From an uncultured candidate division Zixibacteria bacterium (GTDB lineage: Bacteria; Zixibacteria; MSB-5A5; UBA10806): DNA of 64,000 nucleotides. Under the pieces are notes generated by a model that saw nothing but the letters and a program-made list of their open reading frames with translations, ran no database searches and was not told the origin of the DNA. The stretch is taken from assembly GCA_963817915.1 (NCBI GenBank), contig CAWFQL010000017.1, positions 320,001 through 384,000 of the forward strand, given 5' to 3'. A program made the translations under genes and the position numbers. How positions within the stretch are numbered: the first letter of the stretch is position 1; the number at the start of each line of letters is the position of its first letter. This document shows, one piece after another, positions 1 to 64,000 of the stretch.

Positions 1-2
1 GA

Positions 3-1010
3 ATGAGATTCGATAGTCCGCAATTTCTTTGGATATATTTTGCTATTCCGGCTCTATTCCTGATCCTGTTATTAGGCGGGAAGCTCAAAAAATCAGCCCA
101 AAACAAATTTGGCCATTCGTCGACCGTTTCAAGATTATTCGGCCAATTGAATTTATCAACGCGGAATATATCTTTCATATTGCTTTTGGGCGGAATAGCT
201 TTTGTTGTCACTGCCCTGGCTCGCCCGCAATACCCCGGGGGGGTTGAAAAAATCGAAGCTCGCGGCGGAAAAGTTGTCGTGGCCTTAGATATCTCGCTAT
301 CGATGCTGGCAAATGATTTTCAGCCCAACCGACTTGAGAAGGCCAAACGTGAGATAATCAGCTTAATCGAAAAGCTACAGGCCCAAACTCTTGGATTGGT
401 CGTATTCGCCGGCGAGGCGTTTGTTCAATGTCCTCCGACTATCGATTATTCAGCATTCAGGATGTTTCTTGATGTCGCGGACGTAGGCATGATATCCGAT
501 ACCGGGACCAATTTGGCTGACGCAATCGATGTTTCCGCCAAGCTTCTCGATGATGGCTCGCCGATGGATAAGGCCATAATTATCTTCACTGATGGCGAAT
601 CATTTCAAGGCGATGCCGAAAAATCTGCTGACGAAGCCGCTAAAAAAGGAATAAAAGTCTATGCTGTCGGAATAGGAAGTCAAACCGGACGTCCGATTCC
701 TGATTACAAATCGAATGAAGGTTCATTAAAGAAGAATGACAGCGGCGAAATAGTCATATCACGCCTTGATGAAGCAAGCCTGACTAAAATCGCGGCTAAT
801 GGCAACGGAAAATACTTTACGGCTACTTCCGGCGAAAAAGAAATCGATGATCTTTTTGCGGATATTAAAGGATTAAAAGGGGAAGAGAAAGATAAGAAAT
901 TCAGAACCCTATATAATGAAAAATACCGCTGGCTATTATTGCCGGGTGTATTGCTGATATCCGCCGCAATGTTTTTGCCGTTAAGCAAGGATGACGACTA
1001 TGAAAAATAG
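3..1010 (+). CDS. batB: BatB-like VWA domain membrane protein
   Basis: 335 aa. N-terminal BatA-type TM segment (MRFDSP...ALARPQ), VWA MIDAS motif DISLS, FAGEAF and TDGE, C-terminal TM helix. First gene of a VWA-TPR-BatD-TPR/SH3 series. Confidence 0.85.
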   Translation: MRFDSPQFLWIYFAIPALFLILLLGGKLKKSAQNKFGHSSTVSRLFGQLNLSTRNISFILLLGGIAFVVTALARPQYPGGVEKIEARGGKVVVALDISLSMLANDFQPNRLEKAKREIISLIEKLQAQTLGLVVFAGEAFVQCPPTIDYSAFRMFLDVADVGMISDTGTNLADAIDVSAKLLDDGSPMDKAIIIFTDGESFQGDAEKSADEAAKKGIKVYAVGIGSQTGRPIPDYKSNEGSLKKNDSGEIVISRLDEASLTKIAANGNGKYFTATSGEKEIDDLFADIKGLKGEEKDKKFRTLYNEKYRWLLLPGVLLISAAMFLPLSKDDDYEK

Positions 1011-1734
1011 AATTCTATATGCCATAATTCTAATATTACCATTTACAAATGCGATAGCCGATGAATACCGCTCCAAAATCAATGATGGTTATGATTATTA
1101 CAAAAACGGCGAATACGAAAAGGCCGCGGATAATTTCAAACAGGCGGCGATTTTAAAACCCGATCGCGCGCTGCCGTTATTCGATAAAGGAACCGCGCTT
1201 TATAAATCTAACGATTATGAAGGTGCCGCCAAGGAATTCGGCAGTACCAACGGCAAGATCGACAATAAGGATATCAAGAGCGATTCGTACTATAATATGG
1301 GCAATGCATTATTTAAGGCGGGAAAATACGATGACGCCATAAAATCATATGTAGACGCGTTAAAGTTGAATCCCAAGGATAAGGATTATAAACATAATCT
1401 CGAGACTGCTCTTATAAAAAAACAAATCCAGCAACAGCAACAACAGCAACAAAAACAAGACCAGAATAAAGACAAAAATAAAGATCAGCAGAAGCAGGAT
1501 CAACAGAAACAAGATCAGCAAAAACAGGACCAGCAGAAGAAAGATCAACAGCAAAATCAGCAGGACCAAAAGAAAGACGAGCAAAAAGATCAGCAGCAGG
1601 CCGGCGCCCAGGATAAAAAGATGTCAAAAGAACAGGCGCAACGACTATTGGCTCAGTTCGCCGAAGACGAAAAAGAAATTCAAAAGCAGTTAAAACAGGT
1701 AAATCTGAGGAGCCGTTCTCGTAATGATTGGTAG
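1000..1734 (+). CDS. batC: BatC-like TPR protein with Gln/Lys/Asp-rich linker
   Basis: Signal peptide, TPR repeats (YYNMGNALFKAGKYDDAIKSY), Q-rich linker and C-terminal NDW typical of BatC. ATG 1000 is preferred over 991 because AAGGA lies 8 nt upstream. Confidence 0.85.
   Translation: MKNRILYAIILILPFTNAIADEYRSKINDGYDYYKNGEYEKAADNFKQAAILKPDRALPLFDKGTALYKSNDYEGAAKEFGSTNGKIDNKDIKSDSYYNMGNALFKAGKYDDAIKSYVDALKLNPKDKDYKHNLETALIKKQIQQQQQQQQKQDQNKDKNKDQQKQDQQKQDQQKQDQQKKDQQQNQQDQKKDEQKDQQQAGAQDKKMSKEQAQRLLAQFAEDEKEIQKQLKQVNLRSRSRNDW
1483..1557 (+). repeat. Five degenerate 15-nt tandem units encoding DQQKQ-like pentapeptides in batC
   Basis: gatcagcagaagcag / gatcaacagaaacaa / gatcagcaaaaacag / gaccagcagaagaaa / gatcaacagcaaaat, preceded by a poly-Gln run. 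Confidence 0.8.
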
Positions 1735-3508
1735 AAAAATAAAATATCTTCTGATTGGATTAATATCGATCGCGGCTACCTCTGTTTTTGGAGCGACTAT
1801 TACGGCTTCTGTCGACCGCAATGATGTCGGAGTTGGCGAACAGATTGTCTTATCTATTTCTATATCAGGAAAAGGCGGAAGCCTTCCCGATCCCACTCTA
1901 CCGGATCTTTCGCCATTTGAAGTATATTCATCCGGAAGAAGTCAAAATATTTCGATCGGCATGGGCGGATATGTCTCATCGGTCGAAATAAATTACGTTC
2001 TTGTACCCAAAAAGGCCGGTGACTTCATGATCGGGCCGGTGACAGTCAAGGACAATGGTGGAATTGTATCGACGCAACCGATAAAGATAACCGTACGCCA
2101 ACAAAACCAGAACGCTATCCCTCAACAGAAATCTTCCCAGGGAGCTAAATCCCAACCCGCGAGAAAAGGGGATGATTTCTTCATGGAACAATCGGTCGAT
2201 AAGACAAACCCCTATATAGGCGAACAAGTCGTCATTAGCGCCCGTTTTTATCAAGGTGTGAATTTATGGAATGCCCCGCAATGGGTCCTGCCAAAATATA
2301 ATGGTTCTATTGCCGAAGACCTTCCGCCCGTTCCTCGCTATTATGTGAATATCAACGGAAGAAGATATTTAGTCACGGAATATAAAAGGGCAATTTTCCC
2401 CATCTTATCCGGCCAGCTTACAATCGATTCCCCACAATTAACAATCAGGCCGGATGATTTCGGGGCCAATATGGATCCCTTCAGTTTTTTTAATCAAAAC
2501 ATGCGGGATCTTTTCAAACGGGGCCAACCGAAGCTTATTACCGCTCCGCCCATAACGCTGCGAATACGTCAGCTGCCCGAAGCTGGCAAGCCCATTGATT
2601 TCGCCGGCGCAGTAGGGAAATTTAAAATCAATGTCGAGGCCGATAAGGACTCAGTTGGAGTCGATGAGCCGATAACTCTTAAATTCACTTTGGCAGGAAC
2701 GGGTAATATAAAATCGATATCGACTATCAAATTACCCGAATTGCCGGATTTCAGGGTTTACGAATCTGGCAACACCGAATCCATTTCTAATACCAGTGGA
2801 GTCATCTCCGGTACCAAGACCTTCGAGCAGGCGGTAATACCGAAAACATCCGGGAAATTTATATTACCATCCGTTAAATTCAGCTATTTCGACCCCGGAG
2901 TCGGAGCTTATAAGACTGTCCAGACTCAATCGCTGAACGTGGTGGCGAGCGGGCAGGGCTTATCGGATGTTGGAGGTGCTCCAAAAAATATTATAGGCAC
3001 GGCGCAGAAATCATTTGGGTACATTATTACCGATTTCTCCAGGCCATCAAGTCGGCTGGAGCTGGCCGGCAGTTTTTGGTTTTGGATTCTACAGATATTA
3101 CCTTTGGGTGGGATAGTTGCCGCTTTCATTTATAAATCCCACTATCGAAAATTGCTAACCGATAAAAACTATGCGCGCAAAATCAACGCCGGCAGGAATC
3201 TTAAAATATTATTTAAGAAAGCCGAGACCAGCAAGACTAACAGCCAGTTTGCGGAATTTTACGAAAATATAAATGATGCCATACTTGGCTTTGTGGCCGA
3301 CCGATTAGGTTTTGAAAAATCAGGACTGACAATAGACAGCCTAAAAAGTGAAGATCGAATTGATATTGCGCTTCGAAATAATCTAACGTCGTTTCTGGAA
3401 ATATGTCAGACGGCACGTTTCTCACCTCAGGGATTCAGCGCCATGAGAACCGGCGGAATATTAAATGATGCCCAAAATCTCATAAGCCGTCTGGAGAAAT
3501 CATTATGA
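1724..3508 (+). CDS. batD: BatD family protein
   Basis: 594 aa. Signal peptide, ITASVDRN..VGE repeat domains, GAVGKF, FSYFDP and a C-terminal TM helix. Position in the Bat operon. Confidence 0.88.
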   Translation: MIGRKIKYLLIGLISIAATSVFGATITASVDRNDVGVGEQIVLSISISGKGGSLPDPTLPDLSPFEVYSSGRSQNISIGMGGYVSSVEINYVLVPKKAGDFMIGPVTVKDNGGIVSTQPIKITVRQQNQNAIPQQKSSQGAKSQPARKGDDFFMEQSVDKTNPYIGEQVVISARFYQGVNLWNAPQWVLPKYNGSIAEDLPPVPRYYVNINGRRYLVTEYKRAIFPILSGQLTIDSPQLTIRPDDFGANMDPFSFFNQNMRDLFKRGQPKLITAPPITLRIRQLPEAGKPIDFAGAVGKFKINVEADKDSVGVDEPITLKFTLAGTGNIKSISTIKLPELPDFRVYESGNTESISNTSGVISGTKTFEQAVIPKTSGKFILPSVKFSYFDPGVGAYKTVQTQSLNVVASGQGLSDVGGAPKNIIGTAQKSFGYIITDFSRPSSRLELAGSFWFWILQILPLGGIVAAFIYKSHYRKLLTDKNYARKINAGRNLKILFKKAETSKTNSQFAEFYENINDAILGFVADRLGFEKSGLTIDSLKSEDRIDIALRNNLTSFLEICQTARFSPQGFSAMRTGGILNDAQNLISRLEKSL

Positions 3509-4261
3509 GAAAAACGCTATTGGGTATTTTCCTGTTTATAACGATATTCTCGATCTCAGGCTTTCGCGCAGGATAATAATACACTTTGGAAAAATGCTGC
3601 GGATGAATATGATAGAAGCCAATATGACCAGGCCATTGATAATTACAATCGTCTCCTTGAAAGGGGCTATATTAACCCTGAGATATACTATAATATTGGT
3701 AATTCGTATTTTAAGAATGGCGATGTCGGTCGGGCGATCTGGGCGTATCGGCGCGCCTTGATCATCAATCCCGATTTTAAACCGGCCAAGGCCAATCTCG
3801 CTTATGTTAGATCGTTCAATACTGATCAGATCGAAATCGGGAAAAAAGGATTTATCCTGGATATCTGGGATTTTTTGACGGGGCTTTTTTCCACAAATGG
3901 GTTCCTCATACTCTTTTGCATTGTATGGTGGACTCTGGTATTGTTATTGGCATATATTATTATTAGGCTGGATAGATCGTCGTGGCCATATTATTTCTTG
4001 ATAGTCTCAATCATAGTTGTTATCTTTTCAGGCGCCTCCGCGGCCCGACGAATTCATGATGACAAACTTACAAGGTGGGGGGTGATTGTCGCGTTATCGG
4101 CCGATATCAGGGAAGGGCCCGGCGACGAATTCAATAAAATCGAAATTGGCCACGAAGGTCTGGAATGTATTATTCTGAGCGAACGTGAAAATAACTATTT
4201 AATAGAACTTGGAAACGGTCTCAAGGGATGGGTACAGAAAAAATCCGTGCTTGAAATTTGA
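3505..4261 (+). CDS. batE: BatE-like TPR/SH3 protein, frameshifted near 3559-3560 (about 251 aa if repaired)
   Basis: ATG 3505 overlaps the batD stop and encodes signal peptide MRKTLLGIFLFITIFSIS. Removing one G at tcaGGct gives SAFAQDNNTLW...YYNIGNSYFKNGDVGRAIWAYRRAL, in frame with ORF 3758-4261 (two TMs, SH3-like REGPG...GWV). Confidence 0.82.
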
Positions 4262-5316
4262 AATCTTCTAAGATAAAAAAACTGCTCGGTCTATTGCTGG
4301 CAATAGCACTCCTTGTATATTGTTTTTATGATTTTGATTTTGACAGCGTCATAAAAGCAATCTCGAAAATAGACTATTACTATCTGATACCTCTAGTCTT
4401 CATGGAAGCGTTTATAGCCTTTGTTCGCGCAGTTCGGCTTAAATACATAATCGATCCTGTTAAGCATGTCTCTATAGTGGCGCTTTATCCGATTTACTGT
4501 ATCGGTATGATGACAAATCTTATAATGCCGTATCTTACCGGACAGGTCGCAAGGATTTATCTCCTCAGTAAAAAGACTCGTTTAAAGAAGGCATTTTTGG
4601 TGACCAATACGGTTCTTGAAGTGCTGTTTGACGCTTTGACGTTGATCGGAATGGTAATGGTTATTTCGCTGTTTTTCGCGCTTCCTCAGAATTTTGGCGC
4701 CTGGTATATCATAATATTGGCCGGGGCGATATTATTGCTCTATATCGGATTATTCATATTATCCCGATCCCGCGGAAAAAGCAGTCGTCTTTATAGTTTC
4801 ATTACTCTAAAATTGCCAGTGGCTGCCAAGAAGAAAATCGACGAAATCAGAAATTCGATCCTTTCCGGCCTTGAGACCTTAAAAAGCACCAGACACTTCA
4901 TGCTGGTTTCCGCCTTATCCATATTGTCATGGCTGTGCCAGGCCGGGATTGTTTATCTACTTATATTGGCGTTCGGCTTTCCAATATCGATATGGGGAGC
5001 GGTAGTAATCACGATCGTGGTGACGCTGATGATGACCATAGTTATTTCCCCGGTCAATATCGGCACTTTCCAGGGTGCTACCGTTGCCGCACTGCATCCA
5101 TTTGGAATAGATAAATCATCAGCGCTTGCATTTTCGTTTTTGCTCCATATTGCGGTCTATATTCCGCCGATAATTCTTGGAGCCCTTTTTTCATTCAAGG
5201 AAGGGCTGACTTTTAAGCAATTGCATGATGAAGGCGAAAAGGGGGTTGGCAGTATCGAGCTTCAACCATCTACTGTTCCTCATAAGGCCAAACGAAGCAG
5301 TTCCCATGACGAATAG
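4258..5316 (+). CDS. UPF0104 / lysylphosphatidylglycerol synthase TM-domain (flippase-like) membrane protein
   Basis: 352 aa, multi-TM, family-like motifs RAVRLKYI, IGMMTNLIMP..GQVAR and SPVNIGTFQ. The TTG start overlaps the batE stop. Confidence 0.75.
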   Translation: MKSSKIKKLLGLLLAIALLVYCFYDFDFDSVIKAISKIDYYYLIPLVFMEAFIAFVRAVRLKYIIDPVKHVSIVALYPIYCIGMMTNLIMPYLTGQVARIYLLSKKTRLKKAFLVTNTVLEVLFDALTLIGMVMVISLFFALPQNFGAWYIIILAGAILLLYIGLFILSRSRGKSSRLYSFITLKLPVAAKKKIDEIRNSILSGLETLKSTRHFMLVSALSILSWLCQAGIVYLLILAFGFPISIWGAVVITIVVTLMMTIVISPVNIGTFQGATVAALHPFGIDKSSALAFSFLLHIAVYIPPIILGALFSFKEGLTFKQLHDEGEKGVGSIELQPSTVPHKAKRSSSHDE

Positions 5317-5376
5317 ATCGTTTATTATTTGCAGACTTTGAACAGTATTTTCCATAATATCACTACATAAATCCAG

Positions 5377-6066
5377 ATGAATAAACTGCAGATTACTAAA
5401 AAGATTGTCTCGATTGACGGCGTTTTGGAGAGCATGTACGGTCCCAAGAAAAGGACAAAATTCACAGCGCCCGTAGATGAATTGATTTTAACTATCCTTT
5501 CACAGAATACCAACGATATCAATCGCGATAAAGCCTATAATTCATTAAGGGCAATATTCCCTGCATGGAGCGATGTGGCTGAGGCGAAAAAAACTGAAAT
5601 AGCCAAAGCAATCAAGGTCGGCGGGCTGGCAAATATAAAATCGGGACGGATCAAGAGCATATTAGGGCAAATTGGCAAACTCTCACCGGATTACAGCCTG
5701 TCTTTTTTGAAAGATATGGGTGATAAAGCCATAATGGAATTTCTGCTTAAATTCGATGGAGTAGGTCCCAAAACCGCATCATGTGTCCTATTGTTTTCCC
5801 TCGGCCGAAAAGCGATGCCGGTTGATACGCATGTCTATAGAATTGGGCAGAGGTTAGGAATAATTCCTGATGATGCTGATGTGGAGAAGGCTCATCAATG
5901 GTTCCATGATTTGAATCCCGATGTTGATATTCTTAAGCTTCATCTGAATCTAATTCAACATGGCCGAATTCTTTGCCGCCCCAGGAATCCCAAATGCGGG
6001 AACTGCCAATTAAGAAAATATTGCCTTTATTTTAAGCAAATGGCGCCAAAACAGTCAAAATCATGA
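5377..6066 (+). CDS. nth: Endonuclease III family HhH-GPD DNA glycosylase with 4Fe-4S cluster
   Basis: ILSQNT, HhH motif LLKFDGVGPKTA, PVDTHVYR and the FCL motif C-x6-C-x2-C-x5-C. Confidence 0.88.
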   Translation: MNKLQITKKIVSIDGVLESMYGPKKRTKFTAPVDELILTILSQNTNDINRDKAYNSLRAIFPAWSDVAEAKKTEIAKAIKVGGLANIKSGRIKSILGQIGKLSPDYSLSFLKDMGDKAIMEFLLKFDGVGPKTASCVLLFSLGRKAMPVDTHVYRIGQRLGIIPDDADVEKAHQWFHDLNPDVDILKLHLNLIQHGRILCRPRNPKCGNCQLRKYCLYFKQMAPKQSKS

Positions 6067-6079
6067 TAATGATATTTAA

Positions 6080-6108
6080 TTGACACATACGCACATGATT
6101 GCTATTTT
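6080..6108 (+). promoter_or_regulatory. sigma70-type promoter for the peroxiredoxin-fold gene
   Basis: TTGACA (6080-6085), 17-nt spacer, TGn-TATTTT (6103-6108), then a GGAG RBS before ATG 6138. Confidence 0.7.
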
Positions 6109-6137
6109 AAGATAACATATGATAGTGGAGAAATAGA

Positions 6138-6617
6138 ATGGACAACGTGAATGTAATCAGAACGGGGTTTTTTGCGCCGGATTTTTCGCTTCCCGATAGC
6201 GAAGGGCACATGGTGTCTCTAAAGGAAAATTTAGCGAATAGTTTCGTCTGCCTGTGCTTTTTCCCGGATGGCGACAATGACAAAATTAACGGCATTCTTA
6301 AGGATCTCAATTCAGATATGCCCAAAACAGCCGCCGGTTTGCTGGTGAATATACTCGCAGTCTCACCCGAAAAAGTATTCCGCCTTAAAGCGCTAAAGGA
6401 TAAATTGAAAATAAATTTCCCGCTCCTTTCGGATCTAAAATTAAAAGCGGCCAAACAATATTATGTTGTTGACTCAAATAGCTTGAAACGAAATGTACAC
6501 TTTTCCGTATTTATTATCGATGATGCCGGAATTGTTCGGCATCGTTTTAGTGAAGTAATTGGTGTTTCGAAATTTGCGATGGAGAATTTGAAGATAGAAA
6601 TTGCTAAGCTGCTTTAA
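6138..6617 (+). CDS. AhpC/TSA (BCP/PrxQ-like) redoxin-fold protein lacking the peroxidatic Cys
   Basis: APDFSLPD, FPLLSD and VFIIDDAGIVR are Prx-fold motifs, but the PxxxTxxC site reads PDGDNDKI. Confidence 0.75.
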   Translation: MDNVNVIRTGFFAPDFSLPDSEGHMVSLKENLANSFVCLCFFPDGDNDKINGILKDLNSDMPKTAAGLLVNILAVSPEKVFRLKALKDKLKINFPLLSDLKLKAAKQYYVVDSNSLKRNVHFSVFIIDDAGIVRHRFSEVIGVSKFAMENLKIEIAKLL

Positions 6618-6660
6618 ATTTCTGAAACGATAATCACAAAAAAGCGGTTTATACTCGATC

Positions 6661-6678
6661 CGGGCATCTGCCCGTTTT
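6661..6678 (+). terminator. Small GC hairpin with T tract, possible intrinsic terminator
   Basis: CGGGC-ATCT-GCCCG-TTTT between the redoxin gene and the TolC gene. Confidence 0.45.
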
Positions 6679-6692
6679 GATATAGGTAGGAA

Positions 6693-8057
6693 ATGATGAT
6701 GAAAAAAAGTATTTGGTCCCCGGGAATATATCTAATTCTAGCATTTTTAATACTATCTAATGGCCATGATGCCGTCAAGGCCGATGAAATATTGGCGGTG
6801 GATTTGAAGTCAGCTATCAATATGGCGGTCGAACATAATGAGAATTATCAGATCGCCAAAAAGGAAGTAGATAAAGCCGACGGCAAAGTGATGGAAGCTA
6901 CATCAGGCGCGTTTCCGCAAATCACCAGCGGCATAACCTGGATGCATAACTGGGAAGTCCCTGTCGCGGTATTCAGCATGAATGGCGAACAAACTCGGAT
7001 TAAATTTGGCACCGCCAATAATTATACCGCCGATCTGACTCTTACTCAGCCAATTTATGCCGGAGGCAGAACCTTCACTGCGCTGAGAATTGCCAAACTG
7101 TATAAGCGGCTTGCACATGAAATGTTGAGCCAGGCGAGACAGGATTTGAAGGTTCAAGTATATAATGGTTTCTATGGGGCTTTGCTGGCAAATGATGTAC
7201 GGCTTGTCAACGAAGAATCAAAAAAAGTCGCGGACGAAAACCTCGATGTGGTCACAAAAATGTATAATCAGGGTATGGTGGCGGAGTATGATTTTTTGAG
7301 GGCGAAAGTAGAAGTTGCCAATCTTGAACCAGCAGTGATAAAAGCCAAAAATGACGCCGAAGTCGCCATGAACGCGTTCAAGAATTTGCTGGGATTGCCT
7401 TTGGATTCCCAAATTGAATTGAAGGCAGATTACGATTCATCACTATTTATTCTTCCGCCCGTTGATGATTCATCGGCACAGGCGGAGCTGCTAGCCAATC
7501 GACCCGAAATAAGGATGAGTGATTTGCAGTCTCAGATGCTAAAGCAGGCGGTCTCGATTTCAATGTCAGGCTATCGGCCCTCGCTGTATTTTTCCACCAG
7601 CCTGCAATATTCCGCTCAATTTGATTACGGCAGCGTATTTGATCAATCCTGGGCTCGGAGTATTACCAGTGTGTTGTCATTTACAATGCCGATATTCGAT
7701 TCATGGAAAACACCAAGCCAGGTAAAGCAGGCTCGGATTGACTATAAACAAAGTCTGCTCCAAGAAGATGCAACAAAAAAAGCGATGATTCTGGCATTCC
7801 AACAAAGCCGCGGCAATTATCATGAAGCCAGAAACAGATTGTCGGCTCAGGGCAACGCTGTCGAATTGGCCAAAAGAGGCCTGAGCATTGCCAAAGTCAG
7901 GTATGAAAGCGGAGTCGGGACACAATTGGAATTTTCCGATGCCAGACTATCGCTTTCAATGGCTGAAATTAATAAGGCTGTCGCTTTTCATGATCTGGCT
8001 GTCAATTATGTTGCCTTGATGAGAGCGTTAGGAAGAGAATTAGAACCTGTGAATTAG
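6693..8057 (+). CDS. TolC family outer membrane efflux protein
   Basis: 454 aa. Signal peptide and two OEP repeats (LTQPIYAGG; MPIFD...RYESGVGTQLE). Upstream of the MFP and RND genes. Confidence 0.9.
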   Translation: MMMKKSIWSPGIYLILAFLILSNGHDAVKADEILAVDLKSAINMAVEHNENYQIAKKEVDKADGKVMEATSGAFPQITSGITWMHNWEVPVAVFSMNGEQTRIKFGTANNYTADLTLTQPIYAGGRTFTALRIAKLYKRLAHEMLSQARQDLKVQVYNGFYGALLANDVRLVNEESKKVADENLDVVTKMYNQGMVAEYDFLRAKVEVANLEPAVIKAKNDAEVAMNAFKNLLGLPLDSQIELKADYDSSLFILPPVDDSSAQAELLANRPEIRMSDLQSQMLKQAVSISMSGYRPSLYFSTSLQYSAQFDYGSVFDQSWARSITSVLSFTMPIFDSWKTPSQVKQARIDYKQSLLQEDATKKAMILAFQQSRGNYHEARNRLSAQGNAVELAKRGLSIAKVRYESGVGTQLEFSDARLSLSMAEINKAVAFHDLAVNYVALMRALGRELEPVN

Positions 8058-8080
8058 AATATAGATGAAGGATTATTAAG

Positions 8081-9151
8081 ATGAAAAAGACAGTTTTATC
8101 ATTATTGATCATAGCGGTTATTGCATCAATTGTTGCTTGCGGGGGCAAGAAGCAGGAGATTGTTAAAGAAGAAAAGCCGGTGGCCGTGACAGTCGCTTTG
8201 GCACAGCCGCGCGATATTTCAATAGAAAAATCCTATAGCGGCTCGCTTGAGGGAATAAGGCAGGCCAATATATACGCTTCGATCCCCGAAGCCGTAGTGG
8301 AATTGCCGTATGGCAAGGGGAACAGGGTCGAGGCCGGTCAGCCGGTGATATTGCTCGATAAAAATGGAGTGGCATCACAATATAAACAGGCCTATGCCGG
8401 TTTTGTGAATGCGAAAGACAATTATGAAAAGATGGGCAAGCTATTCGCCCAGGGTGCAATTTCGGAGCAGACATATAACGGAGTTAAAACGGCATTCGAA
8501 GTAGCTCAGGCCAATTATGCCTCGGCGCGCCAGCAGGTCGAATTGACGACTCCAATCTCCGGAGTACTAACTGATCTATCGGTTAATGTTGGCGACTATG
8601 TTCATCTTGGTGTGCCGTTAGCCACGATAGCGCAAACCGATAAAATGAGAATGACTATTTTTGTTGAAAGCCGAGGCGCAAGCTATATCAATAAAGGCCA
8701 GGACGCCAGAGTATTAGTCGATCTCGCCGGTAGTACTCCTTATCAATCGGCAGGCGTTGTTTCCGAAGTATCCAAATCCGCCGATCCCGCTACTCGCATG
8801 TTCAGGGTTGAGATTCAAATTGATAATAAAGAAAATTTGCTGAGGCCTGGCATGTTTGCGAAGGCATCGATCATCGTAAATGAGCTTAAAGATGTCCTGG
8901 TGGTTCCTAAAGAATCAGTCTATTCCATAGAAGGAGTATTCAAGACATTTAAGCTTGAGGGGGATAGAGCCAAAGAGGTCACGGTCACTGTCGGAGAATC
9001 AACCAACGGTTACTATCAAATAACATCAGGCTTGAATATTAATGATAGCGTGATTGTGCTGGGCAGGACCGTGGTGATCGATGGTTCATTGGTAAAGGTT
9101 ATCTCTGATTCATTGGGCGCGTCGTATAGCGACAGCAAGCAAGAAGGTTAG
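8081..9151 (+). CDS. RND efflux periplasmic adaptor (MFP), lipoprotein
   Basis: Lipobox IVAC, lipoyl-like halves (VEAGQPVI; TPISGV...VNVGD), DPATR and LRPGMFA. Confidence 0.92.
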   Translation: MKKTVLSLLIIAVIASIVACGGKKQEIVKEEKPVAVTVALAQPRDISIEKSYSGSLEGIRQANIYASIPEAVVELPYGKGNRVEAGQPVILLDKNGVASQYKQAYAGFVNAKDNYEKMGKLFAQGAISEQTYNGVKTAFEVAQANYASARQQVELTTPISGVLTDLSVNVGDYVHLGVPLATIAQTDKMRMTIFVESRGASYINKGQDARVLVDLAGSTPYQSAGVVSEVSKSADPATRMFRVEIQIDNKENLLRPGMFAKASIIVNELKDVLVVPKESVYSIEGVFKTFKLEGDRAKEVTVTVGESTNGYYQITSGLNINDSVIVLGRTVVIDGSLVKVISDSLGASYSDSKQEG

Positions 9152-9156
9152 TCGAT

Positions 9157-12100
9157 ATGTATTTATCCAATACTTCCATCAAACGGCCCGTATTCACCAC
9201 CATGGTCATATTGGCCCTGGTCGTCTTAGGCGTTGCTTCATACAACTTGATGAGCGTCGATCTGATGCCTGACGTCGATTTTCCATTTGTTGTCGTTACC
9301 ATAGTATATCCGGGCGCTGGACCAGAAGCTGTCGCAAATGATGTCACGAAAAAAGTCGAGGACGCTGTCAATCCTATCAATGGAGTCAAGCATGTCACTT
9401 CGAACTCCATGGAAGGCTTCTCACAGGTCATGATCGAATTTTCACTGGAGACAAAATCACTCGATGCCGGGCAGGAAGTGCGCGAAAAGGTAGCCACAAT
9501 CCGCGCCGATTTGCCCAGAGATATCGAAGCTCCAGTTATTCAGCGATTCGATCCCGCCAGCCAGCCCATTCTTTCGCTCGTAATGGCCAGCCCCCGTTCT
9601 TCGAAGGAATTGACTTCCATTGCAAAAAATATTTTAAAAAAGCGATTGGAATCGATCGAAGGAGTCGGCGCGGTTCAAATCATCGGCGGCAGTGAACGTG
9701 AATTCCAAGTCTTCCTCGATCTGGATGCGCTTAATGCTCGCCAGCTTACTTTCAATGAGGTTTCCAATGCCATCGCCGCCTCAAATTTCGAACTACCTGC
9801 CGGGCGTTTGGATCAAGGCCCCACAGAGATGCTGGTTCGTACAATGGGCCGGTTCCAGACAGTTAATGATATAAAAAATGTAGTCGTTAAAAATACTGAG
9901 GGAAAGGTAATTCGTCTCAGCGATATCGCCTCTGTAGCTGACACTATCAAAGAACAGCGCAGTATATCGCGCTATAATGGCAAAGAAGCGGTTACCCTTC
10001 AGATAACCAGGCAATCCGGCTCCAATACTGTCAAGGTCGCCGAAAGCATCAAAGCCCGGCTTCAGAAAATTCAAGCAGAATTGCCTGCCGATGTCAAGGT
10101 AGAGATAGCAACCGACGGCTCCGTATTTATCAGAGAATCGGTAGATGATGTTCAGGTTACTATTCTTTATGGTGGCCTCTTAGCTATAGTTTGTATATTC
10201 CTATTTCTTACCAATATACCTTCAACGGTAATATCAGCCATCGCGATTCCCACTTCAATCGTGGCCACTTTCACGGTCATGAAGGCGCTGGGATTCACTC
10301 TCAATCTAATCACTTTGATGGGACTTTCGCTGGCTGTAGGGCTTCTTATCGATGATGCCATTGTCGTAATCGAGAATATCTACCGGCATTTGGCACAAGG
10401 CGAATCATCGGAAGATGCGGCTCGAAACGGAACGTCTGAGATCGGCCTGGCCGTCATGGCAACGACCTTTTCGATTGTTGTAGTGTTTGTGCCTATTGCA
10501 TTTATGTCGGGCATCGTAGGACGATTTTTCTATCAGTTCGGTTTGACTGTCGCGTTTGCGGTGATGGTTTCGCTCTTTGTCGCGTTTACATTGACTCCAA
10601 TGCTTTCGGCCCGCTGGCTGCACAAAGAAGAAATGATTGAAAAGGGTTCTAAGAATCCCATAAAGATTATTTTGTATTATTGGAATCATGCCTTCGCAAG
10701 ATTGAGCGATTTTTATAAGATCACTCTTCGCTGGGTCCTTCATCACAGGGCCATAACTCTTACCGCCGCAATTATCGGCTTTTTAGTATCCATGTATCTG
10801 GCAAAATATCTTGGAAGTACATTTACGCCTGACCAGGATAGATCGGAGCTCTATGTGTCCTTTGAGACTCGCCCCGGTTCGAGTATCGATAGAACCTCTC
10901 AGTTAGCCCAGGAACTCGAGCGCAAAATTGCGTCGCACAAGGATGTAGTTTATGCCCAGCTACTAACGGTCGGCGGTGAGAACATTCCAGTTAATCAAGG
11001 CAATATCTATGTAAAAATGGTGGAAAAAAACAAAAGAGATATTTCGGTTTTCAAATTCGTTACGATTCTGCGCAAGGAGTTGGCCGATATACCCGGGATG
11101 ACACTTAATATCAGCTTGGAACAGGGCCATGGTGGAGAAATGGCTGTAGAATATTCTGTCTGTGGACCTGATTACGATAAGTTGATTGTCCTTGCCGATA
11201 AAGTGGAAAAAACAATAAAAAATGCCCCCGGCGCGGTAGATGTTGAAAATAGCGAAAAGCAGGCGCGGCCGGAGCTTCGAATAGCAATTGATCGCGATGT
11301 TGCCGATGATGCCGGCTTGAATTTGGCGGCAATAGGAACAACAGTGAGAAGCATGGTTGATGGCGCTGATGTCAGTCGTTTTAAAGAGGGCGAAGAGGAA
11401 TATTATATCAACGTAAGGTTAGCCCCCAAGTTCAGAACCGATATCGATAATTTGAATAATATCTTTATTCCGTCCTTCAAGAAAGTTGCGGGCAATGATT
11501 ATAGTGTTCCATTAAGACAAGTGGCTCAAATATATGAAGCCAGCGCTCCCCAACAGATAAATCGTTATGACCGCCAGAGAGAAATAAAAATCGGCTCCAA
11601 CGTAGGTGAAGGATTCAGCATGGGCGATATAACCAAGCACCTCGAAAGCAAAAGGGCTGAGCTTAATATACCGACAGGATACAGCGTCCAGACATCGGGT
11701 ATGACTCAGATTCAAGAGGAATCCTTTACCAGCATTTTCACCGCGCTCGCGCTGGCAATCATCTTCATATATATCCTGTTGGCGTCACAATTTGAATCCT
11801 TTGTCGATCCTTTTTCGATGGGAATGTCTCTCTTGATGGCTCCGGTCGGCGCCATTTTGGCGTTGCTCTTATTCGGTTCTCCGCTCTCGATAATGTCTTT
11901 GATAGGAATGGTGCTTCTTATGGGACTTGTGACTAAAAACGCCATCCTGCTTGTCGACTTTATAAAGCAGGCGCGGCGTAGAGGAGTTGAAAGGGAAGAG
12001 GCAATCTTACAGGCAGGACCGATCAGGCTGCGCCCGATCATGATGACTTCTCTCGCCATGATCTTCGCCATGACACCGCTCGCCTTTGCTATCGGTCCGG

Positions 12101-12249
12101 GAGCCGAAATGCGTGCGCCGATGGCGCAGGCAGTCATTGGTGGCCTGGTATCGTCAACTATGCTGACATTGATTGTTGTGCCTATCGTATATACTCTACT
12201 CGATGATTTAGTCGTGGCTCTTTCGGGAAAAGGCAAAAGTAAAAAGTAA
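9157..12249 (+). CDS. RND efflux permease (AcrB/HAE1 family)
   Basis: 1030 aa. SIKRPV, proton-relay [22 protein letters not shown] and RLRPIMMT. Confidence 0.95.
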
Positions 12250-12296
12250 GGAGACGCCGCAAATAGCAATAAGGGAACGCGGCGACTAAGCGGGGC

Positions 12297-13930
12297 ATGA
12301 AAATGCGACCAGTAGATTTCAAAGAACTTGCCGGTTCCACCCGGCTATTCATTGATTTTATTGATTGCAACAAGCAAGGATTAGGTCTTTTTGATTGCGA
12401 TTTCAGATCGATCGAATCTTATAAAAAAGCGGCTGTAGAGATTGATAAAAATTCCTACAGCCGTAATCTTTTGGTTTCCAGCATCGAAGCCGCGACATCT
12501 TCCATACATCTTTCGAATAAAACCAGAGACAATATAAAAAGGCTTTCTCAGCCCGATTCGCTTATCGTATTTGCCGGACAGCAGGTAGGCATGCTCCTGG
12601 GGCCGATGTATACAATGTATAAGGCATTGACAGCCTATAAACTGGCGAAATGGCTGGAATCAGAATTGCATCGTCCAGTTATACCCTGCTTTTGGATGGC
12701 AACAGACGATCATGATTTTGATGAAATAAAAAGCTCGAATTTCCTGAGTAGAGATGGCGATATTAATATATCGACCTATTCTCCATCCGTCCCCAAACCC
12801 GGTCTACCGATTGCTGAACTTAAAATTGATGATGGAATCCAGGGCTTTTTGCAGTCTATCAAAGAGAATTTGATCGAGACCGAATTTACCGGCCAAATCG
12901 TCAAATTGATCGAGGAATTTTATACTCCGGATAGGACATTGGTCGACTCATTCACCCTGCTTTTTGATCGATTGCTCGGCGATTACGGAATTGTCCCGGT
13001 CGATCCCAATTATCCTGGCATGAAAAAACTAATGGCCCCGGTATTTCAATCCGAAATCGAGAATCATAAAGAAGCGTTCGATCTCTTTGAAAGTAAATCC
13101 AGCGAGCTGCTGAAAGCCGGTTACCATAGGCAGGTTCACAAAACAGGTTCGACTCTTAATCTTTTTTACTTCGATGGCATCCGCCGCAATATCGTTTTTG
13201 CGGATGGTAAATTTCAGCTGGACGGGCATTCGGAAAAATTCGACAAAAATCGATTGCTGGAAATGCTGGCCTCGTCACCAGAGAAATTTTCTCCCAATGT
13301 CCTGCTTCGCCCCATAGCGCAATGCTGCGCGTTTCCTACCATAGCGCAAATTGTTGGGCCATCTGAGGCGGCTTATTTTGCCCAGATTGAGCCCCTATAT
13401 CGGTTCTATAATATTCCGCTGCCGGTTGTCAGGCCGAGAATCTTCGCCTCGTTTGTAGAGCCCCATATTTCAAAAGTAATGAAAAAACTATCTATTGATT
13501 TTGCTTCGTTGCATAATGATCGAGAACATGAAATCAGCAGAGTGATCGAGGATAATTTTCTTACCGATCTGCAGGGTGATATCGAATCGTGAAAACTCGG
13601 ATTGAGCAAGCATTCGATGATTTCGCCAGGCCTCTGGAAAATACTGATAAAGAAAGCTTTCAGGTAATTGATCGTCATAAAAAGAAAATAGATTACGAGT
13701 TGAATCATATGACTGAAAGACTGCTCGCCACTCACAAAAAAAGACATGATATGGTCAGGGGACAAATAGGCCGAACAGCATCATTCCTTTTTCCTGAAGG
13801 TAATTTTCAGGAGAGAGTACTTTCACCGATTTATTTCGTAAACAAATTCGGGCCGAATATTTTCCAAAATATGGAAATTGAACTTGATTTAAATTCATTT
13901 GGCCACCAACTGATCGAGGTTGAGCCGTGA
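12297..13930 (+). CDS. bshC: Bacillithiol cysteine-adding enzyme BshC, split by a -1 frameshift at about 13580-13589 (544 aa if repaired)
   Basis: ORF1 has AGQQ..GPMYT.YK, FWMATDDHDFDE, FSPNVLLRP and GPSEAAYFAQ. ORF2 (13589-13930) has the BshC C-terminal motif LFPEGNFQER. Directly upstream of bshA. Confidence 0.88.
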
Positions 13931-15051
13931 AAGTCGGTATTGTGTGCTATCCGGTGAAGGGCGGCTCCGGCGTTGTCGCGTCGGAGCTTGGACTGGCGCT
14001 ATCAACAATGGGAGTGGAGGTGCATTTCTTTTCTTACGCGCTGCCGTTTAGATTAACAGGATTTGACTCCAAATTTATTTTTCATGAAGTCGAAGTATCC
14101 CAATATCCATTATTTAAGCATCCTCCTTACACACTTACCCTGGCTTCAAGGCTGGCCGAGGAATCCAAGCGAAATGGTCTTGATATCATTCATGTGCACT
14201 ATGCGATCCCCCATGCTATAAGCGGCTATATCGCCAAGCAAATACTCGGCACGAAAAAGCCTAAACTCATTACGACCCTCCATGGAACCGATATTACTTT
14301 GATCGGTCTTGATCCTTCATTTTTCGCGGTCACCAAATTTTCCATGGAATCATCCGATGCCTTAACAACGGTCAGCAAATATATTCATGATAAAACTTAT
14401 TCGTCGTTCGGGATAAAGAAGCCAATCAAGGTTATTCCGAATTTTGTTGATAATGACCGTTTTAAACCGAACCAGGCAGGATGCGATCGGTCGATATTCG
14501 CTCTGCCGAATGAAAAAATTATCATGCATTTATCCAATTATAGGTCTGTCAAGAATTCCAGGGACGTTGTTCGGATATTCAAAATTGTAAATGAAAAAAT
14601 GCCATCAAAATTAGTTCTCGTTGGGGATGGACCTGATGCGCCCAACGTTATGTCATTGGCCAATGATATGGGAATAGGAGATAGAACAATATTTCTGGGC
14701 GCGCAGGACGCTGTCGAATCGATTCTTTGCAAGGCTGATCTGTTTCTGCTGCCATCGGCTTCAGAAGCTTTCGGATTGGCGGCGCTGGAAGCATTGGCTT
14801 GCGGAGTACCGGTGGTTGGTACGATCGTTGGCGGATTACCCGAACTTATTAAGGATGGGGAAGTAGGATATCTCGAGCCGGTCGGCGATTATGAAGCGAT
14901 GGCGAGACGATCATTGGAGATTTTATCAAATGACGGACTTCATGCAAAGATGTCTAAAAACGCAAGGACTTTAACGGTTGAAAAATATGACACAAAAGAT
15001 ATCGTCAAGCAATATTATAAATATTATCAAGAGGTGCTAAATGAAGCTTGA
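13927..15051 (+). CDS. bshA: N-acetyl-alpha-D-glucosaminyl L-malate synthase
   Basis: CYP..GGSGVVASELG, HVHYAIPHA, TTLHGTDITL and the GT4 motif EAFGLAALEA. Confidence 0.95.
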   Translation: MKVGIVCYPVKGGSGVVASELGLALSTMGVEVHFFSYALPFRLTGFDSKFIFHEVEVSQYPLFKHPPYTLTLASRLAEESKRNGLDIIHVHYAIPHAISGYIAKQILGTKKPKLITTLHGTDITLIGLDPSFFAVTKFSMESSDALTTVSKYIHDKTYSSFGIKKPIKVIPNFVDNDRFKPNQAGCDRSIFALPNEKIIMHLSNYRSVKNSRDVVRIFKIVNEKMPSKLVLVGDGPDAPNVMSLANDMGIGDRTIFLGAQDAVESILCKADLFLLPSASEAFGLAALEALACGVPVVGTIVGGLPELIKDGEVGYLEPVGDYEAMARRSLEILSNDGLHAKMSKNARTLTVEKYDTKDIVKQYYKYYQEVLNEA

Positions 15052-15751
15052 TGTCTTAGCCATTGCGGCTCATCGCGATGATACCGAAATTGTCAGCGGC
15101 GGGACTATAATAAAAATGGTCGACCTGGGGTATTCTGTCGGCATTCTTGATCTAACCGCGGGCGAGGCTGGTTCTCGCGGCGATGCCAATACCCGCGCCG
15201 AAGAATCTGCCAATGCAACAAAGATCATGGGCCTGCAATATCGCTATAACCTCCAGTTGCCCGACGCCGGGTTATTTCTTACTCAGGAAAACGCTCTCAA
15301 GGTCGCGATGATTATCCGTGAAACCAGACCCGAAATGGTAATCTTGCCATATTGGAAGCAAAGACATCCAGATCATTCAACAGCAGGCGATATAGGATAT
15401 CGAGGATGCTTTTTGGCAGGGCTTTCAAAAATGCGAATCCCGGGCGATGCTTATAGGCCCCGGAAAATCATTTATTCGACTTCATTCACCGAAACCGAAC
15501 ATGCGTTCATTGTCGATATCACCGAACAATACAAACGAAAATGCGAAGCCGTAGCCTGCTATAAAACTCAATTCGAAGAAAAACCCGGCCAGCGGGAAGT
15601 ATACCCACCTGCCCGCGATATTTTCGATTACATGGAAATCCGTAATAGACAGTATGGATATATGATTGGTGTTCGTTATGGCGAGGCCTTCATTCAGAAG
15701 GAAATGCTATCCGTCGAAGACCCGCTAAAATTGCCCGGCAAATCGATATAG
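15041..15751 (+). CDS. bshB1: Bacillithiol biosynthesis deacetylase (PIG-L family)
   Basis: AHRDD.E, DLTAGE.GSRG, RHPDH and YGEAF. Follows bshA. Confidence 0.9.
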   Translation: MKLDVLAIAAHRDDTEIVSGGTIIKMVDLGYSVGILDLTAGEAGSRGDANTRAEESANATKIMGLQYRYNLQLPDAGLFLTQENALKVAMIIRETRPEMVILPYWKQRHPDHSTAGDIGYRGCFLAGLSKMRIPGDAYRPRKIIYSTSFTETEHAFIVDITEQYKRKCEAVACYKTQFEEKPGQREVYPPARDIFDYMEIRNRQYGYMIGVRYGEAFIQKEMLSVEDPLKLPGKSI

Positions 15752-15773
15752 AATTTAGTGATTTATATTATGC

Positions 15774-15797
15774 AGAGACTTGCGTTCGCAAGTCTCT
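15774..15797. terminator. Inverted repeat between convergent bshB1 and polyferredoxin genes
   Basis: AGAGACTTGCG-TT-CGCAAGTCTCT, a perfect 11-bp inverted repeat. Confidence 0.7.
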
Positions 15798-17463
15798 ATG
15801 CTGTTTTCTTTTTTCTCAATAACAGCGATCGGCTTGGATCGCGGGTTTCGCCCGCCGATGTGATATAGACTCCCGGTTTCCCGGAGACCGGACAAACATT
15901 TTCGCAAACGCCGCAGCCGGTGCATTTGTCAGGATCAATATGCGGCAATTTTATTTTAGTCATGTTGCCGTTTCTATCCTTGATCTCGGTCTCTTCCAAC
16001 CAGATAGCTTTGGGAGATGTTGGACACCATTCCTCGCAGACTATACATGGCACTCCCATTGCCCAGGGCAGACATCGACCCTTATCATAAAATGCGGTCC
16101 CGATCTTCGTGGCCGGATTATTTTGATCGCCGATTTTAGTTTTGACATCGATATTTGCAATCGCCCCGGTCGGACAGGTATTGCCGCAAAGCACGCAATA
16201 ATGCTCACAATATCCTATTCTGGCAATCAATACAGGCGTGAAAATGCCTTCCCAGCCGGTTTCGAGTAGGGCGGGATGCAACGCATTATTAGGACATATC
16301 TTCATGCATTGGCCGCAACGAATGCATCGCTTCAGAAAATCCTCTTCTATCAAGGAGCCCGGCGGCCTGATAAATGACTCATCGCTTACGAATTTTTCGC
16401 TTGATCTTAAAATCGGATATGTGATAACCCCCGCAACGCTGGCGATAACTGCTCGGCGAGTTGTCAGATCAGGAATAGCTTTATATTGATCAGTCTTAGC
16501 CTGAAATCTAAATGAAATGACATTTTCGGGACAGATCGCCTGGCAATTCAGACACATATGACATTCAGCTCTGCGGTGAGGAACTAATCCCTGAGGATCA
16601 TCGCCCCCCTGGCAATTCAAAAGACAAAGATTACATTCTGTGCATTTATCATTATCCTTATGAAGTCCAAATATCGAATAACGGCTTAGTAGCCCCAACG
16701 TCGCCCCCAACGGACACAGGCCTCTGCACCAGAATCGGGTGAAGACGCGATTGGCAGCTAAAATCGCCGCGAACATAATAGCCAACCAGAAAACTCCCTG
16801 GAAATGCGGCTGCTTAAAATAAATTATCGTGCCCGATCCAAGTGCATATATGCCTTTGCCGATCAGAGCCAGAATCTGAAAATGCGAGTTGCTCAACTGA
16901 TTTGCCAGGCTGCTCAACCCGTAATTGAATGCCGGAATCAGCACCAATCCAATTGACCTGCCTGCAATTGTAATTGGGTCCAGCAATCCTGTTTGCAGCG
17001 AACCCATTAAGGCGAGGGCAATCAGCCCTAAAAGCAGATAATATTTCCAAGCCTGATACTTATGATATTTATTGGATTCGATAAGTTTTTTGCCGCGACG
17101 GCTTTCTCTTTCCGAGGAAAAACTCGAAAACAATTGATTGATTGTGCCGAGCGGGCAAATCCAGCCGCAAAAAAATCTACCGAAGAAGATTGTCGCGATT
17201 ATTATAAATAGAGATAATAAAATCGAGCCATAAACTATCCGCGATGACAGACCGGTAGCAATCCCGGTAAGGGGATCAATATTAAAAAAGAGATTTAGCC
17301 ACGGAGATATGGTTGTCGCAATTTCGGGGTTCTTAAACGATGTGAATGAAAATTCGGTCAAATACAGAAGGACTATAAAAAATGATAGAAATATACCTTG
17401 GATAATTCTACGTAATGATCTGATGCGCTTGATAGTCTGAGTTGGATATTGCTCGCTTGGCAC
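15796..17463 (-). CDS. Membrane polyferredoxin (NapH/MauN-like plus NapG/MauM-like 4Fe-4S domains)
   Basis: GRFFCGWICPLG and RFWCRGLCPLG (Fer4_5), multiple CxxCxxCxxxCP motifs, IRPPGS..E..FL.RCIRCGQC. The GTG start abuts the DUF362 stop. Confidence 0.88.
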   Translation of the reverse strand: MPSEQYPTQTIKRIRSLRRIIQGIFLSFFIVLLYLTEFSFTSFKNPEIATTISPWLNLFFNIDPLTGIATGLSSRIVYGSILLSLFIIIATIFFGRFFCGWICPLGTINQLFSSFSSERESRRGKKLIESNKYHKYQAWKYYLLLGLIALALMGSLQTGLLDPITIAGRSIGLVLIPAFNYGLSSLANQLSNSHFQILALIGKGIYALGSGTIIYFKQPHFQGVFWLAIMFAAILAANRVFTRFWCRGLCPLGATLGLLSRYSIFGLHKDNDKCTECNLCLLNCQGGDDPQGLVPHRRAECHMCLNCQAICPENVISFRFQAKTDQYKAIPDLTTRRAVIASVAGVITYPILRSSEKFVSDESFIRPPGSLIEEDFLKRCIRCGQCMKICPNNALHPALLETGWEGIFTPVLIARIGYCEHYCVLCGNTCPTGAIANIDVKTKIGDQNNPATKIGTAFYDKGRCLPWAMGVPCIVCEEWCPTSPKAIWLEETEIKDRNGNMTKIKLPHIDPDKCTGCGVCENVCPVSGKPGVYITSAGETRDPSRSLLLRKKKTA

Positions 17464-18435
17464 TTATGAAAGTTCCTTTTCTGTCAGGCTATATCCGCTT
17501 AATTTCCCCAAGCCTCGTTTTTCACCCATCGATAAATATTCAAGGTCCTCCGGCTTTAATTTCAAAAATTTGCTCGAATATGAATCCGCGGCTACTTGAT
17601 CTGTTGATGCTATTACCGTATCGTGAATTTCGACATCCGATGGACTTCCACCAACCGGGCCATTCCGCATCATCACTCGAGTCGCGTCGACTACTATCAA
17701 CGATGGGCGGAAGAAATCAGATAAATCGACAATCGATGTGTCGATCTGTTGATGAAGCTTATTGCGCGCGCCCCCCAGAACACCAAACCAGTTTTTCATC
17801 CCGATAGTCGCTTTCGACATGCCATGGTGTTTGACTACCGGCATATTGATTAGCTTATCGCATTCGACAAAGGGCCTCAATACCTGCCATTCACCGAGAA
17901 TCTCGCCGCCCAGGTCAATGTTGACATACATCCTATCCTCAGGCAAAATCAACTCTACTCCCAAGTCTTTCATAGCCGCCGTGATTCCAGAACGTGGAAA
18001 GCATCTGCGTGGGTCATTGCAGGAGATATCGGTAACAATGACTTTCTTGGCCCCGGCGTTTAGGCATTCCAAAGCAACCGCCTTTACCAATTCAGGGTGG
18101 GTATTGGCTCCCTGTTCGGGCGTCCTGTCCCATCCGATATTCGGCTTGATCGTGACTATGTCGCCTTTTGATATGAATCTGCCAATGCCTCCAATCAGGC
18201 CTATCGCGGCCAGCGTCGCCTTCGCGTAATCCGATGATTTTACTGACACGACATCGGGAAATCCGGTATCGACCGGAATCCTTCGATCCCCCTTATAAAT
18301 ACCCTTAGCTGTTTCAGTTGGTGTATATTCATTTTGAGCCAGGAGATAACCGCCCCCGCCGAAAACTGTGGCCATCAGAGCCGCCTTGCCGGTGAGAGTC
18401 ATAAAATCGCGTCGCTTTAGTTTGTCATCGGACAT
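17464..18435 (-). CDS. DUF362 family Fe-S protein with Tat signal
   Basis: KRRDFM twin-arginine leader, IKPNIGWDRTPEQGANTHP, INMPVVKHH, KNWFG and DQVAAD. AAAGGAGA RBS before ATG 18435. Confidence 0.85.
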   Translation of the reverse strand: MSDDKLKRRDFMTLTGKAALMATVFGGGGYLLAQNEYTPTETAKGIYKGDRRIPVDTGFPDVVSVKSSDYAKATLAAIGLIGGIGRFISKGDIVTIKPNIGWDRTPEQGANTHPELVKAVALECLNAGAKKVIVTDISCNDPRRCFPRSGITAAMKDLGVELILPEDRMYVNIDLGGEILGEWQVLRPFVECDKLINMPVVKHHGMSKATIGMKNWFGVLGGARNKLHQQIDTSIVDLSDFFRPSLIVVDATRVMMRNGPVGGSPSDVEIHDTVIASTDQVAADSYSSKFLKLKPEDLEYLSMGEKRGLGKLSGYSLTEKELS

Positions 18436-18534
18436 CAAAGTCTCCTTTCAATGGTTAGCCCAATATCATCAAAATATCGCGGATAATCAAGGAAATGGTC
18501 GATTGATTCCCTAAATGGTTGATTCAAAAATAGC

Positions 18535-18562
18535 TTGTTTTTGTAGAAATGCATCCTAAATT
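18535..18562 (+). promoter_or_regulatory. Putative sigma70 promoter for the valS leader
   Basis: TTGTTT-N16-TAAATT. The same -10 hexamer occurs in the promoter at 26500. Confidence 0.4.
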
Positions 18563-18680
18563 AATGCGGTGAAGATATGAATGAAAGTAAGTCGAATTAG
18601 TTGAAGGATGGTTACAGGTAAGTTCTAAAAGAATATAGATTAAGCTGGATATTTAATTTCCGATATTTTATATTAGCCTT

Positions 18681-18706
18681 AACGGGAATGGTCCCGTTTT
18701 TGTTTT
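18681..18706 (+). terminator. Intrinsic terminator-like hairpin in the valS 5' leader
   Basis: AACGGGA-ATGG-TCCCGTT followed by TTTGTTTT, about 40 nt before the valS ATG. Confidence 0.6.
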
Positions 18707-18742
18707 AGAATTATTTGAAGAGGTTTAGATAGTTTAGAAGCC

Positions 18743-21400
18743 ATGAAAGAAATTCCAAAAGCTTACGAGCCGCAACTCGCTGAAGAGAAATGGTATCCCC
18801 GTTGGATTAAGTCCGGATTATTCCATGGACAGCCCAATTCAACGAAAAAGCCATATTCGATTGTAATCCCCCCGCCTAATGTCACTGATGTTTTGCATAT
18901 TGGCCATGCGCTTAACACGACTCTGCAGGATATTCTGATACGTTGGAAGAGATCGCGAGGGTATGAGGCGGAATGGGTGCCAGGGGTTGATCATGCGGGT
19001 ATCGCTACTCAGGTTGTAGTCGAAAAAAATCTGGCTAAAGAAGGGATATCCCGCCAAAAAATAGGGCGCGATAAATTTGTCAAACGTGTATGGGAATGGA
19101 AAGAGCAAAAATTTAATAGAATTATCGATCAGCTCAAACGAATCGGCTGCAGCTGCGACTGGGAAAGAACTCGTTTTACCATGGACGAGGGCCTCTCGCG
19201 GGCAGTGCTGGAAGTGTTCGTAACCCTGTATGAAGAGGGGTTGATTTACCGCGGCAACCGCCTGATTAATTGGTGTCCGCGATGCCTGACATCATTATCG
19301 GATGACGAACTCGAAAGAGAAGAAATCGATTCTCATTTATGGTATATCAAATACAAGATTAAAGGCCTCGATGAATACCTCGAAGTCGCCACCACTCGTC
19401 CAGAGACGATGCTCGGCGATACTGCTCTGGCGGTCAATCCCCACGATAGAAAATACCGAAAATTGGTGGGGAAAACGGCTATACTGCCCATCTTGGATCG
19501 TGATCTAATTATCGTCGCAGATGACTATGTCGATGTCGATTTCGGCACCGGCGTTGTTAAGATAACCCCGGCGCATGATCAAAACGATTTCGAAGTCGCG
19601 GAACGGCATTCATTGCCCAAGATTAATATTCTCAATCCCGATGGTTCATTAAATGAAAATGCCGGGAAATTCGCCAAAATGGATCGTTATGAAGCCCGCA
19701 CAAAAATCGTGGCTGAGCTTAAAGAACGTGGTCTATTAGAAAAGGTCGAGGAATATAAGCTATCAGTATCGACATGCTATCGCTGTCATACAGTTATAGA
19801 ACCATATCTTTCGGAGCAATGGTTTGTGAAGATGAAACCATTGGCCGAACCTGCAATTGCGGCGTTGAAAAATAACGAGCTCAAGTTCCATCCCGAACAT
19901 TGGGGCAAAACCTATCTCTACTGGCTTGAGAATATTCGAGATTGGTGCATTTCCCGTCAGCTTTGGTGGGGCCATCGAATACCAGCATATTATTGCAAGG
20001 AATGCAATGAAATTGTTGTCGCGCGGCAGGCTCCCAAAGAATGTCCCAAATGCCATTCGACCAAAATCGAACAAGACCCCGATGTGCTCGATACCTGGTT
20101 TTCGTCATGGCTGTGGCCATTTTCGACTCTTGGATGGCCTGATAAAACTCCCGAATTCGAGAAATTTTTCCCGACCGGATCTCTTTTTACAGCCTCCGAA
20201 ATAATTTATCTCTGGGTTGCCCGAATGATAATGGCGTCATACAAATTTACCGGTAAATTGCCATTTTCAGATGTCTATATTCACGGGACAGTCAGAGATG
20301 CCGACGGAATCAAGATGTCGAAAACCCTTGGTAATGGGATCGATCCTATCGAGATTATTAATAAATACGGAGCGGACGCTCTTAGAATATCATTGGTGCT
20401 CGCCACTCCCGAGGGACAGGATTCCTCAATCTCGGAAAAAAGCTTTGAATCCGGTAGAAACTTCGCAAATAAACTATGGAATGCCTCACGATTTGTAATA
20501 TCGAATTTTGGCGATAATGCGCCGGATTTTACAAGCACTCCAAATCCAGAAGAATTCGAATTGGCAGACGCCTGGATTGTATCACGTCTTTCCAAGACTA
20601 TCGGACAGATTGATAATTATCTTTCAGGTTTCAGATTTAATACAGCCGCCCACGCCGCATATGATTTTATTTGGAAGGATTATTGCGATTGGTATCTCGA
20701 AATGATCAAGCCGCGGCTGGCATATGATGCTCCCGAGGAAATGAAGCAGAAGGCTCGAAAGGTCTCTGGATACGTGCTAATGCAGATTTTGAAAATGCTT
20801 CATCCGGTCATGCCATTCGTGACCGAAGAAATCTACCATCTGATGCCTAATGTCAAAGACACTGATTTCCTGAATGATCTCGGGTGGCCGGAGCCGATTA
20901 TCAAATTTATCAATGATAAACTCGAAAGAGATTTCGAAATTATCCAGAGTGTATTGGGGGCGATTCGCAATATCAGGGCGGAGATGGATGTTCCTCCGGG
21001 GAAAAAGGCCGATGTCTTTGTAAAAGTCAATGATGATAAGATCAATTCGATTCTAAATGAACAAAAAGCTCAGCTTGTCGCGTTAGGGAGGATCAACGAG
21101 TTAGTCATCGGGACAGATTTGAAAAAGCCCCCGTTATCGGCCTCATCTGTTATTCCCTTTGGCGAAATATTTATCCCCCTGCAAGGATTGATCGATCTTG
21201 ATGCCGAGAAGAAAAGGCTGAATAAGGAACTCGAAAAACAATCGCAATTTCTCGAGCGTATCGCGAAGAAACTGTCCAATACCGATTTTCTTGACCGTGC
21301 ACCCGCCGATGTTATTCAGACGGAGCGAGATAAACAGAAGCAGATTGAAGATAGTATCGAAAAACTGAATAAAAATCTTGAATCGCTCTCTGGTTGGTAG
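18743..21400 (+). CDS. valS: Valine--tRNA ligase
   Basis: 885 aa. PPPNVT..LHIGHA, DHAGIATQ, DWCISRQLWWGH, KMSKT and a C-terminal coiled coil. Confidence 0.98.
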   Translation: MKEIPKAYEPQLAEEKWYPRWIKSGLFHGQPNSTKKPYSIVIPPPNVTDVLHIGHALNTTLQDILIRWKRSRGYEAEWVPGVDHAGIATQVVVEKNLAKEGISRQKIGRDKFVKRVWEWKEQKFNRIIDQLKRIGCSCDWERTRFTMDEGLSRAVLEVFVTLYEEGLIYRGNRLINWCPRCLTSLSDDELEREEIDSHLWYIKYKIKGLDEYLEVATTRPETMLGDTALAVNPHDRKYRKLVGKTAILPILDRDLIIVADDYVDVDFGTGVVKITPAHDQNDFEVAERHSLPKINILNPDGSLNENAGKFAKMDRYEARTKIVAELKERGLLEKVEEYKLSVSTCYRCHTVIEPYLSEQWFVKMKPLAEPAIAALKNNELKFHPEHWGKTYLYWLENIRDWCISRQLWWGHRIPAYYCKECNEIVVARQAPKECPKCHSTKIEQDPDVLDTWFSSWLWPFSTLGWPDKTPEFEKFFPTGSLFTASEIIYLWVARMIMASYKFTGKLPFSDVYIHGTVRDADGIKMSKTLGNGIDPIEIINKYGADALRISLVLATPEGQDSSISEKSFESGRNFANKLWNASRFVISNFGDNAPDFTSTPNPEEFELADAWIVSRLSKTIGQIDNYLSGFRFNTAAHAAYDFIWKDYCDWYLEMIKPRLAYDAPEEMKQKARKVSGYVLMQILKMLHPVMPFVTEEIYHLMPNVKDTDFLNDLGWPEPIIKFINDKLERDFEIIQSVLGAIRNIRAEMDVPPGKKADVFVKVNDDKINSILNEQKAQLVALGRINELVIGTDLKKPPLSASSVIPFGEIFIPLQGLIDLDAEKKRLNKELEKQSQFLERIAKKLSNTDFLDRAPADVIQTERDKQKQIEDSIEKLNKNLESLSGW

Positions 21401-21451
21401 AAATATCCCCTCTAAAGTCATAACTATCATAATTTGGACTGGAAAAAACAC

Positions 21452-21480
21452 TTGCTCGTTAAAAATATTTAGGATATGTT
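21452..21480 (+). promoter_or_regulatory. Putative sigma70 promoter for the DUF4139-TPR unit
   Basis: TTGCTC-N17-TATGTT, with an AGGAGG RBS before ATG 21539. Confidence 0.5.
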
Positions 21481-21538
21481 GGAATTTATTCGATCTTGGA
21501 ACGTATTGTTAGTAAATGTTCTAAGACAGGAGGAACGT

Positions 21539-22915
21539 ATGAAACGAACGGTGTTTTTTGTATTTATCGCAAGCATTGCAATTGCAGCCCAGGGAATTTG
21601 CGAAGAAGTAGCCTTGACCATTTATAATCAAAACCTTGGCCTCGTAAAACAAACACAAAGCCTCGATTTCAAAAAAGGTATTGCTCCGGTAAAATTTGAC
21701 GATGTCGCATCATCGATTGATCCGACCTCCGTGCATATCAATGTCAAAAAAAGCGGCATATCGATTCTCGAACAAAATTACCAATATGACCTTGTCGGAA
21801 CCCAGAAGATGATGCAGCGTTACCTGGGAACATCAATCAGCGTAATTACCAAGAGCGGAGATATTCGCAAAGGGAATCTGCTTTCATTCGATGGTAAATA
21901 TATTATACTTGAAAATGAGTCTGGAGAAATTACGATAACTAATGCTGATCTTGTAGTTGATTACCGTTTTGGCTCGCTGCCCGAGGGACTTATCCTAAAA
22001 CCGACTCTTGTATGGATGGCAGAGTCTGAAAGCAATCAAAAATCCGATTGTGAGGTTAGCTACCTTACTGATGGCCTCAACTGGCATGCCGAATACGTAG
22101 CGGTGGTCGATAAAGAGGACAAGAATCTTAATCTATCCGGCTGGGTGTCTATCGAAAATCTCAGCGGCGCCACATATAAAGACGCATCGCTAAAATTGGT
22201 AGCCGGGACAGTAAATAGAATTCAGCCGGATCAGCCTCATATCAGACTTGAAAGGGATTTGCTGATGTCCGCAAAGGCTGCTCCCCAATTTCAGGAAGAA
22301 TCGTTCTTTGAATATCATTTATATACCCTAAATCGCCGGGCTACAGTTGCCAACAACGAGACCAAGCAGCTTTCGCTTTTCCCTGAAACCGGAACTCCGG
22401 CAACCAAAGTTTATACTGTAGAAAATCAGTCGTATTACTGGGATGATTCTCAGAACAAGCCTAAGGTTCGGGTCAATATGGAATTTACCAATTCCGAAAA
22501 ACTCGGATTGGGAATGCCATTGCCAAAGGGAAAGATTCGTGTCTATAAGGCCGATAGCCAGGGCGACCTTCAATTTATTGGCGAGGATGAGATTGACCAT
22601 ACTCCTAAGGACGAAAAAGTGCGCGTATATCTCGGCGAGGCGTTCGATATAACCTGCGAAAGAACAAGGGCGAATGTCGAGACGATCGGGCCGAATCATC
22701 AAAAAATTAGTTATGAAATAAAATTGAAAAATCATAAGAATAATGACATTGTTGTCACGGTGATCGAGGATACGCCCGGTTGGTATGAATGGAAGATAGA
22801 AAAATCAAATCTCGAATATAAAAAGGTCAGCGCTTATAAAGTAGAATTTCAGGTACCCGTCAAATCAAATGGCGATAATACAATGACATATACAATAGAA
22901 AGCTGGTGGAGGTAA
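21539..22915 (+). CDS. DUF4139 domain secreted protein
   Basis: Start moved to MKRTVFF (AGGAGG RBS, signal peptide). Motifs LTIYNQNLGLV, SYLT.GLNW.AEY, YHLYTL and GLGMPLPKG. Confidence 0.85.
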   Translation: MKRTVFFVFIASIAIAAQGICEEVALTIYNQNLGLVKQTQSLDFKKGIAPVKFDDVASSIDPTSVHINVKKSGISILEQNYQYDLVGTQKMMQRYLGTSISVITKSGDIRKGNLLSFDGKYIILENESGEITITNADLVVDYRFGSLPEGLILKPTLVWMAESESNQKSDCEVSYLTDGLNWHAEYVAVVDKEDKNLNLSGWVSIENLSGATYKDASLKLVAGTVNRIQPDQPHIRLERDLLMSAKAAPQFQEESFFEYHLYTLNRRATVANNETKQLSLFPETGTPATKVYTVENQSYYWDDSQNKPKVRVNMEFTNSEKLGLGMPLPKGKIRVYKADSQGDLQFIGEDEIDHTPKDEKVRVYLGEAFDITCERTRANVETIGPNHQKISYEIKLKNHKNNDIVVTVIEDTPGWYEWKIEKSNLEYKKVSAYKVEFQVPVKSNGDNTMTYTIESWWR

Positions 22916-22916
22916 A

Positions 22917-23942
22917 ATGAAAAGGTTATTTTTAATCATGGTGATGATGCTGGCGGTCGCTTTAATCATATCAGGATGCCAGAATAAATATATCACATCC
23001 GGCAAAATTGCCATGAATACCAAAAATTATGACAAAGCCATACAAGATTTTAACCTTGCGATTGGCCAGGATTCATTAAATGCTGAATCTCATTTTCTCT
23101 TAGGTACATGCTACAAGGAAAAAGGCAATACCGCTCAAATGCTGGCGGAATTTGACGCCGCCGCCCGTTTAAGTCCAAAATACAAAGAAGAAGCAACTAA
23201 ATACCGAGGCGATGCTTGGACAGCGGCATTTAATAGCGGCGTAAAATTAGCAAAAGACGGCAAATTAGATTCTGCAATGGCTGATTTTCGGAGTTGCATC
23301 GTGTTGATGCCCGAACGGTATGAAGGATATACAAATACAGGTTTTGTATGGCAACAGCTCAAAAATGATGATTCAGCCTATGTATATTATACGAAAGCCT
23401 ATTCCTTAGAGCCTAAGAATGTTAAACTCTTGGAAAATTACGCCGGACTCTGTTTTACTCTAAAGAAATACGATCAGGCAGATACAATTTATTCCAAGAT
23501 CCTGGAAATGGACCCCTCCAACGCTGAGGCTATGGCCAGACGGGGAGCAATTGCAGAGGAAAATAAGGAATATGAAAAAGCCGCTGACTTCTATATCAGC
23601 GCCCTAAAAATTGTCCCTGATAATTGCGATATCTGGTTTAATCTCGGTATTGTCTATTTCCAGAAACTAAAACAAAATAATAAAGCTGAAGACGCATTCA
23701 ATCAAGCTGTTCAGAAATGCCCAACAGATGTAAATGCTAAAGTAAACCTAAATGTCGTGCTTGTTTCTGAAGCCAAATATGATGAAGCCCTGAAAAATCT
23801 TTTGACCTTAACTCAGGAAAACCCCACCGAATGCACCGGCTGGGATCTTATTTCCCAGGTCTATACTCTTAAAGGCGACAAGAAATCGGCCGCAGAAGCA
23901 TATAAAAAATATCAGGATTGCACTACTAATCAGCCGAAGTAA
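22917..23942 (+). CDS. TPR-repeat lipoprotein
   Basis: Lipobox IISGC followed by multiple TPR motifs. Confidence 0.85.
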   Translation: MKRLFLIMVMMLAVALIISGCQNKYITSGKIAMNTKNYDKAIQDFNLAIGQDSLNAESHFLLGTCYKEKGNTAQMLAEFDAAARLSPKYKEEATKYRGDAWTAAFNSGVKLAKDGKLDSAMADFRSCIVLMPERYEGYTNTGFVWQQLKNDDSAYVYYTKAYSLEPKNVKLLENYAGLCFTLKKYDQADTIYSKILEMDPSNAEAMARRGAIAEENKEYEKAADFYISALKIVPDNCDIWFNLGIVYFQKLKQNNKAEDAFNQAVQKCPTDVNAKVNLNVVLVSEAKYDEALKNLLTLTQENPTECTGWDLISQVYTLKGDKKSAAEAYKKYQDCTTNQPK

Positions 23943-23959
23943 CGGCGAATGAGTAATTT

Positions 23960-24008
23960 AAGGCAGTTTGTTCGCGGTTTTCGGCGGGCGAGCTGCCTTT
24001 ACATTTTT
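23960..24008 (+). terminator. Long hairpin with G-U pairs between the TPR gene and priA
   Basis: AAGGCAGTTTGTTCGC-GGTTTTCG-GCGGGCGAGCTGCCTT forms a 16-bp stem with four G-U pairs, followed by TACATTTTT. Confidence 0.6.
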
Positions 24009-24023
24009 AGGAACCATATCTAA

Positions 24024-26471
24024 ATGTTCGCGAATGTCGCTCTGCCAGTGCCTCATCGAGATTATTTTACCTACATCATCCCGGAATCGATGAAAGGGAT
24101 AATCGTTCGGGGCATGCTCGTAAATGTGCCATTTGGCAATCAGACAATTATTGGAATGGTCATTTCCGTAAGCGACAAAATTGATCATCCGGTTGAAAAA
24201 ATTAAATCCATAATAGCGTTGGGCGATCCGGAATTAAGATTGTCCGATGAGATGATAGAGTTTGTCTCGATTGTCGCGGATTATTATATCACTACTCCCG
24301 GAATGGTGTTAAAAGCGGCCCTTCCGCCGAGCACCTTGCAACGGAAAAAAGCCTATTATTACCCGGGACTAATAAATTCAGATGCCGATTTCGGCGCAGG
24401 CATAATTGAATTTCTAAACGCCATCCGAGACAATCCCGGCAAAATCTCTCATGATGATTTAAGGCGTTACAAAGGAATTTCCCGCACCGAAGTTGACGAC
24501 CTAATTCAAAGGGGTGCCATTTCGCTTTCAAGTCATATGGCCGGTTCTTCTCAATCGAAAAAGGGCAAGGAAAAATGGATCAGAGCGAAATTGGAGCCTG
24601 TGCCCGCAAGTATTAAATTTACGCCAAAGGCTGAGTTGTTATTGAATCATATTAAGGAATTTTCGGAAGGAATTAAGGTCTCATCGCTCGAAGAAGATGG
24701 TTTTTCGCTTTCTACAGTATCGACCCTTATTAAGAAGAATCTAGCTGAATTTTATTTAATAGATAAAAAGCTGGCAGATACCGGGCATTTGAGATCCATA
24801 AAAGACGGACCCGTAGTAGAATTAACATTATGGCAGCAAGCGGCTCTCCACAAAATAGAAACCGCCATCTATGAAAATAAATACAAAGGCTTTCTCCTTT
24901 ACGGTGTGACATCATCGGGCAAGACACAGATATACCTGGAAGCGGCTCAAAGGGCGTTAGGACTGGGGAAATCGGTTCTCGTGTTAGTACCCGAAATATC
25001 ATTGACCCCTCAGATAATCACCCGCTTCGAGAAATTCATCGGAGTGCCCCCATTAATATGGCATTCTCATCTAACAGCAACCGAACGGTTATCGATCTAT
25101 AAGCAGGCCAATTCAGGGGAAAAATGTCTTATGATTGGCGCGCGATCCGCCATTTTTGCTCCCTTAAAGAATTTAGGCCTGATTGTCGTGGATGAAGAAC
25201 AGGATCATTCATACAAGCAGGATGATCCCTCACCGCGGTATAACGCTCGCGATATGGCGTTGGAGCGAGGTCGACTATCTAATTGTGCAGTTTTGTTGGG
25301 TTCCGCCACGCCATCGCTTGAATCGTATCATAAGACTCGTAATGGCGAACTTGAACTTTTGACATTACCTCAAAGGATCGCGGGGAAGAGCAGTCCGAAA
25401 GTCGAGATAATTTCTACGGCCAGAAAACCGGAATTATCGCCTGCTGAAGTCCCGGTGATCCCCAAAGGATTTTGGCCTGTTACGGAGCGGCTGTACCAGG
25501 AAATTTCAATTAGACTGAAAAAGAAAGAGCAGGTAATAATTCTTCTAAATCGCCGTGGGTATTCTTCCGCGGTTGTCTGTTTCGAATGCGGCTGGGTAGG
25601 GAAATGTCCTGATTGCGAAATTGGATGGACCTATCACAAAACCAAAGACAGGATGATCTGCCATTTCTGCGGCAAAGAGCAAAAAGGTCTTTCGGCTTGC
25701 CCTAATTGCAATTCCACCCGCCTGAGCTTTAGAGGCGCGGGTACGCAGAGGCTTGAAGAAACTTTGAAAAAAATACTGCCATCAGCAAGGACAGTCCGAC
25801 TCGATTCCGATGTAGCATCATCCAAATGGGAAAGCCGTGATATTCTCGATGATTTTGGACAGGGGAAATATCAGATCCTTTTAGGGACTCAGATGGTTGC
25901 CAAGGGGCATCATTTCCCCAGAGTCAGCCTCGTAGCCATAATTAATGCCGATATCGGTTTATCATTACCTGATTTCAGGGCTAGCGAACGAGTCCTTCAA
26001 TTGCTCACTCAGGCATCCGGACGAGCGGGCCGTTCAATGGGAAAGGGCGATCCCGGGGCGGTCGTTGTGCAATGTTTCTCTTCGGACGACCCCGTCTTTG
26101 GTTATCTTACCGCCGATAATTACACGGGCTTTCTGGAAAATGAGGCAAAAATACGATCGGCGCTCGGCTATCCGCCGTTCAAGAGATTGGCACAGATAAT
26201 GGTGTCGTCATCCAATTCCACGAGAGCTTCCAATGTTGCCTCCAGCCTGAAGGATGAATTACTTTCGAATATAGTCGATACTGGTATTGGCATATTGGGT
26301 CCGGCCCAGGCGTCAATATTCAAAAGAGGCAACCAATATAGATATCAGCTATTAATGAAAATTGATTTGGGCTTAAATCCTAATCTGATATTTAAAAAAA
26401 TGGATAATTATATAAATAGTCTAAAAGGTGTGACCGTAAGAATCGATATCGACCCGGTATCTTTTGACTGA
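24024..26471 (+). CDS. priA: Primosomal protein N' (replication restart helicase)
   Basis: GVTSSGKT, VPEISLTPQ, DEEQ..SYKQ, four CxxC zinc pairs, GTQMVAKG, LPDFRASER and DIDP. Confidence 0.96.
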   Translation: MFANVALPVPHRDYFTYIIPESMKGIIVRGMLVNVPFGNQTIIGMVISVSDKIDHPVEKIKSIIALGDPELRLSDEMIEFVSIVADYYITTPGMVLKAALPPSTLQRKKAYYYPGLINSDADFGAGIIEFLNAIRDNPGKISHDDLRRYKGISRTEVDDLIQRGAISLSSHMAGSSQSKKGKEKWIRAKLEPVPASIKFTPKAELLLNHIKEFSEGIKVSSLEEDGFSLSTVSTLIKKNLAEFYLIDKKLADTGHLRSIKDGPVVELTLWQQAALHKIETAIYENKYKGFLLYGVTSSGKTQIYLEAAQRALGLGKSVLVLVPEISLTPQIITRFEKFIGVPPLIWHSHLTATERLSIYKQANSGEKCLMIGARSAIFAPLKNLGLIVVDEEQDHSYKQDDPSPRYNARDMALERGRLSNCAVLLGSATPSLESYHKTRNGELELLTLPQRIAGKSSPKVEIISTARKPELSPAEVPVIPKGFWPVTERLYQEISIRLKKKEQVIILLNRRGYSSAVVCFECGWVGKCPDCEIGWTYHKTKDRMICHFCGKEQKGLSACPNCNSTRLSFRGAGTQRLEETLKKILPSARTVRLDSDVASSKWESRDILDDFGQGKYQILLGTQMVAKGHHFPRVSLVAIINADIGLSLPDFRASERVLQLLTQASGRAGRSMGKGDPGAVVVQCFSSDDPVFGYLTADNYTGFLENEAKIRSALGYPPFKRLAQIMVSSSNSTRASNVASSLKDELLSNIVDTGIGILGPAQASIFKRGNQYRYQLLMKIDLGLNPNLIFKKMDNYINSLKGVTVRIDIDPVSFD

Positions 26472-26476
26472 TTTTC

Positions 26477-26505
26477 TTGATAATATCACCCAATGATGCT
26501 AAATT
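26477..26505 (+). promoter_or_regulatory. sigma70 promoter of the HD-purM-gpmI-lnt-porZ operon
   Basis: TTGATA-N17-TAAATT with an extended -10 TG. Confidence 0.6.
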
Positions 26506-26552
26506 AAGTGATTGCTATGAATCGCCAGCATCACTGAAAGGAATAAAGATTA

Positions 26553-27212
26553 ATGATCACAGTAGACGATGTCAAAAAAAACAAAACGGTTACCAGGCTT
26601 ATTGAAAAGGCCGATGAAGTCCTGGCTGTCATAGGTTATACCGAGCATGGCCAAAGACATTGTTCGTTGGCGGCTAATATTGCCTATAATATCATGATAA
26701 GATTAGGCAAAGGTGAAAAAAAGGGACAATTGGCCGCAATTGCCGGATATATGCATGATATCGGAAATCTTATCAATCGCGATTTTCACGCCCAAACAGC
26801 AGCTGTCATGGCGTTTTCGCTCTTGAAGGATATGGGGATGGAAATATCCGACATTCTGGAAGTTATCGCCGCTATCGGAAATCACGATGAACGTGACGGC
26901 TATCCAGTTTCGGATGTCGCCGCCGCTGTAATACTTGCTGATAAATCCGACGTCCATAGCTCTCGAGTACGAAATCTTGACATGATCAATGTAGATATCC
27001 ATGACCGCGTAAACTACGCCGCCAAATCATCATTTTTGCGTATCGATGAGGCCAATAAGAAGGCTGCATTGGAAATTACAATCGATACTTCGGTTTCGCA
27101 AGTTATGGAATATTTCGAGATATTTCTATCAAGAATGATTGTCTGCCGCCGCGCTGCGGATTTTCTCGGGCTGAAATTTGAGCTTGAGATTAACGGCAAC
27201 AAACTATTATAG
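26553..27212 (+). CDS. HD-domain metal-dependent phosphohydrolase
   Basis: GYTEHGQRH, MHDIGN, IGNHDE and ILADKSD. Confidence 0.88.
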   Translation: MITVDDVKKNKTVTRLIEKADEVLAVIGYTEHGQRHCSLAANIAYNIMIRLGKGEKKGQLAAIAGYMHDIGNLINRDFHAQTAAVMAFSLLKDMGMEISDILEVIAAIGNHDERDGYPVSDVAAAVILADKSDVHSSRVRNLDMINVDIHDRVNYAAKSSFLRIDEANKKAALEITIDTSVSQVMEYFEIFLSRMIVCRRAADFLGLKFELEINGNKLL

Positions 27213-27220
27213 TAAGAATC

Positions 27221-28258
27221 ATGAAAAGCAAAAATAGTTACGCCCAATCGGGGGTAGATATTGACCTGGCGGACAGGACAAAGATCCGTCTGGGCGACAT
27301 AGTTCGTGAGACATTCACCGAGCGGGTTATCGGGGATTTCGGTAATTTCGGCTCTATGTTTTCATCAAAAGGTTTTGGTGGCAAAGACATGGTTTTGGTT
27401 TCATCTGCCGATGGTGTCGGCACCAAGCTCAAGGTGGCATTCCAGGCTAATCGCCACGATACTGTCGGACATGACCTGGTAAATCATCTTGCCAATGATA
27501 TTCTATGTCTCGGAGCAAAGCCATTATTTTTCATGGATTATATTGGTCTGGGCAAAATGGACGACGAAGTGGTCGCGTCAATTGTGAACGGCATGGCGCA
27601 GGGTTGTAAAGAGAACGGATGCGCTCTGGTTGGCGGTGAAACTGCTGAAATGCCCGGATTTTATTCCCCCGGTGAATATGATCTTGCCGGGTTTATGGTT
27701 GGCTTGGCGGACAAGAAATTTATTCCGAAACCAAAATCACTCAAAGCGGGTGATGTTCTTATAGGGATGTCATCAAGCGGATTGCATACCAATGGTTACT
27801 CGCTTGCCAGAAAGGCGTTTTTTGAAATCGGGAATATGTCGCTCGATGATATTATACCTGAGACCAAAACTAAATTAGGCGATGAACTGCTAAAAATTCA
27901 CAGGTCATATTCGAAGGATATATATCCATTCATAAAAAACAAACTATTCAAAAGCGTAGCGCATATTACCGGTGGAGGATTTGAGGGCAATATATCGAGG
28001 ATATTGCCTCCAGATTTGGATGCTGTAATTGACACGTCATTTTGGAATCCGCCGGGCATATTTAGAGCGATCCAGAGATTGGCCAATGTTGAAACCGAGG
28101 AAATGCTTCGTGTGTTTAATATGGGGATAGGGTTGGTAGCGGTAGTCCGACCCAAGGATATTCCTTATATAAGAAAAATTATGAGAGCCCCGGATTTTGA
28201 AGTTGTCCCTGTAGGAGGGTTGATAGCGGGTACCGGCAAAGTCATGCTAAAAATATGA
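27221..28258 (+). CDS. purM: Phosphoribosylformylglycinamidine cyclo-ligase (AIR synthetase)
   Basis: YAQSGVDID, DGVGTKL, GGETAEMPG, SSGLHTNGYSL, HITGGG and FNMGIG. Confidence 0.97.
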   Translation: MKSKNSYAQSGVDIDLADRTKIRLGDIVRETFTERVIGDFGNFGSMFSSKGFGGKDMVLVSSADGVGTKLKVAFQANRHDTVGHDLVNHLANDILCLGAKPLFFMDYIGLGKMDDEVVASIVNGMAQGCKENGCALVGGETAEMPGFYSPGEYDLAGFMVGLADKKFIPKPKSLKAGDVLIGMSSSGLHTNGYSLARKAFFEIGNMSLDDIIPETKTKLGDELLKIHRSYSKDIYPFIKNKLFKSVAHITGGGFEGNISRILPPDLDAVIDTSFWNPPGIFRAIQRLANVETEEMLRVFNMGIGLVAVVRPKDIPYIRKIMRAPDFEVVPVGGLIAGTGKVMLKI

Positions 28259-29781
28259 GTAATATTCCCCGCCCGATTGTCCTGATTGTAATGGATGGCT
28301 TTGGCCTTAACCCCGATATCAAGGGCAATGCTGTCGCAGCGGCTCATAAACCCAATTACGATCTTTATCTATCGAAATATCAACATACTATCCTGGAGAC
28401 GTCTGGATTAGCCGTAGGCCTGCCAAAAGGACAAATGGGCAATTCCGAAGTAGGGCATTTGAATTTAGGCGCTGGAAGAGTCGTCTATCAAGAGGTCACA
28501 CGAATTGATAAATCCATATCAGATGGCGATTTTTTCACTAATAAGGCGTTTATCGATCTTATGGCTAAAGTTAAGAGAAACTCAGGGAAATTACATCTGA
28601 TGGGTCTGGCCTCCGACGGGCTCGTTCACTCATCGCTTGATCACCTATATGCTCTTATGGAAATGAGCAAAAAACAAGGCCTGAAAGATGTTGTTATTCA
28701 CGCCTTTCTGGATGGCAGAGATACTTCTCCGACTTCTGGAGCGGAATATGTTAAGCAAATTCTGGATAAATGCAATAATATCGGTGTCGGGAAATTGGGT
28801 AGTATTGTCGGAAGGTACTATGCCATGGATCGCGATAAGCGCTGGGAACGAGTCAAAAAGGCCTATGATTTGATTGTTTCCGGAAAAGGTCAGGTATCCA
28901 GCAATCCAATTAGAACGATACAAGAATTTTATTCCAAGGATATCACTGATGAATTTATGGAGCCAATTGCAATCGATGGTTTTGATCATACTCTGGGTAA
29001 GAATGACGGCGTGATTTTTTATAATTTTCGGGCGGATCGCGCCAGAGAATTAAGCCAGGCTCTGACCGATCAGGCATTTGATGGGTTCGGCCGCGACGGG
29101 GGCCCGGTAGTTTCAATGGTCAGCATGACGCTTTATGATGTCAACCTCAATTCCAATGTGGCATTTCCTCAGAACCATTTAAGTGATCTTTTTGGAGAAA
29201 TAATCAGCCAGCGGGGATTGAGTCAATTAAGGACTGCGGAAACAGAAAAATATCCTCACGTAACCTTCTTCTTCAATGGAGGTAATGAGAAGCCTTTCCA
29301 ACGCGAAGATAGAATCATGATACCATCGCCCAAGGTTGCCACTTACGATTTGAAACCTGAAATGTCCGCGTATGAACTTACCGATTCGACTGTCGAAAAA
29401 ATTAAACAGAAAACTTACGATATCATTATAATGAATTATGCCAACTGCGATATGGTAGGTCATACCGGAATATTTGAGGCTGCGAGAAAGGCGGTTGAAA
29501 CTGTCGATAAATGCGTTGGAGAGATTGTAAACGCGGTCAGAAAAATTGGCGGGGTTTTGATGATTACCGCCGATCATGGTAATTCTGAAAAAATGATAGA
29601 CGATGATGGCGGGCCGTTTACGGCCCATACGACATTTCCGGTGCCATTCATATTAGTGGATGATAATTGCAACGGAAAATTACGAGACACCGGGGTCTTA
29701 GCCGATGTCGCCCCCACAATGCTCGAATATTTGCAAATACCCAAGCCTCAGGCCATGACCGGGCAATGTCTCTTAAAATAA
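28255..29781 (+). CDS. gpmI: 2,3-bisphosphoglycerate-independent phosphoglycerate mutase
   Basis: GQMGNSEVGH, DGRDT, GRYYAMDRD, AETEKYPHVT, DMVGHTG and TADHGN. Confidence 0.97.
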   Translation: MSNIPRPIVLIVMDGFGLNPDIKGNAVAAAHKPNYDLYLSKYQHTILETSGLAVGLPKGQMGNSEVGHLNLGAGRVVYQEVTRIDKSISDGDFFTNKAFIDLMAKVKRNSGKLHLMGLASDGLVHSSLDHLYALMEMSKKQGLKDVVIHAFLDGRDTSPTSGAEYVKQILDKCNNIGVGKLGSIVGRYYAMDRDKRWERVKKAYDLIVSGKGQVSSNPIRTIQEFYSKDITDEFMEPIAIDGFDHTLGKNDGVIFYNFRADRARELSQALTDQAFDGFGRDGGPVVSMVSMTLYDVNLNSNVAFPQNHLSDLFGEIISQRGLSQLRTAETEKYPHVTFFFNGGNEKPFQREDRIMIPSPKVATYDLKPEMSAYELTDSTVEKIKQKTYDIIIMNYANCDMVGHTGIFEAARKAVETVDKCVGEIVNAVRKIGGVLMITADHGNSEKMIDDDGGPFTAHTTFPVPFILVDDNCNGKLRDTGVLADVAPTMLEYLQIPKPQAMTGQCLLK

Positions 29782-29813
29782 AATATTATTCGTTTCGGAA
29801 TTAATACTAAATA

Positions 29814-31319
29814 ATGCAAAATAGAAAAATCTTATTAGTTTTATTATCGGGGATAGTTAGTTTTATTTCATTTCCACCATTTCACTTTGGTCTTCTTATT
29901 TTTATCGCTCTGGTTCCTTTGCTTTACTCTATAGAGGACGTATCGCCGAAAAAGGCATTTAAGTACGGCTATATATGGGGGATGATTTTTTATTTGGGTC
30001 TTATCTACTATATTGCCTGGGTAACAGTCCCCGGAATGATTGCCACGGTGTTGGTATTATCATTAATTCCCGCATTTGGTAGTATGGTATTTGAAAGGCT
30101 TCTCGCTAGAAACAGGTGGATTGCGATAGTATTTGTGCCATTATTTTTTGTGGCGGTCAATTGGCTTTTCACTATGTCGGAATTGAATTATCCCTGGTGC
30201 GATTTCGGATATGCACTTGATTATTATCTGATAATGATTCAGGCTGCCGACCTGGGCGGAGTATATTTAATCTCAATTTTAATTCTATTCTTCAATATGA
30301 TTATTTATGTGTCGATTTCGCCTAAATTCGAAATGACTTCAGGAACTCAGTGGAAACTACGATCCGGGTCTCTCTTAATTGTGGCATTCCTGTTAGTTTA
30401 TGGAGGTTTCAGACTATCCGGTTCTAATGATAAATCTGCTGGAAATTCTCTGAAGGTCGGGATGATTCAGAGCAATATGACTGAGGATTTGAAATGGGAT
30501 CCACAAAATCTCCAGATGAATTTCGACAGGCATTTTGCACTTTCGAGAAAAGCCGTATCGCAAGGCGCCAGCTTCCTCGTATGGCCCGAAACTGCTATCC
30601 CAGCATATATTCTTCAGGAAAAACAGAAATATTATAAAATTAAAGCTTTTGTAGACTCGCTGAATGTCCCCATCCTTACAGGCATCCCATATTATGAGAC
30701 GGTTGGGCCCAATCAATATATTTACTTCAATTCGGCTGCGCTCCTCAAACCGTATAAAGAAGGATATACATTATATTCAAAAGTTCATTTAGTGCCGGTC
30801 AGTGAACGAATTCCATTTTCCGATAGATTCAAGATTCTGAAAGATATCCATTTAGGCCAGGCGGATTTTTCATCCGGTCGGGAACAGACTGTTTTCAGTC
30901 TTAATGGCTTTAAATTTGCCACATTGATTTGCTTTGAATCGGCGTTCCCGGGATATTGTCGCGATTTCGCCAAAAAAGGCGCGCAATTTTTTGTCGTAAT
31001 CACCAACGATATGTGGTTTGGACGGACATCATTGATGGAACAACACGCTATGATGTCGGTATTCAGAGCCGTAGAAAATAGAATTCCAGTAGTTAGAGCT
31101 GGTAATACGGGAGTTTCGATGGCAGTTAATAAGTGGGGCAGGATTTTGACTAAAAGCGACATTTTTAAGGAGCTTTTTATTACTGCGGAAATCAGCCCAA
31201 TCGATTCAAAGAGCATTTATGGAGTCATTGGCGATATAATACCCAAAATTGCAGCAATATTGACATTTCTCGCTTTGGTTATTGCCTTTTGGCCCGGATT
31301 TAAATATCTTTACCGGTAA
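29814..31319 (+). CDS. lnt: Apolipoprotein N-acyltransferase
   Basis: N-terminal TM bundle and nitrilase triad VWPE / K.HLVP / ICFES, plus ITNDMWFG and RAVENR. Confidence 0.93.
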   Translation: MQNRKILLVLLSGIVSFISFPPFHFGLLIFIALVPLLYSIEDVSPKKAFKYGYIWGMIFYLGLIYYIAWVTVPGMIATVLVLSLIPAFGSMVFERLLARNRWIAIVFVPLFFVAVNWLFTMSELNYPWCDFGYALDYYLIMIQAADLGGVYLISILILFFNMIIYVSISPKFEMTSGTQWKLRSGSLLIVAFLLVYGGFRLSGSNDKSAGNSLKVGMIQSNMTEDLKWDPQNLQMNFDRHFALSRKAVSQGASFLVWPETAIPAYILQEKQKYYKIKAFVDSLNVPILTGIPYYETVGPNQYIYFNSAALLKPYKEGYTLYSKVHLVPVSERIPFSDRFKILKDIHLGQADFSSGREQTVFSLNGFKFATLICFESAFPGYCRDFAKKGAQFFVVITNDMWFGRTSLMEQHAMMSVFRAVENRIPVVRAGNTGVSMAVNKWGRILTKSDIFKELFITAEISPIDSKSIYGVIGDIIPKIAAILTFLALVIAFWPGFKYLYR

Positions 31320-31325
31320 GGCGCT

Positions 31326-33521
31326 ATGTTAAAAAGCTTTTGTAAATTATTATTCTTGATTACAATTTTAAATGTCTCTCTATGGGGACAAAATTGGTCA
31401 AGTTATACAAATACCGATAATGTTCGTCGAATTTTGATTAATAATAATCAAATCTGGGGGGTGACTTCAGGCGGTATTGTTTCTTATCGGCCTTCAGATC
31501 AATCCATAACCAAATTGACCAATGTTGACGGATTGGGCGGGATCAATTATTACTGCATATCTTCCGATACCACCGGCAATATTTGGTGCGGTACATCAAA
31601 TGGCTGGTTAACTAAATTATTAGTCAACGGAAATATCAAAAATTACTCAATTCGGGATAGCACCGGTTATATTGCCAGACCCGTATCGTTATTCGATTTG
31701 AAAACCGACGGACTAAAATTGTGGATTGCCAATGATCTAGGTGTCAGCAAATTTATGATGTATTCCAACGGCGGGGAAATCAAGGATACCGCCCGAAAGC
31801 TGGGCAATCTCCCCAACGAGGAAGATGTAACCAGTATAGCGATAGTTGGGGAGAATCTATGGGCCGGCACAGCCCGCGGAGTAGCGTTCATAAATAAGGA
31901 TACTATAGATAATATTCAGTATTATGGTTTCTGGAGATCATTTAGCAAAGGCCAAAACGGATTAGGTAATACCGACAGTGATCAGAATATAAATTCCATA
32001 ATTTCTTATCGCGATACTGTCGTGATCGGCACTCTAAATGGGGTTTACAAATTTACGACTGATCCTGATACATTATGGATTCCAATGGGTTTGCAGGGGA
32101 CATCCATAGTCCGTCTGGCGATGATAGATACTCTTTTGATGGCGTCCGCAGGCGGCCAGCTTTTTAATTATAACGGTTCAAGCTGGGTTACATACCAATA
32201 TTCTCCTGTACCTGATGTTTTGAATGATATTGTATCTGATTCCACCGGAATATTGTGGGGTGGAACTCGAAGTAAGGGATTGACGGGGTTGTCCGATTCA
32301 ACTTGGAATTTATATTCAATTCCCGGCCCGGCCTCGAATATTATCAGAAATATCGCTATTGATTCTAGCGGATCAGTCTGGATGACTCATAGCAATAACT
32401 CGATCAGTATTTTGAGAGCTGGTACCTGGACCATAAATAATTCAGCCAATTCTCCGTATAGTGGACAGCAATCTTACTCCATCACCGTAACTTCAGATCA
32501 CTCCGTGTGGATTGGAGATTGGGGAAGAGGACTTTTTAAATTTGATGGAGCCAATTGGTTTCATTGGGACTTTTCAAATAGCCCAATGTGGGGAGTGTAT
32601 GATGTCCAATACCGTGATTCGTCCTATTGGGCAGTGACTGATATTGCAGAAGATTTCCGTGGAGATATTTGGATGAATGCGCTTGACGCGGTTCAGAATC
32701 TTACATTAGGTGTATTTTACCCGACGGATTCCTTATGGCATACTTTTTTCACTGGGCCCAATAGCTTCCCGGACAATGATGTTCATGAATTAAAGGCGCA
32801 GGGAAATGTATTATGGGTAGGTCGCGAGGCCGGACTCGATAGATTTCATTTTGGCGCTTCGCCTTTTGATTCATCCAGCTATTCCATTGAGCCCTTCATC
32901 AGCAGGGAATTTATTCTTGATCTGGCTCTTGATCCCGATAGCAATCTCTGGTTTGGATCATTGACCGGACTTTTCTATACGACAATTTATTCTGATTCGG
33001 CAGATAGAGTGGCACAACCGCTTGAATTATCCGGCAGAGTCAATGCCGTGGAATCCGATGGTGCTGGCAATATATGGGTTGGTACCGGCACAGGAATTGG
33101 TGTCCTAAACGCGGACAAGAGTTCATGGAGACATATCTATAATACTTCGAATAGCCCTCTTCTTAATAATTCGATTACCGATATCGCAGTTGATAAAGTA
33201 AAGGGTACAATTTATATCGGCACCGAAGGCGGATTATCTATATTTGAATCAGGTGTGGAACTTCCAAACATTAATCGAGTTGAAGCATATCCCAATCCTG
33301 TTATCGTATCTCAGGGGGAAAGTAGAGTCCGATTTAAGAGAATTCCTCCCGGCTCGACAATATTTATTTACAACGTGGCAGGCGAATTGGTGGCCCGGGT
33401 TGTTACGGATGAGTGGAATTTAAAAAATTCCAATAATCAGCCTGTCGCAGGCGGTATCTATATTTTCCAAGTGAGATCTGGGAATACTTCTGGCACTGGA
33501 AAACTTGCAATCATCAAATAA
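31326..33521 (+). CDS. PorZ-like beta-propeller protein with C-terminal T9SS/FlgD-Ig-like sorting domain
   Basis: 731 aa. Signal peptide then W.SYT, repeated D..G.IW.GT propeller blades, NSPLLNNSITDIAVD..KGTIYIGTEGGLS, then AYPNP...GGIYIF...GKLAIIK. This matches PorZ architecture. Confidence 0.7.
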   Translation: MLKSFCKLLFLITILNVSLWGQNWSSYTNTDNVRRILINNNQIWGVTSGGIVSYRPSDQSITKLTNVDGLGGINYYCISSDTTGNIWCGTSNGWLTKLLVNGNIKNYSIRDSTGYIARPVSLFDLKTDGLKLWIANDLGVSKFMMYSNGGEIKDTARKLGNLPNEEDVTSIAIVGENLWAGTARGVAFINKDTIDNIQYYGFWRSFSKGQNGLGNTDSDQNINSIISYRDTVVIGTLNGVYKFTTDPDTLWIPMGLQGTSIVRLAMIDTLLMASAGGQLFNYNGSSWVTYQYSPVPDVLNDIVSDSTGILWGGTRSKGLTGLSDSTWNLYSIPGPASNIIRNIAIDSSGSVWMTHSNNSISILRAGTWTINNSANSPYSGQQSYSITVTSDHSVWIGDWGRGLFKFDGANWFHWDFSNSPMWGVYDVQYRDSSYWAVTDIAEDFRGDIWMNALDAVQNLTLGVFYPTDSLWHTFFTGPNSFPDNDVHELKAQGNVLWVGREAGLDRFHFGASPFDSSSYSIEPFISREFILDLALDPDSNLWFGSLTGLFYTTIYSDSADRVAQPLELSGRVNAVESDGAGNIWVGTGTGIGVLNADKSSWRHIYNTSNSPLLNNSITDIAVDKVKGTIYIGTEGGLSIFESGVELPNINRVEAYPNPVIVSQGESRVRFKRIPPGSTIFIYNVAGELVARVVTDEWNLKNSNNQPVAGGIYIFQVRSGNTSGTGKLAIIK

Positions 33522-34464
33522 AATTTCATTCTCGCCTATTAGCACTTGTGATCCCCTATTGGGAACTACATGGGGTGGTATATTCTATCATCCAATTTTT
33601 GTAGATGCTGGCGCAGAATTTCTAAATTTAGCAGGACATTCATTTAATATAATATTGGACGAAAGGAATAGCGGCGCGCTAAATATATTAGCGAGAGAGA
33701 GGCCATTAATTCGAAGGGCCACAATCCCGCATTTATTTCAATACTGCGGGCCTCTTATTTATGGTAAAGATTTCGATTTAGCTTTGATTGCGAAATCAAT
33801 TGACCATTATTTTTCGCTAAATTATGATTTTGCGTATTTGAGTATCCCCCCCCAAACCCCGCTGGATAAAAGCCATTTTAATGGCTGGAAAATAATTCAA
33901 ACTTATACTGTTTCAATTGGCGGCGCGGATTTAAAAAATTGGGGCAGGGATTTTAAGGAACGCGTTGTCAGGAAGATAAAAAAGGCGCAAAAAGAAAAGA
34001 TAGAAGTTAGAATTGTAGATAACCTCCCGTTAGGGCTTTGGCAAATGCCTTTTGAGCGGAAAGGAAAAAGACCGATAATACCGCCGTCGTCAGTTGAAAG
34101 TTGGGCGCGGAAATTAATTGATGCGTCTCTCTTGAAAGTTTATGCGGCTTTCTTTGAAAATGAACCAATCGCCTTCCGCGCAGAATTGATTTATGGGAAT
34201 TTTGCATATGACTGGGTTGCGGGCTCTAATCCCGAATTTCATAATCTTGGATCAAATCAATTGCTGATGGCTGAGATCGGTTATGATATAATGAGGAACG
34301 GGATCGAGACTTGGGATATGGTCGCAGGACAGATCGAGAGTATTGCTGAATTCAAGAAATCATTTGGGGGAAAAGAAACACCTCATCTGCACATAAAGAA
34401 AAGTTTTAATTTAGCGGGACGACTGTTCGATATTCTCAGGGAAATAAAGCATGCAAGGCACTAA
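33505..34464 (+). CDS. GNAT/FemAB-like (Acetyltransf_6) protein, VimA-like
   Basis: RKIKKAQKE, AYDWVAGSNPEF..LGSNQLL and IAEFKKSFGG are characteristic of FemAB-type GNAT proteins. Confidence 0.72.
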   Translation: MQSSNKISFSPISTCDPLLGTTWGGIFYHPIFVDAGAEFLNLAGHSFNIILDERNSGALNILARERPLIRRATIPHLFQYCGPLIYGKDFDLALIAKSIDHYFSLNYDFAYLSIPPQTPLDKSHFNGWKIIQTYTVSIGGADLKNWGRDFKERVVRKIKKAQKEKIEVRIVDNLPLGLWQMPFERKGKRPIIPPSSVESWARKLIDASLLKVYAAFFENEPIAFRAELIYGNFAYDWVAGSNPEFHNLGSNQLLMAEIGYDIMRNGIETWDMVAGQIESIAEFKKSFGGKETPHLHIKKSFNLAGRLFDILREIKHARH

Positions 34465-35722
34465 TTTCGCTACGGAATTGCGTTATTTTTATAGCGATAA
34501 TCTCTTATCCCCAAATTTAGTCAATCATTGTTTCGCCTATTTATCTGCCGTGATAGGCGTGAAATTCAAAATAGATAATGAAAATCCTCAAATTTATAAG
34601 AATAATAATATTAGTCCTCCCGATTCCGTCGTCCTTAATTATAATGAATTTGATAATGGCTCTTATGATATCATATCTATTCTTGCCGACAAGATGACAT
34701 TATCACTGAAGCAAGGACCATTTGCTAATTCCGAAACTCCTGCCGATTATAAGTCCGGCCCCGGATTAAGCCGATTAATATGGGACTTCAAAAAGAAATT
34801 GTTTGAAGTCGGCGCGATAACAAAGCAAGAAAGTATGACAAAATTCTGGCCAAATGACTATAAATTTGGAGTAGCCCTGACTCATGATGTAGACATAGCC
34901 CGAAGAACAATTAAAGGCGGTATCCGTCTGCTATATAAAAAAAGTGTCAAGGGCGGCTTATCCGCTCTTGTCGATTCCTGCTTCGCGCCGATTAAAGGGC
35001 GAGGGAATCCCTATGACGCAATTGGCAAATGGATAACGATCGAAAAAGATCTGAAATTAAAATCCACATTTTATATATTTGCGGGAAATCGCCTATTCGA
35101 AAATGATCCAGTTTACAATCTTAATATATTGTCCGACCGCATAGCTGAGCTTAAAGAAAATGGTTTCGAAATTGCATTGCACAGCAGTGCCGGCTGCTAT
35201 GATGGGAATCATATTCCGGAAGCTCAAGGACAATTATCAGATTATTGCGGAAATAGTATCGACGGAATTCGGCCGCATTACATGTCCGCATTTCTTCCTG
35301 AGTTTTGGCGTGCGATCGAAAAATCTGGGTTCTCGTATTCTTCATGCCTTGGCTCAGATCAGTCGATAGGTTTCTTTAGGGGAATAGATCTTCCTTTCGT
35401 TCCATTTGACAGAGAACGGGATCGGGCTCTGAATATTGTTGAAATCCCGCTGGCAATTATGGATTGCGGATTGATAGGGGGCACGACCGCGAATGAAGAT
35501 AGCGTTTTCGACCGGGCGAAACTGCTGATTAATGATACATCGAATTCCGGAGGACTAATAGTATTGGATTGGCACCAGAGGACGTTGTATGAACGCGATT
35601 TCCCAGGCTGGGGAAATCTATTTATAAAAATTGTCGAATATATGAAGGATAATGGCGCATATTTTGGAACCATGAGCGAAATATCTAAGCTGGTAAAATC
35701 AAGAATGAGCGGCGAATTTTGA
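34451..35722 (+). CDS. Polysaccharide deacetylase (CE4-like), VimE-like
   Basis: LTHDVD, STFYI, EIALH, GIRPHY, EIPLAIMD and LDWH. Confidence 0.8.
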   Translation: MQGTNFATELRYFYSDNLLSPNLVNHCFAYLSAVIGVKFKIDNENPQIYKNNNISPPDSVVLNYNEFDNGSYDIISILADKMTLSLKQGPFANSETPADYKSGPGLSRLIWDFKKKLFEVGAITKQESMTKFWPNDYKFGVALTHDVDIARRTIKGGIRLLYKKSVKGGLSALVDSCFAPIKGRGNPYDAIGKWITIEKDLKLKSTFYIFAGNRLFENDPVYNLNILSDRIAELKENGFEIALHSSAGCYDGNHIPEAQGQLSDYCGNSIDGIRPHYMSAFLPEFWRAIEKSGFSYSSCLGSDQSIGFFRGIDLPFVPFDRERDRALNIVEIPLAIMDCGLIGGTTANEDSVFDRAKLLINDTSNSGGLIVLDWHQRTLYERDFPGWGNLFIKIVEYMKDNGAYFGTMSEISKLVKSRMSGEF

Positions 35723-36840
35723 AAATAGTCTACTTTATATTAAATAGTTTTGATTTTGATTCTCGGGCAAGGCTTGAAGTGGAAGCGCTTAAGACTGCAG
35801 GGCATCAAGTCGAAATAATCGCCACTACCGGATGCGAATCAAATCATTACCTGGATTGCCCGATTCATCGAATTCCCCAATGGACATGGCCATCGAGAAA
35901 AATGCGTTTTATTCAATACAATATTTTGGCGGCCTTAAAAGCGATAAAAATTAAGCCGGATGCTTATCATGCGGTAGATTTGGATACGCTGCGCGCCGCA
36001 ACTTGGGCCTGCTCTAGAACCGGTGGTAAGGTAATCTATGAATCCCGAGAATTGTATACCGAAATCGAAGCCCTGAATGGCAGGCCATTTATCAGAGGAA
36101 TATGGCGAAGGCTCGAAACCCGATTGATAATAAAGGCGGCGAGGGTTATTACTGTTAACGATTCTATCGGCCGCGAATTGGTATCGAGATACTCGATAAT
36201 ATTCCCAAATATAATAAGAAATGTCGCTCCGAAGCCGGGCAGTCTCAGACCAATAAATTTGCATTCGAAATATAATATTCCCGCAGGGTGGAAAATATTG
36301 GTTTTCCAAGGTATATTAAGAAATGGACAGGGACTTTTAAAGCTACTCGAGATGATCAAGAGTATGGAGAGAGTATCGCTGGTAATTATTGGTGATGGGC
36401 CATTAATGAATGTTCTAAAAGACAGGGCCAGGAGTCTGAGCATTGAAAATAAAATTCGATTTACCGGGATGATTCCAGCAGCTGAGTTGCTTAATTACAC
36501 GGCAGGTGCCGATGCTGGAATGCTGCTACTGGAAGATGTTTCCATAAATCACAGACTGGCGTTGCCGCAAAAATTGTTTCAGTATTTGATGGCCGGAATT
36601 CCACAAATTGTTTCGCCGCTGCCTGAGTTGGCAGGTTTTGTCAGTTCCGAGAAGACCGGGTTTGTAGCATCCTCTGCCAGTCCTGAAATAACCGCACACC
36701 AGATCGATAATTTCCTTTTTAGCCTCGATCAATATAATCAAGCAAAACGAAACTGTATCGAATCCGCGAAAAAACACAATTGGGAGAATGAATCAACTAA
36801 ATTGATAAAAATGTATGAAGAAATGGCTGATTCTCAATGA
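35719..36840 (+). CDS. Glycosyltransferase family 4, VimF-like
   Basis: DSRARLE, HAVDLDTL, YESRELY, LALPQKLFQYLMAGIP and NWENE. Confidence 0.85.
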   Translation: MKIVYFILNSFDFDSRARLEVEALKTAGHQVEIIATTGCESNHYLDCPIHRIPQWTWPSRKMRFIQYNILAALKAIKIKPDAYHAVDLDTLRAATWACSRTGGKVIYESRELYTEIEALNGRPFIRGIWRRLETRLIIKAARVITVNDSIGRELVSRYSIIFPNIIRNVAPKPGSLRPINLHSKYNIPAGWKILVFQGILRNGQGLLKLLEMIKSMERVSLVIIGDGPLMNVLKDRARSLSIENKIRFTGMIPAAELLNYTAGADAGMLLLEDVSINHRLALPQKLFQYLMAGIPQIVSPLPELAGFVSSEKTGFVASSASPEITAHQIDNFLFSLDQYNQAKRNCIESAKKHNWENESTKLIKMYEEMADSQ

Positions 36841-37772
36841 TTGAATATTCGATAGTAATTTCTACATTTAATCAAAAAAACACGCTTGCGAAGATTCTTG
36901 ATAGTCTTGCCAGGCAGATCTCCAGCCCTAAGATATTTGAAGTTATTATTACCGATGATGGCTCGAACGACGGAACGGATCAATTTATAAAAGGACTCAG
37001 ATTTCCGATTTTTCTAAAATATATCCGTTCTCAAAAAAGTGAAGGTCGTGCCAAAAACCGCAATAAAGGCTTTGAAAAAGCTGTTGGTGTTTGGGTTACA
37101 TTTCTCGATGGCGATATGATTCCAGAGGCGAATTTTATTTCGACCTTGTGGGCGGCATGGAATAGCGACCTGGCTCCTGTTTACGTTGGAAATGTCAAAT
37201 GGCCGAAAGAGTGGCGATCCGGTAGACTCGAAAAATATCTTTATTCAAGAGGCAGATTATCCAACACCGATAAAGGACAAATACCGGGCGTATATTTTAC
37301 AAGTAATAATTTTTCGATCAGGAAAGAAGTCTTCGGAAAACTTGCCGGCTTTGACCCCAAGTTCGAAGGCTGGGGTGGTGAAGATACAGATTTTGGACTT
37401 CGCCTCGAAAAGAACATACATAAGATCTATTATTTGCCAGAGGCGATCTGCTATCATTACCATAAGAGGTCAATTACTGAAGTTGTCAATGATTACAAAA
37501 AATATGGCCAAAATGGGTATTCAAGGCTTATCGCATCCCATCCTGATACCGTAATTTTCAACAATGGATGGCTCCTTGGGCTTCCTGATTCAAAGTACAA
37601 TTTTGGTAGAAGATTATTTTCGTTCATCTTATTCCCACTCAGAACAAGTGCATTTCTGGCATTTTTAAGGGCTATATTTATGATCACGGGATTTCCTCTG
37701 TGTACCAATTTTTGCTTCGACTGGCTATTCTACGGTAACCTTGCTATGGGGTACAGACAAGGCACAAAATGA
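36837..37772 (+). CDS. Glycosyltransferase family 2
   Basis: DDGSND, FLDGD and GWGGEDTDFGLRL. Confidence 0.9.
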   Translation: MIEYSIVISTFNQKNTLAKILDSLARQISSPKIFEVIITDDGSNDGTDQFIKGLRFPIFLKYIRSQKSEGRAKNRNKGFEKAVGVWVTFLDGDMIPEANFISTLWAAWNSDLAPVYVGNVKWPKEWRSGRLEKYLYSRGRLSNTDKGQIPGVYFTSNNFSIRKEVFGKLAGFDPKFEGWGGEDTDFGLRLEKNIHKIYYLPEAICYHYHKRSITEVVNDYKKYGQNGYSRLIASHPDTVIFNNGWLLGLPDSKYNFGRRLFSFILFPLRTSAFLAFLRAIFMITGFPLCTNFCFDWLFYGNLAMGYRQGTK

Positions 37773-37924
37773 AGAACATGATCCGCCTTTCGATGAAGGG
37801 GAAGTATTATTTTGATTTTATTTATGGAATCGGGATAATATATTCAAATCCAGATTTTGAAGCCGCGCTTTGTCTTGTGGCGATTTAGGATTCAGTTGCG
37901 ACGACAGATGGGAGATTTAATAAT

Positions 37925-38866
37925 ATGAGCAAATTAATTATTCAAATACCCTGCTATAATGAAAGCGGGCAGCTTGAATCCACTATTAGAAATCTTCCCA
38001 AAAATATCCCGGGTTTCGAAAACGTGGAAATTCTCGTCATCGATGATGGCTCCACCGATAATAGTCACGAAATCGCCTTGAAATGCGGCGCAACAAGGGT
38101 GGTTCGCCTGAAAAAGCACCAGGGGCTTGCCAAGGTGTTTTCAATGGGTTTAAAGACTTCGCTCGAGATGAACGCTGATGTAATCGTGAATTATGACGCC
38201 GATGCGCAATTTCCGCCTGACCAGATTCAACAATTAATCGATCCCATAATCAATGCCAATGCTGATATGGTTATTGGCTGCCGCGATATGAAGAATACTG
38301 ACCATTATGGAATAACCAAGAAATTGCTGCAACGATTTGGCAGCTGGGCAGTCAGGCAATTTTCAGGTACTGATATTCCCGATACTACGTCCGGATTCAG
38401 GGCATATTCAAGGGAAGCGGCGATCAAAATCAATATTTTATCTCAATATACCTATACGCTAGAGACAATAATTCAGGCCGGAAGAATCGGTCTTTCGATT
38501 GCGGCTGTGCCCGTTGATGTCAGGCCATCACCGCGGAAGTCACGGCTTATCTCAAGCAATTGGAATTATGTCGCCCGCTCGGCAGTGACAATATTGAGAG
38601 TATATATGATGTACAGCCCGCTAAAGACCTTCGGACTTTTAGGAGGAGTATTTTTTGCGGGAGGTGTATTCCTCGATTTGAGATACTTGTTTTTATATTT
38701 TCTTTATAATCAAAAAGGTCATCTGCAATCATTGATTTTATCGGCAATACTGATTCTAATAGGTTTTATGGTTTGGGTTCTTGGTTTATTGGCCGATTTA
38801 GTAAGCGCTAATCGTTTGCTGCTCGAAGAAACACTTATCAATATAAAAAAGTCTAATTCGAATTAA
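37925..38866 (+). CDS. GT2 polyprenol-phosphate glycosyltransferase (DPM1/GtrB-like) with two C-terminal TMs
   Basis: IPCYNE, DDGSTD, DADAQF, DTTSGFRAYSR and C-terminal hydrophobic helices. Confidence 0.85.
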   Translation: MSKLIIQIPCYNESGQLESTIRNLPKNIPGFENVEILVIDDGSTDNSHEIALKCGATRVVRLKKHQGLAKVFSMGLKTSLEMNADVIVNYDADAQFPPDQIQQLIDPIINANADMVIGCRDMKNTDHYGITKKLLQRFGSWAVRQFSGTDIPDTTSGFRAYSREAAIKINILSQYTYTLETIIQAGRIGLSIAAVPVDVRPSPRKSRLISSNWNYVARSAVTILRVYMMYSPLKTFGLLGGVFFAGGVFLDLRYLFLYFLYNQKGHLQSLILSAILILIGFMVWVLGLLADLVSANRLLLEETLINIKKSNSN

Positions 38867-38874
38867 TATCCGCA

Positions 38875-40183
38875 ATGAAGCTATTAGTCATATCCTCAAG
38901 TTTTCCGAAAACCCCCGGAGACAGCCTGTCCCCATTTGTATGGGATTACTGCAAGGGCCTGAAAAAGCTCGGATGGGATATTACCGTTCTTGTTCCTCAT
39001 AAAAATGGTTTCCCTGAAAATGAAATTTGGGATGATATCAAAATCAAGCGGTTTCGTTACCTGCCCGAGAGATTCGAGACCCTCGGATATGATGCCGGCG
39101 GAATTATCCCGAATCTCAAAAAGAAGCCATGGGTAATTATTAAAATAGCGTTCTATATTCTATCAATGTATAGAGAATCATTGAGACTTGCGGTAGATGA
39201 GGATTTCGATCTTGTTAATTTTCATTGGATTTATCCTAGCGCATTTTGGCTTAACAGCATTTTCTGGAAATGCAACGCGCCGATCGTGATTACGGGGCAT
39301 GGTACCGATATCCATCTCTCACGAAAACCGATTCTGAAATATTTCGCGACAAAAGCTTTTGATAATTCAGCGGCAGTCACTGTTAATAGTGAATATATGA
39401 GTTCAATTTTGAAATCTAATTTTCCATCTGAAAAAATTAAAGTCATTCCCATGGGTATCGATACTTCGAAATTTACTCCGTCGGATATTCCGCCATTCTC
39501 AATCAAGAACAGTTCTGTACGTTGGGAGATTAATTAAGCAAAAAGGGATAAATCTTCTGGTGCAGGCATTTGTCGAAAACTTGCGGCATTATTCTGGCGC
39601 TAAGTTGAAGATTATCGGCTATGGCCCTGAACGAGACTCATTGAAGAAATTTATAGATGATAGCGAGATATCGGATTCCATTGAGATAATCGATTCTATA
39701 GAACATGATAAATTACCCGAAATTTATCGCCAGGCACGAGTACTCGCGTTGCCCAGCCTTATCCCCGAGGGTCTCGGATTGACAGTCGCGGAAGCCGCGG
39801 CCTGCTCGGTTCCTTCAATAACTTTTGGCCTTGGAGGCACCGCTGATTTGGTTATCAATGAAAAGACAGGGTTAATCGTTGATCCAGACGTCAAATCCCT
39901 TTCTGATGGTATCGCAAGATTGATGGGCGACAATAATCTCGTTGACACCATGGGGAAAGATGCCAGGAAATATGTCGTCGATAAATTTGGTTGGGATTCA
40001 TTGGCCGGGAGATTCGATTTATTGTTTAGAGAAATCGTGTCCAATGCCAAAGCCATTAAAGATAAATCTTTTTCGAAATCAGCGAAAATTATGATTTCAT
40101 CGATAATTGTCATTACAGTAGCAGCGTATTTAATTAAAACATTTGTCGATAGAATCGAAAAAATAATTCATATAATGAAATGA
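38875..40183 (+). CDS. Glycosyltransferase family 4, frameshifted near 39496 (about 435 aa if repaired)
   Basis: The N-half has SSFP, HGTD and IPMGID. Removing one T at ccaTTct gives SQSRTVLYVGRLIKQKG, in frame with 39560-40183 (EGLGLTVAEA). Confidence 0.82.
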
Positions 40184-42057
40184 TTATATTTGATATCGTA
40201 ATTCCAATTATCTGGGCAGGAGGGCTGCTTTCACTGGGTCAGATTGCCGTATCCGGAGAAGGATCACGTTTCAAATTTGAAAATATATTCCCGTTGACTG
40301 CGTTTATGGGGACGATAATATTTGCTATCGGCCTGTTGGGATGGATTAACCACCAATTATTCTACATCATTACGCTACTACTCCTAATTCTATTTGCTTT
40401 TAAATTCAAGGTATTGCTAAGCCATCTTAAAGAATTTATTAAAAATCACCTGTTTGTATTCATAATAATGGTTTTAATCTCGGTATGGCTGTCATTGGCG
40501 GCGCTTTCTTATCCTGTTGGCCCGGATGCCTTATATTTCCATCTTGGTCTGCCGAAGATCTACGCCAGAGCGGGAGGAGTTACTTTTATTCCAGGAAATA
40601 TTTTTTCGGCCTCGCCTCGCGCCATGGAAATGATGTCAACTGCATTTCTCTCGATGGGTTTGGAACGAGGCGCGCAGTTTTTTATTCTGCTTTTAGCTAT
40701 AGCTTTAATTATTTCCGTCTGGAGAAAAGCCGATGAAATAGGCGGTTCTGGAATTATAGCCGCGTTAATTTTAGTTTCCGCCTCTATTTTTTCCACGCAG
40801 TTGGTTGATTCAAAAAATGATATACTTTTAACAGGAGTCATATTTTTTGCGGTTGTTCAATTTTTCGCTTTCAGGCAAAGTGACTCCATAAAAAGTTTGA
40901 TTTTCGCCGGTATTGGAGCTGGGCTTGCGGCTGGAGTTAAGGCTACCGGTTTGAGCATTATTGGCGTTCTTGGTCTTATATTGCTATATGATTTTATAAC
41001 CGGCCGAACCAAGTTTAAGCAATTTGCCCTGTTTCTATCAATATCGATAGTAGTTGCATCACCATGGTACGCGTATTCCTGGTTCGTAACCGGTAATCCA
41101 TTGTACCCATTTTTCGGCAATTATTTTCATTCACCTTATTGGTATCAAATATTCGACGCTTTCAATAGAGCCATATCGGCTAAAACCGCCGACACCAATA
41201 TATTAAATTTAATCGTCTCTCCCTTTAATTTAGTTTTCGATCCTGAGGCATTTCGCGGCAGGATCGGATATGCCGTGATACTCTTGCCATTGCTGTTGCT
41301 ATTTATGAAGAAAATACCCACTGCTATCAGATGGATATCTTGCCTTTCATTAATCTATTATCTGTTCTGGTATTTCGGCTTTCCGTTGGCAAGGTACTTG
41401 ATGCCGATATTGCCGCTTCTGGCGATCGCTGGGTCATATTTTGCAAAGGCGGCTATTGATGAGCGAGGGGTAATTAAATATACAATAATTATGGCACTTA
41501 TTTTTGCTGTTCTAATCCCTATTCCAACTGTACTTAGTCAGACATCTTATAGGGTAATCTCTGTAATTAAGAATATGGGTAGGGATAGCTTTCTTGAGCA
41601 ATATAAAACATTTGATCCCAATAGCCCCCGCAGCGGCGAAATGGCGAATCAATTTGAATATTTCAAATGTTGGCGGGCCATTGAGAGCAATACTTCTCCT
41701 GATGGTAAAATAGGGATTCTATCATCATTCTGGACAAGGGCAGATGGGTATTATCTGAATCGAAATTTCGTTTATCTCAATCCTTCTGAGCAAAACGCGT
41801 ATGATTTTACGACTATAAGAGACTCCTCTGAAGTGTCGCATGCATTGTCGAATCTTGGAATCTCGATTGTCGTTGTCGATAGTCTGGTGCTGGCCGAATT
41901 CTCATCCAAATCGCCATGGAAAGATTCTCCGGGATTCCCTATATTTTCCTTGGGGGTCGGAGCCCTAAATAGATATTTAAAAACATCGGCCGAACTAATT
42001 TATTCTAATGACAGATTTTCTGTATATAAAATAAAAATCCTGCCTCCGAAATATTGA
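40180..42057 (+). CDS. Polytopic membrane GT-C (ArnT/PMT-like) glycosyltransferase
   Basis: 625 aa with many TMs, first-loop motif DALYFHLGLPK, KND, PWY...TGNPLYPF and RYLMP, then a soluble C-terminal domain. Confidence 0.65.
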   Translation: MIIFDIVIPIIWAGGLLSLGQIAVSGEGSRFKFENIFPLTAFMGTIIFAIGLLGWINHQLFYIITLLLLILFAFKFKVLLSHLKEFIKNHLFVFIIMVLISVWLSLAALSYPVGPDALYFHLGLPKIYARAGGVTFIPGNIFSASPRAMEMMSTAFLSMGLERGAQFFILLLAIALIISVWRKADEIGGSGIIAALILVSASIFSTQLVDSKNDILLTGVIFFAVVQFFAFRQSDSIKSLIFAGIGAGLAAGVKATGLSIIGVLGLILLYDFITGRTKFKQFALFLSISIVVASPWYAYSWFVTGNPLYPFFGNYFHSPYWYQIFDAFNRAISAKTADTNILNLIVSPFNLVFDPEAFRGRIGYAVILLPLLLLFMKKIPTAIRWISCLSLIYYLFWYFGFPLARYLMPILPLLAIAGSYFAKAAIDERGVIKYTIIMALIFAVLIPIPTVLSQTSYRVISVIKNMGRDSFLEQYKTFDPNSPRSGEMANQFEYFKCWRAIESNTSPDGKIGILSSFWTRADGYYLNRNFVYLNPSEQNAYDFTTIRDSSEVSHALSNLGISIVVVDSLVLAEFSSKSPWKDSPGFPIFSLGVGALNRYLKTSAELIYSNDRFSVYKIKILPPKY

Positions 42058-42070
42058 CGAAGGCAGGATT
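42028..42070 (-). terminator. Intrinsic terminator of the C25 protease gene, possibly bidirectional
   Basis: On the minus strand AATCCTGCCTTCG-N9-CGGAGGCAGGATT (13 bp, one G-U) followed by TTTATTTT. Overlaps the GT-C stop codon. Confidence 0.75.
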
Positions 42071-42088
42071 ATATTGAGGGGATGCACG

Positions 42089-44506
42089 CTATTTTATCAT
42101 AACCATCTGTTTGACTATTTTTGTCGGTCCGGAATTAAATCTGTAGAAATATAATCCGCTCGAAACTTTATTCCCGTACTCGTTATCGCCATTCCATACA
42201 ATCCGATTCGCTCCAGCCGGGAATTGGCCCGATACCAGATTTTTCACAATTCGTCCAGCGATATCGAATACTGTGATTTCAGCCTTCCCGGCGGACGGCA
42301 TCTGAAAATCGATCGTTGTCGATGGATTAAATGGGTTCGGGAAATTCTGGCTGATTGTCGGATAAGCTGGCAACGGTAAATCTTCATTAGTGCCCGAAAG
42401 CGATCCGACCGTCACTAAATTTTGACCGGGAATATATCTGGGTTTGGTAGCAGTCACAGTCATTCTTCCGCTACCTAGCGGAGTAACGGTGAATTCTATA
42501 TTTCCAGAATTATCAGTCACGCCTGTCTGGAAAATATCTCCAGACATATATAAACATACGTTAGCTCCGGCCGATGGCCCATTGCTATCAGAAACTTGGT
42601 AGCTTATAGTCTGAGTCTCATTATCATTTATGTGAGAAGGGCCCGTTATTGAAAGATTACCCTCTATGGAAAGCCACATACTCATCTCGGGGTCCCCGAA
42701 AAGATTGTGACCATAATTGATATCGCGATAGCTCGGATTGTCAATTTTTGACAACGCTTCCGCTACTGCAAGTCTGCTTGTGGAATCCTGAAGAATATAT
42801 TGGATGAATTTGCTTTCGAGTCTATAGGATGATGATACCCATCCCCATCTGGTATTGCCAAGGAATGCTACACCGCCGCCAGGCTGTAAAACATAAGATT
42901 CTGCAAGGCAGTATGATGTGATCCATGGGCCCGGGTTAAAGATTCCTTTATCGAAATCATATGCGGCAACATCACAGCTAATCGAGTAATGTATCGCCGG
43001 CTTATCGACTGTGGTCAGGTGGTTAAAGCCTAATTCATCTGCATAATATAAGGTATCGCCCCATACTCGCGATCTGTCACTCCTGTTAAACCCTACCGAA
43101 CGGACCACATAAAATGATATGGCGCCGTGATTGAGGTTGGAAATAAATCCCCATCCTTCATTCATAAGGTTGATTACATCAACCGCCGAAGGACCCGTAG
43201 GAGCAGATGAACCGCCGGTCGGCTGTTCAATTAGCGAAGTTGCGTTAACATTAAAATTCGATGGCATCAAAGCTGAAAGGACTACATGCTGATTGAAATC
43301 ACGCATTTCGTCGGCACAGATAAACAAGGCTTTAGTCAAATAACTTGGATCGCCATTGCCGGGATTTTTCTCGTAGTTAACTGCTTTTGTAGTCCATAAA
43401 AGAGCCTGGTCTGCGGTTCTTGCCGGTACACGCCCAACATAAATTTCAGGATAATAATCCGGATGATCCTGAATTGATTCGCCCCAGACGCCATCATTAT
43501 CAAAATCCCAATCGCCCGTGAGATCGGAATAGTATATATCGCCAACCTGCTGGCTGCCCAGTGCAGGTATGGAATTACTTATATTTCCAGGATATAAATA
43601 TCTTATTGGAATTACGTCTTCGTCGCCGCCCAGTATAACCCATCTGACACCGTTATTGTATGCCTGAATAAGATAATTACGCAGCCTTTCAGCGTTATCT
43701 CTGCCCGATGACGTTCCCAAAACATCTTCAATAAAAACTAGATTCGCGGGAAGTCCCTTCTGATTTTTCCATTCTATATATGGACCGAATCCTGGCGCGA
43801 TTGCGGCGGAAGTAATAATCAAAAACTGCGGTACATTTATATCAGTCGCAAATCCAACTTTTCCCATGGGAGGTAATGATGTGAACATCGGCAGATCGGC
43901 TTTATTATCTATAAGATTACTGACTTCCTTATAGGCAAATCGATCGCTGGCTAGCCGAAGATTATTGCCGGATGTTCTCGGAGATAAATTAAAATGCACC
44001 ATGATTCTGGGATAGAAAATTATTTCCCTGGATAATGGTTTGAATGCGACCGGATAGACGGCGATACTGGCCAGATGAATATCACCCCAATAGCCGGAGC
44101 TGAGAATTTCAACGCGGGTATTTGGATAAATTTCATCTTTTCCATATATCTGCATGTCCGGTGCGTCGGCCGTATCGGGACCATCGAGATCTGTTCTTTG
44201 ATCGCCCTTCACATAGTCAATATTATACCCCTGCCCAATTGACTGAGGCAATCCCAGTTCTACAGTAATACCGTCAACATCAGTTTCAGGTGGAAGTACG
44301 ATTTTTACAATCTTATATCCTATGGATGGCGCCCCAGGGACAAGGTTTAGCTCGCCTTGTGCAATCGTCGCCTGACCATTCGATAGATCTATCGTGCTCC
44401 CATCCGTTTCGATAATATAATCGAAACTCTCTTGTGCTGACTGCCCGGAGTCAGCGTAACTCGCAGAAATCAATAAAGTTAGGATGAATATCAGCGTGCT
44501 TTTCAT
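42089..44506 (-). CDS. Gingipain-like C25 cysteine peptidase with propeptide and FlgD-Ig/T9SS-type C-terminal domain (805 aa)
   Basis: Start moved to MKSTLIF (AAGGAGGGG RBS). Signal peptide, propeptide, WKNQKG, LGGD, VGRVP, catalytic NHG and SISC, LFGDP, and CTD QNFPNPFNPST...SSGLYFY...KQMVMIK. Confidence 0.87.
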   Translation of the reverse strand: MKSTLIFILTLLISASYADSGQSAQESFDYIIETDGSTIDLSNGQATIAQGELNLVPGAPSIGYKIVKIVLPPETDVDGITVELGLPQSIGQGYNIDYVKGDQRTDLDGPDTADAPDMQIYGKDEIYPNTRVEILSSGYWGDIHLASIAVYPVAFKPLSREIIFYPRIMVHFNLSPRTSGNNLRLASDRFAYKEVSNLIDNKADLPMFTSLPPMGKVGFATDINVPQFLIITSAAIAPGFGPYIEWKNQKGLPANLVFIEDVLGTSSGRDNAERLRNYLIQAYNNGVRWVILGGDEDVIPIRYLYPGNISNSIPALGSQQVGDIYYSDLTGDWDFDNDGVWGESIQDHPDYYPEIYVGRVPARTADQALLWTTKAVNYEKNPGNGDPSYLTKALFICADEMRDFNQHVVLSALMPSNFNVNATSLIEQPTGGSSAPTGPSAVDVINLMNEGWGFISNLNHGAISFYVVRSVGFNRSDRSRVWGDTLYYADELGFNHLTTVDKPAIHYSISCDVAAYDFDKGIFNPGPWITSYCLAESYVLQPGGGVAFLGNTRWGWVSSSYRLESKFIQYILQDSTSRLAVAEALSKIDNPSYRDINYGHNLFGDPEMSMWLSIEGNLSITGPSHINDNETQTISYQVSDSNGPSAGANVCLYMSGDIFQTGVTDNSGNIEFTVTPLGSGRMTVTATKPRYIPGQNLVTVGSLSGTNEDLPLPAYPTISQNFPNPFNPSTTIDFQMPSAGKAEITVFDIAGRIVKNLVSGQFPAGANRIVWNGDNEYGNKVSSGLYFYRFNSGPTKIVKQMVMIK

Positions 44507-44545
44507 TTTCCCCTCCTTGAGTGAACTCAATACGATTAAGACTTG

Positions 44546-44561
44546 AGCAACATGGATGCCG
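44546..44561 (-). promoter_or_regulatory. sigma54 (-24/-12) promoter for the C25 protease
   Basis: Minus-strand CGGCATCCATGTTGCT matches YGGCAY-N5-TTGCW with exact GG-N10-GC spacing, about 40 nt upstream of the ATG. Confidence 0.65.
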
Positions 44562-44752
44562 GGGCAGTATTGCTTAGGTATCGGTCTGGAACGGCCCTGT
44601 AAGACATTAATAAATATACGGTTACAATAGAGGAGCATATTGCCTCGGTATAACCTTTTCCGATAGACAGGAGTTTTATATGGGATTCGGCCTATATTCA
44701 TCGCTGTATTGCAATATCTTTAAATAATCTACAACTTTGTGAAAGTTTTTTC

Positions 44753-44797
44753 TTGACGATTGTGGGTCAAAATGGATATATAGTGGGTAAAAGTGGG
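44753..44797 (+). promoter_or_regulatory. dcw promoter with MraZ-binding direct repeats
   Basis: TTGACG at 44753, then GTGGG (44762), ATGGA (44772), GTGGG (44783) and GTGGG (44793) at 10-11 nt period. This matches known MraZ operator repeats. Confidence 0.78.
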
Positions 44798-44810
44798 AGG
44801 GGTTCCTAAG

Positions 44811-45254
44811 TTGGCGACATTTAAGGGTACTTATTACTATTCGATAGACCACAAAGGTCGAATTAACATTCCTTCAAAGTTTCGGGGCAAGTCCGAATCG
44901 CCCGCCGACGAAAGCTATGTTGTCGTTCGCGGTTTTGAAGGATGCCTTTATATTTACCCTTATGATTCCTGGTCCAAAATCGAGGAAAAACTCTCCGCTT
45001 TGAAAACCATTTCCGATGCTAAGGCTCGCTTGTTTGTCAGAACCATCATGGCCAACGCCGCCGATTTGAAAATCGACGGTCAGGGAAGAATATCAATTCC
45101 TCAAAGCCTGCTGGAATTGGCGAATATCAAAAAGGATGTTGTGATTAGAGGGGTTTTGGATAAGTTCGAGCTCTGGGATCCCGAGATATTAAAACAATAT
45201 GAAACGAACCAGCCCAGTTCATACGAAGATGTGGCTGGCGAGCTACTGATTTAA
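44811..45254 (+). CDS. mraZ: Division/cell wall cluster transcriptional repressor
   Basis: DHKGRINIP and DGQGRISIP repeats, ELWDP. TTG start after GGGAGGGG. Confidence 0.93.
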   Translation: MATFKGTYYYSIDHKGRINIPSKFRGKSESPADESYVVVRGFEGCLYIYPYDSWSKIEEKLSALKTISDAKARLFVRTIMANAADLKIDGQGRISIPQSLLELANIKKDVVIRGVLDKFELWDPEILKQYETNQPSSYEDVAGELLI

Positions 45255-46156
45255 TGATTGACCATGTGCCTGTAATGGCACACGAAATTGTTGAAATTTT
45301 CGGCAGCGCCCCTGGTGGATATCTGGTGGATACCACTTTCGGGCTGGGTGGCCATTCAAAGGAAATAAATCGTGCGTTCGGGAAAAAATTCAAAATTATT
45401 GGCATTGATCGCGACCAGGAAATAATCAATAGATGGCAAACTAATTTGGTTGATGGGATAGAACTGCGGAAAATGAATTTCTCTAATGTAGCTTCGTTTC
45501 TAATTAAAGAAAATATTCAGCCAATCTCAGGGGTCCTTTTTGATCTCGGTCTTAATTCAGCGCAGCTTGATGAACCGGAACGCGGATTTTCATTTCAGCG
45601 CCCGGGTCCATTGGATATGAGATTCGATCGCAGTACAGGGCTCTCAGCTTTCGATGCAATAAAAAGTATGAACGAAAAAGAATTGATTTTCATTTTAAAG
45701 GAATACGGGCAGGAACGAAATTCCCGTTCGATCGCGCGGGCGATACTTCGAGATAAACCCGAACGCACCGAGCAGCTCGCCCAGATTATTCAGGACATAG
45801 TCGGTCATCAGAGATTTACCAAGACCGCCGCCAGAGTCTATCAAGCATTGAGAATTTATCTTAATAATGAATTGAATGAATTGCAGATCGCTTTGAAAAG
45901 CATCATCCCGCTGATCGTAACGGGTGGCAGGATAGTAGTATTATCTTATCATTCATTGGAAGACGGTATCACCAAAAGATTATTCCAACTCTATTCCGGG
46001 AAATGTTTTTGCGGGCCGAATGTGCCCCAATGTATATGCGGGGCCTCTAAAATGTTAAAAATTATGACCAAAAAACCTTTAATGGCTGGTGAAGATGAAG
46101 TGGCCCAAAATCCCAGGTCACGATCAGCAAGATTGAGATATGCCGAGAGGATATAA
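45254..46156 (+). CDS. rsmH: 16S rRNA m4C1402 methyltransferase
   Basis: HVPVM, D.TFG.GGHS, DLGLNS.QLD..ERGFSF, SYHSLED and NPRSRSARLR. Confidence 0.96.
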   Translation: MIDHVPVMAHEIVEIFGSAPGGYLVDTTFGLGGHSKEINRAFGKKFKIIGIDRDQEIINRWQTNLVDGIELRKMNFSNVASFLIKENIQPISGVLFDLGLNSAQLDEPERGFSFQRPGPLDMRFDRSTGLSAFDAIKSMNEKELIFILKEYGQERNSRSIARAILRDKPERTEQLAQIIQDIVGHQRFTKTAARVYQALRIYLNNELNELQIALKSIIPLIVTGGRIVVLSYHSLEDGITKRLFQLYSGKCFCGPNVPQCICGASKMLKIMTKKPLMAGEDEVAQNPRSRSARLRYAERI

Positions 46157-46577
46157 GAGAAAACGCGGAGGCAACCCCAGGAGGACAATGCTGGTCATAA
46201 TGGTGCCGATTTTGGCGCTCGTTATTTGTATTGTCTGGATATGGAAAGCTGATATGGTCAAGGCCTATTATTCAAAGATGAAAAATCTTGAGGCTGAAAG
46301 AGATGAATTGGTCAACGAAATTTCCGGCAGAAGAGCGATTCTGTCCGAATTAAAATCCTGGACGGAAATTGAAAAAGTCGTGACAGTGCGTTTCGGGCTT
46401 ACCCAGAAGGTCATGGACCGGATAATTATTTCAGATCCGGTTAAGGCAAGGAAAGTCGAACCTAAAAGCATGTATGTAGATAAGACCGGAGTATATGATT
46501 GGATTGAAGACGCCGTTTTCGGGGCGGGGAAGGTCTTGGCCGAGCCTCGACCAATGAAAGGTCCAAAAGACAAATGA
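46140..46577 (+). CDS. ftsL: FtsL-like cell division protein with C-terminal extension
   Basis: Basic N-terminus, one TM and a coiled coil, located between rsmH and ftsI. Confidence 0.65.
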   Translation: MPRGYKRKRGGNPRRTMLVIMVPILALVICIVWIWKADMVKAYYSKMKNLEAERDELVNEISGRRAILSELKSWTEIEKVVTVRFGLTQKVMDRIIISDPVKARKVEPKSMYVDKTGVYDWIEDAVFGAGKVLAEPRPMKGPKDK

Positions 46578-48547
46578 GAATCCTTAATCGCGATACTGTC
46601 ATGAATAGGGGCAAAGCTCTGATCTTAATACTAGCCCTAATGGGAATTATTTTTACTCTTCGCGCAGGTCAAATACAAATTATTGATCAGGAAAAATTCG
46701 CAAGCTACGCATTGTCGCAGCAGCAGTCGACCATGCCCTTGAAAGCCAAACGCGGATCGATATTTGATCGTAACGGCAAATTACTCGCCTATGATGTTGA
46801 ATCCAAAACGTATGCTTTGAATCCGGCGAATATCACCGATCAAAATGATGCCGCAATCAAGCTTTCTCATATTACCAGCGAAAAGGCGCAATATTGGAAA
46901 GAGCAATTTCAAAAGCACCCCGGCTACTTGGTGGTCGCCAGAAAAGTGCTCATGGAGCAGCAGTCACTATATGAAAACTCCGGCATACCGACTTTGAAAG
47001 GCCGGACCGAAAGCACAAGAATATATCCGTTTGGCGATCTTGCAACTGAAGTTATTGGTAAAACCGGTGTAGACAATTATGGTCTTTCGGGTTTGGAGAA
47101 ATTTTACGACAGCCAATTATCAGGGATCGACGGCAAATCCATTTATTTGCGCGATGCTCGCGGCAGAGAAATTACGGCTTGGGAGCATACCCTGGTTCTT
47201 CCCCAAAATGGGAACGATATATATCTCTCCATCGATGTCGACTTTCAGCAAATTGTCGAAAACGAGCTTCAGCGGATGCTCGACTCAAGTGGGGCGAAGT
47301 GGGGATCTGCCATATTTTTGGACGTTTTAGATGGCGGAATACTTGCCTGCGCAACCAACGAAGCGGACGAGCCAGACTTTCCTCGATGCCGAAGTATTGT
47401 TGATGTGAATGAACCCGGCTCAACCGCAAAATTGATTCCGCTCGCCACTGTTTTCCAGCAGCGATTGTATGAACCTTTTGATGTTATTAACGTAGAAGGT
47501 GGCAAATACAATCTCGGCGGCAAAGTCATCACAGACGATCATCCATTTGATCATCTTCAAGTAGATGAAATTGGTATCTTCTCATCTAATATAGGCGCGA
47601 CAAAATTAGGGCTTCGTGCTGGTCCAACCTTAATTCATAATACATTATTAGAATTCGGATTTGGCGCCAAGACGGGTGTTGATTTCCCGGGCGAAATAAA
47701 AGGCGCGGTATACAGACCCGAAAAATGGACAAATCATTTTCTGGCCAATGTATGCTTCGGTTATGGGATTACGGCCAGCGCGATTCAAATTGCCTCCGCT
47801 TACGGAGTCGTCGCGTCGGGTGGCGATTTGTTAAAACCATATTTCGCCAACAAATTAGTTGCTCCCGATGGTAGTGAAAAAATCCTCAATTCAAAAGTCG
47901 TGTTGAGAAAAGTACTTGATGAACGAACTGTTAAAATTATGAACGATATTTTGAGAAAGGTAGTGCTATTGGGCACCGCCAAGAAGGCCATGAACGACCT
48001 CTGTCCAGTTTCGGGAAAAACCGGTACTGCTTTAAGAACCAACAAAGGGGGACGTGGCTACGATCGCCGAAGGGCACTGGCGTCATTCGCCGGATTTTTT
48101 CCGACAACCGCTCCAAGGGTGGTTGGGGTGGTCATGTTTGACGAGCCGCGGTTAAGCATATATGGAGGCGATATATCTGCGCCGGTACTAAGTAATATTG
48201 CCAGACGCTACAGCAGCCTGCCCGGAAATGATATGTTGGCAGAATCAAGCATTGATTCTTTAAAAGCTATTGAGAAGATTCTGGTGGCATCAGCCGGTGG
48301 AGCGAAAGCGGTTAATTTGGCATTTCAAAAACCCGCTAAGGATGAAATCACCATTGAAAAGATATATCCGCTGGGGACAGTGCCCGATTTCACCGGGCAA
48401 ACCCTGCGCGATGCCATGCGGGAAGCTCATAATTTAGGATTGGATTGCACTATCAGCGGCTCTGGAATAGTAGTTTCACAATCACCTGAGCCCGGGACCG
48501 TAATTGACAGTGTTAGCATTGTCGTCCTTGTAGGTGAAGCCGAATGA
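46574..48547 (+). CDS. ftsI: Septal peptidoglycan transpeptidase PBP3 with PASTA domain
   Basis: RGSIFDRNG, EPGSTAK (SxxK), SSN, KTGT and C-terminal PASTA (VPDFTG...SQSPEPG). Confidence 0.92.
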   Translation: MRILNRDTVMNRGKALILILALMGIIFTLRAGQIQIIDQEKFASYALSQQQSTMPLKAKRGSIFDRNGKLLAYDVESKTYALNPANITDQNDAAIKLSHITSEKAQYWKEQFQKHPGYLVVARKVLMEQQSLYENSGIPTLKGRTESTRIYPFGDLATEVIGKTGVDNYGLSGLEKFYDSQLSGIDGKSIYLRDARGREITAWEHTLVLPQNGNDIYLSIDVDFQQIVENELQRMLDSSGAKWGSAIFLDVLDGGILACATNEADEPDFPRCRSIVDVNEPGSTAKLIPLATVFQQRLYEPFDVINVEGGKYNLGGKVITDDHPFDHLQVDEIGIFSSNIGATKLGLRAGPTLIHNTLLEFGFGAKTGVDFPGEIKGAVYRPEKWTNHFLANVCFGYGITASAIQIASAYGVVASGGDLLKPYFANKLVAPDGSEKILNSKVVLRKVLDERTVKIMNDILRKVVLLGTAKKAMNDLCPVSGKTGTALRTNKGGRGYDRRRALASFAGFFPTTAPRVVGVVMFDEPRLSIYGGDISAPVLSNIARRYSSLPGNDMLAESSIDSLKAIEKILVASAGGAKAVNLAFQKPAKDEITIEKIYPLGTVPDFTGQTLRDAMREAHNLGLDCTISGSGIVVSQSPEPGTVIDSVSIVVLVGEAE

Positions 48548-50049
48548 TATTACTTGTTGCTGATGATATAGCCAAATTTGATGCCGGCATGACAATTAAG
48601 CATCTTGTCAGGGGGCTTAAATTGGATTTGCCCTCCGAAGTCGCTGATATCAAGATTTCCGGTCTGACAGATGATTCGCGCAAGGTGAATCACGGAGATT
48701 TATTCCTGGCGATCCCGGGAAATTCAATTGATGGCAGAAATTATATAAATGAAGCGGCTTCCCTGGGCGCGTCGGCAATATTGACAACAACCGGCAAGAA
48801 ATTCGATGCCACTATTCCGATTATATATGTCGAAAATATTCGAAACGTCGTCGCAGTCATTGCCAGCCAATTTTTCGGCCAGCCTTCGGCCAAGATGAAA
48901 GTCGCGGGAATAACCGGCACGAACGGTAAGACAACAGTCACGTTCATGCTAGCTCGAATTTTCGAAAGCCTCGGTAAAAAATGGGGGAAGATCGGCACAA
49001 TCGGATATTATATAGGTGATCAGCTGATTCCGTCATCCAATACTACTCCAGGCTCTGTAGAGCTTCAACGTCACCTTGCGGAAATGGTTAAAATCGGCCT
49101 TGATGGCTGTGCCATGGAAGTATCGTCACATGCGCTCGATCAAAATAGATGCGATAGCGTGCAATTTGCGTCGGCGACATTTACCAATCTGACTCAGGAT
49201 CATCTGGATTATCATCCTAATATGGAAGCATACTTCATAGCCAAAGCGAGATTATTCGAAAACGCGCCCGTCTCGATTGTCAATATCGACGATCAATACG
49301 GAGTAAAATTGCATAATAGGCTCACATCCAAATGCATCACCTACGGAACGGATTCACAAGCTGATTTGCATTTTGAATCTATAAAAGCTGACGTGAATAG
49401 ATCTCTATTGAAATTCAAATATCAGGGACAGACCGCGGAGTTAGACCTGCATCTCCCCGGATGGTTTAATCATCAGAATGCCGCGGCCGCTATCGGTACC
49501 GCTATCGGATTGGGAGTACCATTCGCTCAGGCGGTTAACGGGTTATCTCAGGCACCAAGTGTCCCGGGCCGTCTCCAGCCCGTGAAGATGGGCCAGCCAT
49601 TCGGAGTGTATGTTGATTATGCCCACACGCCCGACGCATTAGAAAAACTACTCATGAGCCTGAGACGATTTAATCCTAAAAGATTGATAGTCGTATTTGG
49701 TTGTGGCGGTGATCGCGATAAGAAGAAACGGCCGTTAATGGGAGAAGTTGTATCGAAAAACGCTGATGTCGCTTTCGTGACATCCGATAATCCCCGCTCG
49801 GAAGAGCCTTCGGCAATTTTGAAGGATATTGTCAAAGGAATAACTGATAAGAAAAAGTGTCAGGTTATCGAAGATAGATCCCAGGCGATCAAAGCCGCCC
49901 TGTCAGTCGCAGGCGCCGGAGATATTGTCGTAATTGCCGGTAAAGGGCATGAAGAATATCAGATCGTTGGAAATGTAAGAAAATATTTTTCCGATATTGA
50001 GGTTTCAAAATCGGCTTTGAAAAAACTTGGATATGCCAGTAATGATTGA
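48544..50049 (+). CDS. murE: UDP-MurNAc-tripeptide synthetase (meso-DAP type)
   Basis: GITGTNGKTT, MEVSSH, DYAHTPD and DNPR (meso-DAP specificity motif). Confidence 0.96.
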   Translation: MILLVADDIAKFDAGMTIKHLVRGLKLDLPSEVADIKISGLTDDSRKVNHGDLFLAIPGNSIDGRNYINEAASLGASAILTTTGKKFDATIPIIYVENIRNVVAVIASQFFGQPSAKMKVAGITGTNGKTTVTFMLARIFESLGKKWGKIGTIGYYIGDQLIPSSNTTPGSVELQRHLAEMVKIGLDGCAMEVSSHALDQNRCDSVQFASATFTNLTQDHLDYHPNMEAYFIAKARLFENAPVSIVNIDDQYGVKLHNRLTSKCITYGTDSQADLHFESIKADVNRSLLKFKYQGQTAELDLHLPGWFNHQNAAAAIGTAIGLGVPFAQAVNGLSQAPSVPGRLQPVKMGQPFGVYVDYAHTPDALEKLLMSLRRFNPKRLIVVFGCGGDRDKKKRPLMGEVVSKNADVAFVTSDNPRSEEPSAILKDIVKGITDKKKCQVIEDRSQAIKAALSVAGAGDIVVIAGKGHEEYQIVGNVRKYFSDIEVSKSALKKLGYASND

Positions 50050-51421
50050 AAGCTCTAAGGCTTTATTTACGATTCGTGAGGTTGGTGAAATCTTGGGGTC
50101 ATCTTCGGAGGGGGATCCCGGATTTCACCAAACTCCTATATATGGAGTGAGTACAGATAGCAGGAATATCGAACCCGACGAGCTCTTCGTGGCATTGCAT
50201 GGTGCAAACCATAATGGCCATGATCATATTGACGAGGCGCTCGAGCACGGGGCCTCTGCTGCAATTATCGAAAAGAAGGAAGCATCCAAACGAAATCTAA
50301 AGGGGCCGAAATATATAGTTGTTGAAAATTCGCTTTATGCTCTCGGACAGTTGGCAAAATATTATCGGAATAAAATTGACGCGAGGATTATCGGTGTCAC
50401 CGGCTCCAATGGCAAGACAACTGTCAAAAATTTAGTTTATGAGATAATTTCAAATATCGCACCATCCTTAAAATCTCAAGGTAATTTCAATAATCTCATT
50501 GGATTGCCCAATTCGATTTTTTCATTAACTGAAAAGCATAAATACGCGGTTTTCGAACTTGGGATGAGCGCGAGGGGCGAAATCAGAAGATTGAGCGAAA
50601 TTGCCTCACCCGATATTGCGGTGATTACCAATGTCGGCCCGGTTCATCTTGAATTTCTGAAGACTATCGAGGAAGTCGCGAAAGCCAAATTGGAGATTAT
50701 CGAAAATCTAAAGTCAGGTTCTTACCTCGTCATCAATGGCGATGACAAACTCCTGACAAAAAATCTAAAGAAGGCCAATCTCAATATCATTAAATTTGGA
50801 CTGGCGCCTTCGAATGATATTTTCCCTTCGGAACTCGAATACGATAATGATCAAAAACCGCATTTTAAGATTGATAAATATGATTTTCACCCAAATCTGC
50901 CCGGTATTCATAATGTTTATAATATCCTCGCTGCCATGGGTGTAGCAAAGGCGTTAAATACAGATATGAAAAAAGCCGCCGAGGCGATCAACGCTTTTGT
51001 CCCTGAGGGGATGAGATCCGAAATTGTGCATGTTGGCGGTATGACATTATTAATCGATTGCTATAATGCCAATCCAACTTCCATGAAATTCGCGTTAGAG
51101 ACCTTATCAAAGATAAATACCTCCGGCCGGAAAATAGCGATTCTGGCTGACATGCTTGAACTTGGAGAGCATGCCTCAGACTATCACAAAGAAATTGGGT
51201 CGTTTGCAAAGAATAATGGCATCGATATCGTGCTTGCGTATGGGCCGTTATCGAAAGGTATTATCGAAGGATTTGGCAAGAGCGGGCGTCATTTTACGAG
51301 TAAACCCGAACTTATAAAAATACTTACAAATTATATCAAGCCCGATGATGCCATACTTTTCAAGGGGTCGCGCGGAATGGCATTGGAAGAAGTGGTCAAA
51401 GAGATAAGGGGAAAATTATAA
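50042..51421 (+). CDS. murF: UDP-MurNAc-tripeptide--D-Ala-D-Ala ligase
   Basis: TGSNGKTT, NFNN.IG.P, DCYNANP, DMLELG and KGSRG. ATG 50042 is preferred. Confidence 0.95.
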   Translation: MIESSKALFTIREVGEILGSSSEGDPGFHQTPIYGVSTDSRNIEPDELFVALHGANHNGHDHIDEALEHGASAAIIEKKEASKRNLKGPKYIVVENSLYALGQLAKYYRNKIDARIIGVTGSNGKTTVKNLVYEIISNIAPSLKSQGNFNNLIGLPNSIFSLTEKHKYAVFELGMSARGEIRRLSEIASPDIAVITNVGPVHLEFLKTIEEVAKAKLEIIENLKSGSYLVINGDDKLLTKNLKKANLNIIKFGLAPSNDIFPSELEYDNDQKPHFKIDKYDFHPNLPGIHNVYNILAAMGVAKALNTDMKKAAEAINAFVPEGMRSEIVHVGGMTLLIDCYNANPTSMKFALETLSKINTSGRKIAILADMLELGEHASDYHKEIGSFAKNNGIDIVLAYGPLSKGIIEGFGKSGRHFTSKPELIKILTNYIKPDDAILFKGSRGMALEEVVKEIRGKL

Positions 51422-51422
51422 A

Positions 51423-52508
51423 ATGCTTTATGATCTCTTAGTCCCATTGAGCAAGTACATTTCAGGCTTCAATCTATTTAAATACATTACTTTCAGAACA
51501 GCCTATGCGACAGTTACCGCCATGCTTATCAGCTTTCTCTTTGGCAATCTCTTTATAGCCTACCTTAAAAAATATCAGGTGCAGGAAAATATCCGCAAAG
51601 ACGGTCCCGATACGCATTTTAAGAAGGAAGGCACACCTACTATGGGAGGCCTTCTAATACTCGTATCGATAATAATCCCTTCACTGCTTTGGGCTGATCT
51701 CACCAATCGATATATTCACCTTGTCCTTTTCGTGACTCTATGGATGGGTTGTATCGGCTTTATGGATGATTATTTAAAAGCGAAGCGAAAAGAGCGAAAG
51801 GGACTTGTCGCCAGAAAGAAATTTGTGGGCCAGGTGCTTTTAGGACTTATTCTGGGCGCGGCGCTTTATTTCTTTCCACCGGATGCGGATTTTACTACCG
51901 CCACGGATTTGCCATTTTTTAAATCATATTATCTCGATTTTGGAGTGTTCTATATTCCATTTGTTGTTCTGGTAATTACCGGGGCATCCAATGCTGTAAA
52001 TCTAACAGACGGTCTCGACGGACTTGCGATAGGACTGGTAGGCATTTGCGCGTTAGCATTTGCGGGGCTGTGCTATATTACAGGCAGAATAGACTTTTCG
52101 CGATATCTTGATATCCGCTATCTAAAAGGCGCGGGAGAATTGACCATCTTCTGTGGGGCCATGCTTGGGGCGTGTCTGGGATTTCTCTGGTTCAATTCCA
52201 ATCCTGCAAAAGTATTTATGGGGGACACGGGCGCGCTCGCGTTGGGTGGCGCTTTAGGGGCCATATCGCTCCTTATAAAAAAGGAGTTCCTGCTGGTCGT
52301 AATGGGCGGCGTATTCGTGCTTGAAGCAGTCTCAGTCATAATACAGGTTTTATATTTCAAGGCGACCGGGAAACGGGTATTCAAGATGGCGCCCTTGCAT
52401 CATCATTTCGAATTATTAGGATGGAAAGAGCAGCAGGTCGTTGTCCGTTTCTGGATATTGGGGATTATTTTCGCATTGGTAACCTTAAGCACATTGAAGA
52501 TCAGGTGA
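51423..52508 (+). CDS. mraY: Phospho-N-acetylmuramoyl-pentapeptide transferase
   Basis: GTPTMGG, NAVNLTDGLDGL, FMGDTG and MAPLHHHFE. Confidence 0.98.
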   Translation: MLYDLLVPLSKYISGFNLFKYITFRTAYATVTAMLISFLFGNLFIAYLKKYQVQENIRKDGPDTHFKKEGTPTMGGLLILVSIIIPSLLWADLTNRYIHLVLFVTLWMGCIGFMDDYLKAKRKERKGLVARKKFVGQVLLGLILGAALYFFPPDADFTTATDLPFFKSYYLDFGVFYIPFVVLVITGASNAVNLTDGLDGLAIGLVGICALAFAGLCYITGRIDFSRYLDIRYLKGAGELTIFCGAMLGACLGFLWFNSNPAKVFMGDTGALALGGALGAISLLIKKEFLLVVMGGVFVLEAVSVIIQVLYFKATGKRVFKMAPLHHHFELLGWKEQQVVVRFWILGIIFALVTLSTLKIR

Positions 52509-52509
52509 C

Positions 52510-53870
52510 ATGTCTATCGATTTGAAAAATAAAAAAGTTTCGATAATCGGCGCCAAGAGATCGGGTATTGCCACGGCCGATGCTGTCAAATTATTGGGCG
52601 GAATACCATTCGTGAGCGATAACAGTCCGAAAAAAGACGAGCAGTCAGTTGCCCATTTCGAACAAAATGGTATTCAATATGAGTTCGGTCAGCATTCACA
52701 AAGAATTTATGATTGTGACTTAATGGTTGTCAGTCCCGGCGTGGCGGCCAACTCTGAAGTTGTAATCAATGCAAAATCGAAAAAAATAACGGTGCTGCCG
52801 GAAATAGAACTCGCATATCATCTCTGCAAAGGGAAGATAATCGGTATTACGGGCTCAAATGGTAAAACCACTACCACTGCACTAATAGGGGAGATCTTCA
52901 AAAACGCCGGTTTGCCAACATATATATGCGGCAATATCGGAAATCCCTTTATAGCCATTGCCCGCGATATTCCGGAAAATGGTTTTGCGATTGTCGAGCT
53001 TTCGAGCTTTCAACTGGAACTGACGGATAAATTTCATCCTCATGTCGCGATATTTTTGAATTTAACTCCGGATCATCTCGATCGTCATGGCAATCTGGAA
53101 ACCTATATTAACGCCAAGATGAAAATATTCGCCAATCAGGGATCGAATGATTACGCCGTGCTCAATCTCGATGATAAGACGTTGCTGGAAAAAGGCTCAT
53201 CTCTAAAATCAAAGACCATTTGGTTTTCGACAGTGAAATCAGTGCCTGATGGTATTTGGGCTAGTTCCGGGCGGCGGAATCTTTGTCGAGAATCAGGAAT
53301 TGATGAAAGTCCGACAAAATGCAGATTAAGGGTGAACATAATTTATCCAATGCCTGCGCCTCGATCTCAGCGGCGTTGTGTGTTGGTATATCAAAGAATA
53401 TTATTATAGATACGCTTAAGACATTTCCCGGGGTGGAACATCGACTGGAGCCTGTAAGGCTTATCGGAGGGGTAAGCTTTATAAATGACTCCAAGGGGAC
53501 CAACGTAGATTCCGTATTTTGGGCATTGAAAGCGATTTCCACCCCGATCATTTTAATAGCAGGCGGTAAAGATAAGGCCGGCGATTTTACGGCACTGAAT
53601 AGCCTGATATCTTCAAAGGTTAAAACTGTGATTGTTATCGGCCAGGCTGCCGCTAAAATTTCATCCGCATGGGATAAGCTCACCAGGTGCATCCCCGCCA
53701 TTACAATGGATGATGCCGTTAATGTCGCGTTCGCCAACTCTGCCAAAGGAGACACCGTATTGCTTTCCCCGGGTTGCGCGTCATTCGACATGTTTGATAA
53801 TTACGAACATAGAGGAAGGGTATTCAAAAAGGCCGTTGCCGATCTCGCTGAAAAGGTGGCTCACAAATGA
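52510..53870 (+). CDS. murD: UDP-MurNAc-L-Ala--D-Glu ligase, frameshifted at about 53270-53312 (about 452 aa if repaired)
   Basis: The N-part has GSNGKTTT, ELSSFQL and DHLDRH. The C-part (53319-53870) has GEHN..N, EHRLE, NDSKGTN and SPGCASFD. Confidence 0.92.
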
Positions 53871-54991
53871 TGGCATTCTTGGATGATCATCCGGATAAAG
53901 TTCTCATGGCATCCTCAACCATTCTTATGATGTTGGGAATAATATTTATTTATTCGGCGTCGGGACCTTTTTGCCAATTCCAAAATCATCCGACATGGTA
54001 TTTCCTGATGAGGCAATCAGCATGGGCCGCAGTTGCATTGATTGCTCTTCTGGTTGCTTATAGACTAGACTACGAAATTATAATAAAAATATCACCCTAT
54101 CTTATGATGTTTTCATTACTGGCATTAATTGTGGTATTTCCTCTTTCGAGCGCGAAGATCAAACGATGGATCAATATCGGCGGGTTTACATTTCAGCCAT
54201 CCGAATTATTCAAATTGGCTATGGTAGCATTCATGGCGCGTATTGCCGGCAAGAATATCGGAAAAGAAGAAGGCTACAAAAAACTATTCCCTACGTTGCT
54301 GATAGTGCTGTTTGGCACATTTCTCATTGTCAGAGAGCCTGATCTCGGCACATCATCATTGGTACTGGGTATCGCCGTAGCATTATTGTATCTGGCCGGC
54401 TTCCCCAAAAGATATCTTCTCGTTGTCGGGTTGATCGGAGTAATATTCGCGTCCATATTCGTCTTTGTAATAGGGTATGAAAAAAACAGGGTCTATGAAT
54501 ATACTGCCACTTTGGAGAATCCATTCGATTCCAAAGCCAGCTATCAGACCAGACAATCCCTTGTAAGCCTGGGTTCCGGTGGATTCATGGGCAAGGGATT
54601 AGCCAATGGAGGCCAGAAGCATCTGTTTCTTCCCGCGCGCCATACAGATTTTATACTGGCCTCATCCGCGGAGGAAGGCGGATTTCTCATCGTCGCGGTC
54701 ATCTTAGCGCTTTTCGGGCTAATCGGATGGTCCGGATACAAGATAGCAGTCAACGCGGTTGATCTGGAAGGGACATTATTGGCTTGGGGTGTCATGCTGG
54801 CATTGATAATGCAGGCCACGATCAATATCGGGGTCGCGATTGGGTTATTTCCGATTACCGGAATGACATTGCCATTTATGAGCTATGGCGGCTCTTCATT
54901 GCTGATATGTAATTTTTGCATCGGAATGTTGGGATCTGTCGCGAGACGGTCGAGATCGCCGCGATATTATTTCAAACGGTTCAAGAGTTGA
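53867..54991 (+). CDS. ftsW: SEDS peptidoglycan polymerase FtsW
   Basis: RWI..G.FTFQPSE, EPDLG, LPARHTDFI and LPFMSYGGSS. Confidence 0.94.
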   Translation: MMAFLDDHPDKVLMASSTILMMLGIIFIYSASGPFCQFQNHPTWYFLMRQSAWAAVALIALLVAYRLDYEIIIKISPYLMMFSLLALIVVFPLSSAKIKRWINIGGFTFQPSELFKLAMVAFMARIAGKNIGKEEGYKKLFPTLLIVLFGTFLIVREPDLGTSSLVLGIAVALLYLAGFPKRYLLVVGLIGVIFASIFVFVIGYEKNRVYEYTATLENPFDSKASYQTRQSLVSLGSGGFMGKGLANGGQKHLFLPARHTDFILASSAEEGGFLIVAVILALFGLIGWSGYKIAVNAVDLEGTLLAWGVMLALIMQATINIGVAIGLFPITGMTLPFMSYGGSSLLICNFCIGMLGSVARRSRSPRYYFKRFKS

Positions 54992-56106
54992 AAAAGGGCG
55001 ATGGCAAAATAGTGATTTTGTTTGCTGGAGGCGGAACTGCCGGGCATCTGATGCCTGCGATTAATATCGCTCTTGAGATGACAAAAGATGATAGTCGAAT
55101 CAGGCCGGTGTTTATCGGGAAAAAGGGTGGGATGGAAGCTGGAATCGTCGCGAATTTCGGATTCGAAATCAGAGAGATTGATGTTGTCGGATTCAAGCGA
55201 AGCATCAAAGGCGCATTTAATTTCATTTTTAAATGGCATAAAGGCGCGAAGCAAGCACAAAACGTTATGAAGGATTTAAATCCCGATGTCGTAGTCGGTA
55301 CCGGTGGATATGTTTCCGCGCCTGTCATTAATGCCGCTTATAAACTTGGAAAACCGATCTTTCTTCAAGAACAAAATAGCTTACCCGGTCTGGCTACAAG
55401 GTCATTGGCAAAAAAGGCGAATTTAATTTTTACGGCATACGAAAGTGCTTCCAGGTATTTGCCGGCTGAAAAATGCAAATCAATTGGTAATCCATTGCGA
55501 CCTGATATACTGGACGCCAATAAGAGCAAGGCTTATGAAATATTCGGCCTAAATCCTAACAAAAAGACGCTCCTTATTCTCGGCGGGAGCTCAGGGGCCA
55601 AGAGAATCAATCAAGCTATCCTGATGCTGCTCAATTCGAAATCGATACCTGACGATTGGCAAATCCTCTGGCAAACCGGCACGAAAGATTTTGATCAGAT
55701 AAGCAAATTAATCGATGTCAATAAGATCATTGGCAAGGTTGTGCCGTTCATAAAGGAAATGCCGTCCGCGTACGCAATAACCAACCTTATAATATCGAGA
55801 GCGGGCGCCATGGCATTATCGGAAATAACGGTCGTCGGGATACCGTCGATCTTGATTCCGTTTCCATTTGCCACCGGCGATCATCAGACATTAAACGCCC
55901 GTCAGATCGAGATCGCAGGCGGCGCGATCGTTATTTTGGAAAAAGATATCGAGACGTATTTAATTACATCATTGAAAAGCCTTTTTTCTGATAGTAAAAA
56001 GAGAATGCAAATGGCGCAGTCGGCCAAAAGATTAGGTCGTCCTGAAGCGTCAAAATTGATAGCGGAAACGATAATGGAAAAAATAAATGAAGTTCAAGCG
56101 AATTAA
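54988..56106 (+). CDS. murG: Undecaprenyl-PP-MurNAc-pentapeptide GlcNAc transferase
   Basis: GGGTAGH, GGYVS, EQNSLPG, GGSSGA, SRAGA and HQTLNA. TTG 54988 overlaps the ftsW stop. Confidence 0.95.
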   Translation: MKKGDGKIVILFAGGGTAGHLMPAINIALEMTKDDSRIRPVFIGKKGGMEAGIVANFGFEIREIDVVGFKRSIKGAFNFIFKWHKGAKQAQNVMKDLNPDVVVGTGGYVSAPVINAAYKLGKPIFLQEQNSLPGLATRSLAKKANLIFTAYESASRYLPAEKCKSIGNPLRPDILDANKSKAYEIFGLNPNKKTLLILGGSSGAKRINQAILMLLNSKSIPDDWQILWQTGTKDFDQISKLIDVNKIIGKVVPFIKEMPSAYAITNLIISRAGAMALSEITVVGIPSILIPFPFATGDHQTLNARQIEIAGGAIVILEKDIETYLITSLKSLFSDSKKRMQMAQSAKRLGRPEASKLIAETIMEKINEVQAN

Positions 56107-57460
56107 AACCCTGCATTTCGTTGGTATTGGCGGAACCGGCATGTGCGGTATCGCCGAGATTCTACATAATAGCGGCTATAAAATATCAGGCTCCGACCAG
56201 AAAGAAACTGAAACCACCGACCATCTCGCGAGCCTTGGAATATCCATAAAATATTCGCATGAGGAAGCCAATATCAAAGGCAGCGATGTCGTAGTAATTT
56301 CTTCCGCTGTCAGCGATGATAATCCAGAAGTGATCGAGGCAAGACGGGAGAAAATACCGGTTATCAGAAGAGCCGAGATGCTGGGCGAGCTGATGAGAAC
56401 AAAATTTTCGATTGCTGTTGCCGGTACTCACGGGAAGACAACCACGACATCTCTCATTGGCCACATTCTAAAGGCCGGCGGGCTCGATCCCACAGTTATT
56501 GTCGGCGGTAGGGTATTGGGAGTAGGCTCAAACGCTTATCTTGGCAAGAGCGAATACTTGGTCGCCGAGGCCGATGAATTCGATCGATCAATCCTCAAAT
56601 TCTACGCGACTATCGCTGTTATCACCAATATTGAAGCGGAGCATATGGAATGCTATTCGGGTATTGAAGACCTCGAAAATTGCTTTGTCGAATTCGCCAA
56701 CCGGGTGCCGTTCTTCGGCACTGTGATACTTTGCGCCGATGACGCTGGAATCAAACGAATTCATTCCAGAATTACTCGTCCAATTTTGACTTATGGGCTG
56801 GAATCCAGAGCGGATTACTCTGCTACAGAAATCCAGTTCACCGAAAATGGAGCCACTTTTACCTTAGTCCATAACGGTTCCAAAACACGCAAAGTTGAAT
56901 CCCGTTTAATGGGTTACCATAATATTAGAAATCTTCTTGCGGGTTTCGCAGTTGCAGATGATCTTGAAATCCCGATCGACGTAGTTCTGGAAGCGGCTAA
57001 AACATTCACCGGTGTTGGCAGACGATTGGAACTGGCAGGGGAGGCTGGTGGCGCGAAGTTCTATGATGATTATGGCCATCATCCCACTGAAATCAGGGCG
57101 ACCCTTGAAGGCGTGAGGTCGGTATTTGGCGGCCGCCTAGTGGCAGTGCTTCAGCCTCATCTGTTTTCGCGGACTCAAAAGCTATACAAGGAATTCGGCG
57201 CGGCATTTTTCGATGCCGACATGCTGGTGGTCCTCAATGTTTACCCATCCAGGGAAAAACCGATTGATGGAGTCAGCGGCAAATTGATAGCCGATGCCGC
57301 CAGACAGCTTGGCCATAAGAATGTCCTTTATGTGGAAAATAAAGACGAATTACCAAATATAATGCGAAATCAAATTAAGTCCGGCGACCGGGTCGTGCTT
57401 TTCGGGGCTGGAGATATTAATCGCTATACACAAAAAATATTGGAAAAGATAAGGGAATAA
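56087..57460 (+). CDS. murC: UDP-N-acetylmuramate--L-alanine ligase
   Basis: HFVGIGGTGM, AGTHGKTTT, EADEFD, DDYGHHPTE and QPH.FSRT. Confidence 0.97.
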   Translation: MKFKRIKTLHFVGIGGTGMCGIAEILHNSGYKISGSDQKETETTDHLASLGISIKYSHEEANIKGSDVVVISSAVSDDNPEVIEARREKIPVIRRAEMLGELMRTKFSIAVAGTHGKTTTTSLIGHILKAGGLDPTVIVGGRVLGVGSNAYLGKSEYLVAEADEFDRSILKFYATIAVITNIEAEHMECYSGIEDLENCFVEFANRVPFFGTVILCADDAGIKRIHSRITRPILTYGLESRADYSATEIQFTENGATFTLVHNGSKTRKVESRLMGYHNIRNLLAGFAVADDLEIPIDVVLEAAKTFTGVGRRLELAGEAGGAKFYDDYGHHPTEIRATLEGVRSVFGGRLVAVLQPHLFSRTQKLYKEFGAAFFDADMLVVLNVYPSREKPIDGVSGKLIADAARQLGHKNVLYVENKDELPNIMRNQIKSGDRVVLFGAGDINRYTQKILEKIRE

Positions 57461-58185
57461 TGCTAAAGATATTCTTGAGATTTTTGTTGTTGGTTCTTGC
57501 AGTGGCAGCAGGAAGGTTTGGATACGATAAAGCCGCGGATCTTTCAATTTTCTCCCTTAAGACCGTCAAGATTACGGGCAATTGGGGTATATCCGCCGAT
57601 TCTATGCTCGCCATTACGGGTTTAGAGAAAGGGAAATCGATCTACAAGCAGGACTTGAATTTCGCAGCAGACAGACTAATGCAGCAGCCGGGAGTGATAG
57701 AGTGCACGATCAAACGCGATTATATTTCTACTGTATTTATTGATATTAAGGTCGCTGAGCCGACATTGCTTTTCAACACTGGCGAGCTCCTCGCTCTTTC
57801 ACGTGAAGGAATGGTGTTACCGATTAGCCGAAAAATGCCGGTTCTTCCTCTGGTTTCCGGAAGAAAATTCGCGATGGCGAAATGCTATGACCAGGTCAAA
57901 GACCCTGATATCGCATATGCTATCAGGCTTTTTGATTCGCTTATGGGTATCGCGCCAGCATTATCTGCCCGTCTTTCGGAAATAAATTTCGGCAAGGATA
58001 ATATTCTAAGATTATATTTTTCCCCTAAGGGAACTGAAGTATTAATAGATCGCGGTGATATCGCTAACAGTGTCCGGAGATTATCGGCTCTCGCCGATTC
58101 CGGGCATCTGAATGAAAAGAACATACTCGATCTTCGCTATGGGCCGGTGACTGTTGAGACGCCCGGGAAAAAAGGGAATTCATAA
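57460..58185 (+). CDS. ftsQ: Cell division protein FtsQ/DivIB
   Basis: N-terminal TM, POTRA-like segment and C-terminal DLRY. Located between murC and ftsA. Confidence 0.8.
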   Translation: MLKIFLRFLLLVLAVAAGRFGYDKAADLSIFSLKTVKITGNWGISADSMLAITGLEKGKSIYKQDLNFAADRLMQQPGVIECTIKRDYISTVFIDIKVAEPTLLFNTGELLALSREGMVLPISRKMPVLPLVSGRKFAMAKCYDQVKDPDIAYAIRLFDSLMGIAPALSARLSEINFGKDNILRLYFSPKGTEVLIDRGDIANSVRRLSALADSGHLNEKNILDLRYGPVTVETPGKKGNS

Positions 58186-58186
58186 A

Positions 58187-59416
58187 ATGAAAAAAAGCGA
58201 AATTATCGTCGGACTTGATATAGGAACCACTAAAATTGGCGTAGTTGTCGCCGAGCCATCCGAGAATGGGACATTTAAAATTCTCGGTATCGGCAATTCT
58301 CCGGCTGAGGGATTGAAAAAAGGCGTAATAGTCAATCTCGAGAAGGCAATCGAATCCGTCCGTCAGGCTCTCGACGACGCTGAAATGACATCAGGCCAAA
58401 AAATCGAATCAGCTTATGTCGGTATTGCGGGCGATCATATCAAAAGTATCAATAGTCGCGGCGTTATTGCAATCGGCAAAAGCAGCGCGGAGATAATTGA
58501 TTCCGATATAGCCCGTGCGTTGGAAGCCGCTAAAGCGATAGCGATTCCATCTGACCGTGAAATTATCCATATCCTGCCCCAGGAATATACTGTAGATGAT
58601 CAAAATGGCATCAAAGATCCTAAGGGATTTTCCGGAATCAGGCTCGAAGTAGATGTTCACATAGTGACCGGCTCAGTTTCGGCAGTGCAAAATATCCTTA
58701 GATGCATCGAAAAAGCCGGCGTGCACGTCGATGAACTCGTTCTTGAACCTCTGGCGTCAAGCTATGGTGTCCTGTCTAAAGATGAAATGGAATTAGGCTG
58801 CGTGGTTATCGATATGGGAGGCGGCACTACGGATTTGGCTGTCTTCCACGAAGGCGCGGTCAAACATACAGCGGTAATCGGAATCGGCGGAAAGAATGTC
58901 ACCAACGATTTGGCCATAGGTCTGCGCACTCCGTTGGAGCAGGCAGAACAGCTTAAATGCAGCTATGGTTCTGCATTGGCCGCTTCTGTCGACGCTACTG
59001 AAATGATACAGGTGCCCGGCGTCGGTGGTCGAGAATCGAAAGAGGTTTCGCGCTCGGTCCTGGCTACCATAATCGAACCGAGGATCGAAGAGATATTTTC
59101 TCTTGTGGCCCGCGAAATGAAGAAAAACCAGCGAACCGAAATGCTGGCCGCAGGTGTAATTTTAACGGGCGGTGCCGCTCAACTTGATAGTGTCATAGAA
59201 TTAGCCGAGCAGGTTTTCGATATGCCGGCCAAGATGGGAATACCCACGAATTTCGACAATAGCTCGGAATTGGCCCCGGGGCCTGCCTTTGCCACTGGAA
59301 TAGGACTCGTTCAGTATGCGTTATCGAAAAATAAAATCGGTGTAAGAAGAGGAAAGCCGCGTAAATCGGCGAGAACTTTCGAAAAAATAAAGAGATGGTT
59401 AAATGAATATTTTTAA
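58187..59416 (+). CDS. ftsA: Cell division protein FtsA
   Basis: GLDIGTTKI, DMGGGTTD, LTGGAA and C-terminal amphipathic KIKRWLNEYF. Confidence 0.97.
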   Translation: MKKSEIIVGLDIGTTKIGVVVAEPSENGTFKILGIGNSPAEGLKKGVIVNLEKAIESVRQALDDAEMTSGQKIESAYVGIAGDHIKSINSRGVIAIGKSSAEIIDSDIARALEAAKAIAIPSDREIIHILPQEYTVDDQNGIKDPKGFSGIRLEVDVHIVTGSVSAVQNILRCIEKAGVHVDELVLEPLASSYGVLSKDEMELGCVVIDMGGGTTDLAVFHEGAVKHTAVIGIGGKNVTNDLAIGLRTPLEQAEQLKCSYGSALAASVDATEMIQVPGVGGRESKEVSRSVLATIIEPRIEEIFSLVAREMKKNQRTEMLAAGVILTGGAAQLDSVIELAEQVFDMPAKMGIPTNFDNSSELAPGPAFATGIGLVQYALSKNKIGVRRGKPRKSARTFEKIKRWLNEYF

Positions 59417-59460
59417 TATAACCCGACCTTCTGTCGGAGGGGATCTAAGGAAGGGGACTT

Positions 59461-60630
59461 ATGATTTTCGAGTATGATTTTAACGATGGTATCCGATCCA
59501 AGATGAAAGTCGTCGGTATCGGAGGCGCAGGCGGCAATGCCATCAATCGAATGGTTTCATCGGGGTATTCCGGAGTTGAATTTATTGCTATCAACACCGA
59601 TGCCCAGGCGCTGGAAACTTCGATGGCCGATGTAAAAATCCAGATCGGAAGGAAGCTTACTCGCGGACTAGGCGCCGGAGCCGATCCCGATGTCGGCCGC
59701 AAGGCATTCGAGGAAGACGCAGAGCCTATTCGCGAAGCCCTGGAAGGAGCCAATATCGTTTTCATAACATGCGGTATGGGAGGCGGCACCGGAACCGGCG
59801 CGTCACCTTGTGTTGCTCGCATGGCGAAGGAGATGGGCGCACTCACGGTTTCCATCGTGACAAAGCCATTTTTATTCGAAGGTCATACCAGGATCGGCCA
59901 GGCGGAAAACGGCATTCGCAATATAAAGGATTTCGTTGATACGCTTATCACTATTCCAAATCAGCGCTTGCTTTCCCTTGTCGATAAAAACACTCGTTTG
60001 ACTGAATCGTTCTTGAAAGCCGATGAAGTGCTTCTTTCGGCTACAAAAGGTATTTCAGATTTAATAACTGTCCCTGGACTCGTAAACCTTGATTTCGCCG
60101 ATATCAGGACGATCATGTTTAACGCAGGCGATGCCCTGATGGGCAGAGGCGTGGGCTCCGGCGAAAATCGCGGCGAAATCGCGGCTCGCATGGCTCTTCA
60201 TTCTCCGCTTCTAGATGATTTGACAATCGAAGGCGCCAAAGGCGTCCTGGTCAATATTACCGGCGGAAATGATATGACCCTGAATGATGTAAGCGAGGCA
60301 ACCGAGACAGTCTATGAAGCCGCTGGCAGCGAGGCCAACATAATCTTCGGCGCGGTAATCGATGAGACCTTGAATGACAATATTTATGTCACTGTTATCG
60401 CAACCGGATTTAGCAGACCATCGGATGCCGGCGAAATGGCGGTCGAAGTCGATCTATTTGGTCGGAAATCGAATCGGACCCCGGCAAGATTTAAAAAGCC
60501 GAGTTCAAAACGGCCGATACTCGATAAAGTAATATCACCGGATTATGTGCCCGAGGATTTCAAAATCCCAACATTCATGAGAAATAAGGCCGATGGGATT
60601 TTCAGTTCAGTTAGCGAGGAAGTTTCTTAA
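59461..60630 (+). CDS. ftsZ: Cell division protein FtsZ
   Basis: [29 protein letters not shown] and C-terminal peptide IPTFMR. Confidence 0.98.
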
Positions 60631-60655
60631 CTATAATTCAATTTATAGGTAAATT

Positions 60656-60690
60656 AAATAGGGGCGTCATTTGACGCCCCTTTCTATTTT
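60656..60690. terminator. Bidirectional intrinsic terminator between ftsZ and mltG
   Basis: GGGGCGTC-ATTT-GACGCCCC flanked by A-rich and T-rich tracts. Confidence 0.85.
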
Positions 60691-60714
60691 GGCCAATTAA
60701 TAATCGCTGATGTT

Positions 60715-61722
60715 TTATCCGGTTCGTCCAAGCCGCCGGATAAGACGAATCGCCGCCAGATGCTCCGCGTAGTTGTACGAAAATATATGGCTGCCATCTC
60801 CCTTTGCGACAAAGAATAAATATCCTGAATTGGCGGGATTTACCGCTGCTCTCAATGATGCCACCCCCGGATTTGAAATGGGTCCTGGCGGCAGGCCGTA
60901 GTTGAGATAGGTATTATAAGGTGATTGATAGCTGAGATCGTTATGCCCCAGCCTTCTATCTATTCCTCCCAGGGCGTAAATTACCGTGGGATCGCACTCC
61001 AGCCGCATCCCTTTTCGAAGCCGATTCAAATATACGGAGGCAATTATGGGCCGTTCGGAATCGAGCATGGCCTCCTTTTCGACAATAGATGCCAGGGCGA
61101 CCGCTTCCTGCATTGTTAAACCCAGTTGGTTGGCCTTATCTTCAAATGAATCGGGCAGTGTCTCGAAAAAATGAGAAACCATCTTCTTGACGACATGCCC
61201 GGGATCTTCATTATAGTAGAGATTGTATGTACTTGGAGCCAGGTAACCCTCCAGATCGTCCGCTTCGATATCCAACGAATCAATCAATTTACGATCCAGG
61301 ACCATTTCCCGAAAACTATCAATATCTATATCAATTGCCGAACTCAGCAGACGGCCAATTTGCGCAATCGTATATCCTTCGGGGATCAGAACATTAAAAG
61401 GTACTTGTTCGCCTCTCACGATCATTTTTATAATCGATGCTATCGAATTGCTCGGCTTTATCGAAAATCGCCCAACCTTAATATGCTTATCATATCCGAA
61501 TATTCTCGAAAAAAAGACAAAATTGCTTTTGGAAGAGATCGCCCCCAAATCATAAAGCTTATCAGCGGCGTCATGAACTGTTTCGCCCTTTTTTATAAGA
61601 ACAAATCCAGCCTTTTTAAATAATGCCCTGGGATGAGGTATGAAATATGCATAGACAAAAAATGCTCCTACAGCCAGGAGAATTATAATAAGTGTGCGAA
61701 ATACGGCTTTAATGCTATCCAT
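60715..61722 (-). CDS. mltG: Endolytic transglycosylase MltG
   Basis: N-terminal TM, IPEG, LEGYL.P.TY, ASIVEKEA, DPTV.Y and SPYNTY...GLPPGPI.NPG. Confidence 0.95.
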   Translation of the reverse strand: MDSIKAVFRTLIIILLAVGAFFVYAYFIPHPRALFKKAGFVLIKKGETVHDAADKLYDLGAISSKSNFVFFSRIFGYDKHIKVGRFSIKPSNSIASIIKMIVRGEQVPFNVLIPEGYTIAQIGRLLSSAIDIDIDSFREMVLDRKLIDSLDIEADDLEGYLAPSTYNLYYNEDPGHVVKKMVSHFFETLPDSFEDKANQLGLTMQEAVALASIVEKEAMLDSERPIIASVYLNRLRKGMRLECDPTVIYALGGIDRRLGHNDLSYQSPYNTYLNYGLPPGPISNPGVASLRAAVNPANSGYLFFVAKGDGSHIFSYNYAEHLAAIRLIRRLGRTG

Positions 61723-61726
61723 ATAA

Positions 61727-62143
61727 TTATATATCGGATTTTGAGTCGAAATATTCCTGCAAAATCAAAATCGCTGACATCATATCTATTTTATCTTTTG
61801 ATTTATTGAATTTCCCTTTGCCCCTGTGAATTTCTCTGATAGCGCTATCTGTCGTAAGCGTCTCATCGGTCAGAGCGACTTTAATTCCCAGTTCATTCTG
61901 AATCGCTAATGATAAATTCCTTGATTTGATTGCCGCGTCGCCTTCGCTTCCATCCATATTTAGTGGAAGACCGATAACGATTTTATCGATCTCTTCAGTC
62001 TTCACGATCGCTTTTAGCCGTTCGATGAAGTCCTTTTTCCCTTTATACGCTATAGTATCGAAACCGGTTGCCATTTTATGAACTGAATCGCCAATCGCCA
62101 GGCCCGCACGCTTGGTCCCCAAATCAATTCCCAGAATTTTAAT
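61727..62143 (-). CDS. ruvX: Pre-16S rRNA nuclease / Holliday junction resolvase-like RuvX (YqgF), start codon uncertain
   Basis: The frame reads (I)KILGIDLGTKRAGLAIGD...IGLPLNMDG...DETLTT...IDMMSA.LILQ. The catalytic GID motif lies upstream of the TTG called by the ORF track. Confidence 0.88.
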   Translation of the reverse strand: MKILGIDLGTKRAGLAIGDSVHKMATGFDTIAYKGKKDFIERLKAIVKTEEIDKIVIGLPLNMDGSEGDAAIKSRNLSLAIQNELGIKVALTDETLTTDSAIREIHRGKGKFNKSKDKIDMMSAILILQEYFDSKSDI

Positions 62144-62155
62144 CGACTTATTCGC

Positions 62156-62710
62156 TCATTGCCTGTTTGGCATCTTGCCTGTACGCAAATACTTTCTGAT
62201 ATCGGCGATAGCTTCGATATGTGCCTGAAATGCTATATTGGGCGGTGTCATATCCAGCTCGAAATATTTGACTTCATCGGCATCGTCGCCTGGCGCCATC
62301 GTGCCACCAATAATATTTGCCAGGTAGAGCGCCAGCACCGCGTGTGAACGAGGGTCATCGTGCCCGGCATATACCCAGAAGAGTTTGTCAATTTTTATGT
62401 CGAGACCTGTTTCTTCCTTTAATTCGCGAATACAGCACCGCGCGGGCGATTCGTCATATTCCATAAAACCGGCGGGGAGACTCCAATCGCCGACTCTCGG
62501 CGGATATTTTCTCTTAACCAAAAGTATTTTATGATCCTGAATCAGAATAGCCCCGGCGGCGGGTATCGGATTTTTATACCAGATAAAATTGCAGGAGGGG
62601 CATCGGAGACGCGCCCTCCCGTCCAATTTCTTTTCAACTAATGACGCCGAACACCAGGGACAAAATTTGTAGTCCCTCCCGACAACAAGCTCATGTTCCT
62701 GAGAAGGCAT
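62156..62710 (-). CDS. NUDIX hydrolase with N-terminal zinc ribbon
   Basis: FCPWC and CPSC, Nudix box AGFMEYDESPARCCIRELKEETGL. Confidence 0.9.
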   Translation of the reverse strand: MPSQEHELVVGRDYKFCPWCSASLVEKKLDGRARLRCPSCNFIWYKNPIPAAGAILIQDHKILLVKRKYPPRVGDWSLPAGFMEYDESPARCCIRELKEETGLDIKIDKLFWVYAGHDDPRSHAVLALYLANIIGGTMAPGDDADEVKYFELDMTPPNIAFQAHIEAIADIRKYLRTGKMPNRQ

Positions 62711-63999
62711 TATTCTACCCTGGGCTCCTCAAGATTGATATAATCTACTTTTCCGAAATCGCTCAAATTGCCAACCTTGGATGTATCCGACAAAACCATA
62801 ATAGTCATTTTATCCGGTTGCAGATACTTTTCGGCGATAGATTTAATATCGTTGATTGTGACCGCCTTGACATTATCGAGATATTTCTGATAATAGTCTT
62901 TAGGATAGCCATTGTATTCCAGCATCATAAGGCTATTGACAATCTTATCCGGAGAATCGAACTGGAAAACAAAATTATTCAAATAAGCATCCCGCGCTGT
63001 TTCAAATTCGGCCTGGCTTGGAAGCTCTTTGCGAATTTTATTTATCTCTTGAGTGAATAATTCGAGAGCTCTATGAGTCGAGGCTATCTTGGTCTGAGTA
63101 TAGGCATAGAACAGGCCAAAATCCCTGCTGCTTGTCGAAAAACTTGATCCTACCGAATACGCCAACCCTTCGTCCGATCTTATTCGCGATGTCAGTCTCG
63201 ATGTGAAGCTGCCGCCGCCCAGAATATAGTTCATCAATGAAATCGCGTATCTGTCGGGATTGTCGCGCTTTACCCCCAATTGACCAATATAAATATTTGA
63301 CTGAGTCACCTGCTTATTAATCAGATAGACTCCCGGCTTGAATGAATAATCTACCGGCGGAATATTTGGAAGCTTTTGATCTGATTTGGCCCAATCACCG
63401 AAAAGACTTTTCAGTTTTTTAACCAGTTTATCAGAATTGAAATCGCCTGAAAATGCTATCATGATATTGTTGGGATAATAGTATTTGTCATGATAGGCTA
63501 TCAAATCATCTCTCTTGATATCCTTAACATATTTCCAATCCACCATCCGTCCATAAGGATGATCGCCGTAGAGCAGATGGCTGAATTCGCGCGAAATAAC
63601 CGAACCCGGCTGATCATTCCGACGACGAATAGATTCCCTGATCTGGGATTTGGCCAGATTTATCTTCGATGTATCAAACGATGGATAGCGAAGCACCTCT
63701 TCCAAAATCTTGAGTCCGATATCGAGGTCTTTCGACATCACAGACATCGATGCCGATCCTGATTCCGACCCGATACCGCTTTCGACCGATGCCGCCAGAA
63801 ATTCCAATAGCGAATTCAATGAATCGGGCGTGAATGATTTCGTGCCGCCGGTTCGCATAACCGACCCGGTTATGCCGCCGATTGCCATCTCATTGATGGG
63901 ATCATACGACGAACCGGTCCTTATCACGACCGACGCGCTGATTAACGGCAGTTCATGGTTTTCCATTAAAAATAGAATCATCCCGTTATCGAGCGTAAT
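62710..63999 (-). CDS. M16B family peptidase, non-catalytic subunit (5' end lies outside the window)
   Basis: The frame is open to the window edge (ITLDNGMILF...). No HXXEH motif (GITGSVMRTGG instead). Retains ILGGG.F.SRL...RSDEGLAY with the R/Y pair. Confidence 0.85.
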   Translation of the reverse strand: MTLDNGMILFLMENHELPLISASVVIRTGSSYDPINEMAIGGITGSVMRTGGTKSFTPDSLNSLLEFLAASVESGIGSESGSASMSVMSKDLDIGLKILEEVLRYPSFDTSKINLAKSQIRESIRRRNDQPGSVISREFSHLLYGDHPYGRMVDWKYVKDIKRDDLIAYHDKYYYPNNIMIAFSGDFNSDKLVKKLKSLFGDWAKSDQKLPNIPPVDYSFKPGVYLINKQVTQSNIYIGQLGVKRDNPDRYAISLMNYILGGGSFTSRLTSRIRSDEGLAYSVGSSFSTSSRDFGLFYAYTQTKIASTHRALELFTQEINKIRKELPSQAEFETARDAYLNNFVFQFDSPDKIVNSLMMLEYNGYPKDYYQKYLDNVKAVTINDIKSIAEKYLQPDKMTIMVLSDTSKVGNLSDFGKVDYINLEEPRVE

Positions 64000-64000
64000 T

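Follow-up and report, generated by a model that had tools for sequence, protein, structure and literature searches.

A porZ-linked gene cassette of an uncultured Zixibacteria bacterium as a candidate T9SS linker-sugar module

Introduction

Can the glycan on which T9SS cargo is anchored be specified, outside the Bacteroidota, by genes located directly behind porZ? The question is raised by a 64,000-nucleotide stretch of DNA (hereafter the window) from an uncultured bacterium of the candidate division Zixibacteria, in which a porZ-like gene is followed by genes resembling those of the vim operon. In the literature found, three oral Bacteroidota have defined T9SS linking sugars, and the work on the third species states that other biosynthetic routes to such sugars must exist (PMC11969387). 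No paper on a porZ-linked Zixibacteria cassette was found in the literature searched. The reading favored here, with somewhat better than even confidence, is that the locus is a T9SS linker-sugar module encoding the carrier and the late, Wbp/Vim-like enzymes of a cargo-anchoring glycan; we infer this anchoring function by analogy with the known systems.

Organization of the locus

Five ORFs of the + strand were verified at 31326-37772, the same span as in the initial annotation. They encode in turn a PorZ orthologue of 731 aa (31326..33521), a FemAB-like double-GNAT protein of 319 aa with a TTG start (33505..34464), a predicted deacetylase of the VimE family (DUF7033/CE4-like) of 423 aa (34451..35722), a GT4 glycosyltransferase of 373 aa, also with a TTG start (35719..36840), and a GT2 glycosyltransferase of 311 aa (36837..37772), which forms the conserved end of the core cassette. 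Successive ORFs overlap by 17, 14, 4 and 4 nt. The genes had been described as fused into an operon: the ORFs do overlap, as parts of one putative operon, but all five are separate and involve no gene fusion.

The gene run extends beyond this span. It begins upstream with purM-gpmI-lnt, the stop codon of lnt (29814..31319, + strand; apolipoprotein N-acyltransferase, TIGR00546 over cut-off) lying 6 nt before porZ; lnt, without a known link to the pathway, serves as a synteny control. The first GT2 gene is followed by a gap of 152 nt and then, still on the + strand, by a second GT2 of the AglJ/ArnC-like polyprenyl-phosphate sugar synthase type (37925..38866; TIGR04182, 108 bits, below cut-off), a GT4 gene interrupted so that it gives two ORFs, 38875-39537 and 39560-40183, and finally a membrane protein of the PMT_2 family with a GT-C-like fold (40180..42057; PF13231), a candidate periplasmic glycosyltransferase or ligase. 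A promoter and terminator scan of the locus returned consensus matches only.

Identification of the encoded proteins

The first gene is, on sequence grounds, a PorZ orthologue, as had been proposed. Pfam reports Reg_prop and a weak Por_Secre_tail match, and the NCBIfam PorZ model NF052228 aligns over the full length (residues 3-730) with an E-value of 2.6e-49 and 168 bits, below a cut-off of 260 bits that only 8 of the 251 Zixibacteria genomes pass. The protein displays a signal peptide, two 7-bladed propellers and a PorZ/PorU-type CTD, and its AF2 model (pLDDT 91.5) adopts the full-length fold of PorZ (5m11), which Foldseek ranks first (TM 0.69, E 7.7e-34). Hybrid two-component sensors reach a TM of 0.35 versus 0.69 for PorZ, and a sensor identity was rejected. 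In a quick tree, the Zixibacteria PorZ clade (support 99) is sister to that of the Bacteroidota (99), with five Reg_prop paralogues apart at 90. The gene is present as a single copy in the source genome, and matches were obtained in 239 of the 251 genomes of the phylum. Within the T9SS attachment complex, the protein is predicted to carry the glycolipid at the cell surface, to bind A-LPS and PorU, and to retain its CTD uncleaved.

The second protein (PF13480, Acetyltransf_6) is a FemAB-like member of the VimA family. It is the best match of Tannerella forsythia VimA in the source genome (E 0.004, 14 bits), and its profile aligns with that of the VimA family at an hhalign probability of 98.7. 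Foldseek places its model within the double-GNAT fold range (TM 0.59-0.69), with 0.66 for FemX and 0.59-0.61 for Sbb17/Sba18. The FemX-like fold predicts aminoacyl transfer, in this case a VimA-like, aminoacyl-tRNA-dependent N-aminoacylation of an amino sugar; Orf11 moves Gly from Gly-tRNA onto an amino sugar (PMC12945691). The clade of validated T. forsythia VimA (99/97) excludes the window GNAT; joining it to VimA gave an AU p of 0.054 with a 9-row clade and of 0.38 with a wider 13-row clade, and was not rejected. Genes far closer to VimA (192-195 bits) are found in O-antigen-type clusters unlinked to porZ (loci L143/L144). TIGR03019, the PEP-CTERM/XrtA FemAB model, does not match the window GNAT at E 0.001.

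The third protein belongs to the VimE family. Pfam yields no match for it, and its only NCBIfam match is the VimE model NF053580 (E 6.4e-14, 51 bits), whose cut-off of 440 bits is passed by none of the 251 genomes of the phylum. It is also the best match of T. forsythia VimE in the source genome (17 bits), and hhalign relates it to the VimE family with a probability of 99.8 (E 1e-29). The THDVD, H244, RPHY, MD and WH motifs are retained and align with those of T. forsythia VimE, the invariant CE4 residues being D146, D148, H244, R274, H276, D338 and H375. DUF7033 is found in VimE and in an orthologue from family f14, and is absent from the window protein; no solved structure matched the CE4 profile at E < 0.3. 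In the tree, the Zixibacteria CE4 proteins form their own clade outside that of T. forsythia VimE. The likeness to VimA and VimE claimed initially is consequently retained as family membership but not as orthology, since both proteins fall outside the Tannerella clades. The substrate of the putative deacetylase is extrapolated from VimE.

The proposed VimF-like identity of the GT4 (Pfam GT4) had to be abandoned. The VimF label itself rests on gene position (the GT4 after vimE in Tannerella and relatives), and hhalign to this type gives E 1.4e-8 for the window GT4 versus 6e-38 for the second GT4 of the more common cassette described below. The window GT4 is of another type (E 2e-53; 201-222 bits), that of the vimE-GT4-GT2 order recurring behind true VimE in two Bacteroidales (L243/L244). 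GT2 genes of the 36837-37772 type (PF00535) accompany either cassette type at most loci. The split GT4 further downstream is a single gene in relatives, and an intact relative of 394 aa aligns to it in two frames; an assembly indel is probable, because the source genome splits other genes too, including recA and wbpI.

Complementary genes in the source genome

The porU, porV, sprA and wbp-like genes that the initial annotation had marked for searching are all present. PorU scores over cut-off, with His848 and Cys883 in the GHG and TASC motifs and a PorV-family gene behind it, and was detected in 121/121 genomes of the phylum. SprA and 11 PorV-family loci are likewise over cut-off. Among the ORFs bearing the YPNP motif, 139 of 160 have CTD-like ends, amounting to about 140 CTD proteins. 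No PorM or PorN was detected above cut-off in this 93.9% complete genome (best GldM 17 bits, best GldN 15 bits). A lipid A operon is present.

Homologues of WbpA (C3:159754), WbpB (C16:131319), WbpE (C10:79807), WbpD (C10:80926) and WbpI (C10:78715-79810) were named by family and gene order, their enzyme specificity being predicted. A WbpE-like gene occurs in 23/24 genomes of the order, and the wbp operon displays the succession dehydrogenase-acetyltransferase-DegT-epimerase in the 15 of 15 relatives listed. The CE4 cassette does not track the Pseudomonas-type WbpB: this query was unmatched in the relatives of families f1 (0/12), f14 (0/5) and f17 (0/2), and was found in f2 (5/9) and in most families with the more common cassette. 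Another Gfo/Idh dehydrogenase occupies the wbp operon of f1/f2 relatives instead. As the Wbp, PorU and LPS genes are all located elsewhere, the compact module initially envisaged is not self-contained.

Conservation of the porZ slot and alternative functions

Synteny was sampled in 83 hand-picked Zixibacteria porZ loci and in 20 Bacteroidota loci. A FemAB-like GNAT lies 3' of porZ in 74/83 of the former and 0/20 of the latter. It is absent from this position in all nine f16 loci, and in the four f16 genomes examined it sits behind a DegT aminotransferase. The CE4 version of the cassette accounts for 24/83 loci and marks one deep clade; the synteny expected initially thus stands for the GNAT, but the full porZ-GNAT-CE4-GT4 order is limited to that clade. 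Most of the other loci carry a different GNAT and a VimF-type GT4 without a deacetylase, and this GT4 sits in the wbp operon in 5/6 f1/f2 regions. A single clade of all porZ-linked GNATs was rejected (AU p 0.00014): there are two non-sister clades, each paired with a different Vim-type partner. In the PorZ tree, the swap falls on the most basal division and so represents a single event, which weakens the case for the linker-sugar reading. Among the outcomes listed initially as contrary to the proposal (a propeller protein apart from PorZ, a genome devoid of porU or porV, a GNAT and CE4 grouping with capsule or PEP-CTERM enzymes, a synteny lost in relatives), none was found.

The most serious alternative, which we regard as rather unlikely, is that GNAT-CE4-GT4-GT2 is an ordinary N-aminoacyl-sugar cassette for LPS, O-antigen or capsule, located behind porZ through slow gene-order change, PorU using another amine. 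By itself, a position next to porZ says little, because lnt is an equally constant neighbor, immediately 5' of porZ in 80/82 loci with upstream DNA; as porZ of the Bacteroidota stands among unrelated, housekeeping genes (e.g. ribH, recO-like), the GNAT adjacency may also reflect inertia. A capsule or EPS would fit as well, given that the wbp operon of the source genome also includes genes of the Wza-like and Wzz kinds, besides an XrtA-type deacetylase that scores over cut-off. O-antigen cassettes usually differ among close relatives. Here, by contrast, the GNAT is kept behind porZ throughout 15 families, in 74/74 of the loci outside f16 for which downstream DNA exists; where the slot has once been refilled, its new occupants are again an aminoacyltransferase and a Vim-type partner. 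The VimA-VimE pair is not specific to T9SS, since vimA-vimE pairs exist in Pseudomonas, Aeromonas and Vibrio, T9SS-free Gammaproteobacteria (PMC7468200), and even among the Bacteroidota linking sugars differ (PMC11969387); the PorU nucleophile of the species studied is nevertheless an N-aminoacyl sugar on LPS (PMC7468200, PMC13086638).

An improbable alternative has the cassette acting in step with Lnt: by way of a polyprenyl-phosphate sugar (GT2) and the GT-C protein, it would either glycosylate exported proteins, lipoproteins among them, or assemble a glycolipid other than LPS, and PorZ would bind the product or be merely co-expressed. The near-constant position of lnt, which in L265 forms a single stop-free frame together with porZ, would suit this explanation, as would the AglJ/ArnC-like GT2 of the source genome and the PMT_2 proteins found in many loci, variably and with homologues in f2, f14 and f17. 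However, most loci with the more common cassette lack PMT_2, the AglJ-like GT2 is confined to the source genome (absent from the relatives' loci L035-L054), and the Vim-type parts are left unexplained.

Service to an exosortase/PEP-CTERM system or its exopolysaccharide is very improbable: the source genome does encode an exosortase over cut-off, three PEP-CTERM-like proteins and the XrtA-type deacetylase of its wbp operon, and the more common GNAT groups with PEP-CTERM FemAB (100/99), but a distinct EPS cluster of the source genome already holds a PEP-CTERM FemAB, the grouping of the window GNAT with PEP-CTERM FemAB is rejected (AU p 0.0005), as the initial annotation would have it, and the cassette tracks PorU (121/121) and not exosortase (95/121), which was not found in f6 (0/3), f7 (0/11), f13 (0/2) or f14 (0/2), all four of which keep the porZ cassette.

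Proposed pathway and implications

Under the linker-sugar reading, the pathway can be summarized as follows. The Wbp-like enzymes, whose genes are present elsewhere, would make a UDP-2,3-di-N-acetyl-hexuronate. The CE4 protein would remove one N-acetyl group, as extrapolated from VimE, and the GNAT would, in the manner of VimA with Ser or Gly, place an amino acid, probably from an aminoacyl-tRNA, on the freed amine, a free alpha-amine remaining. The GT4 and GT2, perhaps with the GT-C protein, would transfer the sugar to a lipid-linked glycan, probably LPS. By analogy with P. gingivalis, PorZ would bind this glycolipid on the surface and present it to PorU, which would cleave the CTD of the approximately 140 cargo proteins and join them to the amine. 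In most other Zixibacteria, the different GNAT and the VimF-type GT4, without deacetylase, would probably rely on direct acylation of an amino sugar.

More tentatively, and with doubts on our part, the whole phylum may possess a T9SS that covalently anchors more than a hundred proteins on the cell and includes neither the PorM motor nor the PorN ring. The slot behind porZ would then accommodate two interchangeable linker modules, one with a deacetylase and an aminoacyltransferase, the other with a VimF-type transferase and an enzyme that aminoacylates the Wbp amino sugar directly; in the window clade, a GT-C enzyme, and not O-antigen polymerization, may finish the acceptor. If the linker-sugar reading holds, sortase-type anchoring to LPS would be phylum-wide in Zixibacteria, hence older than the Bacteroidota, and might dispense with the known motor and ring. 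The second GT4 type and the deacetylase-free route would be candidates for the linker pathways of Bacteroidota lacking VimA, VimE or VimF. The locus also supplies small enzymes open to expression and in vitro assay.

Comparison with known systems

The closest known counterpart is the Wbp/Vim pathway with the vimA-vimE-vimF operon of Porphyromonas gingivalis and T. forsythia (PMC7468200, PMC13086638), with which the window shares the order FemAB-like GNAT, VimE-family deacetylase and GT4. Wbp-like genes for the precursor are present, among them one for a WbpI-type epimerase as in T. forsythia, and so are PorU, PorV-family proteins and PorZ. Unlike the recA-linked vim operon, the Zixibacteria cassette is linked to porZ, its GNAT and CE4 each fall in a clade separate from those of VimA and VimE, its GT4 is not of the VimF type, and the majority of the phylum has a cassette without the deacetylase. 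The L243/L244 loci share the same GT4 type and GT2, there after a true VimE over cut-off, but are not beside porZ.

The PorZ protein resembles that of the PorQUVZ complex (PDB 5m11; PMC8545088) by its two seven-bladed propellers, uncleaved-type CTD, single copy and co-occurrence with PorU; it differs from Bacteroidota PorZ by an identity of 18-21%, a score below the NCBIfam cut-off and a genome in which PorM/PorN were not detected and no PorV-family gene was assigned to PorQ. The window GNAT shares the double-GNAT fold of FemX, Orf11, Sba18 and Sbb17 at 12-15% identity, whereas these enzymes act on peptidoglycan precursors or antibiotic intermediates. Finally, PEP-CTERM/XrtA EPS loci (TIGR03019, TIGR03006) also combine the GNAT superfamily with deacetylases and glycosyltransferases, but the window CE4 is of the VimE/DUF7033 kind and not of the TIGR03006 kind.

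Organization of the porZ locus

The five core ORFs reported in the initial annotation are all present on the + strand of the window (31326-37772), and the locus is real. A PorZ-like ORF of 731 aa (31326-33521) is followed by a FemAB-like GNAT (33505-34464, 319 aa), a CE4 deacetylase (34451-35722, 423 aa), a GT4 (35719-36840, 373 aa) and a GT2 (36837-37772, 311 aa). Their successive overlaps measure 17, 14, 4 and 4 nt; the wording 'porZ fused' is dropped, as these are separate overlapping ORFs and no gene fusion is present. The same-strand genes purM, gpmI and lnt lie 5' of porZ, with the lnt stop 6 nt before it, and the core ORFs are followed by a second GT2, a GT4 in two frames and a PMT_2 membrane protein. 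In most families, a gene for a gingipain-like C25 peptidase runs convergently towards the cassette (here 42089-44701, minus strand). Its product carries His/Cys motifs and a CTD; it scores 69 bits with the PorU model, whose cut-off is 420, and is likely cargo rather than PorU.

The genome (G000) measures 3.33 Mb at 93.9% completeness, and the two best homologues of its CE4 carry the label Candidatus Zixiibacteriota, on which basis the genome is assigned to Zixibacteria. Frameshifts interrupt several genes in this assembly, namely the GT4 (window 38875-40183), wbpI (C10:78715-79810) and recA (C3:27968-29033), a pattern that suggests sequencing indels rather than pseudogenes. The bacillithiol genes bshC, bshA and bshB1 (window 12297-15751) all score above the NCBIfam cut-off. 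In one f7 family genome, one frame of 1380 codons without a stop runs through both lnt and porZ (L265:1125-5267), and long open frames occur at porZ in two further f7 genomes.

Identity of the PorZ-like protein

The first gene, proposed to be PorZ-like, is a PorZ orthologue. Its product matches the NCBIfam PorZ model over residues 3-730 (E 2.6e-49, under the model cut-off); with this model G000 yields a single gene, and across the phylum 239 of 251 genomes have a match at E up to 1e-12, eight of them above cut-off. The closest structure to its AlphaFold model (pLDDT 91.5) is P. gingivalis PorZ 5m11 (rank 1, full-length TM 0.69). Hybrid two-component sensors score TM 0.35, and a two-component sensor domain was rejected as the identity of the protein. 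A quick 37-row tree separates a Zixibacteria clade (18 proteins, support 99) and a Bacteroidota PorZ clade (14, 99) from five propeller paralogues (90). The partners of P. gingivalis PorZ are given as A-LPS and PorU in the available text of PMC8545088.

Synteny of porZ and the cassette

From the 239 matching genomes, 85 porZ loci were fetched by hand (all 20 of G000's order in the sample, plus 65 selected to cover many families and to leave room on the contig); downstream DNA is available for 83 of them. In 74 of these 83, a FemAB-like GNAT is found no more than two genes from porZ, and the linkage is phylum-wide; all nine exceptions belong to family f16, where in four genomes (L271-L274) the GNAT follows not porZ but genes for an epimerase, an NDP-transferase and a DegT aminotransferase. 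The CE4 version is confined to 24/83 loci, in families f1 (that of G000), f2, f14 and f17. The remaining cassettes read GNAT(Z2)-GT4-GT4-(GT2), Z2 being the GNAT clade of the majority version. In the PorZ tree, which has no f17 row, the two versions part at the deepest branch, so the cassette change is one replacement. As lnt is directly 5' of porZ in 80/82 loci, constant adjacency alone proves little. A SAM methyltransferase sits between porZ and GNAT in f14 and f17 (L138-L142, L065, L094); the P. intermedia linker is described as partly methylated in the accessible part of PMC11969387.

Around Bacteroidota porZ (20 hand-picked loci of 101), no GNAT, CE4 or glycosyltransferase match appeared among the flanking genes listed, and a VimE-like gene lay within 10 kb of porZ in none of 40 genomes having both genes.

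Cassette enzymes

The VimA and VimE queries came from the T. forsythia vim locus (recA-vimA-vimE-wbpI-GT4-GT4), retrieved via a published primer; its vimA complements P. gingivalis, swapping Ser for Gly, according to the available text of PMC7468200. Among 3233 G000 ORF calls, the window GNAT is the best VimA match, a weak one (E 0.004), and the query did not match the PEP-CTERM FemAB of G000. Structures that match the GNAT model (pLDDT 93) include FemX and, in complex with streptothrisamine, the aminoacyl-tRNA-dependent Sbb17/Sba18; the related Orf11 puts glycine from Gly-tRNA on the streptothrisamine amino sugar (PMC12945691, in the part available). The GNAT is VimA-like in fold and best match, and lies outside the T. 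forsythia VimA clade. This position comes from an unrooted LG+G4 tree of 48 of 94 collected rows (46 omitted by hand for redundancy and run time; Bacteroidota rows chosen with the Z1 profile), in which the window clade Z1 (97/95) falls outside the VimA clade (99/97). Placing Z1 with a wider VimA-containing clade was not rejected (p 0.38), and with the narrow one was borderline (p 0.054). Topologies grouping Z1 with PEP-CTERM FemAB (p 0.0005), or Z1 and Z2 as a single clade (p 0.00014), were rejected; Z2 clusters with PEP-CTERM FemAB.

For the CE4, VimE is the sole NCBIfam match (51 bits, cut-off 440). The likeness to VimE stands on motifs that all align with T. forsythia VimE and on hhalign (E 1e-29); the Z1-type deacetylases nevertheless form their own clade in the tree with VimE. 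The VimE-like family is broad, with matches in 75/251 Zixibacteria, 47/141 Bacteroidota and two archaeal controls. The VimF assignment of the GT4 was abandoned: it reaches only E 1e-8 against the VimF-type, a label given by gene position (GT4 after vimE in Tannerella-like loci), not by comparison with P. gingivalis VimF. It is the type found with GT2 behind true VimE in 2/6 Bacteroidales VimE loci (E 2e-53). The second GT4 of Z2 loci is VimF-type (E 6e-38), and the first occurs inside the wbp operon in 5/6 f1/f2 regions. Fold and family are thereby assigned for each cassette enzyme.

Secretion, precursor and lipid A genes

Orthologues of porU, the porV family and sprA, sought in the genome, were all found. 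PorU (688 bits, cut-off 420) lies about 50 kb upstream and retains His848 in a GHG motif and Cys883 in a TASC motif, which we take to be the catalytic dyad; a PorU homologue occurs in 121/121 phylum genomes of at least 90% completeness. SprA and 11 PorV-family loci exceed their cut-offs. The PorV-family gene behind porU (C17:301717-304293; L100:6718-9291) encodes 858 aa, with about 550 residues separating the first 40 model positions from the remainder, and its profile also matches a propeller model. A YPNP-type motif close to the C-terminus occurs in 160 ORFs; in 139 of these the spacing is CTD-like and the sequence has a terminal K/R. A search of G000 for GldM/PorM and GldN/PorN gave nothing above cut-off (best 17 and 15 bits, respectively). 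With SprA, PorU, the PorV family, PorZ and about 140 CTD proteins present, the genome may have a type IX system that does without the known motor and ring.

The nucleotide-sugar genes sought are present as a WbpA-like gene, WbpE-, WbpD- and WbpI-like genes (wbp operon, C10:78715-81681) and a stand-alone Pseudomonas-type WbpB (C16:131319-132272), the last not found in the 12 other f1 genomes. At least 15 of 22 relatives' loci (15/15 listed, L207-L221) have a different Gfo/Idh dehydrogenase, missing from G000, in a dehydrogenase-acetyltransferase-DegT-epimerase operon; WbpB is apparently its non-orthologous replacement.

In the lipid A operon, lpxC is above cut-off and its neighbours are lpxA-, lpxB-, kdtA- and lpxK-like (named by eye from sequence). 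A Gfo/Idh dehydrogenase (C12:74228-75217) lies between the lpxA- and lpxB-like genes, arranged as for GnnA, which suggests a diamino-glucose lipid A backbone.

Proposed function

We consider the cassette and PorZ to be, on balance, probably a linker-sugar module for T9SS cargo anchoring. By analogy with PMC7468200 and PMC13086638, as far as their available text goes, Wbp enzymes would make a sugar that would be deacetylated, then aminoacylated and moved onto an LPS-linked glycan; PorZ would deliver this glycolipid and PorU would transpeptidate cargo onto it.

The main competitor, a generic aminoacyl-sugar polysaccharide cassette, has perhaps a modest chance of being correct. Genes resembling Wza and Wzz lie in the wbp operon, joined in G000 by one for an XrtA-type deacetylase, so what this operon makes may go into a capsule or O-antigen as well; O-antigen-type clusters of family f11 carry genes far nearer VimA, with no porZ linkage. 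Glycosylation of proteins or of a non-LPS glycolipid appears improbable. Service to PEP-CTERM is highly improbable: exosortase occurs in G000 and 95/121 genomes and was not found in f6, f7, f13 and f14, where the cassette is retained.

No paper joining Zixibacteria with type IX secretion was found in the literature searched (few subscription papers; Zixiibacteriota spelling by prefix only). The accessible text of PMC11285876 proposes six other FCB phyla as possible T9SS bearers, Zixibacteria not being in its list; PMC8003790, PMC4031482 and PMC8542988, in the parts available, gave background only. P. intermedia anchoring employs a different sugar, without VimA/VimE (PMC11969387). The Zixibacteria cassette would resemble the Wbp/Vim pathway in its working, whereas its identity as a vimAEF operon goes beyond the evidence.
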